Source of the DNA: Mycobacteriales bacterium
GTDB taxonomy: Bacteria > Actinomycetota > Actinomycetes > Mycobacteriales > QHCE01
DNA length: 64,000 bases
Direction: 5' to 3'
Assembly (NCBI GenBank): GCA_041743105.1
Contig: JBGTNI010000072.1
Coordinates: 10,777 to 74,776 of the forward strand
The translations under genes and the position numbers were made by a program. The first letter of the stretch is position 1. Each line of letters starts with the position of its first letter. Below the pieces are notes generated by a model. The model ran no database searches and was not told the origin of the DNA. It saw nothing but the letters and a program-made list of their open reading frames with translations. Shown here piece after piece: positions 1 to 64,000 of this stretch.

Positions 1-96
1 CTGGTGGAGCGCCGAGCGCTGACCGATCTCGGAGTCAAAGGCGCCACGCTGGAAGACGTTTTCCTGGAACTGACCGGACGGGAGTACCGAGCGTGA
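1..96 (+). CDS. ABC transporter ATP-binding protein, 3' end (partial)
   Basis: Frame 1 reads LVERRALTDLGVKGATLEDVFLELTGREYRA*. The ATLEDVFLELTG motif is the typical C-terminus of DrrA-type ABC ATPases. Stop overlaps the permease start (GTGA). Confidence 0.85.
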   Translation: MVERRALTDLGVKGATLEDVFLELTGREYRA

Positions 97-1160
97 GTGG
101 TTTCCTCATCCTGTCGAGGATATTGGCGCTGGGATTCATTCGAGACAAGACGTCGGTATTCTTCACGATCTTGTTTCCGCTGATGTTCCTGGTGCTGTTC
201 GGTGCCTTGTTCAGCTCCGACGGCACCTCCAAGGCAGAGGTCGTGCAGATCGGAGATGTCATGGCGCTAGACGACCTTCCAGCACCTGCCCGTGCGGAAC
301 TGACGGAATCACTCACCCTGACCAAACGGGACGGCGCGTTGCAGGGTCCGCTGGCAAAGCTGCGCGAGGGCGACTATGACGCAGTGATCAGCGAGAAAGG
401 CAACCAGCTGGTGGTGTACTACTCCCAGGCCGACTCGGTGCGTTCGGCAGCGGTACGGGGGGTGTTGGAATCGGTGGTCGACAACGCCAACCTGACGGCA
501 GCCGGTGCGGCTCCGCTGTATGAGCTGACGGCACGGCAGGTGGAGGACGAGTCGATTCAGCCGATCCAGTACCAGACTCCGGGGCTGCTGGGCTGGGCTA
601 TCTCCATGAGCGCCGTCTTTGGTGCGGCACTGACATTGGTGGAGTGGCGCCGGCGCAAGATCTTACGCCGGCTGCGGTTAGCTCCGGTATCGCTGAGCGC
701 GGTGATCGGCGCACGCGTAGGGGTCAGTATTGCCATATCGCTGGTGCAAGGAGTGATATTTGTCGGCGTTGCGATGCTGCCGCTGTTCGGGTTGCAGCTA
801 TCGGGCCAGTGGTGGCTGGCGGTTCCGTTGATCGTCTGCGGCACCTTGGCGTTCCTGGCGATCGGGATGCTAGCCGGATCGTTTGCCAAGACGGCCGAGG
901 GAGCCAGCGGGATCTCCAATTTGATCGTGCTCCCCATGGCGTTCTTGTCCGGTGCGTTCTTCCCAATGGACGCGGCCCCGGCGTGGTTGCGCACCGTGGC
1001 AGAGATCTTCCCACTCAAACATCTGGTGGAAAGCACCCGAGATGTTCTGGTGCGCGGCGCCGACTTCGCCGCCGTCATGCCCGATATGGCTTTGCTCTTG
1101 GCGTTTGCCATAATCGCCGCCGGGATCGCAGTGAGCCTCTTCAGGTGGGACGACGTCTAG
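93..1160 (+). CDS. ABC-2 type exporter permease
   Basis: N-terminal TM helix (RDKTSVFFTILFPL), extracellular loop, five or six C-terminal TM helices, FLSGAFFP and PAWL...FPL motifs. Confidence 0.9.
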   Translation: MSGFLILSRILALGFIRDKTSVFFTILFPLMFLVLFGALFSSDGTSKAEVVQIGDVMALDDLPAPARAELTESLTLTKRDGALQGPLAKLREGDYDAVISEKGNQLVVYYSQADSVRSAAVRGVLESVVDNANLTAAGAAPLYELTARQVEDESIQPIQYQTPGLLGWAISMSAVFGAALTLVEWRRRKILRRLRLAPVSLSAVIGARVGVSIAISLVQGVIFVGVAMLPLFGLQLSGQWWLAVPLIVCGTLAFLAIGMLAGSFAKTAEGASGISNLIVLPMAFLSGAFFPMDAAPAWLRTVAEIFPLKHLVESTRDVLVRGADFAAVMPDMALLLAFAIIAAGIAVSLFRWDDV

Positions 1161-1325
1161 GCGTCCCGGCCTGAAGCATGAGTACAGCAGGTGGGACGAC
1201 GTCTAGGCGTCCCGGCCTGAAGCATGAGTACAGCAGGTGGGACGACGTCTAGGCGTCCCGGCCTGAAGCATGAGTACAGCAGGTGGGACGACGTCTAGGC
1301 GTCCCGGCCTGAAGCATAGGTACAG
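1142..1325 (+). repeat. 46-bp tandem repeat x4 (VNTR) with internal hairpin
   Basis: CAGGTGGGACGACGTCTAGGCGTCCCGGCCTGAAGCATGAGTACAG starts at 1142, 1188, 1234 and 1280; the last copy has a small 3' variant. Units are contiguous with no spacers. Confidence 0.97.
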
Positions 1326-1496
1326 CGCTACCCTGCGGAAACAGCGCTTAGACGAGGCCCTGCCTTGAGCTAACCATCGGCTAGATTTTGTCTTCAGCGC
1401 CAACTTTTCGCTATGGCTTCCAAAGTTGACGCTCTTGGATCGGCCAAGATACGTAATCCCAGTGTTACCAACGGTTTTCCGGGTTAGGGTTAAGCA

Positions 1497-2969
1497 ATGA
1501 GAAGTGCGGAAGACGGCGCTAGGGGGGCACACCAGAATCCGATATTAGGTGCCATCCTCGAAGAGTTGAAGTGGTCGCGTACTCGGCTGACTGTTGAGAT
1601 CAACACATACATGGGAAGGGATTACATATGTCGCTCCACGGTCTCTGAGTGGATCAGTCAAGGGCGGACACCTCATGATCCATTGCCCACCGTGGTGGCT
1701 CACGTGTTATCGGATGCAGTAGGTAGAAAGATTACTGTTGCCGATCTGTGGCAACGGGCTGGCAAGGAGTCGACATTGTGGGTGGCGGCAGATTCTTGCT
1801 ACCCCATGCCTTGGGATTATCGCGGTGTACTTCGCGCCGCCGACGACTGGACCGCTAATACAGGGGGAAATGTGGATGCAGACCGTCGTGTATTCCTTGC
1901 TGTCTCTGGTGCCGCGTTAACCAGCATTGGTTGGGGATACGCAGATAATCCGATGCCTGGGGGTCCATTTGGATTACAAAATAATACAAGTATCCCTGAC
2001 GCCATCACGATCACCCCGGGCATAATCAACGTGATTGAATCAACTACTAGGGAACTGAGAAATCTAGACGATATTGGGGGTGGGAATCGCAATAGTCTAC
2101 GAATCGCCCACCGGCATTTCCATACCTTAGCGGAGTATGTGAAGTCAGGTAAGGCAGTTGATGCACCCACGCAGCAGCGCTTGTTGACATCGTGGGCAAC
2201 CCTCTGCGAGTTGGCCGGTTTGATGGCCTTTGACGCTCATCTTTATGGCCTAGCCCAACGATATTGGTTTACCGGGCTCCAGATCACCCACACCACGGGA
2301 AATCCAGAGCTAGGAGCGCACATCCTGGGATATCTAAGTTTCCAGGCGGCGCATAGAGGGCAAACAAACGACGCGGTCCAGCTTGGCCAGGCGGCCATGG
2401 AGACCGCAGCGAAGGGCGCCAGTGTGGCGGTCCAGGCGTTAGTAACCTCACGCTACGCTCAGGCTCAAGCAGCTCTTGGTAATGACCAAGCTTGCCGCGC
2501 GGCGTTAGACAAAGCCAGTAACCTGCTCACCACCCCTGGCGCTCTGGCGAACAAGCCAGAGTATGTGTCGTGGTTTGACTCCAGGATGCTAGAGTCGCAA
2601 AGCGGTCACAGTCTTCTCGCTCTAACGCAGGCAAGTTCCCGTAAATCTAATCGTATTATCGAGCAGGCTGATCAGCTTTTAGCGCCGCACATGGTAGGCG
2701 GTAGCGATTTTTCCCTCGATTTTACGCGGGATGCTCTTTTCTGGGGTTCCTGGCAGGCGCGCAGTTACATCTGGCGAGATGAACTAGAACAAGCTGTTAA
2801 AACAGGCACGGCTTTAATCGACCTTTGCCGATCAGTTCGCTCACAACGCTGTGTAGCGGCACTTCGTCAATTGAATAGCGAATTAACGCAACATCGCGGT
2901 GCCCTGCATAAACCACACATCGCAGAATTCTCTCAAGAACTCAACACAGCCATCGCGGCAGCAACATAA
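1497..2969 (+). CDS. Actinomycete HTH plus TPR-like helical transcriptional regulator (NsdA-like)
   Basis: N-terminal HTH (WSRTRL...RSTVSEWISQGRTP), DRRVFL linker, LDDIGGG, LAGLMAFDA...AQRYW motifs typical of this family. Visibly lower GC than its flanks. Confidence 0.8.
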   Translation: MRSAEDGARGAHQNPILGAILEELKWSRTRLTVEINTYMGRDYICRSTVSEWISQGRTPHDPLPTVVAHVLSDAVGRKITVADLWQRAGKESTLWVAADSCYPMPWDYRGVLRAADDWTANTGGNVDADRRVFLAVSGAALTSIGWGYADNPMPGGPFGLQNNTSIPDAITITPGIINVIESTTRELRNLDDIGGGNRNSLRIAHRHFHTLAEYVKSGKAVDAPTQQRLLTSWATLCELAGLMAFDAHLYGLAQRYWFTGLQITHTTGNPELGAHILGYLSFQAAHRGQTNDAVQLGQAAMETAAKGASVAVQALVTSRYAQAQAALGNDQACRAALDKASNLLTTPGALANKPEYVSWFDSRMLESQSGHSLLALTQASSRKSNRIIEQADQLLAPHMVGGSDFSLDFTRDALFWGSWQARSYIWRDELEQAVKTGTALIDLCRSVRSQRCVAALRQLNSELTQHRGALHKPHIAEFSQELNTAIAAAT

Positions 2970-3258
2970 GTTCCCTTTTGCTCTGTCGAATAAGCACCCA
3001 CCTCAAACCCTGGCACAGCGGCTGAGCAACGTCTGTGCCGGACGGCAGCAGTAACCGAGGCCGGTTTAGTCAGGTGCTGCGGCCGGCTGGGATCGGCTTC
3101 AGCTTGCGGCGTAGCTGAGCCATGGTGCTCCTCAGATGTCGGCTCCGGAGATTCGACGAGGAGCCGACGCCCGGTGATGAGTGTGCCGGCGCGGTGCTAG
3201 GCGGCGCCGGCGATTTGGGCCGGAGCCCGGTAGCATCACGTGAGGGAAGGAGCGCCAC

Positions 3259-3969
3259 GTGAGCGACCTGATCGACACCACCGAGATGTATCTGCGAACC
3301 ATCCTCGAGCTAGAGGAAGAGGGTGTGGTGCCACTGCGTGCCCGCATCGCCGAGCGCCTGCACCAAAGTGGACCCACGGTGAGTCAGACCGTTGCTCGCA
3401 TGGAGCGCGACACCTTGGTTCGGGTGGAAGGCGACCGGCATCTGGAGCTCACAGAAACCGGACGACACCGGGCAGTGGCGGTGATGCGCAAGCACCGCCT
3501 GGCTGAACTGTTGCTCGTGAACGTGATCGGTTTGGAGTACGAAGTCGCCCATATCGAGGCGTGCCGCTGGGAGCATGTCATGAGCGACGAGGTGGAGCGT
3601 AAAGTTTATCGATTACTCGGTAAGCCGTCTGTCTCGCCGTACGGTAACAGTATCCCTGGGCTCGACGAACTCGACGCGGACCTTTCGATCTCCCAAACGG
3701 TCACCGCGGCGCAGCCGGCGGTACCGCTCGTCGATGCGCCTTCAGATGTGCCGCTGATCGTACGACGGATTTCTGAGCAATTGCAGACTCACCCGGACCT
3801 GCTGCGGAGACTCCACGATGCGGGTGTACAGCCAGGCGCCGAGATCACCCTTACACGCGATGACGACGAGATCATGGTCAACGGGACCGCGGGCACGGTG
3901 CGGTTCACCCCAAGCATGACGAACTTGGTGTTCGTGAGCCGGGTGACGCAGCCGGTAACGCTCGGCTAG
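3259..3969 (+). CDS. ideR: DtxR/IdeR iron-dependent repressor
   Basis: DLIDTTEMYLRTI, PLRARIAERL, MRKHRLAE, EACRWEHVMS, plus a C-terminal FeoA/SH3-like domain. GGAG RBS. Confidence 0.95.
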   Translation: MSDLIDTTEMYLRTILELEEEGVVPLRARIAERLHQSGPTVSQTVARMERDTLVRVEGDRHLELTETGRHRAVAVMRKHRLAELLLVNVIGLEYEVAHIEACRWEHVMSDEVERKVYRLLGKPSVSPYGNSIPGLDELDADLSISQTVTAAQPAVPLVDAPSDVPLIVRRISEQLQTHPDLLRRLHDAGVQPGAEITLTRDDDEIMVNGTAGTVRFTPSMTNLVFVSRVTQPVTLG

Positions 3970-4081
3970 CCCGGGAGCCATTTCACTGTCCTAGCGCACC
4001 ACCAATAGGTTACCGCCAAGGCCGCGGGAGCCGGCGCCTAGGAACTGGTTGGGCAAGGCAGTCAAAGGCGACAGCACGGAG

Positions 4082-4723
4082 CTATAGACGGATGCTTTTG
4101 CCCAGCTCGACAAGCCTGCCCAGCTGGGCATCGGCCTTTTGCCGCGAGTCCGACGCCGGAGTTGTCAGCACCAGGGTGAAGCTACCGCTGTCGTTGAACC
4201 AACCCACCTCACAGACAGGTCCAGTGTCGGTACCAGTTCCATCGCTACCGTTGCGAGTGATGGAGTAGGCGGAGGTGCCGAGTCCGGTGACTTCTTTGCT
4301 CCCATCGGGCTTGATGCGCTCATCGAAGGCCTTGTCGTCAAGTTTGCCGGGAGCAAAGGCCAAGGTCAGATCCGGCAGCGGCGTGGCGGTGGACCGAAGC
4401 GTGCAGGATTCCACGTTGTTGTTTGAGCGATGCAGCGCTGCCACGTTGAAGGCGGCGCCGAGCTTCTGTTCGATCTGTTCGTAGCCGAGTTTGCCGCAGA
4501 TTCCTCCGGCCTGCTCGGCCGGAGAAATGGTTCTAGGCAGCGTCGGTGCAAGCTGTGACGCAGACCGTTGCGTAGTGGATCCGGAGCGCCCCTGGTCGGC
4601 GTCTGCATCGGAACTGTTTGCTCCAGAGCCGCATCCCGCCGCGGCAAGCGCTACCAGCAAAATGCCAGCGGCCGCCGCCTTACGCGCAATCGCAGACGTA
4701 CCATAAGGCCGCGCTGGGATCAT
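4082..4723 (-). CDS. Putative lipoprotein
   Basis: Signal peptide with lipobox LAAAGC, low-complexity linker, Cys-containing globular domain. Confidence 0.75.
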   Translation of the reverse strand: MIPARPYGTSAIARKAAAAGILLVALAAAGCGSGANSSDADADQGRSGSTTQRSASQLAPTLPRTISPAEQAGGICGKLGYEQIEQKLGAAFNVAALHRSNNNVESCTLRSTATPLPDLTLAFAPGKLDDKAFDERIKPDGSKEVTGLGTSAYSITRNGSDGTGTDTGPVCEVGWFNDSGSFTLVLTTPASDSRQKADAQLGRLVELGKSIRL

Positions 4724-4740
4724 GCTGAACCAATCGTTAT

Positions 4741-5211
4741 CTAGGTTAGGGAACGCTCGGCCTTAGGATGCACCTGGCGTAGCGCCGCGATCTCAGTCTC
4801 GAAGTCGGCCAACGAACCAAAGGATCGGTACACGCTCGCGAATCGCAGGTAGGCAACTTCGTCGAGTTCTCGCAGTGGCTCCAATATGGCTAGCCCGACC
4901 TGGTGGGAAGCAACCTCAGCCACACCCGTGGCCCGAATGCTCTCTTCGGCCTGTTGTGCCAGTAGCGCTAGTGCGTCGTCGTCGACCGGTCTCCCCTGAC
5001 ACGCTTTGCGGACGCCAGAAACCACTTTGCTGCGACTAAAGGGTTCGCTTACGCCGCTGCGCTTGACTACGGCGAGCATTGCCTCTTCTACCGTCGTGAA
5101 CCGCCGCCCACACTCCAAGCACGACCTGCGCCGCCGAATGGCCTGCCCTTCGTCTGCCTCGCGAGAGTCCACGACGCGCGAGTCCGGATGCCGACAGTAC
5201 GGGCATCTCAT
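4741..5211 (-). CDS. nrdR: Transcriptional repressor NrdR
   Basis: [30 protein letters not shown] cone, AYLRFASVY. Confidence 0.97.
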
Positions 5212-5429
5212 AACCGATATCGCTCCTGCTCACCGTGGACTGAGTAAGGTCTACTGCAGTTTCTCGCCCATGGTACCCGCGCGAACTTGGCGGCCTATGA
5301 GCGATCCATGTCTTACGTGCCGTTCAGGCCTTACGGCTGCGGCAGCGCGATCCCTGCAAGAAATCAGCCAAGCCAGACGCTGAGAGGCTATCAACCAGAT
5401 ATGCTCTACTGATTTTAGGAGCGTGAACT

Positions 5430-5720
5430 ATGTCCGACCATCTCTCGGCGAAACTCCCCGGCGTGACGGCGGATGAAGCTAACACCTACGAGGTAGCGCT
5501 GGATGTCGTTAACGATGTGATCGGGTGGTACAGCTCCGCTATCTGGCGCGAAAAGCAGCAGACCAGCCCGGATCAAGGCGTTATAGGCCGCTACGAGGCC
5601 GCTGTCGCGAAGTGCAGTACAGAGCGTCGCGCGCTCACTCCGGCAGATCAGCCCGCTAACGCTCGAGCTATTCAGGCATACGGCATCCTGATTCGGCAGT
5701 TAAGAGCAGGAGCAGCCTGA
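5430..5720 (+). CDS. Small helical protein, putative antitoxin of the downstream zeta kinase
   Basis: 96 aa with AGGAG RBS; stop overlaps the zeta start (TGATG). Function inferred from position only. Confidence 0.6.
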   Translation: MSDHLSAKLPGVTADEANTYEVALDVVNDVIGWYSSAIWREKQQTSPDQGVIGRYEAAVAKCSTERRALTPADQPANARAIQAYGILIRQLRAGAA

Positions 5721-6819
5721 TGGCGGCTGTCACCTGCAGATCAGGCGACAGCGGTCCTGGATGCCGCTGTCTTTCTCTCGAGGATCTGAACCAGCTGTTC
5801 GAAACAGTCTGGCAGGAGGCCTATAGCGGCCCGAGCGAGCTACCCGAGCATTCGATCGACTCACCTACTACGTACCTGGTCGGCGGGCAGCCCGGATCTC
5901 GGAAAACGTCGATGGTTGGGGTACCCCTCGCCGAACGCCTACGGAACGAAGGTAGACCCTTTGTACACTACGACTTCGACAACCAGCGTCCGTTTCATCC
6001 ACACGCGGCGGAAACCTTTCCCGGTACATTGGCTGCCGAAGCCGACCCGCTGAAGAGCCGTGGTCGGAAGTGCGTGGACGAAGACATTCGTTCCTGTTTG
6101 GTCGGGATGCATGACCGAGCTAGGGCAGCCGGTGTCGACATCATCTCTGAAGGTGCGTTCGAAAATGCCGACTACATCAAGGAACACATCAGTGTCCCAG
6201 ATCGCGCCGCTGGCCGCCGTTTGCACTTGGCGTACGTCGCCGCACCCGGCTACGTCAGCTGGCCCGGAGTGCTCAAACGCGGCGTGGACGCCTTCGTGGC
6301 CACCGGTGAAGGCCGGTTGAATCGACACGACTTTCACAACAGCACGTTAGATCAGACACCGACGGCGGCTAACATTTGTCAAACCAGAAAATCGTCCACG
6401 GGATTTCTGTCCACAGCTGCAGCAGCGGCGCCGTCACCTACCACAATCGACTAAACAGCTCGGGTAACTGGATGCTGGCAAGGCTCGCCGGTGAGGCGTT
6501 GTCCGATGAGCGTAACCGACGGCGCACACCAAAGGAAACCAAGGAGCTATTGAGGACGCTCGCGACGTTGGATGCCAATCCCGCCACCGCGAAACACCTC
6601 GGCGCAGCCGCTTGGCGTTCCGAGCGCGACGGTGTTATCAGCGCCGCGCTCCCGCACCTGCACACCGACACCGCCCGTCGTTTACTGAGTCGTTCGGCGC
6701 GCGAACCGGCCTGGCGTAACGGCGGAGGTTTCCGGCAACCGCTACAGGTCCCACGAGCGTCTCACGGACCTCGGTCAAGACCAGCCAATCACCGGACGCC
6801 CGGAACCCGTAAGGGCTGA
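5720..6819 (+). pseudogene. Zeta-toxin/PezT-family P-loop kinase, split by a frameshift near 6380 (possibly a sequencing error)
   Basis: LVGGQPGSRKT Walker A variant, D.D..RPFHP, DIISEG, YVA..R motifs in 5720..6454. The zeta C-terminal part (TYHNRL..GNW...EAL.DERNRRRT..E) continues in ORF 6376..6819. Adding one A to CAAAC joins the frames. Confidence 0.75.
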
Positions 6820-6824
6820 ATGCG

Positions 6825-9125
6825 ATGGCAGATGGTAGTAGCCAGCCGGCGCCCGCCTATAACACCGCGGTCGACGTGCCACAGGACCAGCGCACAATTT
6901 TCGACGGCGACACGTTCGCGCTGTCGAGTCCCGATGGCAACATCGGCGGCTACGGGCCGGAAGGCTTTTACTCTCAGCAACGGCGCATACTTTCCAGGCT
7001 TCGCCTGACAGTGAACGGAGAGCCACCGAGGGCGCTGGGTGGCGACCAGCGAGACTCATTTACCGGAACCTTTGTACTGCGAACCCGCTCCGGTGATATT
7101 CCGGCAGACACCGGCACGGCCATACTCCGGCAGCGCGCCGTCTCAGGCGGCTGTCTCCGCGAAGATCTCGCTGTAACCAATCACAGTGCCGAACCCGTGG
7201 CGCTCACGCTCAAGCTCGAGTTCGGGGTCGACAACGCACAGCTGGTGGACGTCCGCTCGGGGGCGGTATCGCGCTCACCAGCCGCGACAGAGCAGGTGAA
7301 CACCCCAGACAACGGCACTCTCCGAATGGTTCTCCGTAGCGATACCACAACCGGTGCACTCGTCGAGGTGGAACCTATGACAGCCGGACCGGCTCTCACG
7401 ATTGACTCCGACGACAGCAGCCTTAGCTTTGATCTGAGACTCGCACCGCAGGAAACGTGGCGTACCAGCGTCGGGATTCGTTCGCTCCGCAACGGGGTGC
7501 CTCTTCCAACCCCGTTCCCGTTCGGAAAACCGATTAAGAATTCCGAACCGGCACGGCGGTCGGCTCATTGGCTGCGCGGTACGGCCAGGATTGCGGCCGG
7601 GCCGGCACGGCTGGACGCGACATTCAACGGCCTCATGGTGCAAGCCGAGCAAGATCTGGGGGCGCTAAGAATAAATGACATTCCGGGTATGACCAGCCTG
7701 GATAGTGAATCTCGCCCGCCCGCTGCTGGCTCACCTTGGTTTATGTATCTGTACTTTCGAGACGCGTTACTCGCCGGCATAATGTCACTGCCGCTGCAAC
7801 CTCAGCTGCTGATCGGCACGGTTCGCGTCGGGGCCCGGCTCCAAGGTTCGCGCGTGAATCCCCTGATCGAAGAAGAGCCGGGCAAAATCCTGAACAGAGT
7901 ACGGCACGATCCAGCCGGCTTGTCGCACTACTACGGCAGCGTGGATGCAACACCGTTATTTGTCATGGCTGTAGGGGAGCTGCACCGCTGGGGTTTCGGC
8001 AACGACGTCGCCGATCTAATGCCAAATGTCGATGCGGCCTTGCAATGGATCTCCGAGTACGGCGACAAAGACGGCGATGGTTTCGTCGAATACCAGTCTC
8101 CTCCGGAAAGCGTGAGGAAGGGACAGAACCAGTGCTGGCGCGATTCACCCGACTCGATGAATTTCTTCGATGGCACCCCCGCTATGACTCCGATCGCCGC
8201 TGGGGATGTACAGGGCTATGTCTACGGCGCGTACCTGGCGCGAGCCGACATCGCCGCTTCCATGGGTGACGCGGCGACTGAACAACGGTATCTGCAGAAA
8301 GCTGCTGAGCTGAAACGTCGATTCGACAACGGATTCTGGCTGAGCGATGAGGCGTTTCCCGCTCTGGCGTTGGATAGGGACAAACGACCGCTTGACGTCG
8401 TAACTTCTGATGCAGGCCATCTACTATGGACCGGTATCGTCAATGACAACAAGGCGGCCATCGTCGCCGACCGGCTCTTGTCTCCGGAGCTTTTTACCGG
8501 GTTTGGTCTACGCACACTGAGCTCACGGGCGGCGATATACAACCCAACCCGGTATCACAACGGTGCGGTATGGCCCCATAACACCGCCATCGGCGTGGCC
8601 GGCCTGACCCGCTACGGCCACATCGACCACGCCGGACGTCTCGCTGAAGGACTGTTCTTGGCGGCACAGCACATGCCGACTAACCGTTTTCCGGAGCTCT
8701 TCTGCGGTTTCGGCAAGGATGAGGTGAACAAGCCGGTGTGGTATCCCGGAGGCTGCGAGCCGCAACTCTGGGGAGCTGCAATCCCACCCCTGCTGGCAAG
8801 AAGCTTCCTTGGTCTCGAGCCGAACCTGCCACGCAACCAGGTTCGGTTGAACCCGGCGCTACCCCAGTTCTTGAGCGGACTCCAACTGAACGGAATATCA
8901 CTGGGCGGCAGCAAGATCGACGTTCGGCTGGGACGAGATACCCGCGGTAATATTCTGCCGCCAGCAGTCACGGGCGCCAGTAGGGACACCACACTGTTAA
9001 CGGCACCGCTCTTTGGTTCTGACAGCTATCACCCGCGGCGGTTACGAGCACGCACAATGCCGGCGAGAGTAGCCACCGGCCTTAGGGACAAGGCCGAGGA
9101 TCTCCTTCTTCGCCATCGGAGGTAA
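6825..9125 (+). CDS. Amylo-alpha-1,6-glucosidase / glycogen-debranching-type glycoside hydrolase (diverged)
   Basis: AAGSPWFM, EEPGKIL, YYGSVDATPLF, GDKDGDGFVEY, NQ.W.DS, GFGLRTL, YHNG.VWPH, PELFCGF and PQ.W motifs. Confidence 0.9.
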   Translation: MADGSSQPAPAYNTAVDVPQDQRTIFDGDTFALSSPDGNIGGYGPEGFYSQQRRILSRLRLTVNGEPPRALGGDQRDSFTGTFVLRTRSGDIPADTGTAILRQRAVSGGCLREDLAVTNHSAEPVALTLKLEFGVDNAQLVDVRSGAVSRSPAATEQVNTPDNGTLRMVLRSDTTTGALVEVEPMTAGPALTIDSDDSSLSFDLRLAPQETWRTSVGIRSLRNGVPLPTPFPFGKPIKNSEPARRSAHWLRGTARIAAGPARLDATFNGLMVQAEQDLGALRINDIPGMTSLDSESRPPAAGSPWFMYLYFRDALLAGIMSLPLQPQLLIGTVRVGARLQGSRVNPLIEEEPGKILNRVRHDPAGLSHYYGSVDATPLFVMAVGELHRWGFGNDVADLMPNVDAALQWISEYGDKDGDGFVEYQSPPESVRKGQNQCWRDSPDSMNFFDGTPAMTPIAAGDVQGYVYGAYLARADIAASMGDAATEQRYLQKAAELKRRFDNGFWLSDEAFPALALDRDKRPLDVVTSDAGHLLWTGIVNDNKAAIVADRLLSPELFTGFGLRTLSSRAAIYNPTRYHNGAVWPHNTAIGVAGLTRYGHIDHAGRLAEGLFLAAQHMPTNRFPELFCGFGKDEVNKPVWYPGGCEPQLWGAAIPPLLARSFLGLEPNLPRNQVRLNPALPQFLSGLQLNGISLGGSKIDVRLGRDTRGNILPPAVTGASRDTTLLTAPLFGSDSYHPRRLRARTMPARVATGLRDKAEDLLLRHRR

Positions 9126-9167
9126 GAGGAGCCCCTCTGCGACTGGATGGTTAGAGCCCGGATGCTC

Positions 9168-9443
9168 TTAGGCGGCATTCACCGTGTCGGTGAACCGCTG
9201 CCGCGCTGCTTGCCGGGATACTCCCAGCACTACCGCGATCTGATTCCATGACCGCCCGTGTGCACGGGCAATTTCAACAGCCTCCCGCAGTCGGGCCTCG
9301 TCCGCTCGAACGGCCTCAGAAGCGGCTGAGATATAACGGAGGTCGTCAGTGTGATCGACCTCCGCAGTTTCTGGGTCGATCACATCCGCGAGCCGTTCAA
9401 ACCGTTGCGCTGCCCGCTCGATGTCGTCATCTGTGTGTCGCAT
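9168..9443 (-). CDS. Putative antitoxin with C-terminal HTH
   Basis: EAVEIARAHGRSWNQIAVVLGVSRQAARQRF. GAGGTG RBS inside the toxin 3' end. Confidence 0.75.
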   Translation of the reverse strand: MRHTDDDIERAAQRFERLADVIDPETAEVDHTDDLRYISAASEAVRADEARLREAVEIARAHGRSWNQIAVVLGVSRQAARQRFTDTVNAA

Positions 9444-9453
9444 TGTCATCACC

Positions 9454-9690
9454 TCACCCAAGGAATCGGTAAAACTTCGACCGCAGCGGCATGGCGTGGA
9501 TGACAACCGGGTCGTCCCCATCCAAGTCGAGAATGCCGATCTCCAGCAGTGCTCCATCCCGCGCCGACCCAATGAGCATCGTCAAATCGTCGCCCATAAC
9601 GACCCGACGCATCGCACTACTGACGGCATGCCATACGTCCGCGTCGGTAACGCCGTGCTTCCGCGCTGGCTCTCCGATCCGCATAGACAA
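9454..9690 (-). CDS. Putative BrnT/RelE-like toxin
   Basis: ARKHGV.DAD..HA, LIG.ARDG.LLEIG, VIHAMPLR. Toxin-first two-gene arrangement. Confidence 0.7.
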   Translation of the reverse strand: MSMRIGEPARKHGVTDADVWHAVSSAMRRVVMGDDLTMLIGSARDGALLEIGILDLDGDDPVVIHAMPLRSKFYRFLG

Positions 9691-9767
9691 CCTGCCTTGT
9701 CTAAGGATAGATGTAAGGGCTCGTCATAGGAAGAGGCTCGAGAAGCCAGAGTTTGCCCAGCACTTTC

Positions 9768-10295
9768 TCACGGCAGAAGCAGGCGTTGGCCGGGCTCGAT
9801 CCAGACACCGTCGAGGTCGTTGAGTTCGGCAATCTGCAACACCGTTGCCGGCACGCGATGCCGTCCGGCGTGTCGTGCGGCAATGCTCCACACTGTGTCG
9901 CCCGATCCCACCACTACGCTCTTGTGCTCCTGCCTCGATCCCGCTCCCATGGCCCGCGTTTGCGTCGCCACAGCCGCCACCAGCAGCACCGCCAGTACTA
10001 TAAAAACTAGTCTCAGCACTACGCGACCCCGGCAAGTGAGTCGCACCGACGAAGGTCTCGGCGATACTGCTCGGCGTGGCCGGGCCGCGACCGATGCGGA
10101 TCGTCGGAGCTTGGCGGGCAGCGCAGCAGACTCGACTCGTGAAGATACCGAAGGTTGCGCGATCGTCCGGCAAGCTCTACGCGGCCGCGAGGCGAGGTGG
10201 CCCAGGGGCGTCGGACCTGCCGGATCGGAGGAGGGCACCAGGTAGACCCGTGGCTGAGCACCGCCCGTGCGCTCAGCCATTGCGTACTCAGTCAT
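9768..10295 (-). CDS. LysM-domain membrane protein, SOS cell-division inhibitor (YneA/ChiZ-like)
   Basis: VRLT.RGR followed by a TM helix and a LysM domain (VVVGSGDTVWSIA...LNDL...PGQRLLLP). Divergent from lexA. Confidence 0.85.
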   Translation of the reverse strand: MTEYAMAERTGGAQPRVYLVPSSDPAGPTPLGHLASRPRRACRTIAQPSVSSRVESAALPAKLRRSASVAARPRRAVSPRPSSVRLTCRGRVVLRLVFIVLAVLLVAAVATQTRAMGAGSRQEHKSVVVGSGDTVWSIAARHAGRHRVPATVLQIAELNDLDGVWIEPGQRLLLP

Positions 10296-10320
10296 AACAC
10301 ACTCCCGAGGGTCAAACTCT

Positions 10321-10352
10321 TAGCACATTCGTTCGATAGAACATCCGTACGA
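10321..10352. promoter_or_regulatory. Two adjacent degenerate LexA (SOS) boxes
   Basis: TAGCAC-ATTC-GTTCGA and TAGAAC-ATCC-GTACGA versus the actinobacterial consensus TCGAAC-N4-GTTCGA. Confidence 0.7.
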
Positions 10353-10411
10353 GGAGTAGACACCTTGGGTGTGACAAAATCCAGTCCGACCCGGCGCGGC
10401 GGACGGATTTT

Positions 10412-10427
10412 TCGTACATACGTTTGG
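10412..10427. promoter_or_regulatory. Degenerate SOS box upstream of lexA
   Basis: TCGTAC-ATAC-GTTTGG. Confidence 0.6.
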
Positions 10428-10532
10428 TTCAATACCCTCACGGAGGTAGCCTGAGTGGGCCAATTGCCGCAATGAGGGTGGTACTAGCGCTGTCCGTGCC
10501 GGCACCGCACGCCGCAACGAAAGGGGCCACAC

Positions 10533-11276
10533 GTGGCCAGAAAGACGAGCACGCCATCGGTGCGTCTGGTGGCAGAGCTCCCCGAGACGACAGCGATATC
10601 CGATAGGGCAGCGACGATCAGCCCGCGCCAAAAGCGCATTCTTAACGTGATTCGTGAGTCGGTGCGCAGCCGTGGCTATCCACCCAGCGTGCGAGAGATA
10701 GGCGAGGCGGTCGGACTCACCTCGCCCTCCAGTGTCGCCTATCAGCTCACTGTGTTGCACAACAAGGGCTTGTTGCGTCGCGATCCACACCGCCCCCGAG
10801 CAGTGGATGTACGACCGGATAACACCGTGCGACCCGAAACTACTGGCGATGACTCGGCACAGAGCACCGACGACGCTAGCAACGTCGTAACGTTGCGGCC
10901 GCAGCCGCGCTACGTTCCTATGGTGGGTCGCATCGCAGCCGGTGGTCCCATCCTCGCCGAGCAAAACACCGAAGAGGTTTTTCCATTGCCTAAAGAGCTG
11001 GTGGGCGATGGCGAGCTGTTCTCGGTGAAGGTGGTCGGAGATTCTATGATCGATGCCGCCATCTGCGATGGCGACTGGGTTGTCGTGCGCCAGCAACCCG
11101 ATGCCAGCAACGGTGAGATCGTCGCCGCCATGATCGACGGCGAAGCCACTGTAAAAGTGTTCAGCCGCTCCAACGGTCACGCCTGGCTGTTGCCCCGAAA
11201 TGCGGCCTACAAGCCAATCCCCGGGGATGACGCCACGGTGTTAGGTAAAGTGGTCAGCGTGCTACGGCGGCTGTAG
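10533..11276 (+). CDS. lexA: SOS repressor LexA
   Basis: [11 protein letters not shown] wHTH, GRIAAG.P cleavage site, GDSM serine, EATVK lysine. Confidence 0.97.
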
Positions 11277-11311
11277 ACCGCGCGTGTCACAGGTTGCCCC
11301 ACACCATGCGT

Positions 11312-12856
11312 CTACTCAGTGGGATTACGCCCCCCATATACCGTGCCGCGTTTATTACCCGGCGTAGTTGGAGCACCCGCCGGCGGGCGGGCGGCATTCG
11401 CCGAATCGCCGTAAACGGTGCCCTGGCCGGCCTTGCCCCGCGGTGCGGTCGGGGCGGTCGTCGGTGGAGCTGAAACCTGCGGCACCGAAGTCGATGCGGC
11501 GAAGCTGGAGCCGTACGTGGTACCGCGCGACCCCATGCCCGCTGGCGGCACCGTCGCACCGGGACCTGCCGTAATCTGCCGAGGTACCGGACCTGGCGGA
11601 TACAGCAACGGCGCCGGGCCGGGCGGAACGTACGGTCCGGAAACCCCGATAACGTCATCTTCTTCCGCTGGCTCGGCCGTGCTATCGGTGGTGGGCCGCC
11701 TGCGACGCCAGCGCAGTATGCCCAGGATGCCGGAGACAAGCAGCAGCCCGCCCAGCAGTGCAGTGGCGTAAATGCCGCTCATAAGGTTGGTGTGGTTCAG
11801 ATCGGGTACGCCAAATCCCCAGCCGGAATCGTCATCGCTTTGGGAACCCTCACTAGAGTTAGCAGCCGCGCGCGCCGGCTTCCATTGCTGCAACGGCTGC
11901 CCTACACCCTCGGAAAGGGTGACGAATCCGGCGTTGTCCAATGTGTATCCGATGGATTCACCATGTGGCTCCCCCTGCAGCGGCGTGCGGGTCGGATCGC
12001 CGGAAGTCAGAGCTTCGGCGATGGCTCTAGCAGTATTGTTGTCGTCGCCCAACTCCCATTCGTAGGCATCGGTATAGGTGCGCAGTGCCACGTGTTTACC
12101 GTCGGGCGCTACTGCTCCCCCGGTCACCAATACCCCTGCGGCCGGGCCTGCGTCGAGGGGACCTCCGGGCGTTCCCGCAGCGGCGATCGTGACGGTGCCT
12201 GCGGCACGAAGCGCTACCGGCGCGGTCGAGGGAGGCGCTAACGGCCGCGTGGCGACATACACTTTCGCGGTTCCTGAAGACTCTTTGGTAACGATCACCG
12301 GAGTCTTGTCGAGGGGCATGAGCAACGCTTCCGCGTCGTGCGCCCCGTCGGGATAGGCCAAGCGATGGCGGGTAGCGGCACCGGTACCGGGGTTTACCTC
12401 CCAGATCACGACGGTCTCGCGCTCCCGATCGTTATCGCCGATGTCGGCGATCCACAGTGTGCCGTCACCGGTGCGGGCAAGGTCTTCGGGATCGAACGGA
12501 TTCTGCGGCGAGGTCAAGATTCGAGAGATCGAGCATTCTCGATCCAGCAAAAACACGGTCACTTCGTCGCCGCCATCGTTCACGACGGCGTATCCGCTTG
12601 GGGTAGCGACCAGGCCACTGGCCTCAGCGAGCCGCGCATCGCTGTTCGTGCACAGCGTGGCCGCGCCCCCAGGGGCCGCCATCGCGGCCAGAGACATCGG
12701 CCCAAACCCCAGCAGGGCGCACAGTAGCGCCGCCGCGGTAAAGACGCGGGCAAGTAAGGATTGCAGCACAGACACGTGCTCCAGTGTGACAGAATTGCCA
12801 CGGAGTCGCCGTAGCTGCCGCAGAACCTTCACCGCTGACGCACTCGACGGCGACAC
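11312..12856 (-). CDS. Membrane-anchored beta-propeller-like protein with Pro-rich tail (true start probably downstream of the ORF start)
   Basis: E.SGL, DPEDLA, LWIADIGDN, YPDG.HDAEAL and ALRTY.DAYEW motifs, then a TM helix and GTVYG repeats. Confidence 0.75.
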   Translation of the reverse strand: MSPSSASAVKVLRQLRRLRGNSVTLEHVSVLQSLLARVFTAAALLCALLGFGPMSLAAMAAPGGAATLCTNSDARLAEASGLVATPSGYAVVNDGGDEVTVFLLDRECSISRILTSPQNPFDPEDLARTGDGTLWIADIGDNDRERETVVIWEVNPGTGAATRHRLAYPDGAHDAEALLMPLDKTPVIVTKESSGTAKVYVATRPLAPPSTAPVALRAAGTVTIAAAGTPGGPLDAGPAAGVLVTGGAVAPDGKHVALRTYTDAYEWELGDDNNTARAIAEALTSGDPTRTPLQGEPHGESIGYTLDNAGFVTLSEGVGQPLQQWKPARAAANSSEGSQSDDDSGWGFGVPDLNHTNLMSGIYATALLGGLLLVSGILGILRWRRRRPTTDSTAEPAEEDDVIGVSGPYVPPGPAPLLYPPGPVPRQITAGPGATVPPAGMGSRGTTYGSSFAASTSVPQVSAPPTTAPTAPRGKAGQGTVYGDSANAARPPAGAPTTPGNKRGTVYGGRNPTE

Positions 12857-12880
12857 AGCAGCACCGATGACGCCGCTGGT

Positions 12881-13078
12881 TCATCGACCAAGCGGCGAGT
12901 CGTGATGTGAAGCCCCTGCCACACCATCGGAGCTTTTCGTGAAGACCACGGGTGTGCGGTGATTACCGCCACGGCCGTTGATGACGGCGTAGCCGTTTCC
13001 GGTCACGACGAGTCCGCTCATCCGGGCAGTTTGGCATAGCGCATGGTCATCGCATCGAGCAGCGTTCAGGTCGTGCAA
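12881..13078 (-). pseudogene. Remnant of a paralog of 11312..12856
   Basis: LCQTARMSGLVVTGNGYAVING aligns with LCTNSDARLAEASGLVATPSGYAVVND of the adjacent gene. Confidence 0.6.
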
Positions 13079-14487
13079 GCCAGGGCATACAGCTGCGCGG
13101 CGAGTTCGGGCGAGACTCGTGCGCGCAGGTTCGTTCCACGCGAATCGTGGCGCACAGCGAGCACCTCGCCATCGCGATAGACGCGTGAGATAACGTCACC
13201 CCGGTCGAAAGGGACACAGACATCTACCTCCGTGGCCGGTCGCGGCAGCGCGGCGGCCAACGCCTGACGTAGCTGCTCGATTCCGTCGCCGGTCCGAGCG
13301 CAGACATACACCGCGTCTGGTAGGACGCACCGCAGCACGGTCAGTGCCTCCTTGTCGGCGGCATCGATCTTGTTGACCACGAGCAGTTCAGTGGTCTGCC
13401 CCGCGCCCGCTTCGGCAAGCACCGTGCGCACGGTAGCGAGCTGACTAGACGGATCGGGGTCGGAGCCGTCGATGACGTGCATGATCACGTCGGCGTCGGA
13501 CACCTCTTCCAGTGTGGAGGCGAAGGCGTCCACCAGCTGATGCGGCAAATGCCGCACGAACCCGACAGTGTCGGTGAGGGTAAAACCACGACCATCTGGT
13601 GTCTGTGCCCGACGCACGATCGGATCGAGGGTGGCAAACAGCGCGTCCTGGACTAACACATCGGCGGCCGTGAGCCGGTTGAGCAGGCTGGACTTGCCGG
13701 CGTTGGTATAACCGGCGATGGCCACCGCGGGCACCCAGGCACGCCGCCGGGACTGCCGCTGCGTGCCACGTACGGCAGCCATGGCCGCGATCTCCCGGCG
13801 CAACACCCCGATGCGGGCACGGATCCGCCGGCGATCGGTCTCGAGCTTGGTTTCACCGGAACCTTGTCGGGTACCGATACCACCACCGGTACGCGACAAA
13901 GCCTGGCCCCAGCCGCGAAGCCGCGGTAGCAGATAACGAAGCTGCGCTAGTTCGACCTGCGCCTTCCCCGCGCGACTGCGGGCGTGCTGGGCGAAGATGT
14001 CGAGAATGACAGCCACCCGGTCGATGACCTTGACCTTGACGATGTCTTCAAGCTGGATGAGTTGGCCTGGGGAGAGCTCTCCGTCGCAGATCACGGTATC
14101 GGCGCCGGTGTCAGACACCGCATCTTTGAGTTCAGCGGCTTTACCGGAGCCGATATAGGTCGCTGGGTCTGGCTTGTCGCGACGCTGAATCAGCCCCTCC
14201 AGCACCTTCGCACCCGCGGTCTCTGCCAGCGCCGCCAACTCCACCAGCGAGCGCCGTGCCTGCGCTGGAGTGCCGCTGGTCCACACGCCTACCAGCACGA
14301 CCCGTTCCAGCCGCAGTTGTCGGTACTCGACCTCGCTGACGTCTGCCAGTTCGGTGGAGATACCGGCAACGCGGCGCAGCGCATGCCGATCGGAGAGATC
14401 GGCATGGTCGTCGTGGGTCGCGTCGCCGTCTACCGGGCGGAAGGCAGCAGTTGCGGGGGTATCGTCTGTGTCCACGGTTATGGCCAT
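13066..14487 (-). CDS. hflX: GTPase HflX
   Basis: EVEYRQLRLERVVLVG, GYTNAGKSSLLN, LFATLDP, DTVGFVRHLP, NKID. Confidence 0.97.
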   Translation of the reverse strand: MAITVDTDDTPATAAFRPVDGDATHDDHADLSDRHALRRVAGISTELADVSEVEYRQLRLERVVLVGVWTSGTPAQARRSLVELAALAETAGAKVLEGLIQRRDKPDPATYIGSGKAAELKDAVSDTGADTVICDGELSPGQLIQLEDIVKVKVIDRVAVILDIFAQHARSRAGKAQVELAQLRYLLPRLRGWGQALSRTGGGIGTRQGSGETKLETDRRRIRARIGVLRREIAAMAAVRGTQRQSRRRAWVPAVAIAGYTNAGKSSLLNRLTAADVLVQDALFATLDPIVRRAQTPDGRGFTLTDTVGFVRHLPHQLVDAFASTLEEVSDADVIMHVIDGSDPDPSSQLATVRTVLAEAGAGQTTELLVVNKIDAADKEALTVLRCVLPDAVYVCARTGDGIEQLRQALAAALPRPATEVDVCVPFDRGDVISRVYRDGEVLAVRHDSRGTNLRARVSPELAAQLYALACTT

Positions 14488-14529
14488 ACCCTTCTATCGT
14501 ATACGCCCTAGCCCGAAAGTAGGCAGACT

Positions 14530-15954
14530 ATGCCAGGCCGCATGCCCAGCGCGGGTTTCTCCATCACTGTCCGAGTCTCGGTCCCTGCCGAGCCCGCCGC
14601 GATCGGCAAGCTCACCACTGCGGTGGGTGCCGCCGGAGCTGTCGTCACGGCGCTGGATGTGGTCGATTCCGACCACATCCAGGTGGTCGTCGATCTCACG
14701 TGCGATACCGCAGACGGCGACCACGCCGAACGTGTCACAGCGATGCTCCACGACACCGACGGCGTGCAGGTCCGTAAAGTCAGTGACCGCACGTTCCTGC
14801 TGCATTTGGGCGGGAAGATAGAGGTGACGCCCAAGATCTCGCTGCGTAACCGCGATGAACTCTCCCGCGCCTACACCCCAGGGGTCGCACGGGTTTGCCA
14901 GGCCATCGCCGACAACCCCGACGATGCCCGCCGACTCACCATCAAGCGCAATACGGTCGCTGTGGTCAGCGATGGTTCGGCGGTGCTAGGTCTGGGTAAC
15001 ATCGGTCCAGCCGCGTCGCTGCCGGTGATGGAAGGCAAAGCGGCTCTGTTTAAGCGATTCGCCGGGGTAGACGCCTGGCCGGTAGTGCTCGATACCCAGG
15101 ACGTCGATGGCATAGTCGAGATCGTACGTGCTCTTGCACCGGCATATGGCGGCATCAACTTAGAAGACATCGCGGCGCCCCGTTGTTTCGAAATCGAGCA
15201 TCGGCTCCGTGAAACGCTGGATATCCCGGTGTTCCACGACGACCAGCACGGAACAGCGATCGTGGTACTGGCAGCCCTCACCAATGCGCTGCGCGTTGTG
15301 GGCAAGAAACTCGGCGACGTCCGTGTGGTGCTCTCCGGCGCTGGTGCCGCCGGGACCGCGATCATCAAGTTGCTCATGGCTCAAGGTATCGGAGACATCG
15401 TCGCGTGCGATCGGAATGGCGCGCTGTACGCGGGAATGCCGGGGCTGAACCCGGCCATGCGCACCCTCGCCCAGACCACGAATACCGCTGGCTATCGGGG
15501 AAGTCTGGCGGGAGCGTTGCATGGGGCCGATGTCTTCATAGGCGTGAGCGCACCCAACCTGCTCACCGGGGACGACATCGCCATGATGGCAAGAGAGCCG
15601 GTGGTGTTCGCGTTGGCCAACCCCGATCCCGAGGTGGATCCGCGGGAAGCACGGCGGCACGCGGCAGTGGTCGCCACCGGACGCTCCGACGAACCCAATC
15701 AGATCAATAACGTGCTAGCTTTTCCGGGCGTATTCCGCGGGATGCTCGATGCCGGGGCACGCAGCTACTCCGACGAGATGGGGCTTGCAGCAGCTGGTGC
15801 TATCGCCGATGCGGTAGGGACCGGGAAACTCAACGCCAGCGTCATCGTGCCGAGCGTCTTCGACCCGCAGGTGGCGCCGGCTGTCGCTACAGCTGTCGCT
15901 ACAGCTGCCCGGGCGTCGGGGCGGGCGGTGGAGAGAGATTCCGACCTCTCCTAG
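14530..15954 (+). CDS. NAD-dependent malic enzyme with N-terminal ACT domain
   Basis: [59 protein letters not shown]. Confidence 0.93.
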
Positions 15955-16092
15955 CCGCGGTGACAGCGGAGCACTGAGCCGTTACAACACGGTGCGGTTG
16001 ATCAGCTGAAATACTTAGCTGCGACAATGCGGTGGATGTTTGGAGCGCCCCTTACCCCATCCACCGCGCAACCGCTACCAAGGACGCTTGCG

Positions 16093-17157
16093 ATGAGCCC
16101 GAACGGTGAGACGAGCAACCCCTACGGCCGCGTGGCTGACGATGGCACCGTGTACCTGGTGACACCGGACGGCGAACGAGCGGTCGGTTCATGGCAGGCA
16201 GGTTCGCCAAGCGAAGGTTTGGCGCACTACACCCGCCGTTACGATGACCTCGTCACCGACGTGGATCTGCTAGAGCGGCGGCTGCACAGCAAAGCCGCCG
16301 CTCCGCAGAAGACGTTGGAGTCGGCCCGCAAAATCCAGCAGTCGCTGCCCGAAGCGGCGGTTGTGGGCGACATCGCGGCGCTGGAGGTCCGTCTGGCAAC
16401 TGTTATAGGCCAGGCTAAGGGCGCCGCGCTTGCCGCATCGGACGTTAAAAAGGCCGCGCGCCAGGCAGCGCTGGAGGCAAAAGAAGAACTGGTGGCCCGC
16501 GCTGAACAGCTAGCCGGCAGCACTGCGTGGAAACAGACCGGTGAGCAGTTCGCGCAGCTCCTTGCGCAGTGGAAGGCAGCACCCATCATCGACCGCACCG
16601 CCGACAAGGCGCTGTGGAAACGCTACGCGGCGGCGCGGGATGAGTTCAACAAGCGTCGTGGCGCCCACTTCTCAACCCTGGACACGACGCGAAAGGCAGC
16701 GCTGGCCCGCAAGGTTGAGTTGATCGACGCAGCCGAGCTATTGGCTGACTCCACGCAATGGCAGGCCACTGCGGGCAAGCTCAAGGAGCTCATGGCGGAA
16801 TGGAAAGAGCTCCCCCGGCTAGCCAAGAGCGGTGAAGAACAGCTCTGGAACCGATTTCGAGCCGCGCAGGACCGTTTTTTCGCCCACCGATCCGCGGCAT
16901 TTAGTCAGGCCGACTCCGAGCGCAAACGGCACCGCGAGCAGCAACACGCCCTGAGGGCGCAACAGAGCGAACACGACAAGGCCCACAATCCGCTGCTGGA
17001 ATCGATGCGGCAGCAGGTTCATCGCACTGGGCAGCAGCTTGAGCGGGCACGCTCGACCGGCGATGCATCTGCCGTCGCAGAGTTTGAACAGGCGTTGCGG
17101 CACAAACAGCACATCTTGGCACTCGCCGAAGGAATCGGCTCTTCCAAGGCTGTATAG
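16093..17157 (+). CDS. DUF349 domain protein
   Basis: YGRV..DGTVY, VGSWQAG.P.EGLAHY, repeated W...F..L...WK...LW.RF helical units. Confidence 0.88.
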   Translation: MSPNGETSNPYGRVADDGTVYLVTPDGERAVGSWQAGSPSEGLAHYTRRYDDLVTDVDLLERRLHSKAAAPQKTLESARKIQQSLPEAAVVGDIAALEVRLATVIGQAKGAALAASDVKKAARQAALEAKEELVARAEQLAGSTAWKQTGEQFAQLLAQWKAAPIIDRTADKALWKRYAAARDEFNKRRGAHFSTLDTTRKAALARKVELIDAAELLADSTQWQATAGKLKELMAEWKELPRLAKSGEEQLWNRFRAAQDRFFAHRSAAFSQADSERKRHREQQHALRAQQSEHDKAHNPLLESMRQQVHRTGQQLERARSTGDASAVAEFEQALRHKQHILALAEGIGSSKAV

Positions 17158-17237
17158 GTTCGAGAGTGGATAAGTTACTGTTCACTGGCCGGGATGATCG
17201 GCAAGGGCCAAGGAACTACTGGGGAAGGACTCGAACC

Positions 17238-17516
17238 ATGAGCGTCATTATCGGGGCAATCATAGTCGGTACTATCTTAGGCGTCATAGGTCGGCTGCTC
17301 CTCAAAGGCAAGCAGGACATCCCCTGGTGGGCAACCATCGGTGCCGGTATCGTCGCTGCGTTCGTCGGCGGCGCGATCGCGAATTGGTTGGGAGTGGGCA
17401 GCACCGACGGTCCTGACTGGATCCAATACGCCATCCAGATCATCGTTGCCGTGATCGCCGTTTGGGCTGTTGCCTTGCTGATGGGCGGCTCGACCAGGAG
17501 GGGTTCGATCCGGTAA
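17238..17516 (+). CDS. GlsB/YeaQ/YmgE stress-response membrane protein
   Basis: IIVG.ILG.IGRL...GKQ.I.WW.TI..GIV.A, G.DWIQ. Confidence 0.85.
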   Translation: MSVIIGAIIVGTILGVIGRLLLKGKQDIPWWATIGAGIVAAFVGGAIANWLGVGSTDGPDWIQYAIQIIVAVIAVWAVALLMGGSTRRGSIR

Positions 17517-17562
17517 GCGGCCACGTGAAGTAGCACGGCTAAGGGCTAGTGACTGAGCTGAT

Positions 17563-17628
17563 CGACGTCGTTTCCCTGAAACGTAGTAGCAAGGGAGCTT
17601 TTCCCGATGCTTTCGGGAAACGACGTCG
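17563..17628. terminator. Inverted repeat between convergent genes (REP-like / terminator)
   Basis: CGACGTCGTTTCCC ... GGGAAACGACGTCG arms. Confidence 0.6.
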
Positions 17629-17632
17629 TGTC

Positions 17633-19165
17633 CTAGCAGCTTGCGCAGCCGGCGACGCTCATCGATGCCGGCTCCGGCTTGCCGACGCCTGGCATTGGCA
17701 AATTCACCTGCGCCGAAGCGGGAGCTGACCAGGGTGTCTGACCGGCCTGCCATGCATCACCAGCTGGCGTCCGCCGATGGCTGACCAATGGCCCTTCGGC
17801 CAGCAGATAGTAGGGCGTGGCACGACTGACAGTCGCCAGGACCACGTCACCTGGGCGCACCTCGTCGGGATCGGCGCACACGTGCACTAAGCGACCGTCG
17901 CGTGCTCGGCCGGACAATCGAGGCGTGCCGTGGGAAGCGTAAGCATCGTTTTTACGTCCCTGTCCGGCAGCGATGAGCACCTCGACCGTGGCTCCCACCA
18001 GCTGTTTGTTCTGTTCCCAGGAGATCTCTTCTTGTAACGCAACCAATCGTTCGTAACGTTGCTGGACTACCACCTTGGGAACCTGATCGGGCAGTGTCGC
18101 GGCAGGCGTTCCGGGTCGTGGTGAGTACTGGAACGTGAAGGCGCTCGCGAACTGTACTTGCCGAACAACGTCGAGAGTCTGCTCGAAGTCGGCTTCGGTT
18201 TCGCCAGGGAATCCGACGATGATGTCGGTCGTGATCGCGGCGTCGGGCATCTTCTGGCGCACCGCGTCTATGATGCCCAGGTATTTCCGCTGTCGGTACG
18301 AGCGGCGCATCGCTTTGAGTATGGTGTCCGAACCGGACTGTAACGGCATGTGCAGTTGGTGACAGATGGCTGGAGTGTCGGCCATAACGTCTATGACGTC
18401 AGTGGTGAAATCGCGCGGGTGTGGGGAGGTGAAACGGAGCCGTTCCAGGCCGGGAATGCCGCCGCAGGAGCGCAGCAACGCCGCGAAGGCAGCACGGTCA
18501 CCCAGCTCCGATCCGTAGGCATTGACATTTTGACCCAGCAACGTCACTTCCAACACACCGTCGGCGGCGAGCGCCTCCACTTCGGCGAGGATGTCGTCGG
18601 GGCGCCGGTCTTTCTCCTTGCCGCGAAGTGTTGGAACGATACAGAACGTGCACGTGTTGTTGCATCCAACGGAGATCGAGACCCATGCGGAGGCGTGTGC
18701 GTCCCGGCGGGCAGGAAGTGTCGAGGGAAACGTCTCTAGCGCCTCGACGATCTCTACTTGTGCTTGCTGGTTGTGACGAGCCCGCTCCAGCAGCACCGGC
18801 AACGCGCCGATGTTGTGTGTGCCAAACACGGCGTCGACCCATGGCGCGCGACGCACGATCTCGCCACGGTCTTTCTGCGCCAGGCATCCGCCGACCGCAA
18901 TCTGCATGTTGGGATGCTGCTTCTTCATCGGAACGAGCTGGCTCAGGTTGCCATAGAGTTTGTTGTCGGCGTTCTCTCGTACCGCACAGGTGTTGAACAC
19001 CACCAGGTCGGGAATCTGCGTTGGCTCTGCCTGGTGGTAACCCACCGACTCCAACAGGCCGGCCAGACGCTGCGAGTCGTGCACGTTCATCTGACAGCCG
19101 TAGGTCCGCACCTGATAGGTGCGGACCTGGTCGTTCGCTCTAGCGGCCGGAGACTCTGTACTCAT
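17633..19165 (-). CDS. miaB: tRNA methylthiotransferase MiaB
   Basis: [29 protein letters not shown] radical-SAM motif, RFTSPHP, TRAM domain. Confidence 0.97.
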
Positions 19166-19262
19166 AGGGTGAGTGTAGTTTCCTATGGTCTCAAACTGAC
19201 TCGCGCCGCTCCCTACAGCAGTACGATGGCTGAGTCAGCGGTATCGGAACCGAAAGGTCTGT

Positions 19263-19682
19263 GTGAACATGGAGCAATGGTCAGCCGAGCACAGGCAAGC
19301 GGTAGAGGAGGCACGAGCTCAACACCTCACGGACGCTGAAACAGGCGATCCGAACCTTGCAGAGCAGAATAGAAACCTGGCAGCACAGCTCGACGAGCTG
19401 TTGGGTAACTGGCCAGGTGTGCCAGAGCAATGGTCGGACGAGCATAGGCAAGCGGTAGAGGCGCTACGAGCTCAACACCTCACGGACGCTGAAACAGGCG
19501 ACCCGAACGTTGCAGAGCAGAATAGAAACCTGGCAGCACAGCTTGACGAGCTGTTGGGTAACTGGCCCCAGCACCAAGCTCACCAGGATCCCGTCCAAGG
19601 TGGCGGCAACGTAGCGCAAGCCGCGCTGAGGCCAGGGACCACTCCGCGCGATCGACGCTCCGGCACAAGACGAACAGTCTGA
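19263..19682 (+). CDS. Orphan protein with two 51-aa repeats and a basic C-terminal tail
   Basis: GAAAGG RBS. EQWS.EHRQAVE..RAQHLTDAETGDPN.AEQNRNLAAQLDELLGNWP occurs twice, with a 153-bp period (19272 and 19425). Confidence 0.8.
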   Translation: MNMEQWSAEHRQAVEEARAQHLTDAETGDPNLAEQNRNLAAQLDELLGNWPGVPEQWSDEHRQAVEALRAQHLTDAETGDPNVAEQNRNLAAQLDELLGNWPQHQAHQDPVQGGGNVAQAALRPGTTPRDRRSGTRRTV

Positions 19683-19692
19683 ACGCCCGCAT

Positions 19693-20190
19693 TTAGCTCG
19701 GTTCGTCGTCGAGTTCTAACGCTTGGCGCACCACACGGTAGGCAAGTTCCCCGCAATAGCCCTTGCGTGCCAGCAGACTTACCAGTCGCCGGGTGCGGGT
19801 CGCGTCGTCATACCGGGCCAAACCGGCAAGTTTGCGTTCCACCAACGCCCGCGCTGTCTGTTCCTCGGTCTCTGGGCCGAGCTGCCGCACCGCGGCATCT
19901 ATGTGCGCTGGGTCCACGCCCTTTCGGTACAGCTCGGTACGCAACAGGCGACCGGCATTGCCGTGACCGCGATGCCGTTGCTCTACCCACTGTTGCGCGT
20001 AGGTGGCGTCGTCTATCAGGCCCACTTCGGTGAAGCGGTCGAGCACGGCCGCCGCTGCGGCATCGGGCACCTCCCGCCGCCGCAGCGTCTGCTCTAGCTC
20101 GGCCCGGGTACGCGGCTTGCGTTCCAGCTGTTGCAGGCAAATGAGCCGCGCTACCGATTCCGGGTTGTTGCCCTGAGGCTCCATAAACAT
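19693..20190 (-). CDS. recX: Regulatory protein RecX
   Basis: ARLICL..L...PRTRAEL, VLDRFTEVGLIDD, RRLVSLLARKGY. Downstream of recA. Confidence 0.93.
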   Translation of the reverse strand: MFMEPQGNNPESVARLICLQQLERKPRTRAELEQTLRRREVPDAAAAAVLDRFTEVGLIDDATYAQQWVEQRHRGHGNAGRLLRTELYRKGVDPAHIDAAVRQLGPETEEQTARALVERKLAGLARYDDATRTRRLVSLLARKGYCGELAYRVVRQALELDDEPS

Positions 20191-20230
20191 CTCGCTTATC
20201 GATCACAGTGAAGAGCGCCTCAATAGATCG

Positions 20231-20416
20231 CCTGCCAAGGCCGCAGGAGCCGCCGCGTGCACCGCACCTGATTGCTGGCTCGCAAGCTGCGCCAGGCACA
20301 CGCAAGGCGGCTCAAAACATTGGAACGCCGGCAGGAACATCCGGTAGGTGGTCCTGCCAAGGCCGCAGGAGCCGCCGCGTGCGAAGGCACGCAAGGCGAC
20401 GAGAACGCCGGCAGGG
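20231..20416. repeat. Two copies of a REP-like intergenic repeat
   Basis: CCTGCCAAGGCCGCAGGAGCCGCCGCGTGC at 20231 and 20353, each followed by ..GCAAGGCG..GAACGCCGGCAGG. Confidence 0.75.
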
Positions 20417-20420
20417 CCAC

Positions 20421-22544
20421 CTAGAAGTCTGTGGGGGCGGGTAGGGGCTCCTCGGCGGCGCCGACACCGAGCTTTTCTTTGATCTTCTTCTCGATTTCGT
20501 TGGCCAAGTCGGGGTTATCGTGCAGGAACGTGCGAGCGTTTTCTTTGCCCTGCCCAAGCTGATCGCCTTCGTAGGTGTACCAGGCACCGGATTTACGGAC
20601 CAGGCCATGCTCTACGCCTACGTCGATGAGTGAGCCCTCCCGGCTGATGCCGGCACCGTACAAAATGTCGAACTCTGCTTGCTTGAACGGCGGGGCCATC
20701 TTGTTTTTTGCAATCTTGACCCGGGTGCGGTTACCCACCGCGTTAACACCGTCTTTGAGCGTCTCGATCCGGCGCACATCTAACCGGATCGAGGCATAGA
20801 ACTTCAACGCGCGGCCACCGGTGGTGGTCTCGGGACTGTTGTGCACAAGTACGCCATCGGCTAGGTAATTATGCGAGCCTGCGACCTCGATATCGAAACG
20901 ATGCATCGAGCGAGTTTTAGGCTTGGCCTTGATGCCGAGCACCGGAGCGGGAACAGGCAGCAATACCGGCTCGATGAACTCTGCTCGGATATTGAAGCCA
21001 CCCCGAAAACGTTCTAGCAGCTTGTACTCCATCGACGGATGCACATATGGTGCAATGAGCTGGTGCAGTTTCGCTGTCTCATCCTTGCTGAATACTAAGA
21101 AGGGCATTTTACGTGCGCCTCGGGATATGAGCGTTGGATGAAGGTCAAAGGTGCCAGCTAAGTGTTGAACCAACCGCTCCCGAGAACCTTGGCTTAGCGA
21201 TTGCACGCAGATTTCCGAGCGCCCGCTTCCCTCACGGGTGCGTTCCTGTACACCTTTAGCCCGCATCGCAAACGAGCCATCGTCGCAGTACCAGATAGCG
21301 AGCGATAGCGGCGTCAAAGCCTTGAGATACTCCCAAGAAAGATGTTTGTGGCCGTCACCGAAGTAGACGGCCCGCCGAAGCTCGGCAAGTTCGGGTAACG
21401 GAGAGCAGTCGACGAACCCCGCCCCTTTGGAGTTAAGAGTCCGGCTCTGGCCGATGTTGCTTAGCAGCGAAGCCTTCCAATCAAGGTATTCCAGCTGTTT
21501 GGCGCCGTGTCCCATTCGGAAGCGAGTGCCAAGGCTGCCGGGAATACGGCTAGGCGAGAGAGCGCCGTCGCCCATCAGAGCGCCCAGAATGAGTTGACGC
21601 TGCTGGCTGCCCAGCCGATGGGGTTGGGAGAGCATGACTCGATCTCCCACTGCAAGCTCGCCGGCCTCGCGCCACCCGCCGGGAGTACGAACCAGGTGAT
21701 TTGGGGTAAGCCCCATCTGCGCCCGACCATTGCCGCCAGGACGTGCAACCGTGATCTGTAGGAACTTTTCAGTAGAACCGTTATCGAACCAATTCACGAC
21801 TTTCTTAGGAACGATCCTGTTCAACTCCGGATCGTAAGAAAGAACTTCGACAGGGAGTTTTCCGTTGACGATCTTTCCGATCTTTTCCTGACTGCCATCG
21901 GCGAGCGTCACTCGTGTGCCATAGGACAGGCAACCGAACATGACACCTATTTTTTCGCGCAGCTGATTGATGAAGATCGCCGTGGTACCGGCGTTGCTGA
22001 GCGCGCCAGTGATCTTACGCAGCGCTTGACTCATCAGACGTGCTTGCAGACCGACATGGCTGTCGCCCATTTCACCCTCGATCTCAGCCCGGGGCACTAG
22101 AGCGGCCACCGAGTCCACGACCAGCAGATCCAGGGCACCGGAGCGGATGAGCATGTCGGCAATCTCTAGTGCTTGCTCACCGGTGTCGGGCTGAGAGACC
22201 AGCAACGCATCGGTGTCGACACCGAGCGCTTTGGCATAGTCGGGGTCTAACGCATGCTCAGCATCGATGAAGGCGACAATGCCACCGGCCGCTTGCGCGC
22301 TTGCCACCGCGTGCAGCGCCACCGTGGTTTTACCGGAAGACTCCGGACCGTAAATCTCCACGATGCGGCCTCGAGGTAACCCCCCGATGCCCAGCGCGAC
22401 GTCTAGCGCGATCGACCCAGTCGGGATAACGGAGACAGGCACCCGGCCTTCATCGCCCAGTCGCATCACCGAACCTTTGCCGTACTGCTTGTCGATTTGG
22501 GCTAACGCAACTTCAAGCGCTTTGTCGCGGTCTGGCGTGGCCAT
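20421..22544 (-). CDS. recA: Recombinase RecA (intein-containing precursor)
   Basis: [32 protein letters not shown]|intein|[16 protein letters not shown]. Confidence 0.98.
20838..21932 (-). mobile_element. RecA intein, 365 aa, with LAGLIDADG homing endonuclease (RecA-b site)
   Basis: Begins CLSYGTRV after IGVMFG, has a block [13 protein letters not shown] and AIWYCDDG endonuclease motifs, and ends VLVHN/S. Confidence 0.95.
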
Positions 22545-22594
22545 ATAGTGCCGCCTTTACATAACGTCTCGGATCTTCTGTAATAACTACGCCG

Positions 22595-22616
22595 ACCCTA
22601 ACGGGCGGGTGTGACA
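22595..22616 (-). promoter_or_regulatory. RecA-NDp/PafBC-type promoter motif upstream of recA
   Basis: Minus strand TGTCAC-N10-TA-GGG-T matches the spacing of the mycobacterial TGTCGG-N10-TA-N3-T motif. Confidence 0.6.
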
Positions 22617-22686
22617 CCGACCTTGCGTCCGCCGTAGTTGTGCACAACGACGCACTGTTGGGACAACGATGCGCGACCAATAATAC

Positions 22687-22702
22687 TCGAACGCCAGTTC
22701 GA
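22687..22702. promoter_or_regulatory. Perfect SOS box upstream of recA
   Basis: TCGAAC-GCCA-GTTCGA. Confidence 0.9.
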
Positions 22703-23647
22703 TTATTCGCCAACACGCCCTTGTGATGGTGATCGGTCCTTCTCGCTGTCTCCGCCGAGAGTAGGCAGTCCAGCGAAGCCTAGCGACGGCGGCTGCGCCT
22801 CGGCGGGAAGCTGGGCTGCTGTACCCCGCCGCCGCAGTCGGTAGCGGATCAGCTGATATAGCACGCCAAGACCGCCCACCGCACAGATTGCCAGAACCAG
22901 CTGCGGCAGCCACGAACGGTTGCGCGGCGAATCCCATGCTGACACGTGCAAGGTTCGCTTGTCATCGAAGGTCAACCGCCACGATACGCTGCGATCGTCG
23001 ACCGTTCCGTTGGTGGCTATGATCTCGCCGGGGAAGGTCAACCGGATCCTCAGATCGGGTCTTTGGTCACCGATCACCGTGTCAGGGTCCACGCCTTCTG
23101 ACCGCAGCTGATCGGCGACTATATCTTTCGCCGCATCGTCTTTTGTCTCGTCTGGACTCGATGGCCGCTCGGAACCAGTTGCGTCTGCGTTATCCCCGGG
23201 CTTGCGTCCCAATTGCAGATCACCGAGGCCAATAACATTGGCAGCCACGTCGACGATGAAACGGCCGTTGACATGACGAACGCGAATGGCCGAGCGGTCC
23301 AGCCCCGCCAATGGCACTCCTTCGAAACGTTGGCGGTATCCCACCAGGTCGCCTGAGCGATATTCGGAAAGGCTCACATCTCCACGGGTCGGCTTCATTG
23401 GAACCAGTAGTTTTAACTCACCAGAATCTGCTGTCAGCTGTTTCCTAAGCTCCGGCAAAAAGCGGGCCTCACCACCGAAGAGCCGATCGACGAACTCGGA
23501 CTTCACCGCGAAAATGAACGAACCGCTGATGGTCTCGTCGCGGTGGATCTCAGCTTCTACCGTGTAGCGCATACAACCGGTAAGCGCCAGCGGCAACACG
23601 ACCAGTGCCAGGAAATTCACGCGGCGAGAAGCTAGACGGGCGGTCAC
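22703..23647 (-). CDS. LppM/DUF3153-like lipoprotein with C-terminal TM anchor
   Basis: Lipobox LTGC, D.TISG, LTFPGEI..TNG....RSVSW motifs. Confidence 0.75.
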   Translation of the reverse strand: MTARLASRRVNFLALVVLPLALTGCMRYTVEAEIHRDETISGSFIFAVKSEFVDRLFGGEARFLPELRKQLTADSGELKLLVPMKPTRGDVSLSEYRSGDLVGYRQRFEGVPLAGLDRSAIRVRHVNGRFIVDVAANVIGLGDLQLGRKPGDNADATGSERPSSPDETKDDAAKDIVADQLRSEGVDPDTVIGDQRPDLRIRLTFPGEIIATNGTVDDRSVSWRLTFDDKRTLHVSAWDSPRNRSWLPQLVLAICAVGGLGVLYQLIRYRLRRRGTAAQLPAEAQPPSLGFAGLPTLGGDSEKDRSPSQGRVGE

Positions 23648-23650
23648 CTC

Positions 23651-24697
23651 TTACCCCCGTCGCGCACAGTTACTAGACGCCTTGCCGGGTGGCGACTTGT
23701 GATCGTAGGACGCCTCGGCGGGCGCGCCTGGCGTGCGATTACGGTCTTTAGGAAGGGCGAGCTTGCCGCTAGCGGCAAGCTCGCAGTCGGAGTTGAACGC
23801 ATACTGCTCACCATCGCCGGGACGCAGTCCCCGGTTCTGCTCGGCATACCCCTTTTCGGGATAGAACTCGTAACGCTCGACAGTGCGCAACACGGCAAGC
23901 TGCGAGCCCGGGAGCGCGAAGACCTCGGGGGTGTTCGGGGCTCGCAGCGGGTACACCCAGGTGTAATTCGCCGAAATCACCAGCTGACCGGCTTTACCCA
24001 CCGTAATGTCCATGGTGCCGTTCACGCGTACCGGGGCGCGCAGCGTGTAGCCGGGCGCTAGTCGTGTGACATAGGCCAGCGCACCGGCACCTCCGATCTG
24101 CTCGGCGATGAAGCCTTGGCTGGATTGCGCGAATTGATCCAGGTAAGGCTTGCTTACACCTCGCAACAGCATGCGTTCATCCAGCCGTGCCGCCGTGAGT
24201 GCGGTCTTGGTTCGCTGTAGCGCCTGCGTGATTTGCTCGGTATTCCAATCCCCCTGAACCTGCACCGGAGGCAGTACGATCCCCGCGGCGCCGGTGGGAT
24301 AAGCAGCGGGGGGGGTGTCGCGAAACGGATTTTGGTCGACTTCCACACTAGAGAGCTTGCGGCGCGAGACGGCGTTTTCGGCGAGTTGGGTGTCTGCGAT
24401 ATCGGGAGTGTCCGACAGCAATGACGTCGCCAAGGAACGCAGCGCCAGCACCCCGGCTGGAACGAGCAGCACGATGACGGTGAGTACCACGACGAGCCGT
24501 CGCGACACATGTTTGCGCCGGTGCCGGGCGATATGAGCGCCGATCCTGCGCCGTACACCAGGAGCCGCTCCGCTGCCGTGCGGGAGCGATCCTCGAGCGC
24601 GCCGCCCTAGTTGTGTAGCGGCCCGTCGGGCTTGTCGAAAGGTAACCGCCTTAAGCGGCATGAACACGCGCATCGACGCTGACCGCCGTGGCGCCAT
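23651..24697 (-). CDS. Conserved actinomycete single-TM protein (start uncertain)
   Basis: TM helix followed by [16 protein letters not shown], a motif seen in actinomycete hypothetical proteins. Confidence 0.65.
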
Positions 24698-24995
24698 TAG
24701 CCCGTGCCATGGGCATAGGTGTCACTGTGGCCAGGACGGTGTGGTTAAGGGCAGCCTGCTGCAGGGCGGCATGGTCGAGTTGGTAGCTGGCTTCGCGCAG
24801 CACATCCGACAACGAAATACCCAACGCATCGCATATCGACGCCAGTAACTCAGAAGACGCCTCTTTTTGGCCCCGCTCAATCTCCGATAGGTAGCCCAAG
24901 CTGACGGAGGACGCAGCGGAGATCTCCCGTAGCGTGCGCCGCTGAGCTCGCCGCGCCAAACGCAACGCTTCGCCCAGTACTTCACGCAGCAGCAT
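24651..24995 (-). CDS. clgR: XRE-family regulator ClgR
   Basis: LLREVLG..LR..R..Q.RTLRE...[27 protein letters not shown]. Confidence 0.9.
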
Positions 24996-25653
24996 CCTCA
25001 CGCTCCCTCCCGTTGCTCTCCACCGTACCCCTACCACCGTGGCGCAGTACCCACCCCTGTCGCAGATAATCCAGACCTGTGAGCACTGTGACCCCGACCG
25101 TGACCGCCATCAGCGGCGGGCCGACCTCGCTTAGGGCACCTAACCCAGCCCCGATGCCAATGCTCTCATCGAGCCAGGTGGCCATAGCCTGCCATGGCCA
25201 CAAATACCACATGATCGCAAGCATCTGCAGCGCGGTTTTGAGCTTGCCGCCCCAGCTGGCGGCAATGATGCCGCGCCGAATCACCCAGAACCGCAGCAAC
25301 GTCACGCCCAGTTCGCGGGCCAGGATGATCACGACGACCGGCCACGACAACAGATGCAGCAGGCACAGGCCCACGAGTGCTGTCCCTGTGAGCGCCTTGT
25401 CGGCTATCGGGTCGGCAACCTTACCGAAAGATGTGACGCTGCGTCGTGACCGCGCCAACGCACCGTCGTAATAGTCTGTTGCCATTCCCATCGCGAACAG
25501 GAGCGCGGCGGCAATGAGCCACCCGGCTGTCGAACCCTCCGACAACCAGAGCAACACCGCAAGGCCCGGTACGAAGACTAGGCGGAGCACGGTTAAGGAG
25601 TTAGGTAGGTTCCACGGCGACGGCTCTGTCGTCTCGCAACGATGCCGTCTCAC
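24982..25653 (-). CDS. pgsA: CDP-diacylglycerol--glycerol-3-phosphate 3-phosphatidyltransferase
   Basis: [20 protein letters not shown]...[21 protein letters not shown]. Confidence 0.93.
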
Positions 25654-27101
25654 AACACGGTCGTCTCATATCGCGCTATCAAGTCCACGCCGTAGCTGTC
25701 GACCACTCGGCCCCGAACCACGGCCCCAGGGGCAAGATCCGGAGCCTGATCGAGCATCGTCGCGCCGTCGACTTCTGGAGCCTGGTGGCCCGCACGCCCC
25801 TGGACCGGTTCATCCTCGTCGGAGCGTTCGACGAGCACTTCCACGACTTCGCCGATCCGCTCCTGTGCTCGCCGTGCGGTCAGTTCCTCAGCGAGGCTGC
25901 TGATCTGGTCGTAGCGACGGCTGATCTCGTCGGTGGGCAATTTGTCGTCGAACTCGGCCGCTTGGGTACCGTCCTCGTCGGAATAGGCGAAAACTCCGAC
26001 CGCGTCCAGCCGCGCATCGGTGAGAAATCTTTCGAGCTCGGCGACGTCGTCGGCGGTCTCCCCGGGGAATCCGACGATGAAGTTGGAGCGAACACCAGCC
26101 GCGGGAGCTAATTCACGAATGGAGGCCAGTAGGCCCAGAAACGCCTCGGTACCGCCGAAGCGACGCATGCGACGCAGCACCGAGATGCTGGCATGCTGAA
26201 ATGACAGATCGAAGTACGGTGCGATCCCCGGTGTTGTCGCGATGGTCTCGATCAGCGACGGTCGCATCTCGGCCGGTTGCAGGTAGGACACCCTTGAGCG
26301 CAGCACACCCGGCGTCGTGGCCAGCCGGGTCAGTAGCTGTTCCAGCAGGCGGGGGTCGCCTAGGTCCTTGCCGTAGGATGTGGAGTTCTCGCTGACCAGC
26401 ACCAGCTCGCGAACGTTGCGTTCGGCGAGCCACGCCGCTTCGGTGAGCACGTCGATAGCCGGCCGGGACACGAACGCTCCCCGAAACGACGGAATCGCAC
26501 AGAACGTACATCGACGGTCGCAACCGCTCGCGAGTTTGAGCGGCGCCACTGGGCCACCGTCGAGGCGGCGGCGCAGCACCCGGGGCCCGGACGCTGGGGC
26601 AACACCGGCGGGCAACTCGGCGTGCCGCCAATCACCCGCCGGAGCGGACCCGTGACCGGGCACCACGACGTCAGAACCCGGCCGGGCGGTGGGGCTCAGT
26701 GGCAGCAACTTTCGCCGATCGCCCGGAGTATGTGCCGCATGGACCTCACCGGCAAGCACCGACGTCAAACGCTGCGAGATGTCGGTGTAGTCATCGAAGC
26801 TGAGCACCGCGTCAGCCTCAGGCAACGACTCGGCGAGATCTTTGCCGTAGCGCTGCGCAAGGCAACCAACAGCGACCACTTTCGCACCGGACTCCGACGC
26901 CGCCAGCAACGTATCGATCGACTCTTGCTTGGCCTGCTCCACGAAACCGCAGGTGTTCACCACCACCACGTCGGCGCCATCGGTGTCGTCGGTCAGCTGC
27001 CACCGCCCGGCGTCCAGCCGACCCGCGAGTTCTTCGGAATCGACCTCGTTGCGGGCGCACCCTAACGTGAGCAGCGCGACGCGCGGCGAGGTCGTGGGCA
27101 C
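25650..27101 (-). CDS. rimO: Ribosomal protein S12 methylthiotransferase RimO
   Basis: [41 protein letters not shown]. Likely GTG start at 27101. Confidence 0.95.
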
Positions 27102-27103
27102 GG

Positions 27104-28642
27104 CTACTCGCGGCCGCCGGCAAGCTTTTCGCGTAGCGCGGCCAAAGCCTCGTCGCTGGCGAGAGTGCCGGAGCTTTCCTTCTCCGCTCCCCGCGGTACA
27201 GCACTTTCCGTGGAGGAGTAGGAGCTTGCGTCGGCAGGTTCGGCCGTCGCGGCTTCGGCGTCGGCGACCTTGGCGTGCTCGATCTGTTTCTTGTGCGCCT
27301 CGTAGCGCTCCTGTGCCAGAGCGTACTGCCGCTCCCACTCTTCGCGCTGCGTGTCGTAACCCTCTTGCCAGTCCCCAGTCTCCGTATCGAAGCCCTCGGG
27401 ATAGACGTAGTTGCCTTTCTCGTCGTACTTGGCGTCCATGCCGTAGGCCGAGGGGTCGAAGTGCACCTCGTCGGAGTCTCCGCCCTCGTTGGCCTGTTTC
27501 AGCGAGAGGGAGATCCGGCGACGCTCCAAGTCGATGTCGATGACCTTGACGATGACCTCGTCGCCGACCTGAACGACCTGCTCCGGGATCTCCACGTGTC
27601 GACCCGCGAGTTCGGAGATGTGCACCAATCCTTCGATGCCCTCGCCCACGCGCACGAACACACCGAAGGGAACCAGCTTGGTGACCTTACCTGGAACGAT
27701 GTGCCCAATCTGGTGCACCCGGGCGAACTGCCGCCACGGGTCTTCTTGCGTGGCTTTGAACGACAGCGAGACACGCTCGCGGTCCAGATCCACGTCGAGC
27801 ACCTCGACCTCGACCTCTTGACCAACCTCGACGACCTCGCTGGGGTGATCGATGTGCTTCCACGACAGCTCGGAGACGTGCACCAGGCCGTCGACTCCGC
27901 CCAGGTCCACGAAGGCACCGAAGTTCACGATGCTGGAGACGACACCCTTGCGAACCTGACCCTTGGCCAGCTGGTTCAGGAACTCGCTGCGCACCTCCGA
28001 CTGAGTCTGTTCCAGCCACTGGCGGCGCGACAACACAACGTTGTTGCGATTCTTGTCCAGCTCGATGATTTTAGCTTCGAGCTCGCGGCCCACGTAAGGC
28101 TGCAGGTCACGCACGCGGCGCATCTCGACCAGCGACGCCGGCAGGAAGCCACGCAGACCGATGTCGAGGATCAGGCCACCCTTGACGACCTCGATAACCG
28201 AGCCGACGACGACGCCGTCTTCTTCCTTGAGTTTCTCGATGGTGCCCCAGGCCCGCTCGTACTGCGCCCGCTTCTTGGACAGGATCAGCCGACCCTCTTT
28301 GTCCTCTTTCTGTAGCACCAGAGCTTCGACCTCATCGCCGACGGCGACAACATCGGCGGGGTCGACGTCGTGCTTGATGGAAAGCTCACGAGAAGGGATG
28401 ACGCCTTCGGTCTTGTAGCCGATGTCGAGCAGAACTTCGTCCCGGTCCACTTTGACAATGGTGCCCTCGACGATATCGCCGTCATTGAAGTATTTGATGG
28501 TCTTATCGATCGCGGCGAGAAAGTCCTCGGCCGAACCGATGTCATTGATCGCTACGACCTTGGGGGTCGTGGTAGCGGCTGTTGAGACGGCGGCGTCTGA
28601 TGCGGTGCCAGGGCGGACCGAGGCGTCGGTAGTGCTCGTCAT
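27104..28642 (-). CDS. rpsA: 30S ribosomal protein S1
   Basis: [30 protein letters not shown], four S1 repeats, [14 protein letters not shown]. Confidence 0.98.
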
Positions 28643-29040
28643 ATGGAAATTGCTCCGAGTGGGGACAGGAAGTTGTCGGGTGAGATCGCGTCGCGGATCT
28701 CGCCGCACGGCCGAGGTTAAGAGCGCCCGGCGATAGGTGCTGTTCTGGGGCTACGAACGACCTATCGCCGCAAACTCAGGGAAGATTCCGGCTGCTGCCG
28801 CGCCAAGTAATGTCGCACTTGACACGATCGAAAATCGATGACGAATGCGGGCCTACTCCTTGCCGAGGCACGGCAACCCGCAACGCGATATCTAGCTTAC
28901 CGTGCGGCAACGCCGCTGGTCCATCCGGCAAGGGGGATACGGACCGGGCTGCGTCGGCTCACCGGCAGAGCGGACCCGTTTGTCACACGCGCCTGCTCAA
29001 CCAGGCTGGGTTAGCTATCCGCGTGACAGGTGGGGGTGAC

Positions 29041-29895
29041 TCATCGCCGCCCAAAACGTCTATTCCCTGTCCTTCGCGGCGCTGCGGACGGAGAGTTTCT
29101 CCAAGGGCGACTCCCCGTCGCGGAACCGCTAGATTGTGTGCGTCCGCCCTGCAAGGAATCGGGAAGCTCCAGAAGTGGGACCGGCTGAACGCGTTCTCCC
29201 TGCACTACCGACCAGCATTGACCGGGTTGACCACGGGTCAGGGTGGTCATGAACGCATCGACGACGCTCTCGACAGGCAGCACGCCGAAGCCTTGGTCGA
29301 TCAGCTTGTCGCGGATGCCCGCTATCATCTCGGTGTCGGCGAAACTGGGGCACAAACCTTTGACGTGCACGCCCTTATCTGCCCAACGAGCGCCCAGCGC
29401 ACGTACCAGCCCGACGACGGCGTGCTTAGTCGCTGCGTACGCCGGGTCTGAGGGGACCGGGTACAGACCCGCGACGCTGGCCGTGGCGATGATCTCACCA
29501 CGGCCGCTGGCACGCAACGCGGGGTATGCGGCATTTGCCCCGTACACCACGCCATCGAGGTTGATGGCCCTTGTGCGCGCCCACGCGTCAGGGTCGAAGT
29601 TCTCACCCATTCTGTTGCCCATGGCGACCCCAGCGTTGAGCGCGACTATATGCAAGCCTCCGTAATTGTCCACGGCCGTCTGCACGGCTGCTTGGTTGTC
29701 CGGGAATTTGCTTACATCGCAATGGACAAAAAGCCCACCGATTCGCCGTGCTACCGCCTCCCCCTTCTCCTCGTTGACGTCGGCAATCACCACCTTGGCG
29801 CCTCGTTTTGCGAGATCGACTGCAATGCCCTCGCCGAGCCCTTGGGCGCCGCCGGTGACAAGAGCTACAGAACCCCTGATGCGCGCAGCTTCCAT
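29041..29895 (-). CDS. SDR-family oxidoreductase with a non-canonical basic C-terminal extension
   Basis: ALVTGGAQGLG, LNAG, YAATK, followed by a ~35-aa tail ending RRTGNRRFGRR. Confidence 0.9.
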   Translation of the reverse strand: MEAARIRGSVALVTGGAQGLGEGIAVDLAKRGAKVVIADVNEEKGEAVARRIGGLFVHCDVSKFPDNQAAVQTAVDNYGGLHIVALNAGVAMGNRMGENFDPDAWARTRAINLDGVVYGANAAYPALRASGRGEIIATASVAGLYPVPSDPAYAATKHAVVGLVRALGARWADKGVHVKGLCPSFADTEMIAGIRDKLIDQGFGVLPVESVVDAFMTTLTRGQPGQCWSVVQGERVQPVPLLELPDSLQGGRTQSSGSATGSRPWRNSPSAAPRRTGNRRFGRR

Positions 29896-29990
29896 CAGAT
29901 GTCGTCCCTTGATAGGTCCCTGTCTGACTACCTAAATGATCCTCCTGAGCCGCATCAGTGTCGCATCGCGCCTAACCTCCGCCAAGACGT

Positions 29991-30092
29991 CTACGCTCCG
30001 GAGCCAACTTTTGTCACACCGATGAAAAAGCCGAAAGCGACGATCGCAGCGGCAGCGATCAGGATCCAGCGCAGTAGACGGTTGAATATCAT
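29991..30092 (-). CDS. Possible 33-aa single-TM small protein
   Basis: Translated by hand: MIFNRLLRWILIAAAAIVAFGFFIGVTKVGSGA*. Confidence 0.45.
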   Translation of the reverse strand: MIFNRLLRWILIAAAAIVAFGFFIGVTKVGSGA

Positions 30093-30199
30093 CGGCTCGT
30101 TTCACGGTCGGAATGAGGCTTCGATCCTGTCAGATGAATGTTCCCGCTGGTGCCACCGACTACTCCCGACAAGCCGGCGGACTGGAATTCTTCTCGAGC

Positions 30200-31612
30200 T
30201 CACCACTTCGTCGGCTTGCCTGGGGCGTAGAGCCAGGCGGCGAAGAAGTCGTCCAACTGCTGGTGGGAGATCTGCTCGGAGAGGGCCTTGAAGTCCGCCG
30301 TAGACACATTGCCATAGCGGTTCCGCGCCGCCCACGACCGGAGCAGAGTGAAGAACGGCTCGTCGCCGATCTTCATCCGCAGCGCGTGCAGGGTCATCGC
30401 GCCCCGGAAGTAGACCGAGGTGCCGAACATGTTCTCGGCACCCGGGTCGCCCGGGGGAAAGTCCCAGACAGCCCCGTCGGCTGGCGTCCGATATTCCGAG
30501 TCGAACTTCTCCCGCGCGGTCACACCGCCGTCGTGCTCGCTCCACAGCCATTCGGCATACGTCGCGAAGCCCTCGTTGAGCCAGATGTCTGCCCACGTCT
30601 TAGGGGTCACGCTGTCGCCAAACCACTGGTGCGCCATCTCATGCACGACTATCGACTCTTCGGGAGCGCTCCCGTAGACCGGCTTGGTCTGCGTCTCCAG
30701 GGCATAGCCGAGGTCGGGCAGATTGTCGACGATGGCACCGGCGTTCTCGAATGGGTAGCGGCCGAAGACAGCCTGCTGGTAGGCGAGGATCTCCGGCAGC
30801 CGGTCGAGAACGGGTGCCGCCTTGGCGCTCTGCCGCGGATCGACGGCAACGTAGAGCGGGATGCCGTCCGGGGTGTACGACTCGGTCACCTCGAATTCGC
30901 CAATCGTGATGGTCACAAGGTACGACGCCATCGGGCGCTTCTCGTCCCACACGAATGTCCGCTGGCCATCGGCAGTGGACTGGTCGCTGAGCAGCCCATT
31001 GCCGACCGCTGTCAGTCCATCGGGCACAGTCATGGAGACCGTATAGGTTGCCTTGTCGCTCGGGTGATCGTTAGCGGGAAACCAGGTCGGGGCACCGTGC
31101 GGTTGATTGGCCACGATGACTCCGTCGTCGGTGCGGATCCAGCCGATCCGTTCGAGCGGGCCACCCAGCGTCTCCGGTACACCGCCGTACTCGATCTCGA
31201 CAGTGAAGGAGCGGTGCGCCGACAGCTCCTTCGCCGGTGTGATCACCAGCTCCTGCCCCGAGTGCGTCGCGGCCGCCGCCTCACCGTCCACCCGCGCCGA
31301 GCTCACCTGGAGCACACGCAGGTCCAGATTGAAGCTGCTTAGCGGCTGGATCGCCGTAGCGGTGATGGTCGCGGTGCCGCCTAGTCGACCGGATGCGCGA
31401 TCCCAGGTCAGGTCGAGGTTGTAGTGCTTGACGTCATAGCCGCCATTGCCGGCGGACGGGAAGTAGGAATCGCCGACGCCGGCGGCGCCCGGCGTCCCAT
31501 CACCGGGTAGCGCCGCGACCGGGGAGACCGTCAGCAACGTGGCCAGAATCGCCGCGGCGACCGTCGCCTTCCGGCTTCCCCTGAACCATTCGTACGCGCG
31601 AAGAACGCTCAT
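30200..31612 (-). CDS. Secreted M1-family metallopeptidase
   Basis: GDSYFP..GNGGYDV, WFPANDHPSDKA, ALETQ, HEMAHQWFG...WLNEGFATY. Confidence 0.93.
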   Translation of the reverse strand: MSVLRAYEWFRGSRKATVAAAILATLLTVSPVAALPGDGTPGAAGVGDSYFPSAGNGGYDVKHYNLDLTWDRASGRLGGTATITATAIQPLSSFNLDLRVLQVSSARVDGEAAAATHSGQELVITPAKELSAHRSFTVEIEYGGVPETLGGPLERIGWIRTDDGVIVANQPHGAPTWFPANDHPSDKATYTVSMTVPDGLTAVGNGLLSDQSTADGQRTFVWDEKRPMASYLVTITIGEFEVTESYTPDGIPLYVAVDPRQSAKAAPVLDRLPEILAYQQAVFGRYPFENAGAIVDNLPDLGYALETQTKPVYGSAPEESIVVHEMAHQWFGDSVTPKTWADIWLNEGFATYAEWLWSEHDGGVTAREKFDSEYRTPADGAVWDFPPGDPGAENMFGTSVYFRGAMTLHALRMKIGDEPFFTLLRSWAARNRYGNVSTADFKALSEQISHQQLDDFFAAWLYAPGKPTKW

Positions 31613-31866
31613 GCCGCGGTGCTCTTCGTGGGCACCTCAAGCAGGACCACAGGTGCGGAGCGCAGGACGCCGCCAGGATGCTCGATCATGCGCGCACACG
31701 ATACTTCACCGCCAGATCACGGCGCCGAGCCGATCGACTGGAACTGCCCTAAGCGACGTTGTGCGGCTGCTTGGCTGGCATAATCGCCTCATTATTGCCT
31801 GCTGCCTTGCACGACGCGGCGAAAAAATCCCCCCAACGAGCGCGGTGGCATGGAATGCTGTGCGGC

Positions 31867-32391
31867 ATGACTACATCTCCAGACACCTCACCGTCAGACC
31901 CGCCTTCCAGTCAGCCCGATGCGGCTACCACCGTCGTCGACACGGCCGCTTCCGCGGTCACCATCGCCGGCTACTCCGACTACACCGACGCCCAGAAAGC
32001 CGTCGACTACCTCTCCGACGAGGGCTTCCCGGTCCAGCACACCGCAATCGTCGGCTCCGACCTGCACTTGATAGAGCGGGTGACCGGCCGCGTCACGGTG
32101 CTACGCGCCGCGTTCACCGGTGGCGTCGCCGGCATCTGGTTCGGTCTGCTACTCGGCCTGATCTTGGCGATCGCCAATGAGGGTGAGACGGCCGTGTTGG
32201 GTGTGGCGATTCTGGTCGGCGCGATCGGTGGAGCGTTGTACTACTCGATCACCCACGCGCTCACCCGTGGCACGCGTGACTTCGCGTCCCGCAGTGAGAT
32301 CGTGGCCCGCAAGTACGACATCACCGTCGCTGCCGGCTATGCCGAGCGCGCCAAGGCCACCCTGGCCAAGCTCGACACATCCAAGCACTGA
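31867..32391 (+). CDS. General stress protein 17M-like membrane protein
   Basis: Y.DY..AQKAVDYLSD.GFPV.H.AIVG.DL..IERVTGR, RDF.S. Confidence 0.8.
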   Translation: MTTSPDTSPSDPPSSQPDAATTVVDTAASAVTIAGYSDYTDAQKAVDYLSDEGFPVQHTAIVGSDLHLIERVTGRVTVLRAAFTGGVAGIWFGLLLGLILAIANEGETAVLGVAILVGAIGGALYYSITHALTRGTRDFASRSEIVARKYDITVAAGYAERAKATLAKLDTSKH

Positions 32392-32566
32392 TCTATTCGT
32401 CGTTAGGTGAGGCGCGGAGCGTCGCCCGCGCCTCACCGGCTACCTGGTCACCTGGTCACCTGGTCACCTGGTCCAACCCTGTGGGCTCAAGCCGTGAAAG
32501 GGCAGGCCGCACCGATCTGAGGAAATACAGCGCTCGTAGCGCATCACGCTGGGATAACATTTTGTT

Positions 32567-32851
32567 ATGACAACGACGGTGGGAATCCGGGAGATTACCC
32601 GAACGACCTCGAAGATCATTCATCGGGCCGCTGCGGGCGAGACAGTCATCATCACCGAACATGACGAGCCCATCGCGATGCTTGTACCACTTCCTCGCAC
32701 CGGTGACGCCGAAGTAGACCAGCTCATACGAGACGGCGAGCTCGCTCCGGCCAGTAATCCTGCTGGACTAAAGGCTCTTCTCGCCATTCGACCGGCACCG
32801 GCTAGCAATGAGATGGAGAGCACGGCCACTATCAGCGACGACCGCGGATGA
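32567..32851 (+). CDS. vapB: Phd/YefM-family antitoxin (VapB)
   Basis: TVGIRE....SKIIHRAAAGETVIITEHDEPIAMLVP. An ATAACA-TTT-TGTTAT palindrome overlaps the start. Confidence 0.88.
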   Translation: MTTTVGIREITRTTSKIIHRAAAGETVIITEHDEPIAMLVPLPRTGDAEVDQLIRDGELAPASNPAGLKALLAIRPAPASNEMESTATISDDRG

Positions 32852-33281
32852 TCTACCTGGACAGTTGCGCGATCGGGTTGAGCGCGAAAGTGCCGCGCTC
32901 CGTGCTTGGCTTACAGCAAACCCGCAGCCGTTGGTGACCTCAGCACTCGCCCGAGTTGAAGCGACCCGTGCACTTCGAAGGATAGAGCCGGCCGCCCTCC
33001 ACCTGCTCCCTCTCGCGCTCGCCACTATGCACCACCACCCGATCACCGATCCGTTCTCAGCACGGCCATCGGCTACGAAGATCCTTACCTGTAGCCTCGA
33101 CGCAATCCATCTCGCTAGCGCTCAGAGGTTTCAAACATCGCTTCAGTGGTTTCTCACCTATGATCGCCGTCTCATCGCGGCAGCCGGACGCCTCGGAATT
33201 TCGGCGGCATCTCCAGGAAGCGGCGGGAGCGACGCTGGCCGATGCGGGTATTGTCTCTTGATCGGTTCGTTGGTGGGCTGA
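32848..33281 (+). pseudogene. vapC: VapC PIN toxin, disrupted by several indels
   Basis: MIYLDSCAI starts at the ATGA overlap, then frameshifts to ESAALRAWL..TSALARVE. VLSTAIGYEDPYL lies in another frame. SLDAIHLASA..FLTYDRRL follows. Confidence 0.85.
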
Positions 33282-33303
33282 GACGCGGGGTGTCGCCCGC
33301 GCC

Positions 33304-34281
33304 TCACCTATCCACGGGACCATCCGGGCCGAGCCTGCTAGCGCTACCGCCTGGCTGAGCGCGACCGTGTGGAGATCTGGAGCCGGGGGGTTGCTGGCTT
33401 AACGGACCGAATCTTTCAGACGACGTACTAGGGCGCTCACCAGGTCTAGCCTGCGGCGACCGGAGTTGCGGCGGCAGCGATATAAATGTCGCTGGTGGGT
33501 ACCCCTCGCTTTCCGCATAGGCGTTCAGGCTGTCTACGTATCCCGCAACCCACTCATCTGTCTCCTCGTCACCACTGACGGTAAGCGCAGCAGCGCCATG
33601 CCGACCGTGACGCAGATAGAATGCAGCGAGGCGGTTCACCAACCTCTCATGGGGGCCGCCATACCCATACTCCGCATCGGATGGGTGAGATGGACACGCC
33701 GATATGACGGCGGGAAAGCCACCCCCGGCTCGCGCCATTTCTTGGACATCCAACGGTTCTAGGCCGGTCGCGAAATGGCCATGAATCTGATCGGTATCAG
33801 GCTCAAGCACGCCGGCGCTGGCCACGTCGAGATACACCCGGTCTATGCCACCGGCGCGAGGCAGCCGGCCAACCGAGAACAGGCCCAACTCCGCGCCGGT
33901 GGCATCGGGCTTTAGCAACGGCGAGGCGTAAGCCTCAAGCTCCAAACCGTGCCATGTGTCGGCTCCCGCACACAAATCTGTCAGCTTCGTGAGCGTGGCC
34001 TCGGCTAGTATTAGGGGCGAAAGTGTGGGACGAGTCCTCAAGGTTCGTAGCGCACTTGCGACGTACTCCGGATGGGAGGTGCGTAAGAGCTCGCCGACTT
34101 TCGCAACATCTGCAGCGGAAAGGGCTGCCCGAACGTCCTGGCCCGGGAGGAAATCGGGTAGCACCTGTGTAATAGCTGATCCATCGCCTAGCGCACGCTC
34201 GCGTTGCTGATTCCAGAGATCGCGCACCTCGTCCAACGGGAGCGGCTCGTCAGGTTGTGTCACGTTTACCACCGCTCCCAT
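33304..34281 (-). CDS. Orphan-family paralog 1 with Pro/Arg-rich tail
   Basis: Shares QPDEPL, WHGL..E.(F/Y)ASPLL, SAGVL, H.HF..G..P, FP..IS..P and AALTVS.D with its neighbours. Confidence 0.75.
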   Translation of the reverse strand: MGAVVNVTQPDEPLPLDEVRDLWNQQRERALGDGSAITQVLPDFLPGQDVRAALSAADVAKVGELLRTSHPEYVASALRTLRTRPTLSPLILAEATLTKLTDLCAGADTWHGLELEAYASPLLKPDATGAELGLFSVGRLPRAGGIDRVYLDVASAGVLEPDTDQIHGHFATGLEPLDVQEMARAGGGFPAVISACPSHPSDAEYGYGGPHERLVNRLAAFYLRHGRHGAAALTVSGDEETDEWVAGYVDSLNAYAESEGYPPATFISLPPQLRSPQARPGERPSTSSERFGPLSQQPPGSRSPHGRAQPGGSASRLGPDGPVDR

Positions 34282-34405
34282 TTTCTGAAGTTTCGCTCAA
34301 CGGTGCCACACGCCAGCACCCGCTGTTCACCGAACGCGACGATACGGAGTGCTTTCGCCTAGAATCAGCCGCCCATTCCCGCTCGTATCGAAAACCATTG
34401 AGCCG

Positions 34406-35421
34406 CTAGGGCTTGTTGTGCGGACGGTGGCGAACCGAAGACCTTAGCTGCTCCGCCTGGGAGCCTGGCGCGGGCAACGCGCTGCGGCGCACACCTCGGC
34501 GGTCAGCCACCGATCTCAGCAGCTCCGGCGGCAGCGGAGTGAGTTGCGCAGTCACGCATCCCTCGTTCTGGGCGTAGTGGTTCAGCGTCTCCAGGTGCGT
34601 CTCAAGCAGCGGCAAGATGTTCGCATCGGCACTGACAGTGAGAGCAGCCGGGTTTGCTCCAATCTGACCGTGGCGGAGGTACACCGCCGCGAGTTGGGCC
34701 ACGGTGTCCTTTTGAAATTTTCCAAGTCGGTATATTTCGCCCAGTTCGCCGGCTGGGAACACCGATATGAGGCCGGGAAAGTCGTTGTGTGTCGCGCGCT
34801 GTGCCATAGCTACGGCATCCAGTGGCGATAAACCGGCGGCGAAGTGGCAATGCAACCGCTGCGGCTTACCAAGGACGCCAGCGCTCCCCACGTTGAGGAA
34901 CGTCCGGGGCAGGCTATCCAGACTAGGGTCGCCGGTGCGCGACAATTCGCGGGTAGAAACAGCGCGGGTCTTGGGCTTTCGCCACCGTTAGCGCCGTCGA
35001 GTCCGAGCAGCGGCGACGCGAAGTTCTCGGGCTTCAAACCGTGCCAGGCATCGGGTCCCTGGAATAAAGCGCCCGGCTTCAGACGGTGGGCTTCACCTTC
35101 CGCGCATTGTCGCGCCAACCTCCATCGCGCCGCCTCGGCAAGCAGCACGGGGGGAAGTGCGGCCCGCCCGTGCACAATGGCTAACACCCGTTCCTTCGTG
35201 ACTGTGTCTGTGTTCGAATCGCCGAGGAAAGCGGCGATAGTGGCAACGTCGTGATCGGAGAGAATTGCAGGGCCGCCAGGGCTCAGGGCGAGCTCTGGCA
35301 CCCTGAATCGCAGATCGGTTTTGGCGCCTTCGGCAAAGCGCCGCTGACTGGCCCAGATGCCGCTCACAGCAGCGGACTGGAGCGGCTCATCGGGTTGTGA
35401 CACGGCTACCGCCAATCCGAC
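34406..35421 (-). pseudogene. Orphan-family paralog 2, split by one frameshift near 34958 (possibly a sequencing error)
   Basis: N-terminal half is in ORF 34810..35604 (VSQPDEPL..WHGLKPENFASPLL) and C-terminal half in 34406..34945. Adding one T to the TTT run gives LFSTREL, matching LFSVGRL of paralog 1. Start approximate. Confidence 0.7.
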
Positions 35422-35488
35422 TGCTCGCGAGTTCGGCTTAACGGTGTCATATGGCCGAGCCGGTTGCTCAGCGAACCGAGCAACTCGG

Positions 35489-36379
35489 TTAAGGATGCCT
35501 ACGCGGACGTCCGCCTTGATCTCGCGGTCCGACGTAACCAGGGGGCGGCGCAAGCGGGTCGCCCGGATCGCTAGGGTGCTTCGGGCCAGGACGCGCCGCG
35601 CCATGGGGAGGTTTGCTATCCAGCATCGCCGGCGGTAGCTCGGTTCGGCTGATGCCCGGGAGACCGGCTTCCCTGCAACGCTTGTTCACTACTGGCACGA
35701 CAGCTGCTAGCGCTGCCACCAAGGCACCGTCACCACTGACCGAGATCGCTGCCTGGTTCGGGAACTGGAGGCGCAGACCGGTCAGGTCGAGCATCAGGCC
35801 GAACTGTGGGTTGGCCAGTTCCCTCGGGTACACCGACACCATGCCGGCGCTTTCGTTCACGCTGGCCCGACGAAGCAACTCCAGTGCCTGGACCGGAGTG
35901 GTCTCGCCGCCGGTGAAATGACAGTGCACGGCCGGTGGCGGCTCGGCCAGCACCAGCGGATGGGCCGCTCTGATGTAGGCACACGGCGGGTTCCAGCCAT
36001 AGTTCACCGCGATATTGGTCAGCAGCGGCTTTGCTCGCTCAGAGCTCGAAGACATTCGTGTCGGATCGCCGAAGGCATCCAGACGGAGGCCGAATGCCGG
36101 GCGCGCTCCGGATTCGGTGAGCCTTACCAGTTCGGGACGAGCCATTCTGGCGAGATCTAGAACCGGCAGCGACGGGACGACCCTCACCGCCACCGCACCC
36201 AAGCTTGCTGTATTAACCACGTCGTCAGCGCCCAGCTCTCCCGCCTGACAGGCTAGACGCAGCTCCACCAGGTCGGCCCAGATTGGTCGACTGAGGACAT
36301 CGAGCCGGGAATCGCTGAGCGGGCCAGGCCGCGTCATGACTGCCTCCTCAGTGGGCCGCAATGTCCCAGTCTGCGCCAA
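35489..36379 (-). CDS. Orphan-family paralog 3 with Pro/Arg-rich tail (start probably MTRPG at 36337)
   Basis: VHCHFTGGETTP, GMVSVYP, AAISVSGD and LPP motifs align with paralogs 1 and 2. Confidence 0.7.
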   Translation of the reverse strand: MAQTGTLRPTEEAVMTRPGPLSDSRLDVLSRPIWADLVELRLACQAGELGADDVVNTASLGAVAVRVVPSLPVLDLARMARPELVRLTESGARPAFGLRLDAFGDPTRMSSSSERAKPLLTNIAVNYGWNPPCAYIRAAHPLVLAEPPPAVHCHFTGGETTPVQALELLRRASVNESAGMVSVYPRELANPQFGLMLDLTGLRLQFPNQAAISVSGDGALVAALAAVVPVVNKRCREAGLPGISRTELPPAMLDSKPPHGAARPGPKHPSDPGDPLAPPPGYVGPRDQGGRPRRHP

Positions 36380-39065
36380 GGCCCACTGAGACCTCCAGCG
36401 GAACCTTCAGCGTCACCGCGCCCGCCATCTGCTCGCGGGCTAACTTTTCCACCTGCTCGGTTTCATCGGGGGCGATTTCGAAGATCAACTCATCGTGTAC
36501 CTGTAGCAGCAGCCGCGAAGCGAGACCGGCGTCGCCGAGTGCGGTGTTCGTCGCCAGCATCGCCACCTTCATCACGTCGGCAGCAGAGCCCTGAATGGGC
36601 GCGTTCAGCGCCATGCGTTCGGCCATCTCACGACGCTGCCGGTTGTCGCTGACCAGATCGGGAAGGTAACGGCGCCGCCCCAGAATGGTCGAGGTGTAGC
36701 CGTCTCGCCGGGCCTGCTCTACCACGCCGTAGAGGTAATCGCGCACGCCTCCGAAGCGGAGGAAATACTCCTCACGCAGCGCTTGCGCTTCGGCGGAGCC
36801 AATGCCCAGCTGCTGCGCCAGCCCGAAGGCCGACAGCCCGTACGCCAGGCCGTACGACATGGCCTTGATGCGCCGCCTCAGTTCGGGGTCCACCGCACTG
36901 GGCGTCACGTTGAACACCCGCGCCGCCACCGTGGTGTGCAGATCCTCGCCGACATTGAACGCATCGATCAGGCCCGCGTCGTCGGACAGGTGCGCCATGA
37001 TGCGCATCTCGATCTGGCTATAGTCGGCCGTCATGAGCGATTCGTAGCCCCGCCCCACCACGAACGCACGTCGGATCTGCCGACCTTCGTCGGTGCGGAT
37101 AGGGATGTTCTGCAAGTTGGGATCCACCGACGACAGCCGTCCCGTGGCGGTGCCGAGCTGGTTGAAGGTGGTGTGTATGCGACCGTCGTCGGCGACCGTT
37201 TTCAGTAACCCGTCCACAGTGGTTTTCAGTCGCATCACGTCGCGGTGGCGGAGTAGGTGGGCCAGTAACGGATTGTTCGTCTGGGCGTGCAGCCCCGCGA
37301 GGGCGTCGGCGTCGGTGGTGTAGCCGGTCTTGATGCGTTTGGTCTTCGGTAAGCCCATTTCGTCGAAGAGAATCGCCTGTAGCTGTTTAGGCGAACCCAG
37401 GTTGAACTCCCGCCCCACCTCCTGATGCGCCTGTCGCACCGCAAGGTTCACCTCGGCGGCGAATTGTCCGCGCAGCTGCTCCAGGTATGCCGCGTCGGCG
37501 GCGATCCCGACCTGCTCCATCCGTGCCAGCAGCGCCACCAGCGGAAGCTCCACATCGGCTATGAGTTTGGAAGCACCCACCTGCGCCACCTCTCCGGCGA
37601 GCACAGTCGATAGCCGGGATACGGCCACGGCACGCGTGGCCAGCGCATCGGCGTCTGCTGTGGCATCCAGCCCGTCCAAACTGAGCTGCCCACCAGAGGC
37701 CGGATCGTCGGGTAGCTCCGCGTGCAGGTACCGCACGACGAGATCGGCCAGGTCGTAGCTGCGCTGATCGGGTCGCACCACGTAGGCCTGTACCGCGGTG
37801 TCTGCCACCAGTCCGCGCAGCTGCCACCCGTGTGCCGCACATGCGGTGAGCATGGGCTTGGCGTGGTGGTACAGCTTGCCCACCGCTGGGTCGGCCAGCC
37901 ACTGGGCCAGCACGCTGGCATCGGCCTGGTCCAGTCGCTCCGGGGCAAACCACACCGCCTCGCCGGTCGCGACGCCCAGCGCCATCCCCCCGTTCAGATC
38001 CAGCCGACCATCCGCGGTCGATTTCACCGCGAGACCGACCTGGCTTCCGGCAGGCGCGTGGCGCCCAAGCCAGTTGGCGAGTTCGCCGGAGCCCACCAGG
38101 GTGTTCACCGTAGTAACGAGACCGCCCGGCGAGGAGTCGTCGCCGGCGTCACCATCGCCAACTTCGCCAGGTCGCATTCCCGGCCAGGCAGCCTGTAGCC
38201 GTTCACGCAACACGCGAAACTGCAGCGTGTCGAAGAGCTGGTGCATGGCCTGCCGGTCGGCACCCTGCCAGCGCAGTTGATCCACCGTGTAGGGCAGGGT
38301 CATATCGGTGATCAGCTCGTTGAGCTGGTAATTGCGCAACACACCGGCGAGGTGTTCGCGCACCGCATCGCCAACCTTGCCGCCGATCTCATCAGCTCGC
38401 TCGACCAGTGTGGACAACGATCCGTACGACGACAACCACTTAGCCGCGGTCTTCGGCCCGACACCGGGTACTCCGGGGAGGTTGTCGCTGGACTCCCCCA
38501 CCAAGGCGGCCAAATCGCGGTAGCGCTCCGGCGGCACACCGTACCGTTCGCGCACCTCCGCCGGCGTGATCCGCGCCAGATCGGAGACGCCCTTACGCGG
38601 ATACAGCACCGTACAGTCGTCGGTGACGAGCTGAAAAGCATCCCGATCGCCGGTGCAGATCAGCGCAGGCAGCCGGTGCGCGCCCGCCTGCGTGGACAGC
38701 GTGGCGATGATGTCGTCGGCTTCGTAGCCTTCCAGTGCGATGGCGGGGATGCGCAGCGTCGCGAGCACCTCGCGGATCAGCTCGATCTGGCCACGGAATT
38801 CATCGGGCGTGGCCGCGCGCCCTGCTTTGTATTCGGCGTACTGCTCCGTACGAAACGACGTGCGAGACACATCGAATGCCACCGCGATGTGGCTAGGCTG
38901 CTCGTCGCGCACCACGTTGATCAGCATCGACGTGAAGCCGTACACCGCGTTGGTGGGCTGACCGGTGGTGGTGGAGAAATTCTCCACGGGCAGCGCGAAG
39001 TACGCCCGGTACGCTAGGGAATGGCCATCGAGAAGCAGTAAACGTTCGGCAGGTGGTGGGGTCAC
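36348..39065 (-). CDS. polA: DNA polymerase I
   Basis: LLLDGHSLAYRA, GYEADD, SDNLPGVPGVGPKTA, TGRLSS.DPNLQNIP, ADYSQIEMR, QVHDEL. Confidence 0.98.
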   Translation of the reverse strand: MTPPPAERLLLLDGHSLAYRAYFALPVENFSTTTGQPTNAVYGFTSMLINVVRDEQPSHIAVAFDVSRTSFRTEQYAEYKAGRAATPDEFRGQIELIREVLATLRIPAIALEGYEADDIIATLSTQAGAHRLPALICTGDRDAFQLVTDDCTVLYPRKGVSDLARITPAEVRERYGVPPERYRDLAALVGESSDNLPGVPGVGPKTAAKWLSSYGSLSTLVERADEIGGKVGDAVREHLAGVLRNYQLNELITDMTLPYTVDQLRWQGADRQAMHQLFDTLQFRVLRERLQAAWPGMRPGEVGDGDAGDDSSPGGLVTTVNTLVGSGELANWLGRHAPAGSQVGLAVKSTADGRLDLNGGMALGVATGEAVWFAPERLDQADASVLAQWLADPAVGKLYHHAKPMLTACAAHGWQLRGLVADTAVQAYVVRPDQRSYDLADLVVRYLHAELPDDPASGGQLSLDGLDATADADALATRAVAVSRLSTVLAGEVAQVGASKLIADVELPLVALLARMEQVGIAADAAYLEQLRGQFAAEVNLAVRQAHQEVGREFNLGSPKQLQAILFDEMGLPKTKRIKTGYTTDADALAGLHAQTNNPLLAHLLRHRDVMRLKTTVDGLLKTVADDGRIHTTFNQLGTATGRLSSVDPNLQNIPIRTDEGRQIRRAFVVGRGYESLMTADYSQIEMRIMAHLSDDAGLIDAFNVGEDLHTTVAARVFNVTPSAVDPELRRRIKAMSYGLAYGLSAFGLAQQLGIGSAEAQALREEYFLRFGGVRDYLYGVVEQARRDGYTSTILGRRRYLPDLVSDNRQRREMAERMALNAPIQGSAADVMKVAMLATNTALGDAGLASRLLLQVHDELIFEIAPDETEQVEKLAREQMAGAVTLKVPLEVSVGLGADWDIAAH

Positions 39066-39174
39066 GCGACGAGCTTAGACTGTTCCATCCCTCATCGTTG
39101 TGGGCCGATACCGGCGTCGTTGAGTTGCCGACAATCTCGGCAGACTCGCCGTGCCCGGCAACCACGATGAAGCC

Positions 39175-39210
39175 CGAACGCAGCTGGGTCAGCTGACCCA
39201 GCTGCGTTCG
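39175..39210. repeat. Perfect 36-bp palindrome
   Basis: CGAACGCAGCTGGGTCAGCTGACCCAGCTGCGTTCG equals its own reverse complement. Confidence 0.9.
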
Positions 39211-39320
39211 ATAGTCTCGTCTGAACTTCAGATGTTCACACAGCTAACGATGATCACATGCTGGCCGTACCACGTCCGGGACCGCCAAATCGAGCTAGAT
39301 CACGAAGTCTGGCTGGAGTA

Positions 39321-39527
39321 CTAGAACCCATACTCGCCGCATTTGTCCGGGGCACATGGGTACTTCGGAGTCGCGGTCAATGAGGCCTGATCGCTCGCCG
39401 TCGCGGAACTAAGCCACAATCCTCCTGCCGCGATGGCGATAATTGCACCGACCACGATCACGCGCACAATCGACCCAGCCACCGCCGATTCGATGAGCCT
39501 CCGTATCCGAGAGGAATCTATTGCCAT
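39321..39527 (-). CDS. Small secreted or membrane peptide precursor
   Basis: GGAGG RBS, basic N-terminus, hydrophobic helix, ATA cleavage-like site, short tail ..PKYPCAPDKCGEYGF. Confidence 0.6.
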   Translation of the reverse strand: MAIDSSRIRRLIESAVAGSIVRVIVVGAIIAIAAGGLWLSSATASDQASLTATPKYPCAPDKCGEYGF

Positions 39528-39663
39528 CTCGCCTCCACATCAATGCCGGATTACTTGTGCTATCGCGCTCATATACTAATAGCAGCCTACGGCACCGCTC
39601 GACGCCGCTTGGTGGTGACCATTTCACTTCGTCGATTCGTTCGGGACGCTCAGCGCTTCCGAC

Positions 39664-40962
39664 TCATCGCTGTGGGCCGATACCGGCGGCGTTGAGGCGC
39701 CGAACAATCTCAGCGGACTCGGCGTACCCGGCAACCACGATAAAGTCGGGACGCAGGTCGGCTAGCCGAGCGACTTGCTGCCGGTAGTCGCGACTTGCCG
39801 GGTCATAGGTGACAGCGACGATGTCGGACGCGGAGACTCCGGCGGCGGAAAGGTTCTGCTTAATGCCGGTGGCCAGTCCCGTGCCGTAGGGGGTGTTCTG
39901 ATGCAGCAGACCAACTACTTTGCCGCCCTCTTGCAGGATAATGTTGGCTAGCAGCCGGGCCTGCAGCTCATCTGGCGGGGCGGTGCGGAAGTACATGCCC
40001 TTGTCGTCGTAGCCGGTGAACTCATCGGAAGTGTTCGCGGGTGAAAACATCACCACACCCGCGGCGATCACGTCGTCGAGCACGGCCTTGGCTACTCCCG
40101 ACGCGCCGGGCCCAATAATCGCGCCGACATCGGCGTTCAGCAGCCGGGTGACGGCACGGCGTGCCACGCCCGCGTCGGTACCGTCGTCGGCTTCGAGCAG
40201 GCTGACCGGTGTTCCGTTCACGCCACCGGCAGCGTTGATGTCGCGCACCGCTAACTGCACGGCCGCCAACATCGCCGGGCCATACGCGGACAAAGCGCCA
40301 CTTTGCGGGAGCAGCGCCCCTAGCCGCAGCGGCTCACCAGAGCCACCGGCAGGCTTCGGTGGCGACCGGGTCACCGCGTTCTTAGGGTCACCGATCACTA
40401 GGTAGGTGTTCTTGGCAACCTCGCCGCGGTCGTCGTAGGAGACCAGGCCGTAGTTGCCGACGGAGGGCTCGCCCGCGGAGGTGAAGTCGAGTTCGCCGCT
40501 TGCCCCGTCGTAGTCGACGTCGGTGCCTTTAGCGATCAGGTCCAAGCACTGCTTCACCTGCCGGCATTTCTCACCGCCAACTGTCACGCCGTTGATCTGC
40601 GGCGCGAAAGCCGCAGCATTCCCGCTACCGGCGATCTGGGCGGCCAACGCGGTGATCACCGTGGCGTCATAGGACTCGCCAGCGTAGGCGAGCTCTGTCA
40701 GGCCTGCGTTCTGCTCTTTGAGGCGAGTGGCGAATTCCTTTGACAGTTCGATAAGCCGACTCGTGCCCCGCATGCCAGCGATCGCGCCAGGTGCGTCACT
40801 GAATTGGGCGGCGAAGCTTGGGCCAGTGTTCGCATCGGTGCCCAGCACCTTGACGCTCTTGGCTTCCCGCTCACTAGTCGCGCAACCAGAGGTGGCCAAC
40901 AACATGGCACCCACGATGACCGCAACCAGCAGCTGGTTCGTACCTGCTCGCGGTTGCCGCAT
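39664..40962 (-). CDS. Liv/branched-chain amino-acid-type ABC substrate-binding lipoprotein (circularly permuted)
   Basis: Lipobox TSGC. The usual C-terminal motifs (Y.GESYDA, DYDGASG.LDF...GEP) precede the usual N-terminal motif (LRLGALLPQSG.L...GP, FRTAPPD.LQ). Confidence 0.85.
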   Translation of the reverse strand: MRQPRAGTNQLLVAVIVGAMLLATSGCATSEREAKSVKVLGTDANTGPSFAAQFSDAPGAIAGMRGTSRLIELSKEFATRLKEQNAGLTELAYAGESYDATVITALAAQIAGSGNAAAFAPQINGVTVGGEKCRQVKQCLDLIAKGTDVDYDGASGELDFTSAGEPSVGNYGLVSYDDRGEVAKNTYLVIGDPKNAVTRSPPKPAGGSGEPLRLGALLPQSGALSAYGPAMLAAVQLAVRDINAAGGVNGTPVSLLEADDGTDAGVARRAVTRLLNADVGAIIGPGASGVAKAVLDDVIAAGVVMFSPANTSDEFTGYDDKGMYFRTAPPDELQARLLANIILQEGGKVVGLLHQNTPYGTGLATGIKQNLSAAGVSASDIVAVTYDPASRDYRQQVARLADLRPDFIVVAGYAESAEIVRRLNAAGIGPQR

Positions 40963-41136
40963 ACACCCTCTCCCAGAAGCTGTGTTGTGCGACTGAGCCT
41001 AATACCGGCAACGGATTAGCGCGGCCGCCGGGACGTGTAAGCCGCAATCGACATGTGGCCATGAGCTTGCGTCCCGCTGAGGTTAGGATCCGATGCCGTC
41101 TAAGAATTGCCGGTAATTTCAGGTACGGTCTGCCCC

Positions 41137-41571
41137 ATGGCGTATGTCTTTCAGGTGACGATCGATTCGACTGAGCCGCACGTGCTCGCCGACTGGTGGG
41201 CTGACGCCCTCGGCTGGGAGGTGGAACCCAGCGACGAGGCGTTCATTCGCCGCATGGTCGCGGAAGGTCAAGCCAGCGATGACGACACAACAACCCATCA
41301 CGGCACGCTGGTGTGGAAGGAGGGCGCAGCGATCCGACAGCCGGATGGAAAGGATCTCGCGCCACGTGTCCTTTTTCAGTTCGTGCCGGAGCCCAAGACG
41401 GTTAAGAATCGCGCCCACCTTGATGTTCGCGTCGGCGCGGACGACTTGGAAGTCGTGGTGGAGCGACTGACCGCCAAGGGGGCAACGCTCCTGCACCGCG
41501 GACGACAAGGCCCACACACATGGTGCACCCTCACTGACCCGGAGAACAATGAGTTCTGTGTGTCGCAGTGA
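41137..41571 (+). CDS. VOC/glyoxalase-family protein
   Basis: FQVTID..PH.LADWW..ALG, FQ.VPEPKTVKNR.HLD, DPE.NEFC. Confidence 0.9.
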   Translation: MAYVFQVTIDSTEPHVLADWWADALGWEVEPSDEAFIRRMVAEGQASDDDTTTHHGTLVWKEGAAIRQPDGKDLAPRVLFQFVPEPKTVKNRAHLDVRVGADDLEVVVERLTAKGATLLHRGRQGPHTWCTLTDPENNEFCVSQ

Positions 41572-41686
41572 GCGCGCCCCTCAGGCAGCCACTACCCGTT
41601 CATAGTCCCCGTCATAGACCAGCGGGCCCTCAGCTCGCCGACGATCTGTTCGCCACGGCCGTTAGTGTAGAAGCTGGCTGTGGCGA

Positions 41687-42475
41687 TCACGTTCCAGGGA
41701 CGCTGGTGATCACGGAGAAGGGTGCGCCGAAGGGGTCGCTGAGTGCGGCCATGCGGCCAACGCCCTCGACATCCATGGGCGACATGGACACGGTGCCGCC
41801 GTGCTCGGAAGCCGCGGCTACCACCGCGTCGCAGTCGACCACCTCGAAGTACGGTTGCCAGCGCGGCTTCATCCCCGAGCTGAGCATCTCATCGCTGATT
41901 TCCATAATGCCGCTCTGGCTGGTTTCTTGATCACCGCCGGATGGGTAGGTGACGGTGTAGGTGAACCCATCCATCGGCATGTCCTCGGTGTCCCATTTGA
42001 AGACCGAGCGGTAGAAAGTCTTTGCCGCGTTCGGGTCCGTGGTGAGCAACTCGGTCCAACACAGCGTGTTCGGAACGGTGACGGCGTCTAGGCCGATTGT
42101 TTCAAAGGGCTGCCAGACGGCAAACTGCGCGCCGGCAGGGTCATCAAAGCCAGCCATTCTACCCGCGGTGAAGACGTCGTCGGGTGCGAAGCGGACGGTG
42201 CCCCCGGCCTGCTCGACCGCCTTAGCGGTGGCATCGGCGTCGACGGTGTGGAAGTACAGCGTCCAGGCTGAGCTCGCCCCAACCTCCGTGAGCGGACCTA
42301 TAGCGGCAACGGTCTTACCGTCGAGTGTGAACATGCCGTAGCCCCCGGCGTCGGGTCCGGCGGATTGAAACTCCCAGCCGAACAGGGCACCGTAGAAGGC
42401 GGCTGCGGCCTCGATGTCAGGCGAGCCGAGGTCGATCCAGACAGGAGCCCCGGGCACGTAGTTGGTCGTGAGCAT
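41687..42475 (-). CDS. Two-domain VOC/glyoxalase (Cfp32-like)
   Basis: PGAPVWIDL...AAAAFYGALFGW, GRMA...DP.GA.F.VWQ, second domain CWTEL.T.D. Confidence 0.9.
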   Translation of the reverse strand: MLTTNYVPGAPVWIDLGSPDIEAAAAFYGALFGWEFQSAGPDAGGYGMFTLDGKTVAAIGPLTEVGASSAWTLYFHTVDADATAKAVEQAGGTVRFAPDDVFTAGRMAGFDDPAGAQFAVWQPFETIGLDAVTVPNTLCWTELLTTDPNAAKTFYRSVFKWDTEDMPMDGFTYTVTYPSGGDQETSQSGIMEISDEMLSSGMKPRWQPYFEVVDCDAVVAAASEHGGTVSMSPMDVEGVGRMAALSDPFGAPFSVITSVPGT

Positions 42476-42623
42476 GGCGTTATCCTCCGATTGTTGTCGT
42501 TGTGGGGCCATCCGTCGGACGAGACGACGAGCGGTATCCCTGAACGAAGGCGAGTATGGCAGGGGGGTCCGACATTCAGGCGAGAGTTTCCTACCGACTA
42601 TGCAGCAGAGGTCGGCGCCGGCG

Positions 42624-43895
42624 CTAGCGGCTGACCACTGTGACGGTGGGCCTTGGCTGCGCTAGCGGCAGATGCTCGGGGCCTCTCACGTACGGGCCGA
42701 TAAAGACCGGTCTGGTCCGGCCCGATTTATAGTGCTGCAGCCGCTTGTACATTCTCACCATATGCCGTTCCTTCCACTGCACGGAGCTGTGAAATCGTGG
42801 GTCGGCGGGCTCACGCCGATCTTGCTGTTTCCGCAGCTTCACCACGTTGACATCGGGTGGTAGGCGGAGCCTCGCGCTCTGTAGGCCCGCCCCATGGGTG
42901 CGTTCTGCCTGCTCGGGGACCGCGATCTGCTGGGCGCAGAGTCGGGAGAACGCGTACTGAAACCGGAGCGGGAACGTGTTGGTGGGATCGGAGATGAGGG
43001 CGCCGCGCTCGTAGTCGACTTCCACTTCTTCGTCGGACAGCCCCGCTTTCCGGGCAAGGTCTTTCACGTAGTCTCGCGATCGGATGGCGTTTTCCGCTAG
43101 GGCCTCGGCGAGCCCTCCGGTGAGCTCGACATCGTCTGCCAGGACCAGTATTCGGGTTCCGGTGTACAGCAACGGCGGTAGTGACGCCCTCTTTTCCGCA
43201 GCGTATGCAGCGAGCGTCGCCCGCGATCCATCGGGCACCGTTTCCTTCGGGTCGCCGTAGGTCGACAGCTGCAGGCCACGGAGGTAGCGCGGGCTTCCCA
43301 GGTGTTTCGGGTCGACCACCGGCAGGTCGCGGGGCTCGCTCCACCGCACCGCCCGTACGTCGTTCACCTCGCCGGAGGGCCCTTCACTCCAGACTGTGTG
43401 GGGCAGGATCAGCAGGCCGTTTGGCATCGGCATGTCGTCGGCTCGAATCAGGTCGCAATCGGCGTCGGTCATGGTAGCGGCAGCTGCGGTTACCACGTCG
43501 CACAGTTCGGGCGAGAGAGCGTACAGTTCCGCCTCCGCTAACCTCGCGACGTCGTCGGTGAGCAGGCGTGTGGCGAGGTCGGTGAGGATTGCTTCGACTT
43601 CCTCGGGATAGCCGCCGCCCCGGGTAAACTCCTGCTGCACGTACTGCGGCGGATAACCGTGAGCGCTGTACAACATGGCTAACGCGGTATTGACGCCGTA
43701 GCCAGTTTTACGGAAAGCCAGAAACTTGCCGAGCAGCTCGGTCTTGACATGCTCCGCGTTGAACGATTCAGTCCCGCGTCGTTGCGCGGCAAGCTCCTCG
43801 CGCAGCAGCTCCACCGTCACAGCACGCAGATCGCGCGCCCGACGAGCGGCGCCGGTCTCCGTCCAATCGCCGCGCCTGTCTAACTGCCTAGCCAT
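42624..43895 (-). CDS. Hypothetical protein of a type seen on actinomycete phages and plasmids
   Basis: C-terminal V.VV.LR...W..R.MVR...R.Q.Y......FIGPYV.GPE..PL pattern. Family recalled from memory, not searched. Confidence 0.6.
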   Translation of the reverse strand: MARQLDRRGDWTETGAARRARDLRAVTVELLREELAAQRRGTESFNAEHVKTELLGKFLAFRKTGYGVNTALAMLYSAHGYPPQYVQQEFTRGGGYPEEVEAILTDLATRLLTDDVARLAEAELYALSPELCDVVTAAAATMTDADCDLIRADDMPMPNGLLILPHTVWSEGPSGEVNDVRAVRWSEPRDLPVVDPKHLGSPRYLRGLQLSTYGDPKETVPDGSRATLAAYAAEKRASLPPLLYTGTRILVLADDVELTGGLAEALAENAIRSRDYVKDLARKAGLSDEEVEVDYERGALISDPTNTFPLRFQYAFSRLCAQQIAVPEQAERTHGAGLQSARLRLPPDVNVVKLRKQQDRREPADPRFHSSVQWKERHMVRMYKRLQHYKSGRTRPVFIGPYVRGPEHLPLAQPRPTVTVVSR

Positions 43896-44042
43896 AGCTA
43901 GAATCTAGCCCCGCACGACAGCCCTTTGCTGGAGTTTCACCTGTTGGGTATCTGCTGTTCAATAGGTACACGCACACGTTCACCGAATCCAACGGGCGCA
44001 CGAACCCTCGCGCTCCTCGTGCAGGTCCGAGAACACAAGCCC

Positions 44043-44633
44043 TTATGGTGAGCCTAAAGCGGCTAAACTTTTCACTTCTTCGTATCTAAAGCAGTCGGCG
44101 GTGTGATCGTTCACCATGCCGACGGCTTGCATATGAGCATACATAATTGTTGGACCAACAAATGCAAAACCACGGCGCTTAAGGTCTCGGCTGAAGGCTT
44201 CGGCTTGCGCTGAGGCCTGTGGTACTTCGTCGACGTGGCGCCATACGTTTTGAACCGGAATTTCATCGACAAACTGCCATTGATATTTACTGAACGAACC
44301 AAATTTTTTCTGAACTTCTAGAAATCCTCGCGCGTTTGCCACGGCAGCGCGTACCTTGAGGCGGTTGCGCACGATGCCCTCATTTTGCAGTAAGACTCCG
44401 ATGTCTTCTTCGGTATATCGTGCTACTTGCATTGGGTCGAAGCCGGCAAAAGCATCTCGGTAACCTTCACGTTTCTTCAGTATTGTCAACCATGACAAAC
44501 CAGCTTGCGCACCCTCTAATATCAGAAACTCAAATAGTAAACGGTCTTCGTAGACCGGAACACCCCACTCAGTATCGTGGTAATGCTCATAGAGAGCATT
44601 ACCACGATCTACCCAGGCGCAACGTTTCGGCAT
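44043..44633 (-). CDS. tag: DNA-3-methyladenine glycosylase I
   Basis: RCAW...Y..YHDTEWG.P, LEGAQAGLSW.TILKKRE, IVRNRLK, FVGPTIMYAHMQAVGMVNDH...C. Confidence 0.95.
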   Translation of the reverse strand: MPKRCAWVDRGNALYEHYHDTEWGVPVYEDRLLFEFLILEGAQAGLSWLTILKKREGYRDAFAGFDPMQVARYTEEDIGVLLQNEGIVRNRLKVRAAVANARGFLEVQKKFGSFSKYQWQFVDEIPVQNVWRHVDEVPQASAQAEAFSRDLKRRGFAFVGPTIMYAHMQAVGMVNDHTADCFRYEEVKSLAALGSP

Positions 44634-44655
44634 TATTGAAATAATACCGGGCTCA

Positions 44656-45582
44656 TCATCCGAACAACGGAGCGATCCTGGAGTTCGGCGAGAGGTGCGC
44701 GATCGAGCCGATTTCAAGTGCGACCCACAGATCGCCGTCGGAGCCGATAGCGATGCCGTGCGGTTCCGACGACGGGGTCGGTAGGGCATATTCCTCGATC
44801 CGGCCGTCCGGGCTGATTCTGCCGATCCGGTTGGCGCCCCATTCGGTGAACCAGCAGTTCCCCGCAGCGTCCCCGGTAATCGCGTGGGGGCGGGCGGTGC
44901 GATCGGGCAGCGGGAATTCAGTAATCCGCCCGTCAGCCGTGATTCGACCGATCTGCCCAGCGGCGATCTCGACGAACCACATCGCATCGTCCGCGCCCAG
45001 GGTGACGCCTACCGGACCAGCGGCGGCGGTGGGCAGCACATGGATGGTGACGACCCCATCGGTGGTGATCCGGCCAATCGCGTTCCCCTGGTTCAACGTA
45101 AACCACAACGCACCGTCGGGGCCGCCGGCGATCATCGACGGGAAAGTACCCGATCCCGGAAGTGAGAACTCGCTGATTGCGCCGTCAACGGTGATACGGC
45201 CGACCTTGTCCGCGTTCATTTCGGTGAACCAAAGCGCGCCGTCCGGCCCTGGTGCGATACCAAAGGGCCCAGCCTCGCGCGTTGGGACGGGAAATACCGT
45301 GATGACACCGTCGGTCGTGATTCGGCCGATCCGGTGCCCCTGAGATTCGGCAAACCACAATGCCCCATCCGGCCCAGCGGTGATGACCGAGGGATGACCC
45401 GTTGGTGGGTCGAGTTGGTACGAGAAGGTGTGCATTCCACCCGTGGTCATGCGGCCGATCCGGCCGTGATGCACCTGGGTGAGCCACACGGCACTATCCG
45501 GCCCCATCGCGATCCCGTATGGCCCCGAGCCTGCTCCGCGAACGGGATACTCCACGATCGAGACTTTCAGATGATCTGCCAC
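44656..45582 (-). CDS. vgb: Virginiamycin B lyase (Vgb)-like beta-propeller
   Basis: Seven P..I..GPDGALWF.E....IGRIT.DG repeats, RPHAI, SEPHG. Confidence 0.85.
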   Translation of the reverse strand: MADHLKVSIVEYPVRGAGSGPYGIAMGPDSAVWLTQVHHGRIGRMTTGGMHTFSYQLDPPTGHPSVITAGPDGALWFAESQGHRIGRITTDGVITVFPVPTREAGPFGIAPGPDGALWFTEMNADKVGRITVDGAISEFSLPGSGTFPSMIAGGPDGALWFTLNQGNAIGRITTDGVVTIHVLPTAAAGPVGVTLGADDAMWFVEIAAGQIGRITADGRITEFPLPDRTARPHAITGDAAGNCWFTEWGANRIGRISPDGRIEEYALPTPSSEPHGIAIGSDGDLWVALEIGSIAHLSPNSRIAPLFG

Positions 45583-45794
45583 AGACCCGACTCCTGGATG
45601 AGCAGCCCAGATTCTTTCCAGCTTTGGTAGCGGTCAACACTCAAGGTGCGGCCCGGCGGCGCAGAGTGTCAGAGGCTAGCGTAGCGCCAGAGCCGGATTC
45701 GCAACGGTGCGGAGAGCCACAGCGACTCCCCCAGAACCCGACTCCCCAGCTGGCGTAGAGCTGGGTGCGCATGTCCGACAGCCGATCGGTCCGG

Positions 45795-46154
45795 CTACTT
45801 GCCGGGTTTCTTGGAGGAGAAGGCTGAGTTAATCACTCGCCTGCTGACCCATCCGAGGAAACCGCCGGCCACCACGTTTACTCCGGTGGTGGTGTGGCCA
45901 AAGGCCTCGGGAAAATTATACTCGGCAGCGGTGTACGCGGCTACACCTCCAACAACAACAGGACCACCGAGATTCTTGGCCCAGCCGTTCACATAGCCCC
46001 ATAGAGTCGTGGCGGTCTGCCATCCGAAAACACTCGCCTCGTGGGGCGGAAGACCGGTCCTGACAGCACCTATCCCGGAAACGACGCCGCCGGCGGCTGC
46101 AGCGACCGCACGCCAGGTGTGAGGGCTGCGGAGCACTCGCTCAATGTCGGCCAT
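45795..46154 (-). CDS. Gly/Ala-rich small membrane orphan
   Basis: 119-aa ORF with glycine-rich hydrophobic segments; no family recognised. Confidence 0.45.
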   Translation of the reverse strand: MADIERVLRSPHTWRAVAAAAGGVVSGIGAVRTGLPPHEASVFGWQTATTLWGYVNGWAKNLGGPVVVGGVAAYTAAEYNFPEAFGHTTTGVNVVAGGFLGWVSRRVINSAFSSKKPGK

Positions 46155-46500
46155 GGTGCGAGTCTATGCAGCTAGAGATTGCGATGTCAGTCGATTAACC
46201 ATGAGGCGGCGTGCGATAGGTGCTTACCCAACCCGCTGGCCACCTATCGTACCCAGCGTCTTGCACGGTGTGATTGATGCTGTGAGCGCCCGGAGCTCTG
46301 CCAGGTGTTGCCCGGGATGAGTCGCGCCCCGCCGACCTAGCATCGATCGTCGGCCACATTCTCGACATACCCTGCGGGCAAGGCGGCGGTGAGCTGCGGT
46401 TGACGCGTTGTCTCTCACGGAATAACGCGGCCAGAGGATGCTAGTGTCGCCTCGTCACCAAGTCCATCACCGTCACCTCGTCGACTGGAGGACCACCCCC

Positions 46501-46857
46501 ATGGCCGAAGAGGCAGGCGCACTCGCCACCGAGTATTTCCGTGCGTGGAAGGCCAAGGACTTCGTCGCACTGCGTGCCATTCTCGCCGACGACGCCACGT
46601 TCCGGGGGCCGCTCGGCAGCGCCGACGATGCCGACACCTGCGTGTTGGGACTGCGCGGCATGTCGAAGATCATGACTGACATCGTGATTCACAAGATGTT
46701 CGTCGACGGGCCTGATGTACTGACGTGGTTTGACCTGCACAGTACTGTCGCGCCGCCCAGCACCACCGCGAACTGGAGCCACACGCAGGACGGGAAGATC
46801 AAGACGGTGCGCGTGACATTCGACGCCCGGGACCTTGCCGCGGGCTTGGGTCGATGA
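46501..46857 (+). CDS. SnoaL/NTF2-like protein
   Basis: GGAGG RBS; YFRAW..KDF..LR..LADDATFRGPL, DGKI....VTFD. Confidence 0.88.
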   Translation: MAEEAGALATEYFRAWKAKDFVALRAILADDATFRGPLGSADDADTCVLGLRGMSKIMTDIVIHKMFVDGPDVLTWFDLHSTVAPPSTTANWSHTQDGKIKTVRVTFDARDLAAGLGR

Positions 46858-46893
46858 TCGTCGACGAGTGCACGTTTCCATGGCTCCAGTGGA

Positions 46894-46965
46894 GAGCTGG
46901 TGGTCGAGGCCTGGCGGCGAACGGCGCCGAAGCTGATCGTCGAGGCGTACAACGGCGAGCCACGG
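46894..46965 (+). pseudogene. C-terminal remnant of an MmcQ/YjbR-family gene
   Basis: ELVVEAWRRTAPKLIVEAY resembles the family C-terminus; no N-terminal part present. Confidence 0.5.
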
Positions 46966-46984
46966 TCCCTCGGGCGGGGAAGTC

Positions 46985-47656
46985 GTGACAACCTTCGTGC
47001 TCGTCCCCGGCGCCTGGCACGGCGGCTGGTGGTACGACCCGCTCGTCGAACGGTTGGTCACTGCCGGGCACCGCGCAGTGGCGGTGACGCCGACAGGACT
47101 GGACCCCGCGTTGCCCGCAACTGAGCAGGCCATCACCCTCGACCAGCACGTCGAGGAGGTCACCGGCGCGGTCCGCGCCGCCGAGGGACCCGGTCCCGAC
47201 GTCGTGCTCGTCGGACACAGCTACGCGGGATCACTGATCAACGGGGCCGCAGACGCCGCGCCCGAGCGGGTCCGAGCGCTGGTCTACCTCGACGCCTTCG
47301 TGCCCGAGGACGGCGACTCGTGCTGGTCTATGGCCAACGACGAGGAACGCCAGTGGTACGTCGACGGCGCCGGCCGGACCGGCATCGCGGTCGACCCGCT
47401 GAGCTTCCTCGACGGGCGCGCCAGGCCGCATCCGCTGGGCACCCTCATGCAGCGCTCGAAGCTGACCGATGCCTGGCGTACCGTCCCGGTCAAGCACTAC
47501 GTCGTCGCCCTGGGATGGCCCGGGGAGTCTCCGTTGGCCTCCTCGATCACGAAGGTGCGGGCCGACCCGGCGTTCATCGTCCACGAATGGGACACCGGGC
47601 ACAACGTGATGAAGAACTGCCCCGACCAGGTCTACGACCTCATCGTCGATCTCTGA
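46985..47656 (+). CDS. Alpha/beta hydrolase (esterase-like)
   Basis: FVLVPGAWHGGW, LVGHSYAG, LVYLDAFVP, TGHN. Confidence 0.92.
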   Translation: MTTFVLVPGAWHGGWWYDPLVERLVTAGHRAVAVTPTGLDPALPATEQAITLDQHVEEVTGAVRAAEGPGPDVVLVGHSYAGSLINGAADAAPERVRALVYLDAFVPEDGDSCWSMANDEERQWYVDGAGRTGIAVDPLSFLDGRARPHPLGTLMQRSKLTDAWRTVPVKHYVVALGWPGESPLASSITKVRADPAFIVHEWDTGHNVMKNCPDQVYDLIVDL

Positions 47657-47816
47657 CCGCGGCACCAGCGGCCGCTGCGTAGGACCTAGGTTATACGTCT
47701 TCAATACAATTTAGATGCCGCTGCTTATGGATACTCGGCTCTTATTTCGTCCTAGCCGATAACGAACTGTGGCGACATCGAAAGGAAGGCTGGAGACGCA
47801 TCGAAGTCCCCAGTTA

Positions 47817-48218
47817 CTACGGCAGCCCACGGGCACCTCTACGAGCCGTTTCTATCAGCGACTCGGCTGCACGGCCAGCTCGCTTAAACTCGTCCGGCGT
47901 CACCGGCGTGAAACTATAGCCCGACTTGGTCTTTAGACTGAGTAACGTGCTCAGGTGCTTTGCGGCACCTCTATCTGCCCTCTTCAAGAGCCCGATTGCC
48001 TCGTTGTGATTTTCGCCTTGAGCATGCTCCCCCAGTCGGGTACAGCAGATGACGTCCGCACTAGCGATGCCTGCGTGCACGCACAACGTCACGTAGGCAT
48101 CGGCAATATCTTCGTGCTCCTCAGCGATATCACGAATTAAATCCGCTGCCTCTATGAATTGCTCCGCCTTACGCAGCCGTCCTCGTTGGACTGTTGCGGT
48201 GCATGGCTGTGTTCGCAC
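47817..48218 (-). CDS. HEPN-like toxin
   Basis: RL.KAEQF, VHAGIA..D.ICC.RLG....GENH..A, LL.LKTK.GY. Paired with the MNT gene. Confidence 0.7.
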   Translation of the reverse strand: MRTQPCTATVQRGRLRKAEQFIEAADLIRDIAEEHEDIADAYVTLCVHAGIASADVICCTRLGEHAQGENHNEAIGLLKRADRGAAKHLSTLLSLKTKSGYSFTPVTPDEFKRAGRAAESLIETARRGARGLP

Positions 48219-48219
48219 G

Positions 48220-48843
48220 TCAGCTCTTTCCGTTTCGTAGCTGTTGCGCCAGCCAGGCCCGGTTACCGGCTACGGTAAGCCCGTCCTTCAGTACAGAGCG
48301 GAGAACTGGCTCGTTGACACCTTGAGTAGTGAGCTCCCCGGCAGCGAACTGCAGAGGCCGGGTATCATTTCCTGTCCATCGAGTTACGTCGGACACCAAC
48401 TCGTTGACCTGTGTTTCCCACAGATCCTCTTCAACATCGTTGGGCCGTACCAGTAGCAGATCCAGGTCGCTGTCTACTGTCATCGAGCCGCGTGCGGCGG
48501 ACCCGAATACAGCGGCGTACACCGGCGGTATCTCCCAGGATTCCAGGCGGTTCTCAAGGCGCTCCAGAAACTTTTCCTGGAGTCGGGCAAGGCCGACAAT
48601 ATGCTCTGCAGCGAGATGATCACGGTTAAGCAGATAAGCAAAGGCGTTCCCGACTCGCTCGGACTGTACGATGCCCTGCTTGGTTAAGCGCCGCAGAGCC
48701 TTGCGGATCCCCTCCTCCGAGGGTTTTATCAAAATCCGGTGCAGTTGTCCTGTGGTAAAAGCAGTGTCGTGTCGTGCCAGCACAGCGAGGATATCGCCGT
48801 CAAGGGTAGGAGTAACCGTCGCTAACGGTCGGCTTAGTTCCAC
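48220..48843 (-). CDS. wHTH plus minimal nucleotidyltransferase (MNT) antitoxin
   Basis: TPTLDG.IL..L wHTH, VFGSAARG.MT.DSDLDLLLV. Confidence 0.85.
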   Translation of the reverse strand: MELSRPLATVTPTLDGDILAVLARHDTAFTTGQLHRILIKPSEEGIRKALRRLTKQGIVQSERVGNAFAYLLNRDHLAAEHIVGLARLQEKFLERLENRLESWEIPPVYAAVFGSAARGSMTVDSDLDLLLVRPNDVEEDLWETQVNELVSDVTRWTGNDTRPLQFAAGELTTQGVNEPVLRSVLKDGLTVAGNRAWLAQQLRNGKS

Positions 48844-48892
48844 CGTCTGCCTCCTGAGTTCCCGTGTGAGGCTTTACAATAGTACAGGCAAA

Positions 48893-48926
48893 CCAACTAT
48901 AGTGCAGATATAAGCACTATAGTTGG
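48893..48926. promoter_or_regulatory. 13-bp perfect inverted repeat, putative MNT-HEPN operator
   Basis: CCAACTATAGTGC-N8-GCACTATAGTTGG, about 50 bp upstream of the MNT start. Confidence 0.7.
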
Positions 48927-48961
48927 ATGGATGAGAGTAGTCGTATTTGACGGCGACGCTC

Positions 48962-49474
48962 CTAGAACAGAACTGCTGCCGCTCTAGGCAATCCCTGCCC
49001 AAGATTGGTCATGCGGCGATGGCTACGTCTCCATGAGCAATATCCAAATGAAACTGCATATCGGTATGGGCTGAAATTCGTTGCAGTGTGGCGAGCGCAG
49101 GTGGGTGATCGCCACTTTCTACAGAGGCGGCTCAAGCAGCAGTAGCTCCTAAGAGCCTGCTCCTGAACTGATCTGACTCTGACAGTATCTTTGATGAGGG
49201 GTTGAAGGCGTAGGTTTAGTGATTGGCTTACGTTAGCGAGATGCTGAACTGCTGCAGCACGGACGGACGGCTCATGGTCTTTGGCAAGCTGGAGTAGCAG
49301 GATCACAGGCCAATCCGCGCCTTGGTCAATTCTTGTCGCGAGCAGCGCTGAAGAGGCGGTGTCTCTGCGGACCTGCATGTCAGAGTCAGCAGCATATTTT
49401 ACGAGTCTCGCTTCGGCATCCGCAGCTTGAATTATCTTGTGAGCCAGCGCGAACTTCGCCCATGCAACCTTCAC
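48962..49474 (-). pseudogene. HEAT-repeat-like gene fragment
   Basis: DSDMQVRRDTA and LAKDHEPSVRAAAVQHL are HEAT-like units; the rest looks degraded. Confidence 0.45.
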
Positions 49475-49660
49475 TCGCCCAGGCCTGCCACCGAAGAACA
49501 GACCGGGGCTGCCTTCTGGCGTGTTCGGCCACGACCCCGAAAGGATTGCGGTTCGGAAGGATTAGTTAATAGCGCCACGCACGGAAGCGTCACCTTGCTC
49601 AGCAGGCTAACCCGCGACTATAGGAATAGTGCTCGGATCACGCTCCGCAAAGGTAGAACG

Positions 49661-49729
49661 GGTCCCGCGTCGGCGCGGAGCGCCGGCTGATGATGCGCCA
49701 AAGCGGGCCGTGCAGCGCCGTAGGCGCTG
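49661..49729. repeat. ~70-bp GC-rich repeat, copy 1 (copy 2 at 59803..59876)
   Basis: CCGCGTCGGCGCGGAGCGCCGG..GATGCGCCAAAGCGGGCCG.GCAGCGCCG.TAGGCGCTG in both copies. Confidence 0.8.
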
Positions 49730-49741
49730 GCACACTTTGGC

Positions 49742-52700
49742 CTATAACAGAGAGCGGCCGGCCGGCCTCCGCTGGTGTGTTCCCGGCCGAAATCCCGGCG
49801 GTCTGGCAGCCGGCGGTGGTCCACCAAGCTGGGGGCCGGGTCGAGTCGGCGGGACCGGGGGGTTCGTCGTGCTCGATTTCACTGTCGGCGCAGAGCCCGA
49901 CTCGCCGCCGGATGGTGCGGATCGCTGATGTTCACGCTGCTGCTGGACCAGAAACTCGGCGTAAAAATCGAGCAACCGCCCCAGTTCGGCGTTGTATCGG
50001 GCGCGTTCGCCCAGCTCAATCGCCGCTAGCTCTCCCGGCGCCAGACCATGAGAGCTAGCGGCGGAGACCACGGGCTCACCTAGACCGCGCCGAACGGCTC
50101 CGATAACCTGCCCCGCGTACGACCAGCCGTTCTTTCCCTCGGGCGCCCGCTGCAAGGGCTTGAGGTTCTGCGACGACCTGCCGGTGCATACCAGGGCGGC
50201 GAGGCTGGCGGTGTTGGCCGCGACGAGAGCGAGCCGCTTGCCCTCGCCTCGTTCCAGCCGATCCACATCGATCGGCTTCATCCCGATCAACTTGGCCACC
50301 TCACGCGCGGAGAGACCATACGCGTTGCGATAACGACGGTGCAGCCACCCGCAGGTTCCCCATCCGTCGGGGTCGGTGCGGGGATCGGGTCTATTCTCCG
50401 ACGAGGAGGCAGCGGAATGGAGCGGTGACCTCGGGGTCGTCTCGGTCGGCGCAGGCGCGACGGTCGGGGACGGTGTGACCGCGGCCGGGACGGCGGAGTG
50501 GAGAAACCTGTGCCATGGGGGTTCAGGTGCAGGCTCGGTTCGATCCAGCGGGTCGTGCTCGCCGACGGGGCGGGTCTCGTCCAGTATTCGCTGCCAATCG
50601 TTCAGCAAGAGCAGCAAAGATTCTCGATCCTCCGCTCCGCCTCCACCGGCGAGGTTGTCGAAGCTAACGCGATCGAGCGATCCGCGGATCCGGTCGCGGC
50701 GCCGAGGCTCGTCCGGGCCAAGGACCTGTTCCAACAGTTCGGTGTGGGCCGCCGCCAGCCTGCCGATGTTCTGCCACAGTAAGCGGTGCTCGTCGGGATG
50801 AAGGGACCCAGCGCCGGATGACCGTTCCACGTCCGACCGTACCGCGTCCCCGGTCGCGTACGCCGTGATTGCCCGCGAGACCATACCGGCGGCGCTCCAA
50901 CGCTCGGCCAGCGTGGCGTCGGGGCCGGCGAGTCTGGTGTCGGCGGGATGCCAGCGGCGGGCGCGTGGATTCAGCAGGACGCGCAGCCGATCCTCGTCGA
51001 GGCCGGACCCGGCAGCCAACCCCGAGACGTAGTCGCCGGGCAGCCGCCGCCGACGGTGATCGTGTTCCAGGTGAATCGCGGCGAGCCAGTAGAAGATCTC
51101 CAGGCCGTGATTCAACTCCTCCAACGGGTCCTCGTGAACGGGTGCGATAGCCGCCGGCCGAGAGCGCAGACCTCTCCACTGGATCTCCTCGTGCAGGGCG
51201 ACGATTCGCTCATCGACGACCTGGACGAGGTCCTGTGGGGCCTCGAGTGCTTCCAGCACACGGTGGATCGCGTCCTCCGGCGGAAAATCCGGCCACGCGG
51301 CCTCTTCGATTACTCGTATTTCGCGGTAAAACCCGTCGTCGTACCGGCCGCCGGCGCTGGCCAGGTTCTTTTGACTGATAGGTGGCTCGCGGGTGAGTCG
51401 CCACTTGCTGATGGCGAGAGCAATATCGGCCCGGAGTCCGATCTCCGGGCCATAGTCAATAGTTGGCCCCACGGCGGGCTGCGGGAAAAGGCTGCCTCTA
51501 GCCCGCAGCCCGCTCAATAGCTCCGCCCGCCGAGTGGCGTCGATCTTCTTTTCCTGTTCACCCAGCAGACCCTCGAGGTAGGGAAAGAACTCGGCCACGC
51601 CGAACCCGGCGCCGGCCAGTTCGGCCTCCAGCTGCGCCCTGACCACGATCAAGTCGGCGTAGCCAGTGTCGGTGACCCCGCGGCGCGGGCCGGTCGGTCG
51701 GCCGGCCGAACCCTGCTGGCGGACCCGACGTGGCGGTCGAGCGCCCCATTCCGCCAGATGGGCCCGGACAGCGTGGCGAAGGCGGTCCCTGTCCTCGGCG
51801 GTAGCTTCCGCGCCGACACCGATCACTTCCTCGGGCATCCGGCACACCGCGAGAACCCACTGGGCAGTCCTCAGCTGGCGAAGGTTATAGCGGGGGACCG
51901 TCTCTAGCCGAAATAAATTGGCCGCGCTAATTACGTCCCTCCCTAATTCGGCATTGATGGCTCCAGCGACCGCCTGCAGAGTAAGACATGAGATTTGTCT
52001 GGCGTGTTGCAGCGACATCGCTATGTCTACGGATCGCGCGATTTCTTCCCGTGTCCCGGCCCGGGTCTCCCGCAACCCCAGGCGGGCAAAGAGTTCGGCG
52101 GCTCGCTCCTTTCTCAGCTTTTCTGCGTGCCGGTCAAGCGCCCCCTGAAATGCACTCAGCCGATCGCGTGATTCCCCCAAGAACCCCGCGTACCTTCTGA
52201 GCAACAAGCTCGCGTAGTACACCCCGTCGAAGCTGTCGATCGCGCCGCGACGTTCGAATTGTTCGATGAAATTGGCATAGTGTCGGTACTCGTTCGGATT
52301 GAAGATCTCGGCGAGAAACCGCGCCGCCACCCTTTGGGTTTCCCCCGCCGAATTTCGTGCCCTCACGATGGCGGCGACGATGTGGGGCTCCCCGACGCGC
52401 GGCGCCGCGGCCGCTTCGCTCGGCAGAGGTGGCGGCGAGGGAGACGGCCGCGGGCTGACGCTCGGCGCCCGACCGGTTAGTTGATCCACCCTGGCCTGCC
52501 GTCGCTCCGGGAGGAATTGCGCTCTCCTAGGGTCTACGTAGAGGAGATCGACGCTTGCGCGCAGGTGATCGTATACGTACTCGTAGGCCGGATTCGGACA
52601 ACCAAATCTTTCAGTGACCTCCCTGATCCGAAGCAGGTCGTCAATGCTGTAACCAATCGCGTATTCGTATTCCCGGAGAGCGGCCTCGGGAAGCTCGGGC

Positions 52701-53227
52701 ACCGCATTGGCCGCCTCTTCATGGGAAATTCCATGAATCGCCCGTAGCTCGTGCAACCCGAAGGCCACCCGCAGCATGGGATCGGCCACATCGGGTTCGA
52801 CCACGGATAATATGACACCCAGCTCACGCCGGAAGTCTTCGATAAGTCCACCACGAACCCGATCTGCGAGCCCATGAATTTCTTCGCAGGCGCTGAGAAT
52901 GAGGGCACGATTCCTATCGATAAGGTCGCGATCATTCGCCAGCTTGGCCAGGTGATTAGCTATGAGATGGGAATGAGCCACCTTGATGACGAAGTCCTCG
53001 GTCCAGTCATCGCTCTCGACGTCGCGGACTCGACGCGAATCGAGGCCGAGCCTTTTCGCCACCTCGAACGGTGAGACCGAGGGAGACGTCACTAAGCTCC
53101 GGGTCCCCGATACCAGCCGAGCAAGGTCCGTCCGAAGCGCGACGAAATCGGGCTGGGCTGCCCCCGCATCTGCCACAATCCACTCCGGCTCTTGTCCGCA
53201 CACTCTCCCGATGCGCGGCACCATCAT
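49742..53227 (-). CDS. 1161-aa orphan with several degenerate XRE-type HTH domains and a Pro/Arg-rich tail
   Basis: About six R...G.S/T....A...(G)......(R)E units, e.g. YRNAYGLSAREVAKLIGMKPIDVDRLERG. Confidence 0.7.
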   Translation of the reverse strand: MMVPRIGRVCGQEPEWIVADAGAAQPDFVALRTDLARLVSGTRSLVTSPSVSPFEVAKRLGLDSRRVRDVESDDWTEDFVIKVAHSHLIANHLAKLANDRDLIDRNRALILSACEEIHGLADRVRGGLIEDFRRELGVILSVVEPDVADPMLRVAFGLHELRAIHGISHEEAANAVPELPEAALREYEYAIGYSIDDLLRIREVTERFGCPNPAYEYVYDHLRASVDLLYVDPRRAQFLPERRQARVDQLTGRAPSVSPRPSPSPPPLPSEAAAAPRVGEPHIVAAIVRARNSAGETQRVAARFLAEIFNPNEYRHYANFIEQFERRGAIDSFDGVYYASLLLRRYAGFLGESRDRLSAFQGALDRHAEKLRKERAAELFARLGLRETRAGTREEIARSVDIAMSLQHARQISCLTLQAVAGAINAELGRDVISAANLFRLETVPRYNLRQLRTAQWVLAVCRMPEEVIGVGAEATAEDRDRLRHAVRAHLAEWGARPPRRVRQQGSAGRPTGPRRGVTDTGYADLIVVRAQLEAELAGAGFGVAEFFPYLEGLLGEQEKKIDATRRAELLSGLRARGSLFPQPAVGPTIDYGPEIGLRADIALAISKWRLTREPPISQKNLASAGGRYDDGFYREIRVIEEAAWPDFPPEDAIHRVLEALEAPQDLVQVVDERIVALHEEIQWRGLRSRPAAIAPVHEDPLEELNHGLEIFYWLAAIHLEHDHRRRRLPGDYVSGLAAGSGLDEDRLRVLLNPRARRWHPADTRLAGPDATLAERWSAAGMVSRAITAYATGDAVRSDVERSSGAGSLHPDEHRLLWQNIGRLAAAHTELLEQVLGPDEPRRRDRIRGSLDRVSFDNLAGGGGAEDRESLLLLLNDWQRILDETRPVGEHDPLDRTEPAPEPPWHRFLHSAVPAAVTPSPTVAPAPTETTPRSPLHSAASSSENRPDPRTDPDGWGTCGWLHRRYRNAYGLSAREVAKLIGMKPIDVDRLERGEGKRLALVAANTASLAALVCTGRSSQNLKPLQRAPEGKNGWSYAGQVIGAVRRGLGEPVVSAASSHGLAPGELAAIELGERARYNAELGRLLDFYAEFLVQQQREHQRSAPSGGESGSAPTVKSSTTNPPVPPTRPGPQLGGPPPAARPPGFRPGTHQRRPAGRSLL

Positions 53228-53507
53228 GACGCAAAACGGCAGCTCAGAACAGACAAAGACAGCATGAACCGTGCGGAACTGCGGCCATTTCTACCCCGAA
53301 ACGCTAAATGTCCGGTAGCGCGATGCAGAAGCCACGATGTGCGGTGAATTTTGCCGTGAAGGCGGTCTGCGGGGCGAGCCCTCCCAACGAATCCCGAGAA
53401 AAGGCACGACCATAGACCTTCGCTGCTGCTGTCCCCAGTCCTACAGAACGGTAAATAGGGTTGGATAGCCGCTTTTGAAAGTTCTGTGTACAAATCCTTG
53501 CACAGAG

Positions 53508-53558
53508 CACAAAAATCTTCTTCCAGACCTAGGTCTCGAAGGGGATTTCCCCTGGTAG
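53508..53558 (-). repeat. Degenerate att remnant (last bases of tRNA-fMet plus its hairpin)
   Basis: CACAAAAATCTTCTTCCAGACCTAGGTCTCGAAGGGGATTTCCCCTGGTAG resembles 61689-61741. Confidence 0.75.
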
Positions 53559-53576
53559 TCCTTAAGCAATCTCAGG

Positions 53577-53822
53577 TTGAACTTTATTGATCGGAGCGAT
53601 ACAGAGGTTGAGGCGCCTGAGAGGCCCCAGCGGGCGCTGTCTGGATCGTCACAATGGAAGGCTCGGCTGACGCCACAACTTCAGCCAGCCATCGTTGACC
53701 GCTACGCCAGCGGCCTGACGAGCCGGGAAGTAGCGGAGGAGCTGGGCGTAGGAAAGTCAACCGTGCTCACCCTCCTTAAGTGACAAGGAGTTGCAATCCG
53801 GCCAGTCGGCTTGCGGTACTGA
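53577..53822 (+). pseudogene. Small HTH gene with an internal stop
   Basis: IVDRYASGLTSREVAEELGVGKSTVLTLLK*QGVAIRPVGLRY*; TGA at 53781. Confidence 0.6.
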
Positions 53823-54014
53823 TCGACCACGCTGGAGGTAGACGATCACGTACGATGAAGGCAAGTCAATGCAGCCGTGTTCTTACGACTTATCACTGCT
53901 TTGACACGGCTGGGTAGGCACGGACGTGACGAAGATCGTCGTGCGCTGACGCGGTGACCGAGTTGCTCGGGTGCGTCACGTCGAGAAAGAGCGCCAAGCG
54001 TTTGCCCTAGCCCT

Positions 54015-54674
54015 TTAGGATCCGGCCCGCCGGATCCTCCCCACCCCGTTGACGCTGGGGTGCACCGATGGGTTGCCGTGATACTCAATGCCACCCACTC
54101 CGTTGACAGTGGCTGTGAGATCGTCCGTGACGGTTACGACGGCGTGCCCGACCCCGTTCACCCGGACATTCGCCCGCTTCGCGGTGAGGTCGGACAGGTT
54201 CAGATCACCCACTCCGGAGAGAGCCGCCGTCAAGGTGTCTACTTTCCCGGCGCCGCTCAGCTCACCGGCGCCGTCTTTTCGCAGCTCAAGCGCGCCTGTA
54301 TTCACGTCCACCAACTTGACCGAACCGGACCCGTCGACATCCACTCCCGCTAGCTTGGGAACCTCGATCGTGATGTCTATCGACCTGCCGGCGTTCCCCT
54401 TTCGGTCGATGGACAATGTCCTGCCAGCCACCGTGGTGGTCGCCTTATCGAGCGTCTTCTCACCGCCCTGCAGCGTGACCTTCTGCCTCGAACCGTCCTT
54501 GATGGTGACATCCGTCCTGCCGCCGTTGATCTTGATCCGATCGAACGCGGCGACCTTACGGTCCTGAGTCGTGTCAGGGCCGCCGTGGGCTTCGTCGACA
54601 CCGCAACCCGAGACCGCCAGGCAGACCGAGACCGCCAAGGCTCCGAGTGCAAGAACGCGGGTGAGCTCCTTCAT
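54015..54674 (-). CDS. DUF2807/GIN-domain lipoprotein
   Basis: Lipobox VSGC, repeated G.G.V beta-helix units, G.IEYHGNP.V..SVNGVG.I. Confidence 0.85.
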   Translation of the reverse strand: MKELTRVLALGALAVSVCLAVSGCGVDEAHGGPDTTQDRKVAAFDRIKINGGRTDVTIKDGSRQKVTLQGGEKTLDKATTTVAGRTLSIDRKGNAGRSIDITIEVPKLAGVDVDGSGSVKLVDVNTGALELRKDGAGELSGAGKVDTLTAALSGVGDLNLSDLTAKRANVRVNGVGHAVVTVTDDLTATVNGVGGIEYHGNPSVHPSVNGVGRIRRAGS

Positions 54675-55166
54675 GCCTTCATCTTCCTTACGCTCTAAGT
54701 CGATCTTTGGCAGTAGCCGGCCAAGTCAGCTCGGCACCCATCACGCCCATTGCCCCAGTAGATCTACAACCGCGGGAAGCACCAGATAACAGGGGACGGA
54801 AGCGTCTAGCACGATCACCGCAGTCAAGCCTAAGCCAACCGCCGCAGCATTCGGCTGGAATGTGAACAGGAAGGCACCGGAAAGGACGGTCATGGCGCAC
54901 ACCGTGACATGACGCCGATGAACAGCCTGGGTCCGCAGCGCCTTGCTACGCGTCTTGGTTAAGTTGGTAGGCCTGAATGAGACGGCCGTCTAGCTGGTGT
55001 CTGCGCGTCATACGTGCAGGTAGTTACACGACTAGGCGATCCGTTGACGAATCTGTCGCCTACGGCACGGAGAGGTCTTCTTAGTGGCGTTTGAGAGGCG
55101 GCAGAATGTTCCTTAAGTTGCACTGCTGCCTAGAGAATGTTCTTGAACGGCAGCTAGAGTTACATT

Positions 55167-56354
55167 ATGGACCTAGAAAAATTAGGAAGGTTGTCTTCTG
55201 GACAACTTGTACCTATCAGTGGCCATGATCCCCGAATCGGAGCTTGGAACCATCTGGCCTTTGCGCCTGACCCTTTGCCTGACACGATGCCATCCCTACG
55301 ACCAGAGACGTATCTACAGGTAGCGGACGCTCGTGCAGCCCTAGCAGCGCTGGACAGCACAGCAAAGCAGCTTCCGAATCCGCAACTACTTCGGCATCCA
55401 GTTCTTCGACGTGAGGCCCAGAGCACATCGGCACTGGAAGGCACCTACGCCCCCCTGAACGCCGTACTCAGCACCGACGAAGAGGACGGGCCATCGGGAG
55501 ATTTGCGCGAAATCCTCAACTATGTCGTGGCCGCTGAGCACGGTTTCGGCTGGCAGGCAGACGGTAGGCCGCTTACCGTGGCATCGCTTTGTGAGCTACA
55601 GCGCCTACTCGTACGCGAGACGTCTTCGCACACTCCCTCAGCCGGTAACCTCCGGGACATCCAAGTGGTGATCGGTCGTAGTCCAACAAATCCCATCAAA
55701 GGTGCCCGCTTTATCCCGCATCCGCCAGGAGACGAATTAGCCCGTCGGATGCAAGAGCTCGTTCATTGGTTACGCGCCGACCACTCCGGCAAGATCGATC
55801 CCGTGGTTGCTGCTGGCATGGCACACTACCAGTTCGAAACTCTCCATCCATTCAACGACGGCAACGGCAGAATCGGGCGGCTACTCATCGTCATGCACCT
55901 GCATACGCTGGATGTCCTGAGCGAACAAACATTGACCGTCTCCCCCTGGTTCGAGGCCCGGCGCGCGGACTACTACGACAACCTGTTCGGCGTGAGCGCG
56001 CAATCCGATTGGGATTCCTGGCTCCGATTCTTCGCCGCCGGAATCGAGAACTCGGCGAAATCTACTCGAACGCAGATGCTAGCTCTAGTAACCGTACAAA
56101 GTGAGCTCCACGAACGGGTCCGCTCTTCACATTTGCGAGCCGATTCGGCCCACGCCGTAATCGACTTCGCCGTAGCCCACCCTAGCTTCACTATCCCCAC
56201 CCTGGAGCGCGAGCTCAACCTGTCCTATACGCGGGCCAACAAGCTTGTTAACCAGCTAGTCAAGCTCGATATTTTGAGAATAGTTCCTGGTCGAGAGACA
56301 TACCGACGTAGGTTCCAGGCACCCGAAGTAATCGACGTACTACTGCAGAGCTGA
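55167..56354 (+). CDS. Fic-family protein with C-terminal HTH
   Basis: REAQSTSALEGT, HYQFETLHPFNDGNGRIGRLL. Confidence 0.95.
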   Translation: MDLEKLGRLSSGQLVPISGHDPRIGAWNHLAFAPDPLPDTMPSLRPETYLQVADARAALAALDSTAKQLPNPQLLRHPVLRREAQSTSALEGTYAPLNAVLSTDEEDGPSGDLREILNYVVAAEHGFGWQADGRPLTVASLCELQRLLVRETSSHTPSAGNLRDIQVVIGRSPTNPIKGARFIPHPPGDELARRMQELVHWLRADHSGKIDPVVAAGMAHYQFETLHPFNDGNGRIGRLLIVMHLHTLDVLSEQTLTVSPWFEARRADYYDNLFGVSAQSDWDSWLRFFAAGIENSAKSTRTQMLALVTVQSELHERVRSSHLRADSAHAVIDFAVAHPSFTIPTLERELNLSYTRANKLVNQLVKLDILRIVPGRETYRRRFQAPEVIDVLLQS

Positions 56355-56390
56355 GACACTGTGTCAGCTTCTCTCTGCAGGTCGCAGAGA

Positions 56391-56477
56391 ACACAAAATC
56401 CTCTTCCAGGCCTAGGCCTGGAAGAGGATTCCCTGGTAGCAGGGACAGGATTTGAGCCTGTGACCTCTGGGTTATGA
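56391..56477 (-). repeat. att site: duplicated 3' 44 nt of tRNA-fMet plus terminator hairpin
   Basis: 56434-56477 matches 61736-61779 with 2 mismatches; the hairpin TTCCAGGCCTAGGCCTGGAA is shared. Confidence 0.92.
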
Positions 56478-56615
56478 AAGGCGACGATCGTCTAGCTGGT
56501 ACCTGTGCGTCTCATACGTGCAGTTAGGAATCGACGAGGGTTAGTGGTTTCGTCTCAGGCGGCGGGGCGTGTCTGGCCAATTCCGGCGCGTCTCACTGAC
56601 AAATCCGCTGGCATC

Positions 56616-58340
56616 CTAAGTCGGCCGATGCGCGTCATTGGAGTTCACGAGGCTGATGGCAAGCTCCGCTTCACCTGCCGGAACAAATCGGACAACCTGA
56701 TATTCAGCGTGATCAGTTATAGCGTCGACGCGGGCAACGGACCAGCGAAGTTCGCGGACGCCGAGTGGAATTTTGGTGTTGCCCAATTGAACTACTAGGG
56801 GCCGCTGGAGCGAGGGTGATAGTAAATCTCCCACTTGGAATCCTTGGCCAAGGCTGAATGGTACGTCTAGTCGTGCCCATTCTTTGATGAGCGTCTCACC
56901 GCGAAGCAGCTGAGCCGCTTCGATAGATCTATTGATCTGGGCGGAAGTTAGCTGTTGTGTATTTCGCGGAATTTCGACCAACATTGATGTGTGTTGTTGA
57001 ATTAGTTCTAGTGCTTCGCAAAATTCAATCAGCTCAGCAACATTGGGCGCAGCGCCTACGGGTATGTTCTCTATGCCTTCTTTAGGTGGGCCATAGGCTG
57101 CACTTACTCTTAGGCGATGTGGATGACGAAAATTCTCCATAAATCGTAATCCAGGTAGTATCTGGCCGGGCCGCAGTCCCGCTAGATCACCGAGAGAGAT
57201 GGTGATTTGAGAATTTCTAGTCTTTATTCCTGTGAGCATTTCCAGGGTGAAGACACCGTTTTTTTCTGTGCCGAAAGCGCGCACGCCCTCTCCAGAGGGG
57301 CCTAGGACTGGTGGCTCCATCTTCAATAAGACGTTAGCGAGCACAGTTCCGGCTTCGTCAAGGATCGCGTTACGAACTTCGTGATATTCACCGGTCATCG
57401 GCTGACTAATCCTGACCGTGGTCATTTCTGAGGTTTTCCCTCCGAGGCCACCAGGTAGATCAGCATTCACAGTAACGGTACCTGCTGGCGCTTCAAACGG
57501 GCGACCGTACTTATCAAATAGTTCTAGATCACGACGCAACTGAGGGTCTATATTGACATTGAAAAGCAAATTGATGGGCACGGGTCGCTCTTCCAACGAG
57601 GCATCACATTTTGCAAAAATTTTGAATGTGATGCACTGGTTCTTCAAGTTGATTTGTTTGGCTGCAACTAGAAACGGCTCATCGGCGATGCTCGGCTGTT
57701 TATGCTCAACGGAGTAGTCGTAATTGTAAAAAGGGTCCTGGCTGTTAAGAGATCTATGTAAACCAGCCAATCCATTTACCACATGGCTTGGCTTCAGGTA
57801 TTCGTTGGAGGTTTCGGTATCTCCAACTTTCCCCGGAGAAAGTAGCATACGGATTGTATCGTTGAGAGATTTTATAGCACCTTCAAGCCGTTCCTTACCA
57901 TTGTGAAGGTAGTAATCGATTACATCTGGGTACTTAGCTGCCAGCCCTTCGAGGTAATCCAGCCCTAGCCAGTCACAAGGAAACCCGGCGCCAATCGTAA
58001 GCTCGTCTAGCCATTTCCGATTTTCGTGAGTCGGGTTCAAGGGCAGCGTTAAGAACCAATCCTTCACCGTCAGCCCGTTAGCTTGCGCGTAGGCCAGAAG
58101 CCGGCGATAAGAGCGCTCTATTTGCCCTTTATGACCTTTTTTTAAATTCGAGTGGAAGGATTTTGCCTGATAGACAGTGACGACGCTGCGGTTGTCTGGT
58201 TCTGGAACAAGTACGTCGATTCCGCCATCGCCCTTTGACGGACGGATACGCTTCGCGTGGCGATTTTCCCGACACAGGAAGATGCCGACCAGCTGCTCGG
58301 TTGGTTCCCCATCTAGAAGAGACCATTCCACTCTGCTCAA
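56616..58340 (-). CDS. PD-(D/E)xK restriction-endonuclease-like (Mrr-type) N-terminal domain fused to an unknown domain
   Basis: EQLV...GDGGIDV.....VYQAKSF...QI..S...W.L..P; low GC. Confidence 0.75.
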   Translation of the reverse strand: MSRVEWSLLDGEPTEQLVGIFLCRENRHAKRIRPSKGDGGIDVLVPEPDNRSVVTVYQAKSFHSNLKKGHKGQIERSYRRLLAYAQANGLTVKDWFLTLPLNPTHENRKWLDELTIGAGFPCDWLGLDYLEGLAAKYPDVIDYYLHNGKERLEGAIKSLNDTIRMLLSPGKVGDTETSNEYLKPSHVVNGLAGLHRSLNSQDPFYNYDYSVEHKQPSIADEPFLVAAKQINLKNQCITFKIFAKCDASLEERPVPINLLFNVNIDPQLRRDLELFDKYGRPFEAPAGTVTVNADLPGGLGGKTSEMTTVRISQPMTGEYHEVRNAILDEAGTVLANVLLKMEPPVLGPSGEGVRAFGTEKNGVFTLEMLTGIKTRNSQITISLGDLAGLRPGQILPGLRFMENFRHPHRLRVSAAYGPPKEGIENIPVGAAPNVAELIEFCEALELIQQHTSMLVEIPRNTQQLTSAQINRSIEAAQLLRGETLIKEWARLDVPFSLGQGFQVGDLLSPSLQRPLVVQLGNTKIPLGVRELRWSVARVDAITDHAEYQVVRFVPAGEAELAISLVNSNDAHRPT

Positions 58341-58452
58341 ACCCGCTACCCCACTACCTCAGCGGCCTAACTGGCCATCGATTCGCCAGAGGTTACAGGA
58401 AAATCAGGGGTAGCGGGTCAGCCAGCACGAGCACTACTGCATGTAATCGGCT

Positions 58453-59678
58453 TCAGCTTTGACCGTACGTTGCTGTTGTGGAGTTTCCTCTGACGTAGAA
58501 GTGCTCAGTTTTTCCACGCCAGGTGGACTGGCAGCACGGGCATGTGTATATGCCCTTGTTGTAGCTTTGAAGAGAACTTTCTGTGCATAAAGAGCAATTT
58601 TGGGAAGTTATTGTTTTTTCACTAAGGAAGTTGAGCTGCGATAAGGTGTGGCTTTGGTGTTCTGTTTGTTCATTATTTGTACAGCTTATGCTAATCTCAG
58701 GTACGCTTTTTAAAACATACGATTCAGTGTTGTTTTCCGTATATATTTCGCATTCTTCTGCGTTTATCATATAGCCTCTGAGTCGGTCTGCTGCCACGGG
58801 TAAGGGGTCAACGGAAATAACGCGGGTTCCGGTGAAGTTTGTTCCTATGAGGGACTTCACTAGTAGATCTGATTCTGGCGCTGAGTAGCCAAAGACGTGT
58901 AACTCGCCGGCGTTTGGATGGCTTCGGCGGCTAGGCGCCAGGCTGCGCGCAGGATCTTATTCCCGTAGTACTCAGTCTTCACCGCTGTGGGCGGAACGAT
59001 GAACGGCACCTTGTCCACTAAGAAGTTAGGTCGTGTGCCCGAAGTGCCGTTTACCCGCCGTTGCCACCCCCCGCCACGTTGGTTGAGGTAAATCAAGTCG
59101 TTGGTTGGGGCATCAAACCCTGCGTAATACCAGTTGATGGACCCGTGAAGCTTAAGCAGGTGAAACGCCGTCTCTTGTTTAGAACCGAAACTCAAACCTG
59201 CGGGGGCGCGTTCAGATGCAGGCGTCAGCGGCAGAGGATAGACATTAGTAAGCCGCTCTGACTCGGCTCCCCACAGTGCAGTATCGACCGCTGCTTCTAC
59301 CAGTTCGTCATAGTTAAACGTGATGACAGTCGCTGATGTTTCTCTCCAATGATGAACAAGGGTCATAAGCCACCCAGGCATTGGCTCATCGAACACCGAA
59401 TTTTGCGCATCGTCCAGGACGCGGGAGACAGCTGTTGTCACCTCGTAGAAGGCAGCCCGATTGTGCATGTTTTGGCTTTCACTAAGCCAGGGTTGCTCGG
59501 TAGACAGGAACGTCATCCACGCTTCGAAGTCATCAGAGAAGGTCTCGACCGATCTCGATGATGGGAAGTTCGTTTCTTCCAGGTGTTCAGCAACAGCGGC
59601 CGACAGGTCTTTCATCAAAGGCATGTGATGGCTTACGGCTTTGGAAAAGCCAGCACCGAGCACATAGACCGTCGACAT
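58453..59678 (-). pseudogene. SIR2-like (SIR2_2) NADase with a C-terminal Cys4 Zn ribbon, one frameshift near 58915 (possibly a sequencing error)
   Basis: YVLGAGFS, ITFNYD, LKLHGSINW, IVPPT. Adding one A to the AAA run continues into ELHVFGYSAPESD and then ORF 58453..58860 (CSLC...CPCC). Confidence 0.8.
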
Positions 59679-60034
59679 TCCCACCCTCGTCACAAGCATC
59701 CCGCTAATCCTGATGACGCTACGCAACAGCCAGACTGACGGACAAGAGGCGAAGCTAAGGAACTTCAACCCCAGTTGTAGAGTCAGATGCCACAAGATCT
59801 GCGGTTCCGCGTCGGCGCGGAGCGCCGGAGGCTGGCCGATGCGCCAAAGCGGGCCGCGCAGCGCCGGTAGGCGCTGCCTTGATTCCTTGTATAGAAAGTT
59901 TCCGTATGGCCAGAGCGATGTGTTTGTCTGGTCTCGGTAGTTGCGTGACAGTGCGTGCGGCAGGCGCCTAGATACGGAGCTGATGGGTTCCGCAGGCCCT
60001 GTCCCAGTTGAGCACCAAGTCTGCTCTGCCGAGA

Positions 60035-60988
60035 TCACTTAGCTTCGTCGATAGCGGCGACCCAACTGTTGACATCAGCAACCGCCTCGTCGAGAGACAG
60101 CGTGATATCCGCCGATGCAGCGGCCCTTGCGTAGTCGTCCGCCCAGTGGGCGTGGATGATCACGATCGGCGGCCAAGCCCGGGACGGAAGGCTAAGCTGC
60201 TGGGCTTCGTCCGCCCTGCTCTCGAATACCGCTGTCGCGGCAGCACGAATCTGAGCGAGAGCCGGGTAGCCGGCCTCTGCTACGAGGTGGCGCAGAAGGA
60301 GTAGGTCGACGACATCGCGGGCACGGTCATTGACGTTGCTCGGCGGATCGTGAGGATCGGAGACCGCGTGGAGCTTCTGAGCGATCTGAAACCGCATGGC
60401 GATCCCGACCAGCGTGTCCGGGTCGGGTAGACCGAAGCCGGTCAACGGGGGTGGTTCGATTGCCTCGAATTCGTCACCGATTCCAGCCTCGTCAGGTGAG
60501 ACCTCGAACTGGATGCGCCGCCACGTCACACCACGGAGTTCGATGACTATGTCGAACCGACGCGGTTTGATGGCCCTGGTTGGTACGTCGACGTCCTCGA
60601 CCTCGTCGCGGCGCAGCGTCAGTGGTCCCCAAGGCTCGGCGAGCGCGCCCTCCAAAGCGATCAGGAACGCGTCGAGGTCGCCGCGTACGAGGCCGTCGAC
60701 GTCCTTAGTGGTACGCGCGGTTGTGTTGAGTCGGTGCTGGAGCAAGCTGCCGCCCTTGAGTAGGAACAATTGCCTGCCGTCGGTATCAATGGCTCGTTGA
60801 ATGGCCGCGATCGCTACCGAGGACGCGACCAGCCATCCCAGCCGACCGCCTTTGGCTTCGGGCCCGAGCTTGCCTTCAGCTTGGGCGATCCAGTTGTTCA
60901 GCACGGTTGCTGACATTGGCTGTTTGGCCTTCGGTTTCAGAGTGCGTAACAGCGCGGCGAGCCGCGACCCGATGAACTCATCGCTCAT
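60035..60988 (-). CDS. AbiEii nucleotidyltransferase toxin (type IV TA)
   Basis: LLKGG.LL, RTTKDVD, QIAQKLHA, DRARDVVDL. Confidence 0.9.
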   Translation of the reverse strand: MSDEFIGSRLAALLRTLKPKAKQPMSATVLNNWIAQAEGKLGPEAKGGRLGWLVASSVAIAAIQRAIDTDGRQLFLLKGGSLLQHRLNTTARTTKDVDGLVRGDLDAFLIALEGALAEPWGPLTLRRDEVEDVDVPTRAIKPRRFDIVIELRGVTWRRIQFEVSPDEAGIGDEFEAIEPPPLTGFGLPDPDTLVGIAMRFQIAQKLHAVSDPHDPPSNVNDRARDVVDLLLLRHLVAEAGYPALAQIRAAATAVFESRADEAQQLSLPSRAWPPIVIIHAHWADDYARAAASADITLSLDEAVADVNSWVAAIDEAK

Positions 60989-61547
60989 GTCTGACCTCCA
61001 GGGCTCGAGCGAGTTCCTCGCGCTCGGTCGTCTTCAAGTGCCCCTTTGCGTAGCCTCGCTCAATCGCCTGCCGAAGCAGGTAGGTCGGAGTACCGTAGTC
61101 GATGCATTGGGCGATTGCGGTGGCCGACGTCACCGTCGGAACCTCCTGCCACCAGCCGACCTGCGCGGGCACAAGGTGCTCATAGTGAATCTCGTAGTCG
61201 TCCCCGCCGGCACGTCGTAGTCGCCGGCTCTTGGCGACCGTGATGTGGATGCGGTTGGGGTTGATGTCACTGATCGCATAGACGTCCAGCGCTGTCTCGT
61301 GGCTCAGGCACGCCTCGGGCACCCTGGCCCACAAGACAGCGAGCATGTAGGGGTCGAACTGGCTCACCGGATACTGCGGGAATCGATAGACGCCAAACGC
61401 CTCTCGCGTGAGCGTGCCGCGCTGCACTAGCATCTGCAGGGCGTGCTTGCCCACGCCTAGCTCGGTTGCCTGCTGAGCGGTCACAAAGCCGTGCTGACCG
61501 GTGGCCGTCTCCCATAGCTCTTCACGAGCGAGCATCTTCGCGTACAT
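60978..61547 (-). CDS. AbiEi antitoxin (type IV TA)
   Basis: A..QHGFVT..QA..LG, GVYR, LSHETAL, VPTVT.ATAI..C. Confidence 0.9.
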   Translation of the reverse strand: MYAKMLAREELWETATGQHGFVTAQQATELGVGKHALQMLVQRGTLTREAFGVYRFPQYPVSQFDPYMLAVLWARVPEACLSHETALDVYAISDINPNRIHITVAKSRRLRRAGGDDYEIHYEHLVPAQVGWWQEVPTVTSATAIAQCIDYGTPTYLLRQAIERGYAKGHLKTTEREELARALEVRHER

Positions 61548-61697
61548 GGCAAAAGTATAACGAAAACGTGACACTACTGACACAGCGGAATACACATACT
61601 GTTGCGATGGATGTAGTGCTCAATTATCTCGGCAAGCAGCAGCCGGTGTAGCGCTCCGAATTTTACGCTGACAAATCCGCTGCCATTGACACAAAAA

Positions 61698-61732
61698 ATC
61701 CCCTTCCAGGCCTAGGCCTGGAAGGGGATTTT
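61698..61732 (-). terminator. Intrinsic terminator downstream of tRNA-fMet
   Basis: AATCCCCTTCCAGGCCTAGGCCTGGAAGGGGATT hairpin followed by a T run on the minus strand. Confidence 0.8.
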
Positions 61733-61735
61733 CCC

Positions 61736-61812
61736 TGGTAGCGGGGACAGGATTTGAACCTGTGACCTCTGGGTTATGAGCCCAGCGAGCTACCGAACTG
61801 CTCCACCCCGCG
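61736..61812 (-). tRNA. tRNA-fMet (CAT), initiator
   Basis: CGCGGGGTGGAGCAGTTCGGTAGCTCGCTGGGCTCATAACCCAGAGGTCACAGGTTCAAATCCTGTCCCCGCTACCA, with unpaired position 1:72 and three G-C pairs in the anticodon stem. Confidence 0.97.
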
Positions 61813-61884
61813 TTGCTGGGACAAGCATAGCTCGCTCCGCTCCGGGACGGTGCGGCGGGTAGCCCCACCGTGCCAGATCGACCT

Positions 61885-64000
61885 CTAGCCTCCGTTGTTT
61901 TTCTCCGCCGCCTCGAAACGCTTCACCGCCGCGGCCAGATCCGATTGAGCTTTGCCGATCCCGGCGAAGTCACCCTTTTGCTGCGCTTGGCTCAGCGCTT
62001 CCAGTGCTTTCTTGATGTCGGAAACCGCGGCCGCGGGTTCGGGGTTTCGGGGTTCCGATTCTTTCGGCGCGGATTCCTCCGGCTGCTGCTCCCCCTGTTG
62101 GGGTTGCTGCTCCGGCTGTGGGCTCTGCTCATCGAACAGCGCGTCCAACGCCTCCGGCAACGTCTTTTCGTAGGCGACTTTGTCGCCGTAGAGCACCAGC
62201 ACCCGTTCCAACAGCGGATAGGTGGTGGTACCGGTGTTGCGGACGTAGATCGGCTCGATGTAGAGCAGGCCGTCACCCACGGGCAGTGTCAACAGGTTTC
62301 CGTACACCACCGTGGAATCCGCCGACGTCAACAGCGACAACTCCCGCCGCACATCGGCGTCGTTGCGCATACTCGGCTGGGCCTGCCTCGGCCCGGGAGT
62401 GCCGGAGTCGCTGGGCAGCTCCAGCATGCTGAGCTGAGTCCGCCCCTGGTCGTCGTAGGAGGCGCTGATCAGCGCTGTGAGGTTCTCCCGCCGGGCGGCG
62501 GTCATGGCGCTGGTCAGCTGGAATGTGGGTTTGGTCTGATTTGGCCACTGCGACACCACATGGTACGGCGGCTGCGGCGCGTCACCGCCGCGCTGCGTGG
62601 GATCGACGGGCGGTTTCCAGAAATCCTGCCCGTTGAAGAACTCCCGCGGATCGCTCACATGGTAGGTGGCTATCGCCTGGCGCTGTACTTTGAACATATC
62701 GTCGGGGTAACGGAAATGCTCCGCCAGCTTCGGCGGAATCTTCGACTTGGGCTCGACGATGCCGTCGAAGGCTTTATCCCACGCCTTCAGGATCGGGTCC
62801 GTGGTGTCCCACTGATACAGCGTCACGGTGCCGTCGTAGGCGTCCACGGTCGCCTTCACCGAGTTTCGGATGTAGTTGATCTGGTTGTTGGCCTGGGCCT
62901 GGGTACCGCGACCGGTGAGTGAATCCGTGGCCGATTCCCCCAGCTCCTGTCGCTGCGAGTACGGGTAGGCATTACTGGTGGTGTAGCCGTCGAGGATCCA
63001 GACGATTTTGCCGTCGACGACCGCCGGATAGGAGTCGCCATCGAGGGTCAGGAAGGGGGCCACTTTCTCGACCCGATCGCGGACATTACGCACGTACAGC
63101 ACCTTGGAGCCGTCATGCAGCGCGTTGGAGAGTAGGAAGTTCTTCTCCCTGAAGTACGCAGCGTAGGCCAAGCGCTTAGCGAAGCTGGAAAGCTTTACAC
63201 CACCGGAGCCGTTGTAGGTGTTGCTGACTTGCTCGGCCGTCTCGCCATCGCCGCCCACCTTCGGGCGGTCGAACTCGAGATCTCTGCCACCGGGCTCCTT
63301 GCCGACGATGGAGTAGTCGCTAATCAACTCCCCATAGTAGATCCGGGGCTGCTTCACCGGTGCCGCGTTGGCGAACTCCTTAGCCTGATCGCTGTCGAAC
63401 GGTTCGCCCAGCGCCCCGGAGGCGAAGATAGGCAAGCCGGCACCGTCCACCTGATTCGCCGGGGCGGCCACGAATCCGTTCCCGTGCGTGAAGACGGTGT
63501 GGAGGTTAAGCCAGGTGCGCTGGCTTGCAGACAGCTTTGCGCTGTTGAGTTCGCGCACGCCCACCACGTAGTCACGGATTTTGTCGTCCACGGTGTAGCG
63601 GTCGATGTCGAGCTTGTCGTTGAAGTCGTAGAACGATCGCACCTGCTGACGCTGCACGTACGTAGCGGAGACCACACTGGGGTCCAACAGCCGCGCATTG
63701 GGAACGGTGCCCCGGTCGCTACGAATGTCGGCTGGGGTTTCATTGGATTGCGGGGTGTAGCTGGAGCGCTGCAGCCCTTCGATCCCGTACGCCGCACGGC
63801 TGGCGTCGATGTTGCGCGCGATGTATTGGGCTTCCATGTCGATAGCATTGGGTTTAATTCTGAACTGGTTGGCCAACGCCGGCACCACGCCTCCGATCAT
63901 CACCGCAGAGACCAGCAGTAGTACCAGCGCCATCGCCGGTAGCAGCACCCGGCGGATTCCCACGTTTGCGATCGCCGCCAAGGCGCATAGCGCCGCGATC
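61885..64000 (-). CDS. UPF0182 family membrane protein (5' partial)
   Basis: RLLDP, LDIDRY, HTVFTHG.GFV, PRIYYGE, VAPFLTLDGD.YP, NYIRNSVKATVDAYDG, YGNLLTLP. Confidence 0.95.
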   Translation of the reverse strand, partial: IAALCALAAIANVGIRRVLLPAMALVLLLVSAVMIGGVVPALANQFRIKPNAIDMEAQYIARNIDASRAAYGIEGLQRSSYTPQSNETPADIRSDRGTVPNARLLDPSVVSATYVQRQQVRSFYDFNDKLDIDRYTVDDKIRDYVVGVRELNSAKLSASQRTWLNLHTVFTHGNGFVAAPANQVDGAGLPIFASGALGEPFDSDQAKEFANAAPVKQPRIYYGELISDYSIVGKEPGGRDLEFDRPKVGGDGETAEQVSNTYNGSGGVKLSSFAKRLAYAAYFREKNFLLSNALHDGSKVLYVRNVRDRVEKVAPFLTLDGDSYPAVVDGKIVWILDGYTTSNAYPYSQRQELGESATDSLTGRGTQAQANNQINYIRNSVKATVDAYDGTVTLYQWDTTDPILKAWDKAFDGIVEPKSKIPPKLAEHFRYPDDMFKVQRQAIATYHVSDPREFFNGQDFWKPPVDPTQRGGDAPQPPYHVVSQWPNQTKPTFQLTSAMTAARRENLTALISASYDDQGRTQLSMLELPSDSGTPGPRQAQPSMRNDADVRRELSLLTSADSTVVYGNLLTLPVGDGLLYIEPIYVRNTGTTTYPLLERVLVLYGDKVAYEKTLPEALDALFDEQSPQPEQQPQQGEQQPEESAPKESEPRNPEPAAAVSDIKKALEALSQAQQKGDFAGIGKAQSDLAAAVKRFEAAEKNNGG

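What the first reader, a model, noticed from the sequence alone, without database searches (positions are those of the whole stretch)
49742..53227. 1161-aa orphan built from a string of degenerate XRE/Cro HTH domains
Seen: at least six HTH-like units separated by helical or Pro-rich linkers, with no recognisable catalytic domain: LHELRAIHGISHEEAAN..LREYE; IVRARNSAGETQRVAAR..IEQFERRG; LQHARQISCLTLQAVAG..SAANLFRLE; ISKWRLTREPPISQKNLA..IRVIEE; RYRNAYGLSAREVAKLIG..VDRLERG; GAVRRGLGEPVVSAASSHG..LAAIELG. It ends in the basic tail. Ordinary XRE regulators have one or two HTHs. Inference: a modular long-site DNA binder, a nucleoid-targeting toxin or effector, or an anti-phage sensor.
Basis: partly seen in the sequence, partly recalled or inferred. 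Interest (0 to 1): 0.7.

Follow-up and report, generated by a model that had tools for sequence, protein, structure and literature searches.

The report
Giant multi-HTH protein, small actinobacterial family
This is a real gene for a large, enzyme-free, all-helical protein made of eight or nine DNA-binding-type helix-turn-helix modules; it belongs to a tiny family known only from a few uncultured actinobacteria, and its function is still unknown.

Summary
The 1161-aa ORF (49742-53227, minus strand) is real and coding-like. It is not a strict orphan. A full HMMER scan of 1.84 billion representative proteins found 9 relatives, all from uncultured actinobacterial MAGs. They include an 87% ortholog and a sister genome with four or five paralogs, some in tandem.

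The AlphaFold model is entirely helical, with nine repeats of long helix, two short helices, long helix. Support for the helix-turn-helix (HTH) reading by unit:
- **Sequence level:** three units (aa 26-99, 945-1015, 1030-1102) are recognisable XRE-type HTHs.
- **Helix pattern only:** the remaining units.

No catalytic, secretion or membrane feature was found. The divergent, partly acidic core is the most conserved part. The canonical C-terminal HTHs vary in number between paralogs. A Pro-rich/basic C-terminal peptide is kept throughout.

The gene lies in a variable, defence-rich block beside tRNA-Met, but its paralogs do not.

Best reading (about 0.4): a DNA-binding architectural or regulatory protein. 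The toxin reading has no support. It is a new variant of a known kind, of moderate interest.

The parts
49742..53227 (-). Whole ORF, 1161 aa (P0001). The likely true start is the GTG at 53176 (residue 18), giving about 1144 aa.
   Evidence: ORF; GC by codon position 0.716/0.509/0.726; homolog N-termini; GGAG 6 nt before the GTG.
52931..53152 (-).
52535..52795 (-). U1, aa 145-231: strongly conserved, acidic (net -9) HTH-like unit.
   Evidence: Helix pattern H145-165/H169-174/H181-188/H195-207. Only weak Pfam hits in homologs (E 0.012-0.024). hhalign with U3 68%. 30% of columns invariant among 4 family members. Charge.
52391..52471 (-). Pro-rich disordered linker, aa 253-279. Some paralogs carry a ~150-aa helical insertion here.
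   Evidence: pLDDT below 50; 9 Pro in 27 residues; insertion seen in P0008, P0009 and P0004.
52178..52390 (-). U2, aa 280-350: conserved HTH-like helical unit with the weakest HTH evidence.
   Evidence: Helices 280-293/298-308/311-327/333-345. HTH_25 E 0.022 at aa 320-353. 28% invariant columns. hhalign to other units 14% or less.
51836..52060 (-). U3, aa 390-464: conserved, basic HTH-like unit.
51482..51670 (-). Conserved helical hairpin, aa 520-582; not HTH-like.
51164..51451 (-). U4, aa 593-688: the structurally best-supported XRE-fold unit; acidic (net -6).
50558..51154 (-). Compact central domain, aa 692-890 (U5 701-792 plus U5b 812-884): two HTH-like four-helix units packed together.
50396..50557 (-). 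Pro-rich disordered linker, aa 891-944.
   Evidence: pLDDT below 50 over aa 888-944. 13 Pro, counted over aa 885-944. dN/dS about 0.86.
50183..50395 (-). U6, aa 945-1015: canonical XRE-type HTH with a preceding conserved GW-x3-G cap.
   Evidence: HTH_31 24.6 bits and HTH_3 21.6 bits on the isolated segment, both below cut-off. P0009's aligned stretch scores HTH_31 27.2 bits, at cut-off. Family profile 65.6 bits against decoy 5.3. PDB profile hits to MBF1, 434 repressor, ClgR and HipB at E 0.004-0.1.
49922..50140 (-). U7, aa 1030-1102: second C-terminal XRE-type HTH, a tandem duplicate of U6.
   Evidence: hhalign U6-U7 96.8%, E 2.8e-10. P0009's aligned stretch scores HTH_25 26.3 bits, above cut-off. 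Family profile 52.0 bits.
49745..49921 (-). Disordered Pro-rich, basic C-terminal tail, aa 1103-1161.
   Evidence: pLDDT below 50. Net +6, 15 Pro, pI 12.
49781..49831 (-). Conserved C-terminal peptide, aa 1133-1149 (QLGGPPPAARPPGFRPG). The family pattern is GG-x-LP-x(2-4)-P-[PL]-x-[FY]-[RKHW]-[PS]-G, followed by a basic run.
   Evidence: Kept at the extreme C-terminus of P0001, P0005, P0008, P0009, P0013, P0002 and P0004, including P0004, which lacks U6/U7, and P0002, which has extra modules. A looser copy lies further upstream in P0012/P0014, and P0011 has a partial one. It occurs only once in the six-frame translation of the window's own genome.

Best explanation
The gene encodes a cytoplasmic, non-enzymatic, all-alpha 'beads-on-a-string' protein. 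It belongs to a small family confined to a few uncultured actinobacteria.

**Anatomy**
- A conserved core of divergent lambda-repressor-like helical modules (U1-U5b) plus a conserved helical hairpin.
- Sequence-recognisable XRE-type HTH modules on both sides: U0 at the N-terminus and U6-U7 at the C-terminus.
- A conserved Pro-rich/basic C-terminal peptide.

**Proposed mechanism**
- It acts as a DNA-binding architectural or regulatory protein.
- The terminal canonical HTH modules and the basic tail contact DNA at two or more separated sites.
- The conserved, partly acidic core is a spacer and protein-interaction platform rather than a row of DNA readers.
- The number and sequence of the C-terminal HTH modules, which differ between paralogs, set the target.

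**Shown:** the gene is real; the family, the modules, the lack of any enzymatic or membrane feature, and the conservation pattern.

**Inferred:** DNA binding, bridging or looping, and the division of labour between the ends and the core.
For: **The gene is real and constrained**
- Coding-like GC by codon position.
- 87% ortholog in G004. dN/dS is 0.17-0.31 in the central folded units and about 0.8-2.2 in the linkers.
- A ~90% identical relative occurs in an independent metagenome run. The listed indels at 50827-50840 and 51206-51213 sum to 6 and 3 bases.

**XRE-type HTH units**
- U6 gives sub-threshold Pfam hits.
- Homologs pass the cut-offs at aligned positions for U0, U6 and U7, and P0011's best HTH_3 stretch aligns to U4.
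- A family HTH profile recovers U0, U6 and U7 at 25.9, 65.6 and 52.0 bits, against a top decoy of 5.3 bits among 132 decoys.
- A PDB profile search lists MBF1, HigA3, 434 repressor, ClgR and HipB at E 0.004-0.1.

**Modular 'reader' end**
- By the family profile and the alignment, paralogs carry 0 (P0004), 2 (P0001, P0008, P0009) or 5 (P0002) C-terminal canonical units.
- The C-terminal peptide stays at the very end in 7 of the 9 distinct complete C-termini printed (11 rows); P0012/P0014/P0003Cterm carry it further upstream and P0011 only in part.

**No other function is visible:** no catalytic, defence or phage family, no Walker A motif and no transmembrane segment.

**Precedent in print for arrays of HTH modules reading DNA:** TnsD-like target selectors with multiple C-terminal HTH domains (PMC10293859, one passage read).
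Against: - No DNA-binding experiment or operator site is known.
- Only 3 of the 8-9 units are HTH by sequence.
- U1, U4 and U5b are strongly acidic (net -9, -6, -5) and the whole protein has pI 6.7. This is atypical of DNA-contacting modules.
- The recognition-helix positions of U1, U4 and U7 carry few basic or polar residues, as the sequence shows directly.
- The most conserved regions are the least HTH-like: U1, U2, U3 and the hairpin have 28-32% invariant columns, against 13-14% for U6 and U7.
- The upstream region holds no direct repeats. It has only a few imperfect inverted repeats.
Confidence: 0.4

Rival explanations
1. Anti-invader poly-HTH protein. The HTH array recognises or coats foreign DNA, or senses a phage protein. 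This would be the XRE-type counterpart of the predicted 'poly-wHTH' systems. The fast-evolving C-terminal HTHs would track diverging invaders.
For: - The gene lies in a ~12.8-kb variable block beside tRNA-Met. The block holds AbiEi/AbiEii, a SIR2-like gene, a gene with a LmuA-like N-terminus, SoFic (E 2e-83) and an MNT-type nucleotidyltransferase.
- In G004 the MNT pair sits directly beside the tRNA, and the ortholog is on another contig.
- Distribution is patchy: 3 of 6 genomes of the family, and absent from the 93%-complete same-genus G001 with these queries.
- One 2.4-Mb genome has expanded the family to 4-5 copies, with tandem arrays.
- Overall dN/dS is 0.57.
- A preprint describes tandem wHTH arrays, some without an effector, predicted to coat invasive nucleic acids (10.64898/2026.10.19.760177, section 37 read in full).
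Against: - P0001 has no PADLOC or PHROGs match.
- The paralogs in G002 lie beside aconitase, CtaA, PurU, an aldo-keto reductase and an ABC transporter, not beside defence genes.
- No effector gene is conserved next to family members.
- The units are all-helical XRE-type, not winged HTH: the model has no strand.
- dS is only 0.125, so the dN/dS values are noisy.
Confidence: 0.2
2. Protein-interaction scaffold. The HTH-derived modules have lost DNA binding and serve as docking sites for other proteins, as XRE-type HTHs do in RodZ-MreB or in antitoxin-toxin pairs. The C-terminal peptide would be a short linear motif for a partner.
For: - The most conserved modules are acidic or neutral.
- The C-terminal peptide is conserved irrespective of the number of modules and is unique in the genome.
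- The central domain is compact and confidently modelled (pTM 0.82) without a convincing DNA-binding match.
- RodZ (2wus) and the antitoxins HigA and HipB are among the structural neighbours.
Against: - No partner gene is conserved in the neighbourhoods.
- The terminal units keep canonical XRE signatures, and U3, U6 and the tail are basic.
- No interaction has been tested.
Confidence: 0.2
3. Nucleoid-targeting toxin or secreted effector.
For: Only the context: toxin-antitoxin-like and defence genes are nearby. The basic tail could in principle bind nucleic acid.
Against: - No toxin, nuclease, ADP-ribosyltransferase or peptidase domain.
- No signal peptide or transmembrane segment: the maximum Kyte-Doolittle 19-residue mean is 1.38.
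- No cognate immunity or antitoxin gene is conserved next to family members.
- Several paralogs coexist in one small genome.
Confidence: 0.03
4. Spurious or decaying ORF of a GC-rich genome.
For: - No family was found by the word-indexed searches.
- The protein has a low-complexity composition rich in Ala, Arg, Leu and Pro.
Against: - Coding-like codon-position GC along the whole length.
- Full-length homologs of 1100-1470 aa without stops in other genomes.
- Folded units show lower dN/dS than the linkers.
- Confident AF2 domains.
Confidence: 0.02

Closest known systems
XRE / Cro-C1 (lambda-repressor-like) HTH proteins: Pfam HTH_3, HTH_31, HTH_25; solved examples 2ofy, C.BclI 2b5a, C.AhdI 1y7y, BldD DNA-binding domain 2ewt, 434 repressor, ClgR, HipB
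   Same: The individual modules have the same helix layout. U0, U6 and U7 carry the sequence signature, and U4, U0 and U3 give the best structural matches to these proteins.
   Different: - Ordinary members are 60-300 aa with one HTH, sometimes two, and act as dimers (general knowledge).
- This protein strings 8-9 such modules in one 1161-aa chain.
- Most modules have diverged beyond Pfam detection, and several are acidic.
Poly-wHTH ('poly-HTH') systems predicted in preprint 10.64898/2026.10.19.760177 (section 37 read)
   Same: - Tandem HTH copies in one polypeptide, six or more.
- Some systems lack any adjacent effector.
- Rapid diversification.
- A nucleotidyltransferase pair of MNT type lies about 0.9 kb downstream in the window.
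   Different: - Those arrays are made of a specific winged HTH. Here the modules are wingless, all-helical XRE-type.
- No ParA, Tox-RelA, HEPN or other effector is conserved next to family members.
- The 133-aa neighbour has no HEPN match.
- Their function is itself only predicted.
TnsD-like target selectors of Tn7-like transposons (PMC10293859, one passage read)
   Same: A long C-terminal region folds into multiple HTH domains that read DNA. This is the idea of several HTH modules together defining a long site.
   Different: - No TniQ core: no zinc finger (only 7 scattered Cys) and no Pfam TniQ match.
- No transposase genes nearby.
Multi-HTH clusters of 609-659 aa (HTH_3/HTH_31/HTH_26), mostly Planctomycetota, in the ESM Atlas
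   Same: They are the nearest language-model neighbours and are also long proteins with several XRE-type HTHs.
   Different: - The scores are 0.88 and 0.87, below the tool's 0.9 line, so this is a lead only.
- No alignable similarity was found by HMMER.
- They are half the length, and their HTHs are detectable by Pfam.

Membership tests
XRE/Cro-C1 HTH (Pfam HTH_3 / HTH_31) | Sequence match at or above the Pfam gathering score | tested here: not met
   P0001 itself falls below cut-off: HTH_3 20.3 bits (cut-off 23) and HTH_31 18.0 bits (cut-off 27). The isolated U6 segment scores HTH_31 24.6 and HTH_3 21.6 bits. Homologs do pass at aligned positions: P0002 HTH_31 45.6, P0011 HTH_31 75.6 and HTH_3 57.2, P0004 30.2, P0009 27.2 bits. 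The family therefore contains bona fide units, although this protein fails the formal test.
XRE/Cro-C1 HTH (Pfam HTH_3 / HTH_31) | Lambda-repressor-like four- or five-helix fold of the module | tested here: inconclusive
XRE/Cro-C1 HTH (Pfam HTH_3 / HTH_31) | Sequence-specific DNA binding | not testable with these tools
   Needs EMSA, DAP-seq or SELEX.
Poly-wHTH systems (preprint 10.64898/2026.10.19.760177) | Modules are the particular rapidly evolving winged HTH | tested here: not met
   The model has no beta strand in any of its 1161 residues. The modules match XRE-type, not winged, HTH families.
Poly-wHTH systems (preprint 10.64898/2026.10.19.760177) | Six or more tandem HTH copies in one polypeptide, with or without a downstream effector | tested here: met
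   Nine helix-pattern units, six with some sequence or structural support. No conserved effector.
TnsD/TniQ target selectors | TniQ core with zinc finger, and linkage to Tn7-like transposition genes | tested here: not met
   No Pfam TniQ hit; 7 scattered Cys; no transposase among the neighbours.
Type II antitoxins with XRE HTH (HigA, HipB, MqsA) | Small protein encoded next to, and co-transcribed with, a cognate toxin gene | tested here: not met
   The protein is 1161 aa. No toxin gene is conserved beside family members. The NCBIfam MqsA-family hit scores only 15.2 bits against a cut-off of 61.8.
Known anti-phage defence proteins (PADLOC-DB 2.0.0) | Match to a PADLOC model | tested here: not met
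   0 families at E <= 0.001 for P0001, while 6 of the 14 neighbour ORFs scanned in the same call matched.

The most novel reading that the evidence does not exclude
P0001 and its relatives are a new class of invader-directed or silencing proteins. A conserved, non-DNA-reading core made of fossil HTH modules carries a variable, fast-evolving array of XRE-type HTH 'readers' and a partner-docking C-terminal peptide. The protein coats or bridges foreign or specific chromosomal DNA. This would be an XRE-based analogue of the predicted poly-wHTH systems, expanded in an uncultured actinobacterial lineage seen in hot-spring and soil metagenomes.
Probability: 0.15. Interest if true: 0.7.

Novelty: new variant of a known kind. 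Interest (0 to 1): 0.4.

Why it matters
XRE-type HTH domains normally work as single modules in small dimeric repressors. A chain of eight or nine of them poses two questions:
- How are long or multiple DNA sites read by such a chain?
- How do DNA-binding modules turn into structural or protein-binding ones? Here the core is conserved but no longer looks like a DNA reader.

If the defence or silencing reading holds, this would add an XRE-based member to the newly proposed class of 'DNA-coating' HTH arrays.

If it is simply an accessory regulator, the value is smaller: a defined, annotatable family for proteins now labelled 'hypothetical' in MAGs.

Tried and rejected
**Searches for relatives**
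- The two word-indexed homolog searches returned only the query: single protein and alignment A1.
- The search for related loci on genome contigs with A1 failed because no stretch was conserved enough. With A2 it returned 2 loci.
- The metagenome-contig scan with A2 matched 532 pattern stretches, none of them a relative.

**Structure and profile searches**
- Foldseek of the whole model against PDB gave only long helical repeat proteins at TM <= 0.11, which is meaningless.
- Foldseek of the central domain gave nothing at E <= 0.001 against PDB or BFVD.
- PDB profile searches meant to isolate the core (A4, A5, A3) gave nothing significant for it. The profiles also kept columns outside the intended segments, so they were not truly segment-specific.
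- Pfam on eight isolated segments of P0001 found HTH families in only 1 of 8, which was U6.
- The iterated family HTH profile did not recover U1-U5b in P0001.

**Order-wide scan with the central domain**
- 7 of 401 genomes matched at E <= 0.001, and 3 of these are real (G000, G002, G004).
- The weak hits in G237 and G321 fall in type I restriction HsdR genes, so I rejected them.
- The weak hits in G329 and in the unpublished G230 lie in short frames with stops. I did not examine them, and nothing in this report rests on them.

**Other**
- The 89-aa ORF overlapping the annotated start (53224-53493) has a TTG start, an odd composition and no family. I treat it as non-coding.
- The 133-aa ORF downstream of the G004 ortholog is unrelated to the window's 133-aa ORF.
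- Complex prediction with two copies of aa 465-592 gave the verdict 'no answer' (score 0.00). This is neither support nor evidence against self-association.
- The look-up of sequencing runs listed no RNA holder, so there is no information on expression.
- Literature searches with generic phrases for multi-HTH proteins found no paper on this family. They cannot search by sequence, so this is weak evidence that it is not in print.
- The supplements and figures of the cited preprint were not seen.


Full report

The minus-strand ORF 49742..53227 translates to 1161 residues without a stop. GC by codon position is 0.716/0.509/0.726 overall, and the same pattern holds in every 100-codon block. That is what a true gene in this ~62% GC genome should show.

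Homologs start at the position of residue 18. That residue is a GTG with GGAG six bases upstream, so the real protein is probably ~1144 aa. The 89-aa ORF overlapping the annotated start looks non-coding.

Two other metagenome runs also hold the gene:
- One run of the same study holds it nearly identically.
- One run of a different study holds a ~90% identical relative over most of its length. The listed indels at 50827-50840 and 51206-51213 sum to 6 and 3 bases.

**2. Orphan?**

Not strictly. The word-indexed searches found only the query. The exhaustive HMMER scan of 1,835,955,588 representative proteins found 9 relatives at E <= 0.001, five of them at E <= 1e-30:
- an 87% identical C-terminal fragment;
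- three long proteins of 1194-1472 aa at 38-41% identity;
- a 1380-aa protein at 31% and a 1108-aa protein at 29%;
- three shorter fragments.

All belong to clusters of one or two members. They come from MAGs that depositors label 'Mycobacteriales bacterium' or 'Acidimicrobiales bacterium', and are named 'hypothetical protein' or 'helix-turn-helix transcriptional regulator'.

Distribution in whole genomes:
- The gene was found in 3 of 61 relatives searched, counting the window's own genome.
- With the family-specific central domain as query, 7 of 401 genomes of the order matched. Only G000, G002 and G004 are real. Two weak hits are HsdR restriction subunits, and two were not examined.
- The 93%-complete same-genus genome G001 gave no match with the full-length protein, the central domain or the C-terminal query. 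The N-terminal query gave only one weak hit there (E 3.2e-4, a 90-aa frame).
- The window's genome has one copy.
- G002 (2.4 Mb) has four or five, two of them in tandem on one contig. Another is preceded by an overlapping 759-aa multi-HTH gene.

**3. Anatomy**

The AF2 model of the whole protein (10-row alignment; mean pLDDT 66.8, pTM 0.36) has no strand. The pattern long helix, ~7-residue helix, ~8-residue helix, long helix recurs nine times:

| Unit | Residues |
|---|---|
| U0 | 26-99 |
| U1 | 145-231 |
| U2 | 280-345 |
| U3 | 390-461 |
| U4 | 593-688 |
| U5 | 701-792 |
| U5b | 812-884 |
| U6 | 956-1015 |
| U7 | 1034-1102 |

Disordered Pro-rich linkers lie at 253-279 and 888-944. A helical region at 473-576 holds a conserved hairpin. 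The tail at 1103-1161 is disordered.

The evidence that these units are XRE-type HTHs is uneven.

*Sequence level*
- P0001 alone gives only sub-threshold hits at U6.
- Paralogs pass the Pfam cut-offs, and their hits map through the alignment onto U0, U6 and U7. P0011's best HTH_3 stretch maps onto U4.
- I built a profile from 11 Pfam-supported units of the family and iterated it with 132 reversed or shuffled decoys. It recovers U0, U6 and U7 of P0001 at 25.9, 65.6 and 52.0 bits, against a best decoy of 5.3 bits. It does not recover U1-U5b.
- Among the 28 unit pairs, hhalign links U6-U7 at 96.8%, U1-U3 at 68%, U0-U6 at 60%, U0-U4 at 52% and U0-U7 at 47%. The rest are below 35%.
- A PDB profile search lists only XRE-type proteins near the top, at weak E-values of 0.004-0.1.

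*Structure level*

So the 'string of HTH-like units' is real as a structural pattern. It is firmly XRE-type for three or four units, plausible for two more, and unproven for the rest.

**4. What else is, and is not, there**

No catalytic, defence, phage or transposon family matches. There is no Walker A motif and no hydrophobic segment (maximum KD19 1.38), and only 7 Cys.

- **Charge:** U1, U4 and U5b have net charges of -9, -6 and -5. U3, U6 and the tail have +3, +4 and +6. The whole protein has pI 6.7.
- **Conservation among four full-length members:** it is highest in U1, U2, U3 and the 520-582 hairpin (28-32% invariant columns). It is lowest in the canonical U6 and U7 (13-14%) and in the linkers.
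- **Variable C-terminal array:** paralogs have 0, 2 or 5 canonical C-terminal units.
- **Conserved C-terminal peptide:** a peptide of the form GG-x-LP-x(2-4)-P-[PL]-x-[FY]-[RKHW]-[PS]-G plus a basic run stays at the very end in 7 of the 9 distinct complete C-termini printed. P0012/P0014/P0003Cterm carry a looser copy further upstream, and P0011 has a partial one. It occurs nowhere else in the window's genome.
- **Selection against the 87% ortholog:** dN/dS is 0.57 overall, 0.17-0.31 in U5/U5b, and about 0.8-2.2 in the linkers. dS is only 0.125, so these values are noisy.

**5. Context**

The window is ordinary chromosome: PolA, ribosomal protein S1, MiaB-like, HflX-like, and RecA with an intein. 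The exception is a block next to tRNA-Met at 61736-61812. Its contents, in order:
- AbiEi/AbiEii
- a SIR2-like gene
- a 574-aa gene with a LmuA-like N-terminus
- SoFic
- a DUF2807 gene
- a 68-aa sigma-region-4-like HTH gene
- P0001
- a HEAT-repeat gene
- an MNT-type nucleotidyltransferase pair

In G004 the MNT pair lies directly beside the tRNA and UPF0182, and the P0001 ortholog is on another contig. The ~12.8 kb block from AbiE to HEAT is therefore variable.

The G002 paralogs, however, lie beside aconitase, a LysR regulator, an ABC transporter, CtaA, PurU, a MerR regulator and an aldo-keto reductase. The only recurrent neighbour is another family member.

**6. Mechanism**

My best reading (0.4) is a DNA-binding architectural or regulatory protein.
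- The canonical end modules and the basic tail contact DNA.
- The conserved, partly acidic core acts as a spacer or interaction platform.
- The variable C-terminal array sets the target.

Rivals:
- an invader-directed poly-HTH protein (0.2);
- a pure protein scaffold (0.2);
- a toxin or effector (0.03);
- a spurious ORF (0.02).

None of the DNA-binding steps is shown.

**7. Comparison with what is known**

- **XRE/Cro-C1 HTH proteins** are the closest kind at the level of the module. P0001 itself fails the Pfam thresholds, and the chain architecture is not that of ordinary members.
- **'Poly-wHTH' systems** are the closest concept in print. A 2026 preprint (10.64898/2026.10.19.760177; passages and section 37 read) predicts that they coat invasive nucleic acids. 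Those use a winged HTH, which is not met here.
- **TnsD-like selectors** with multiple HTH domains (PMC10293859, one passage) and **CasPRIB2** with four HTH domains (10.64898/2026.02.23.707548, passages) show that HTH arrays occur. They have other defining cores.
- **Giant actinobacterial toxins** that combine an array of HTH domains with toxin domains are mentioned in PMC8195603 (one passage). P0001 has no toxin domain.
- **Multi-HTH clusters of ~600 aa in the ESM Atlas** are leads only, at score 0.88.
It is a parallel that I did not test.

**8. Verdict**

The protein is real and unusual in architecture, and it belongs to a very small, undescribed family. It is built from a known kind of module and has no demonstrated function. 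I class it as a new variant of a known kind, with interest 0.4.

Noticed in passing
window 20421-22544 (-): A 707-aa RecA interrupted by a LAGLIDADG_2 homing-endonuclease domain (RecA 8-205 and RecA_C 637-693 flank LAGLIDADG_2 316-493). This is a RecA intein.
   Followed up: no
window ~47800-61812: A variable, defence-rich block beside tRNA-Met (61736-61812, -). It holds AbiEi/AbiEii (60035-61595), a SIR2-like gene (58860-60038), a 135-aa ORF, a 574-aa gene with a LmuA-like N-terminus (56616-58340, GC only 0.51-0.53), SoFic (55167-56354, PADLOC E 2e-83), a DUF2807 gene, and an MNT-type nucleotidyltransferase (PDC-M05A) with a 133-aa partner (47817-48843).. In G004 the MNT pair sits directly next to the tRNA.
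   Followed up: partly
window 53513-53548: An 18-nt-arm palindrome (83% complementary, no spacer) lies in the 350-bp divergent intergenic region between P0001 and the 68-aa sigma-region-4-like HTH gene (53577-53783). It is a possible operator for either gene.
   Followed up: no
L010 (G002:C58) 3-8991 and L011 (G002:C50) 8724-14326: Tandem arrays of family members. On C58, two paralogs are separated by a 282-aa ORF with no family, and the first is split by an assembly gap. On C50, a 759-aa multi-HTH gene overlaps the start of the 1108-aa paralog. These copies carry a distinct HTH subtype with an 'HFPGW...WP..G' cap and a 'GGGYDP' turn. The 759-aa protein also shares a C-terminal segment with P0011.
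   Followed up: partly
window 5720-6454 (+): A zeta-toxin-family kinase-like ORF (Pfam Zeta_toxin E 3.5e-17), far from the finding.
   Followed up: no
L012 (G004:C36) 1506-1663: Just downstream of the G004 ortholog lies a 158-bp stretch 82% identical to the 3' end of the window's SoFic gene (window 56227-56384). Pieces of the same island travel with the gene, but in a different arrangement.
   Followed up: no
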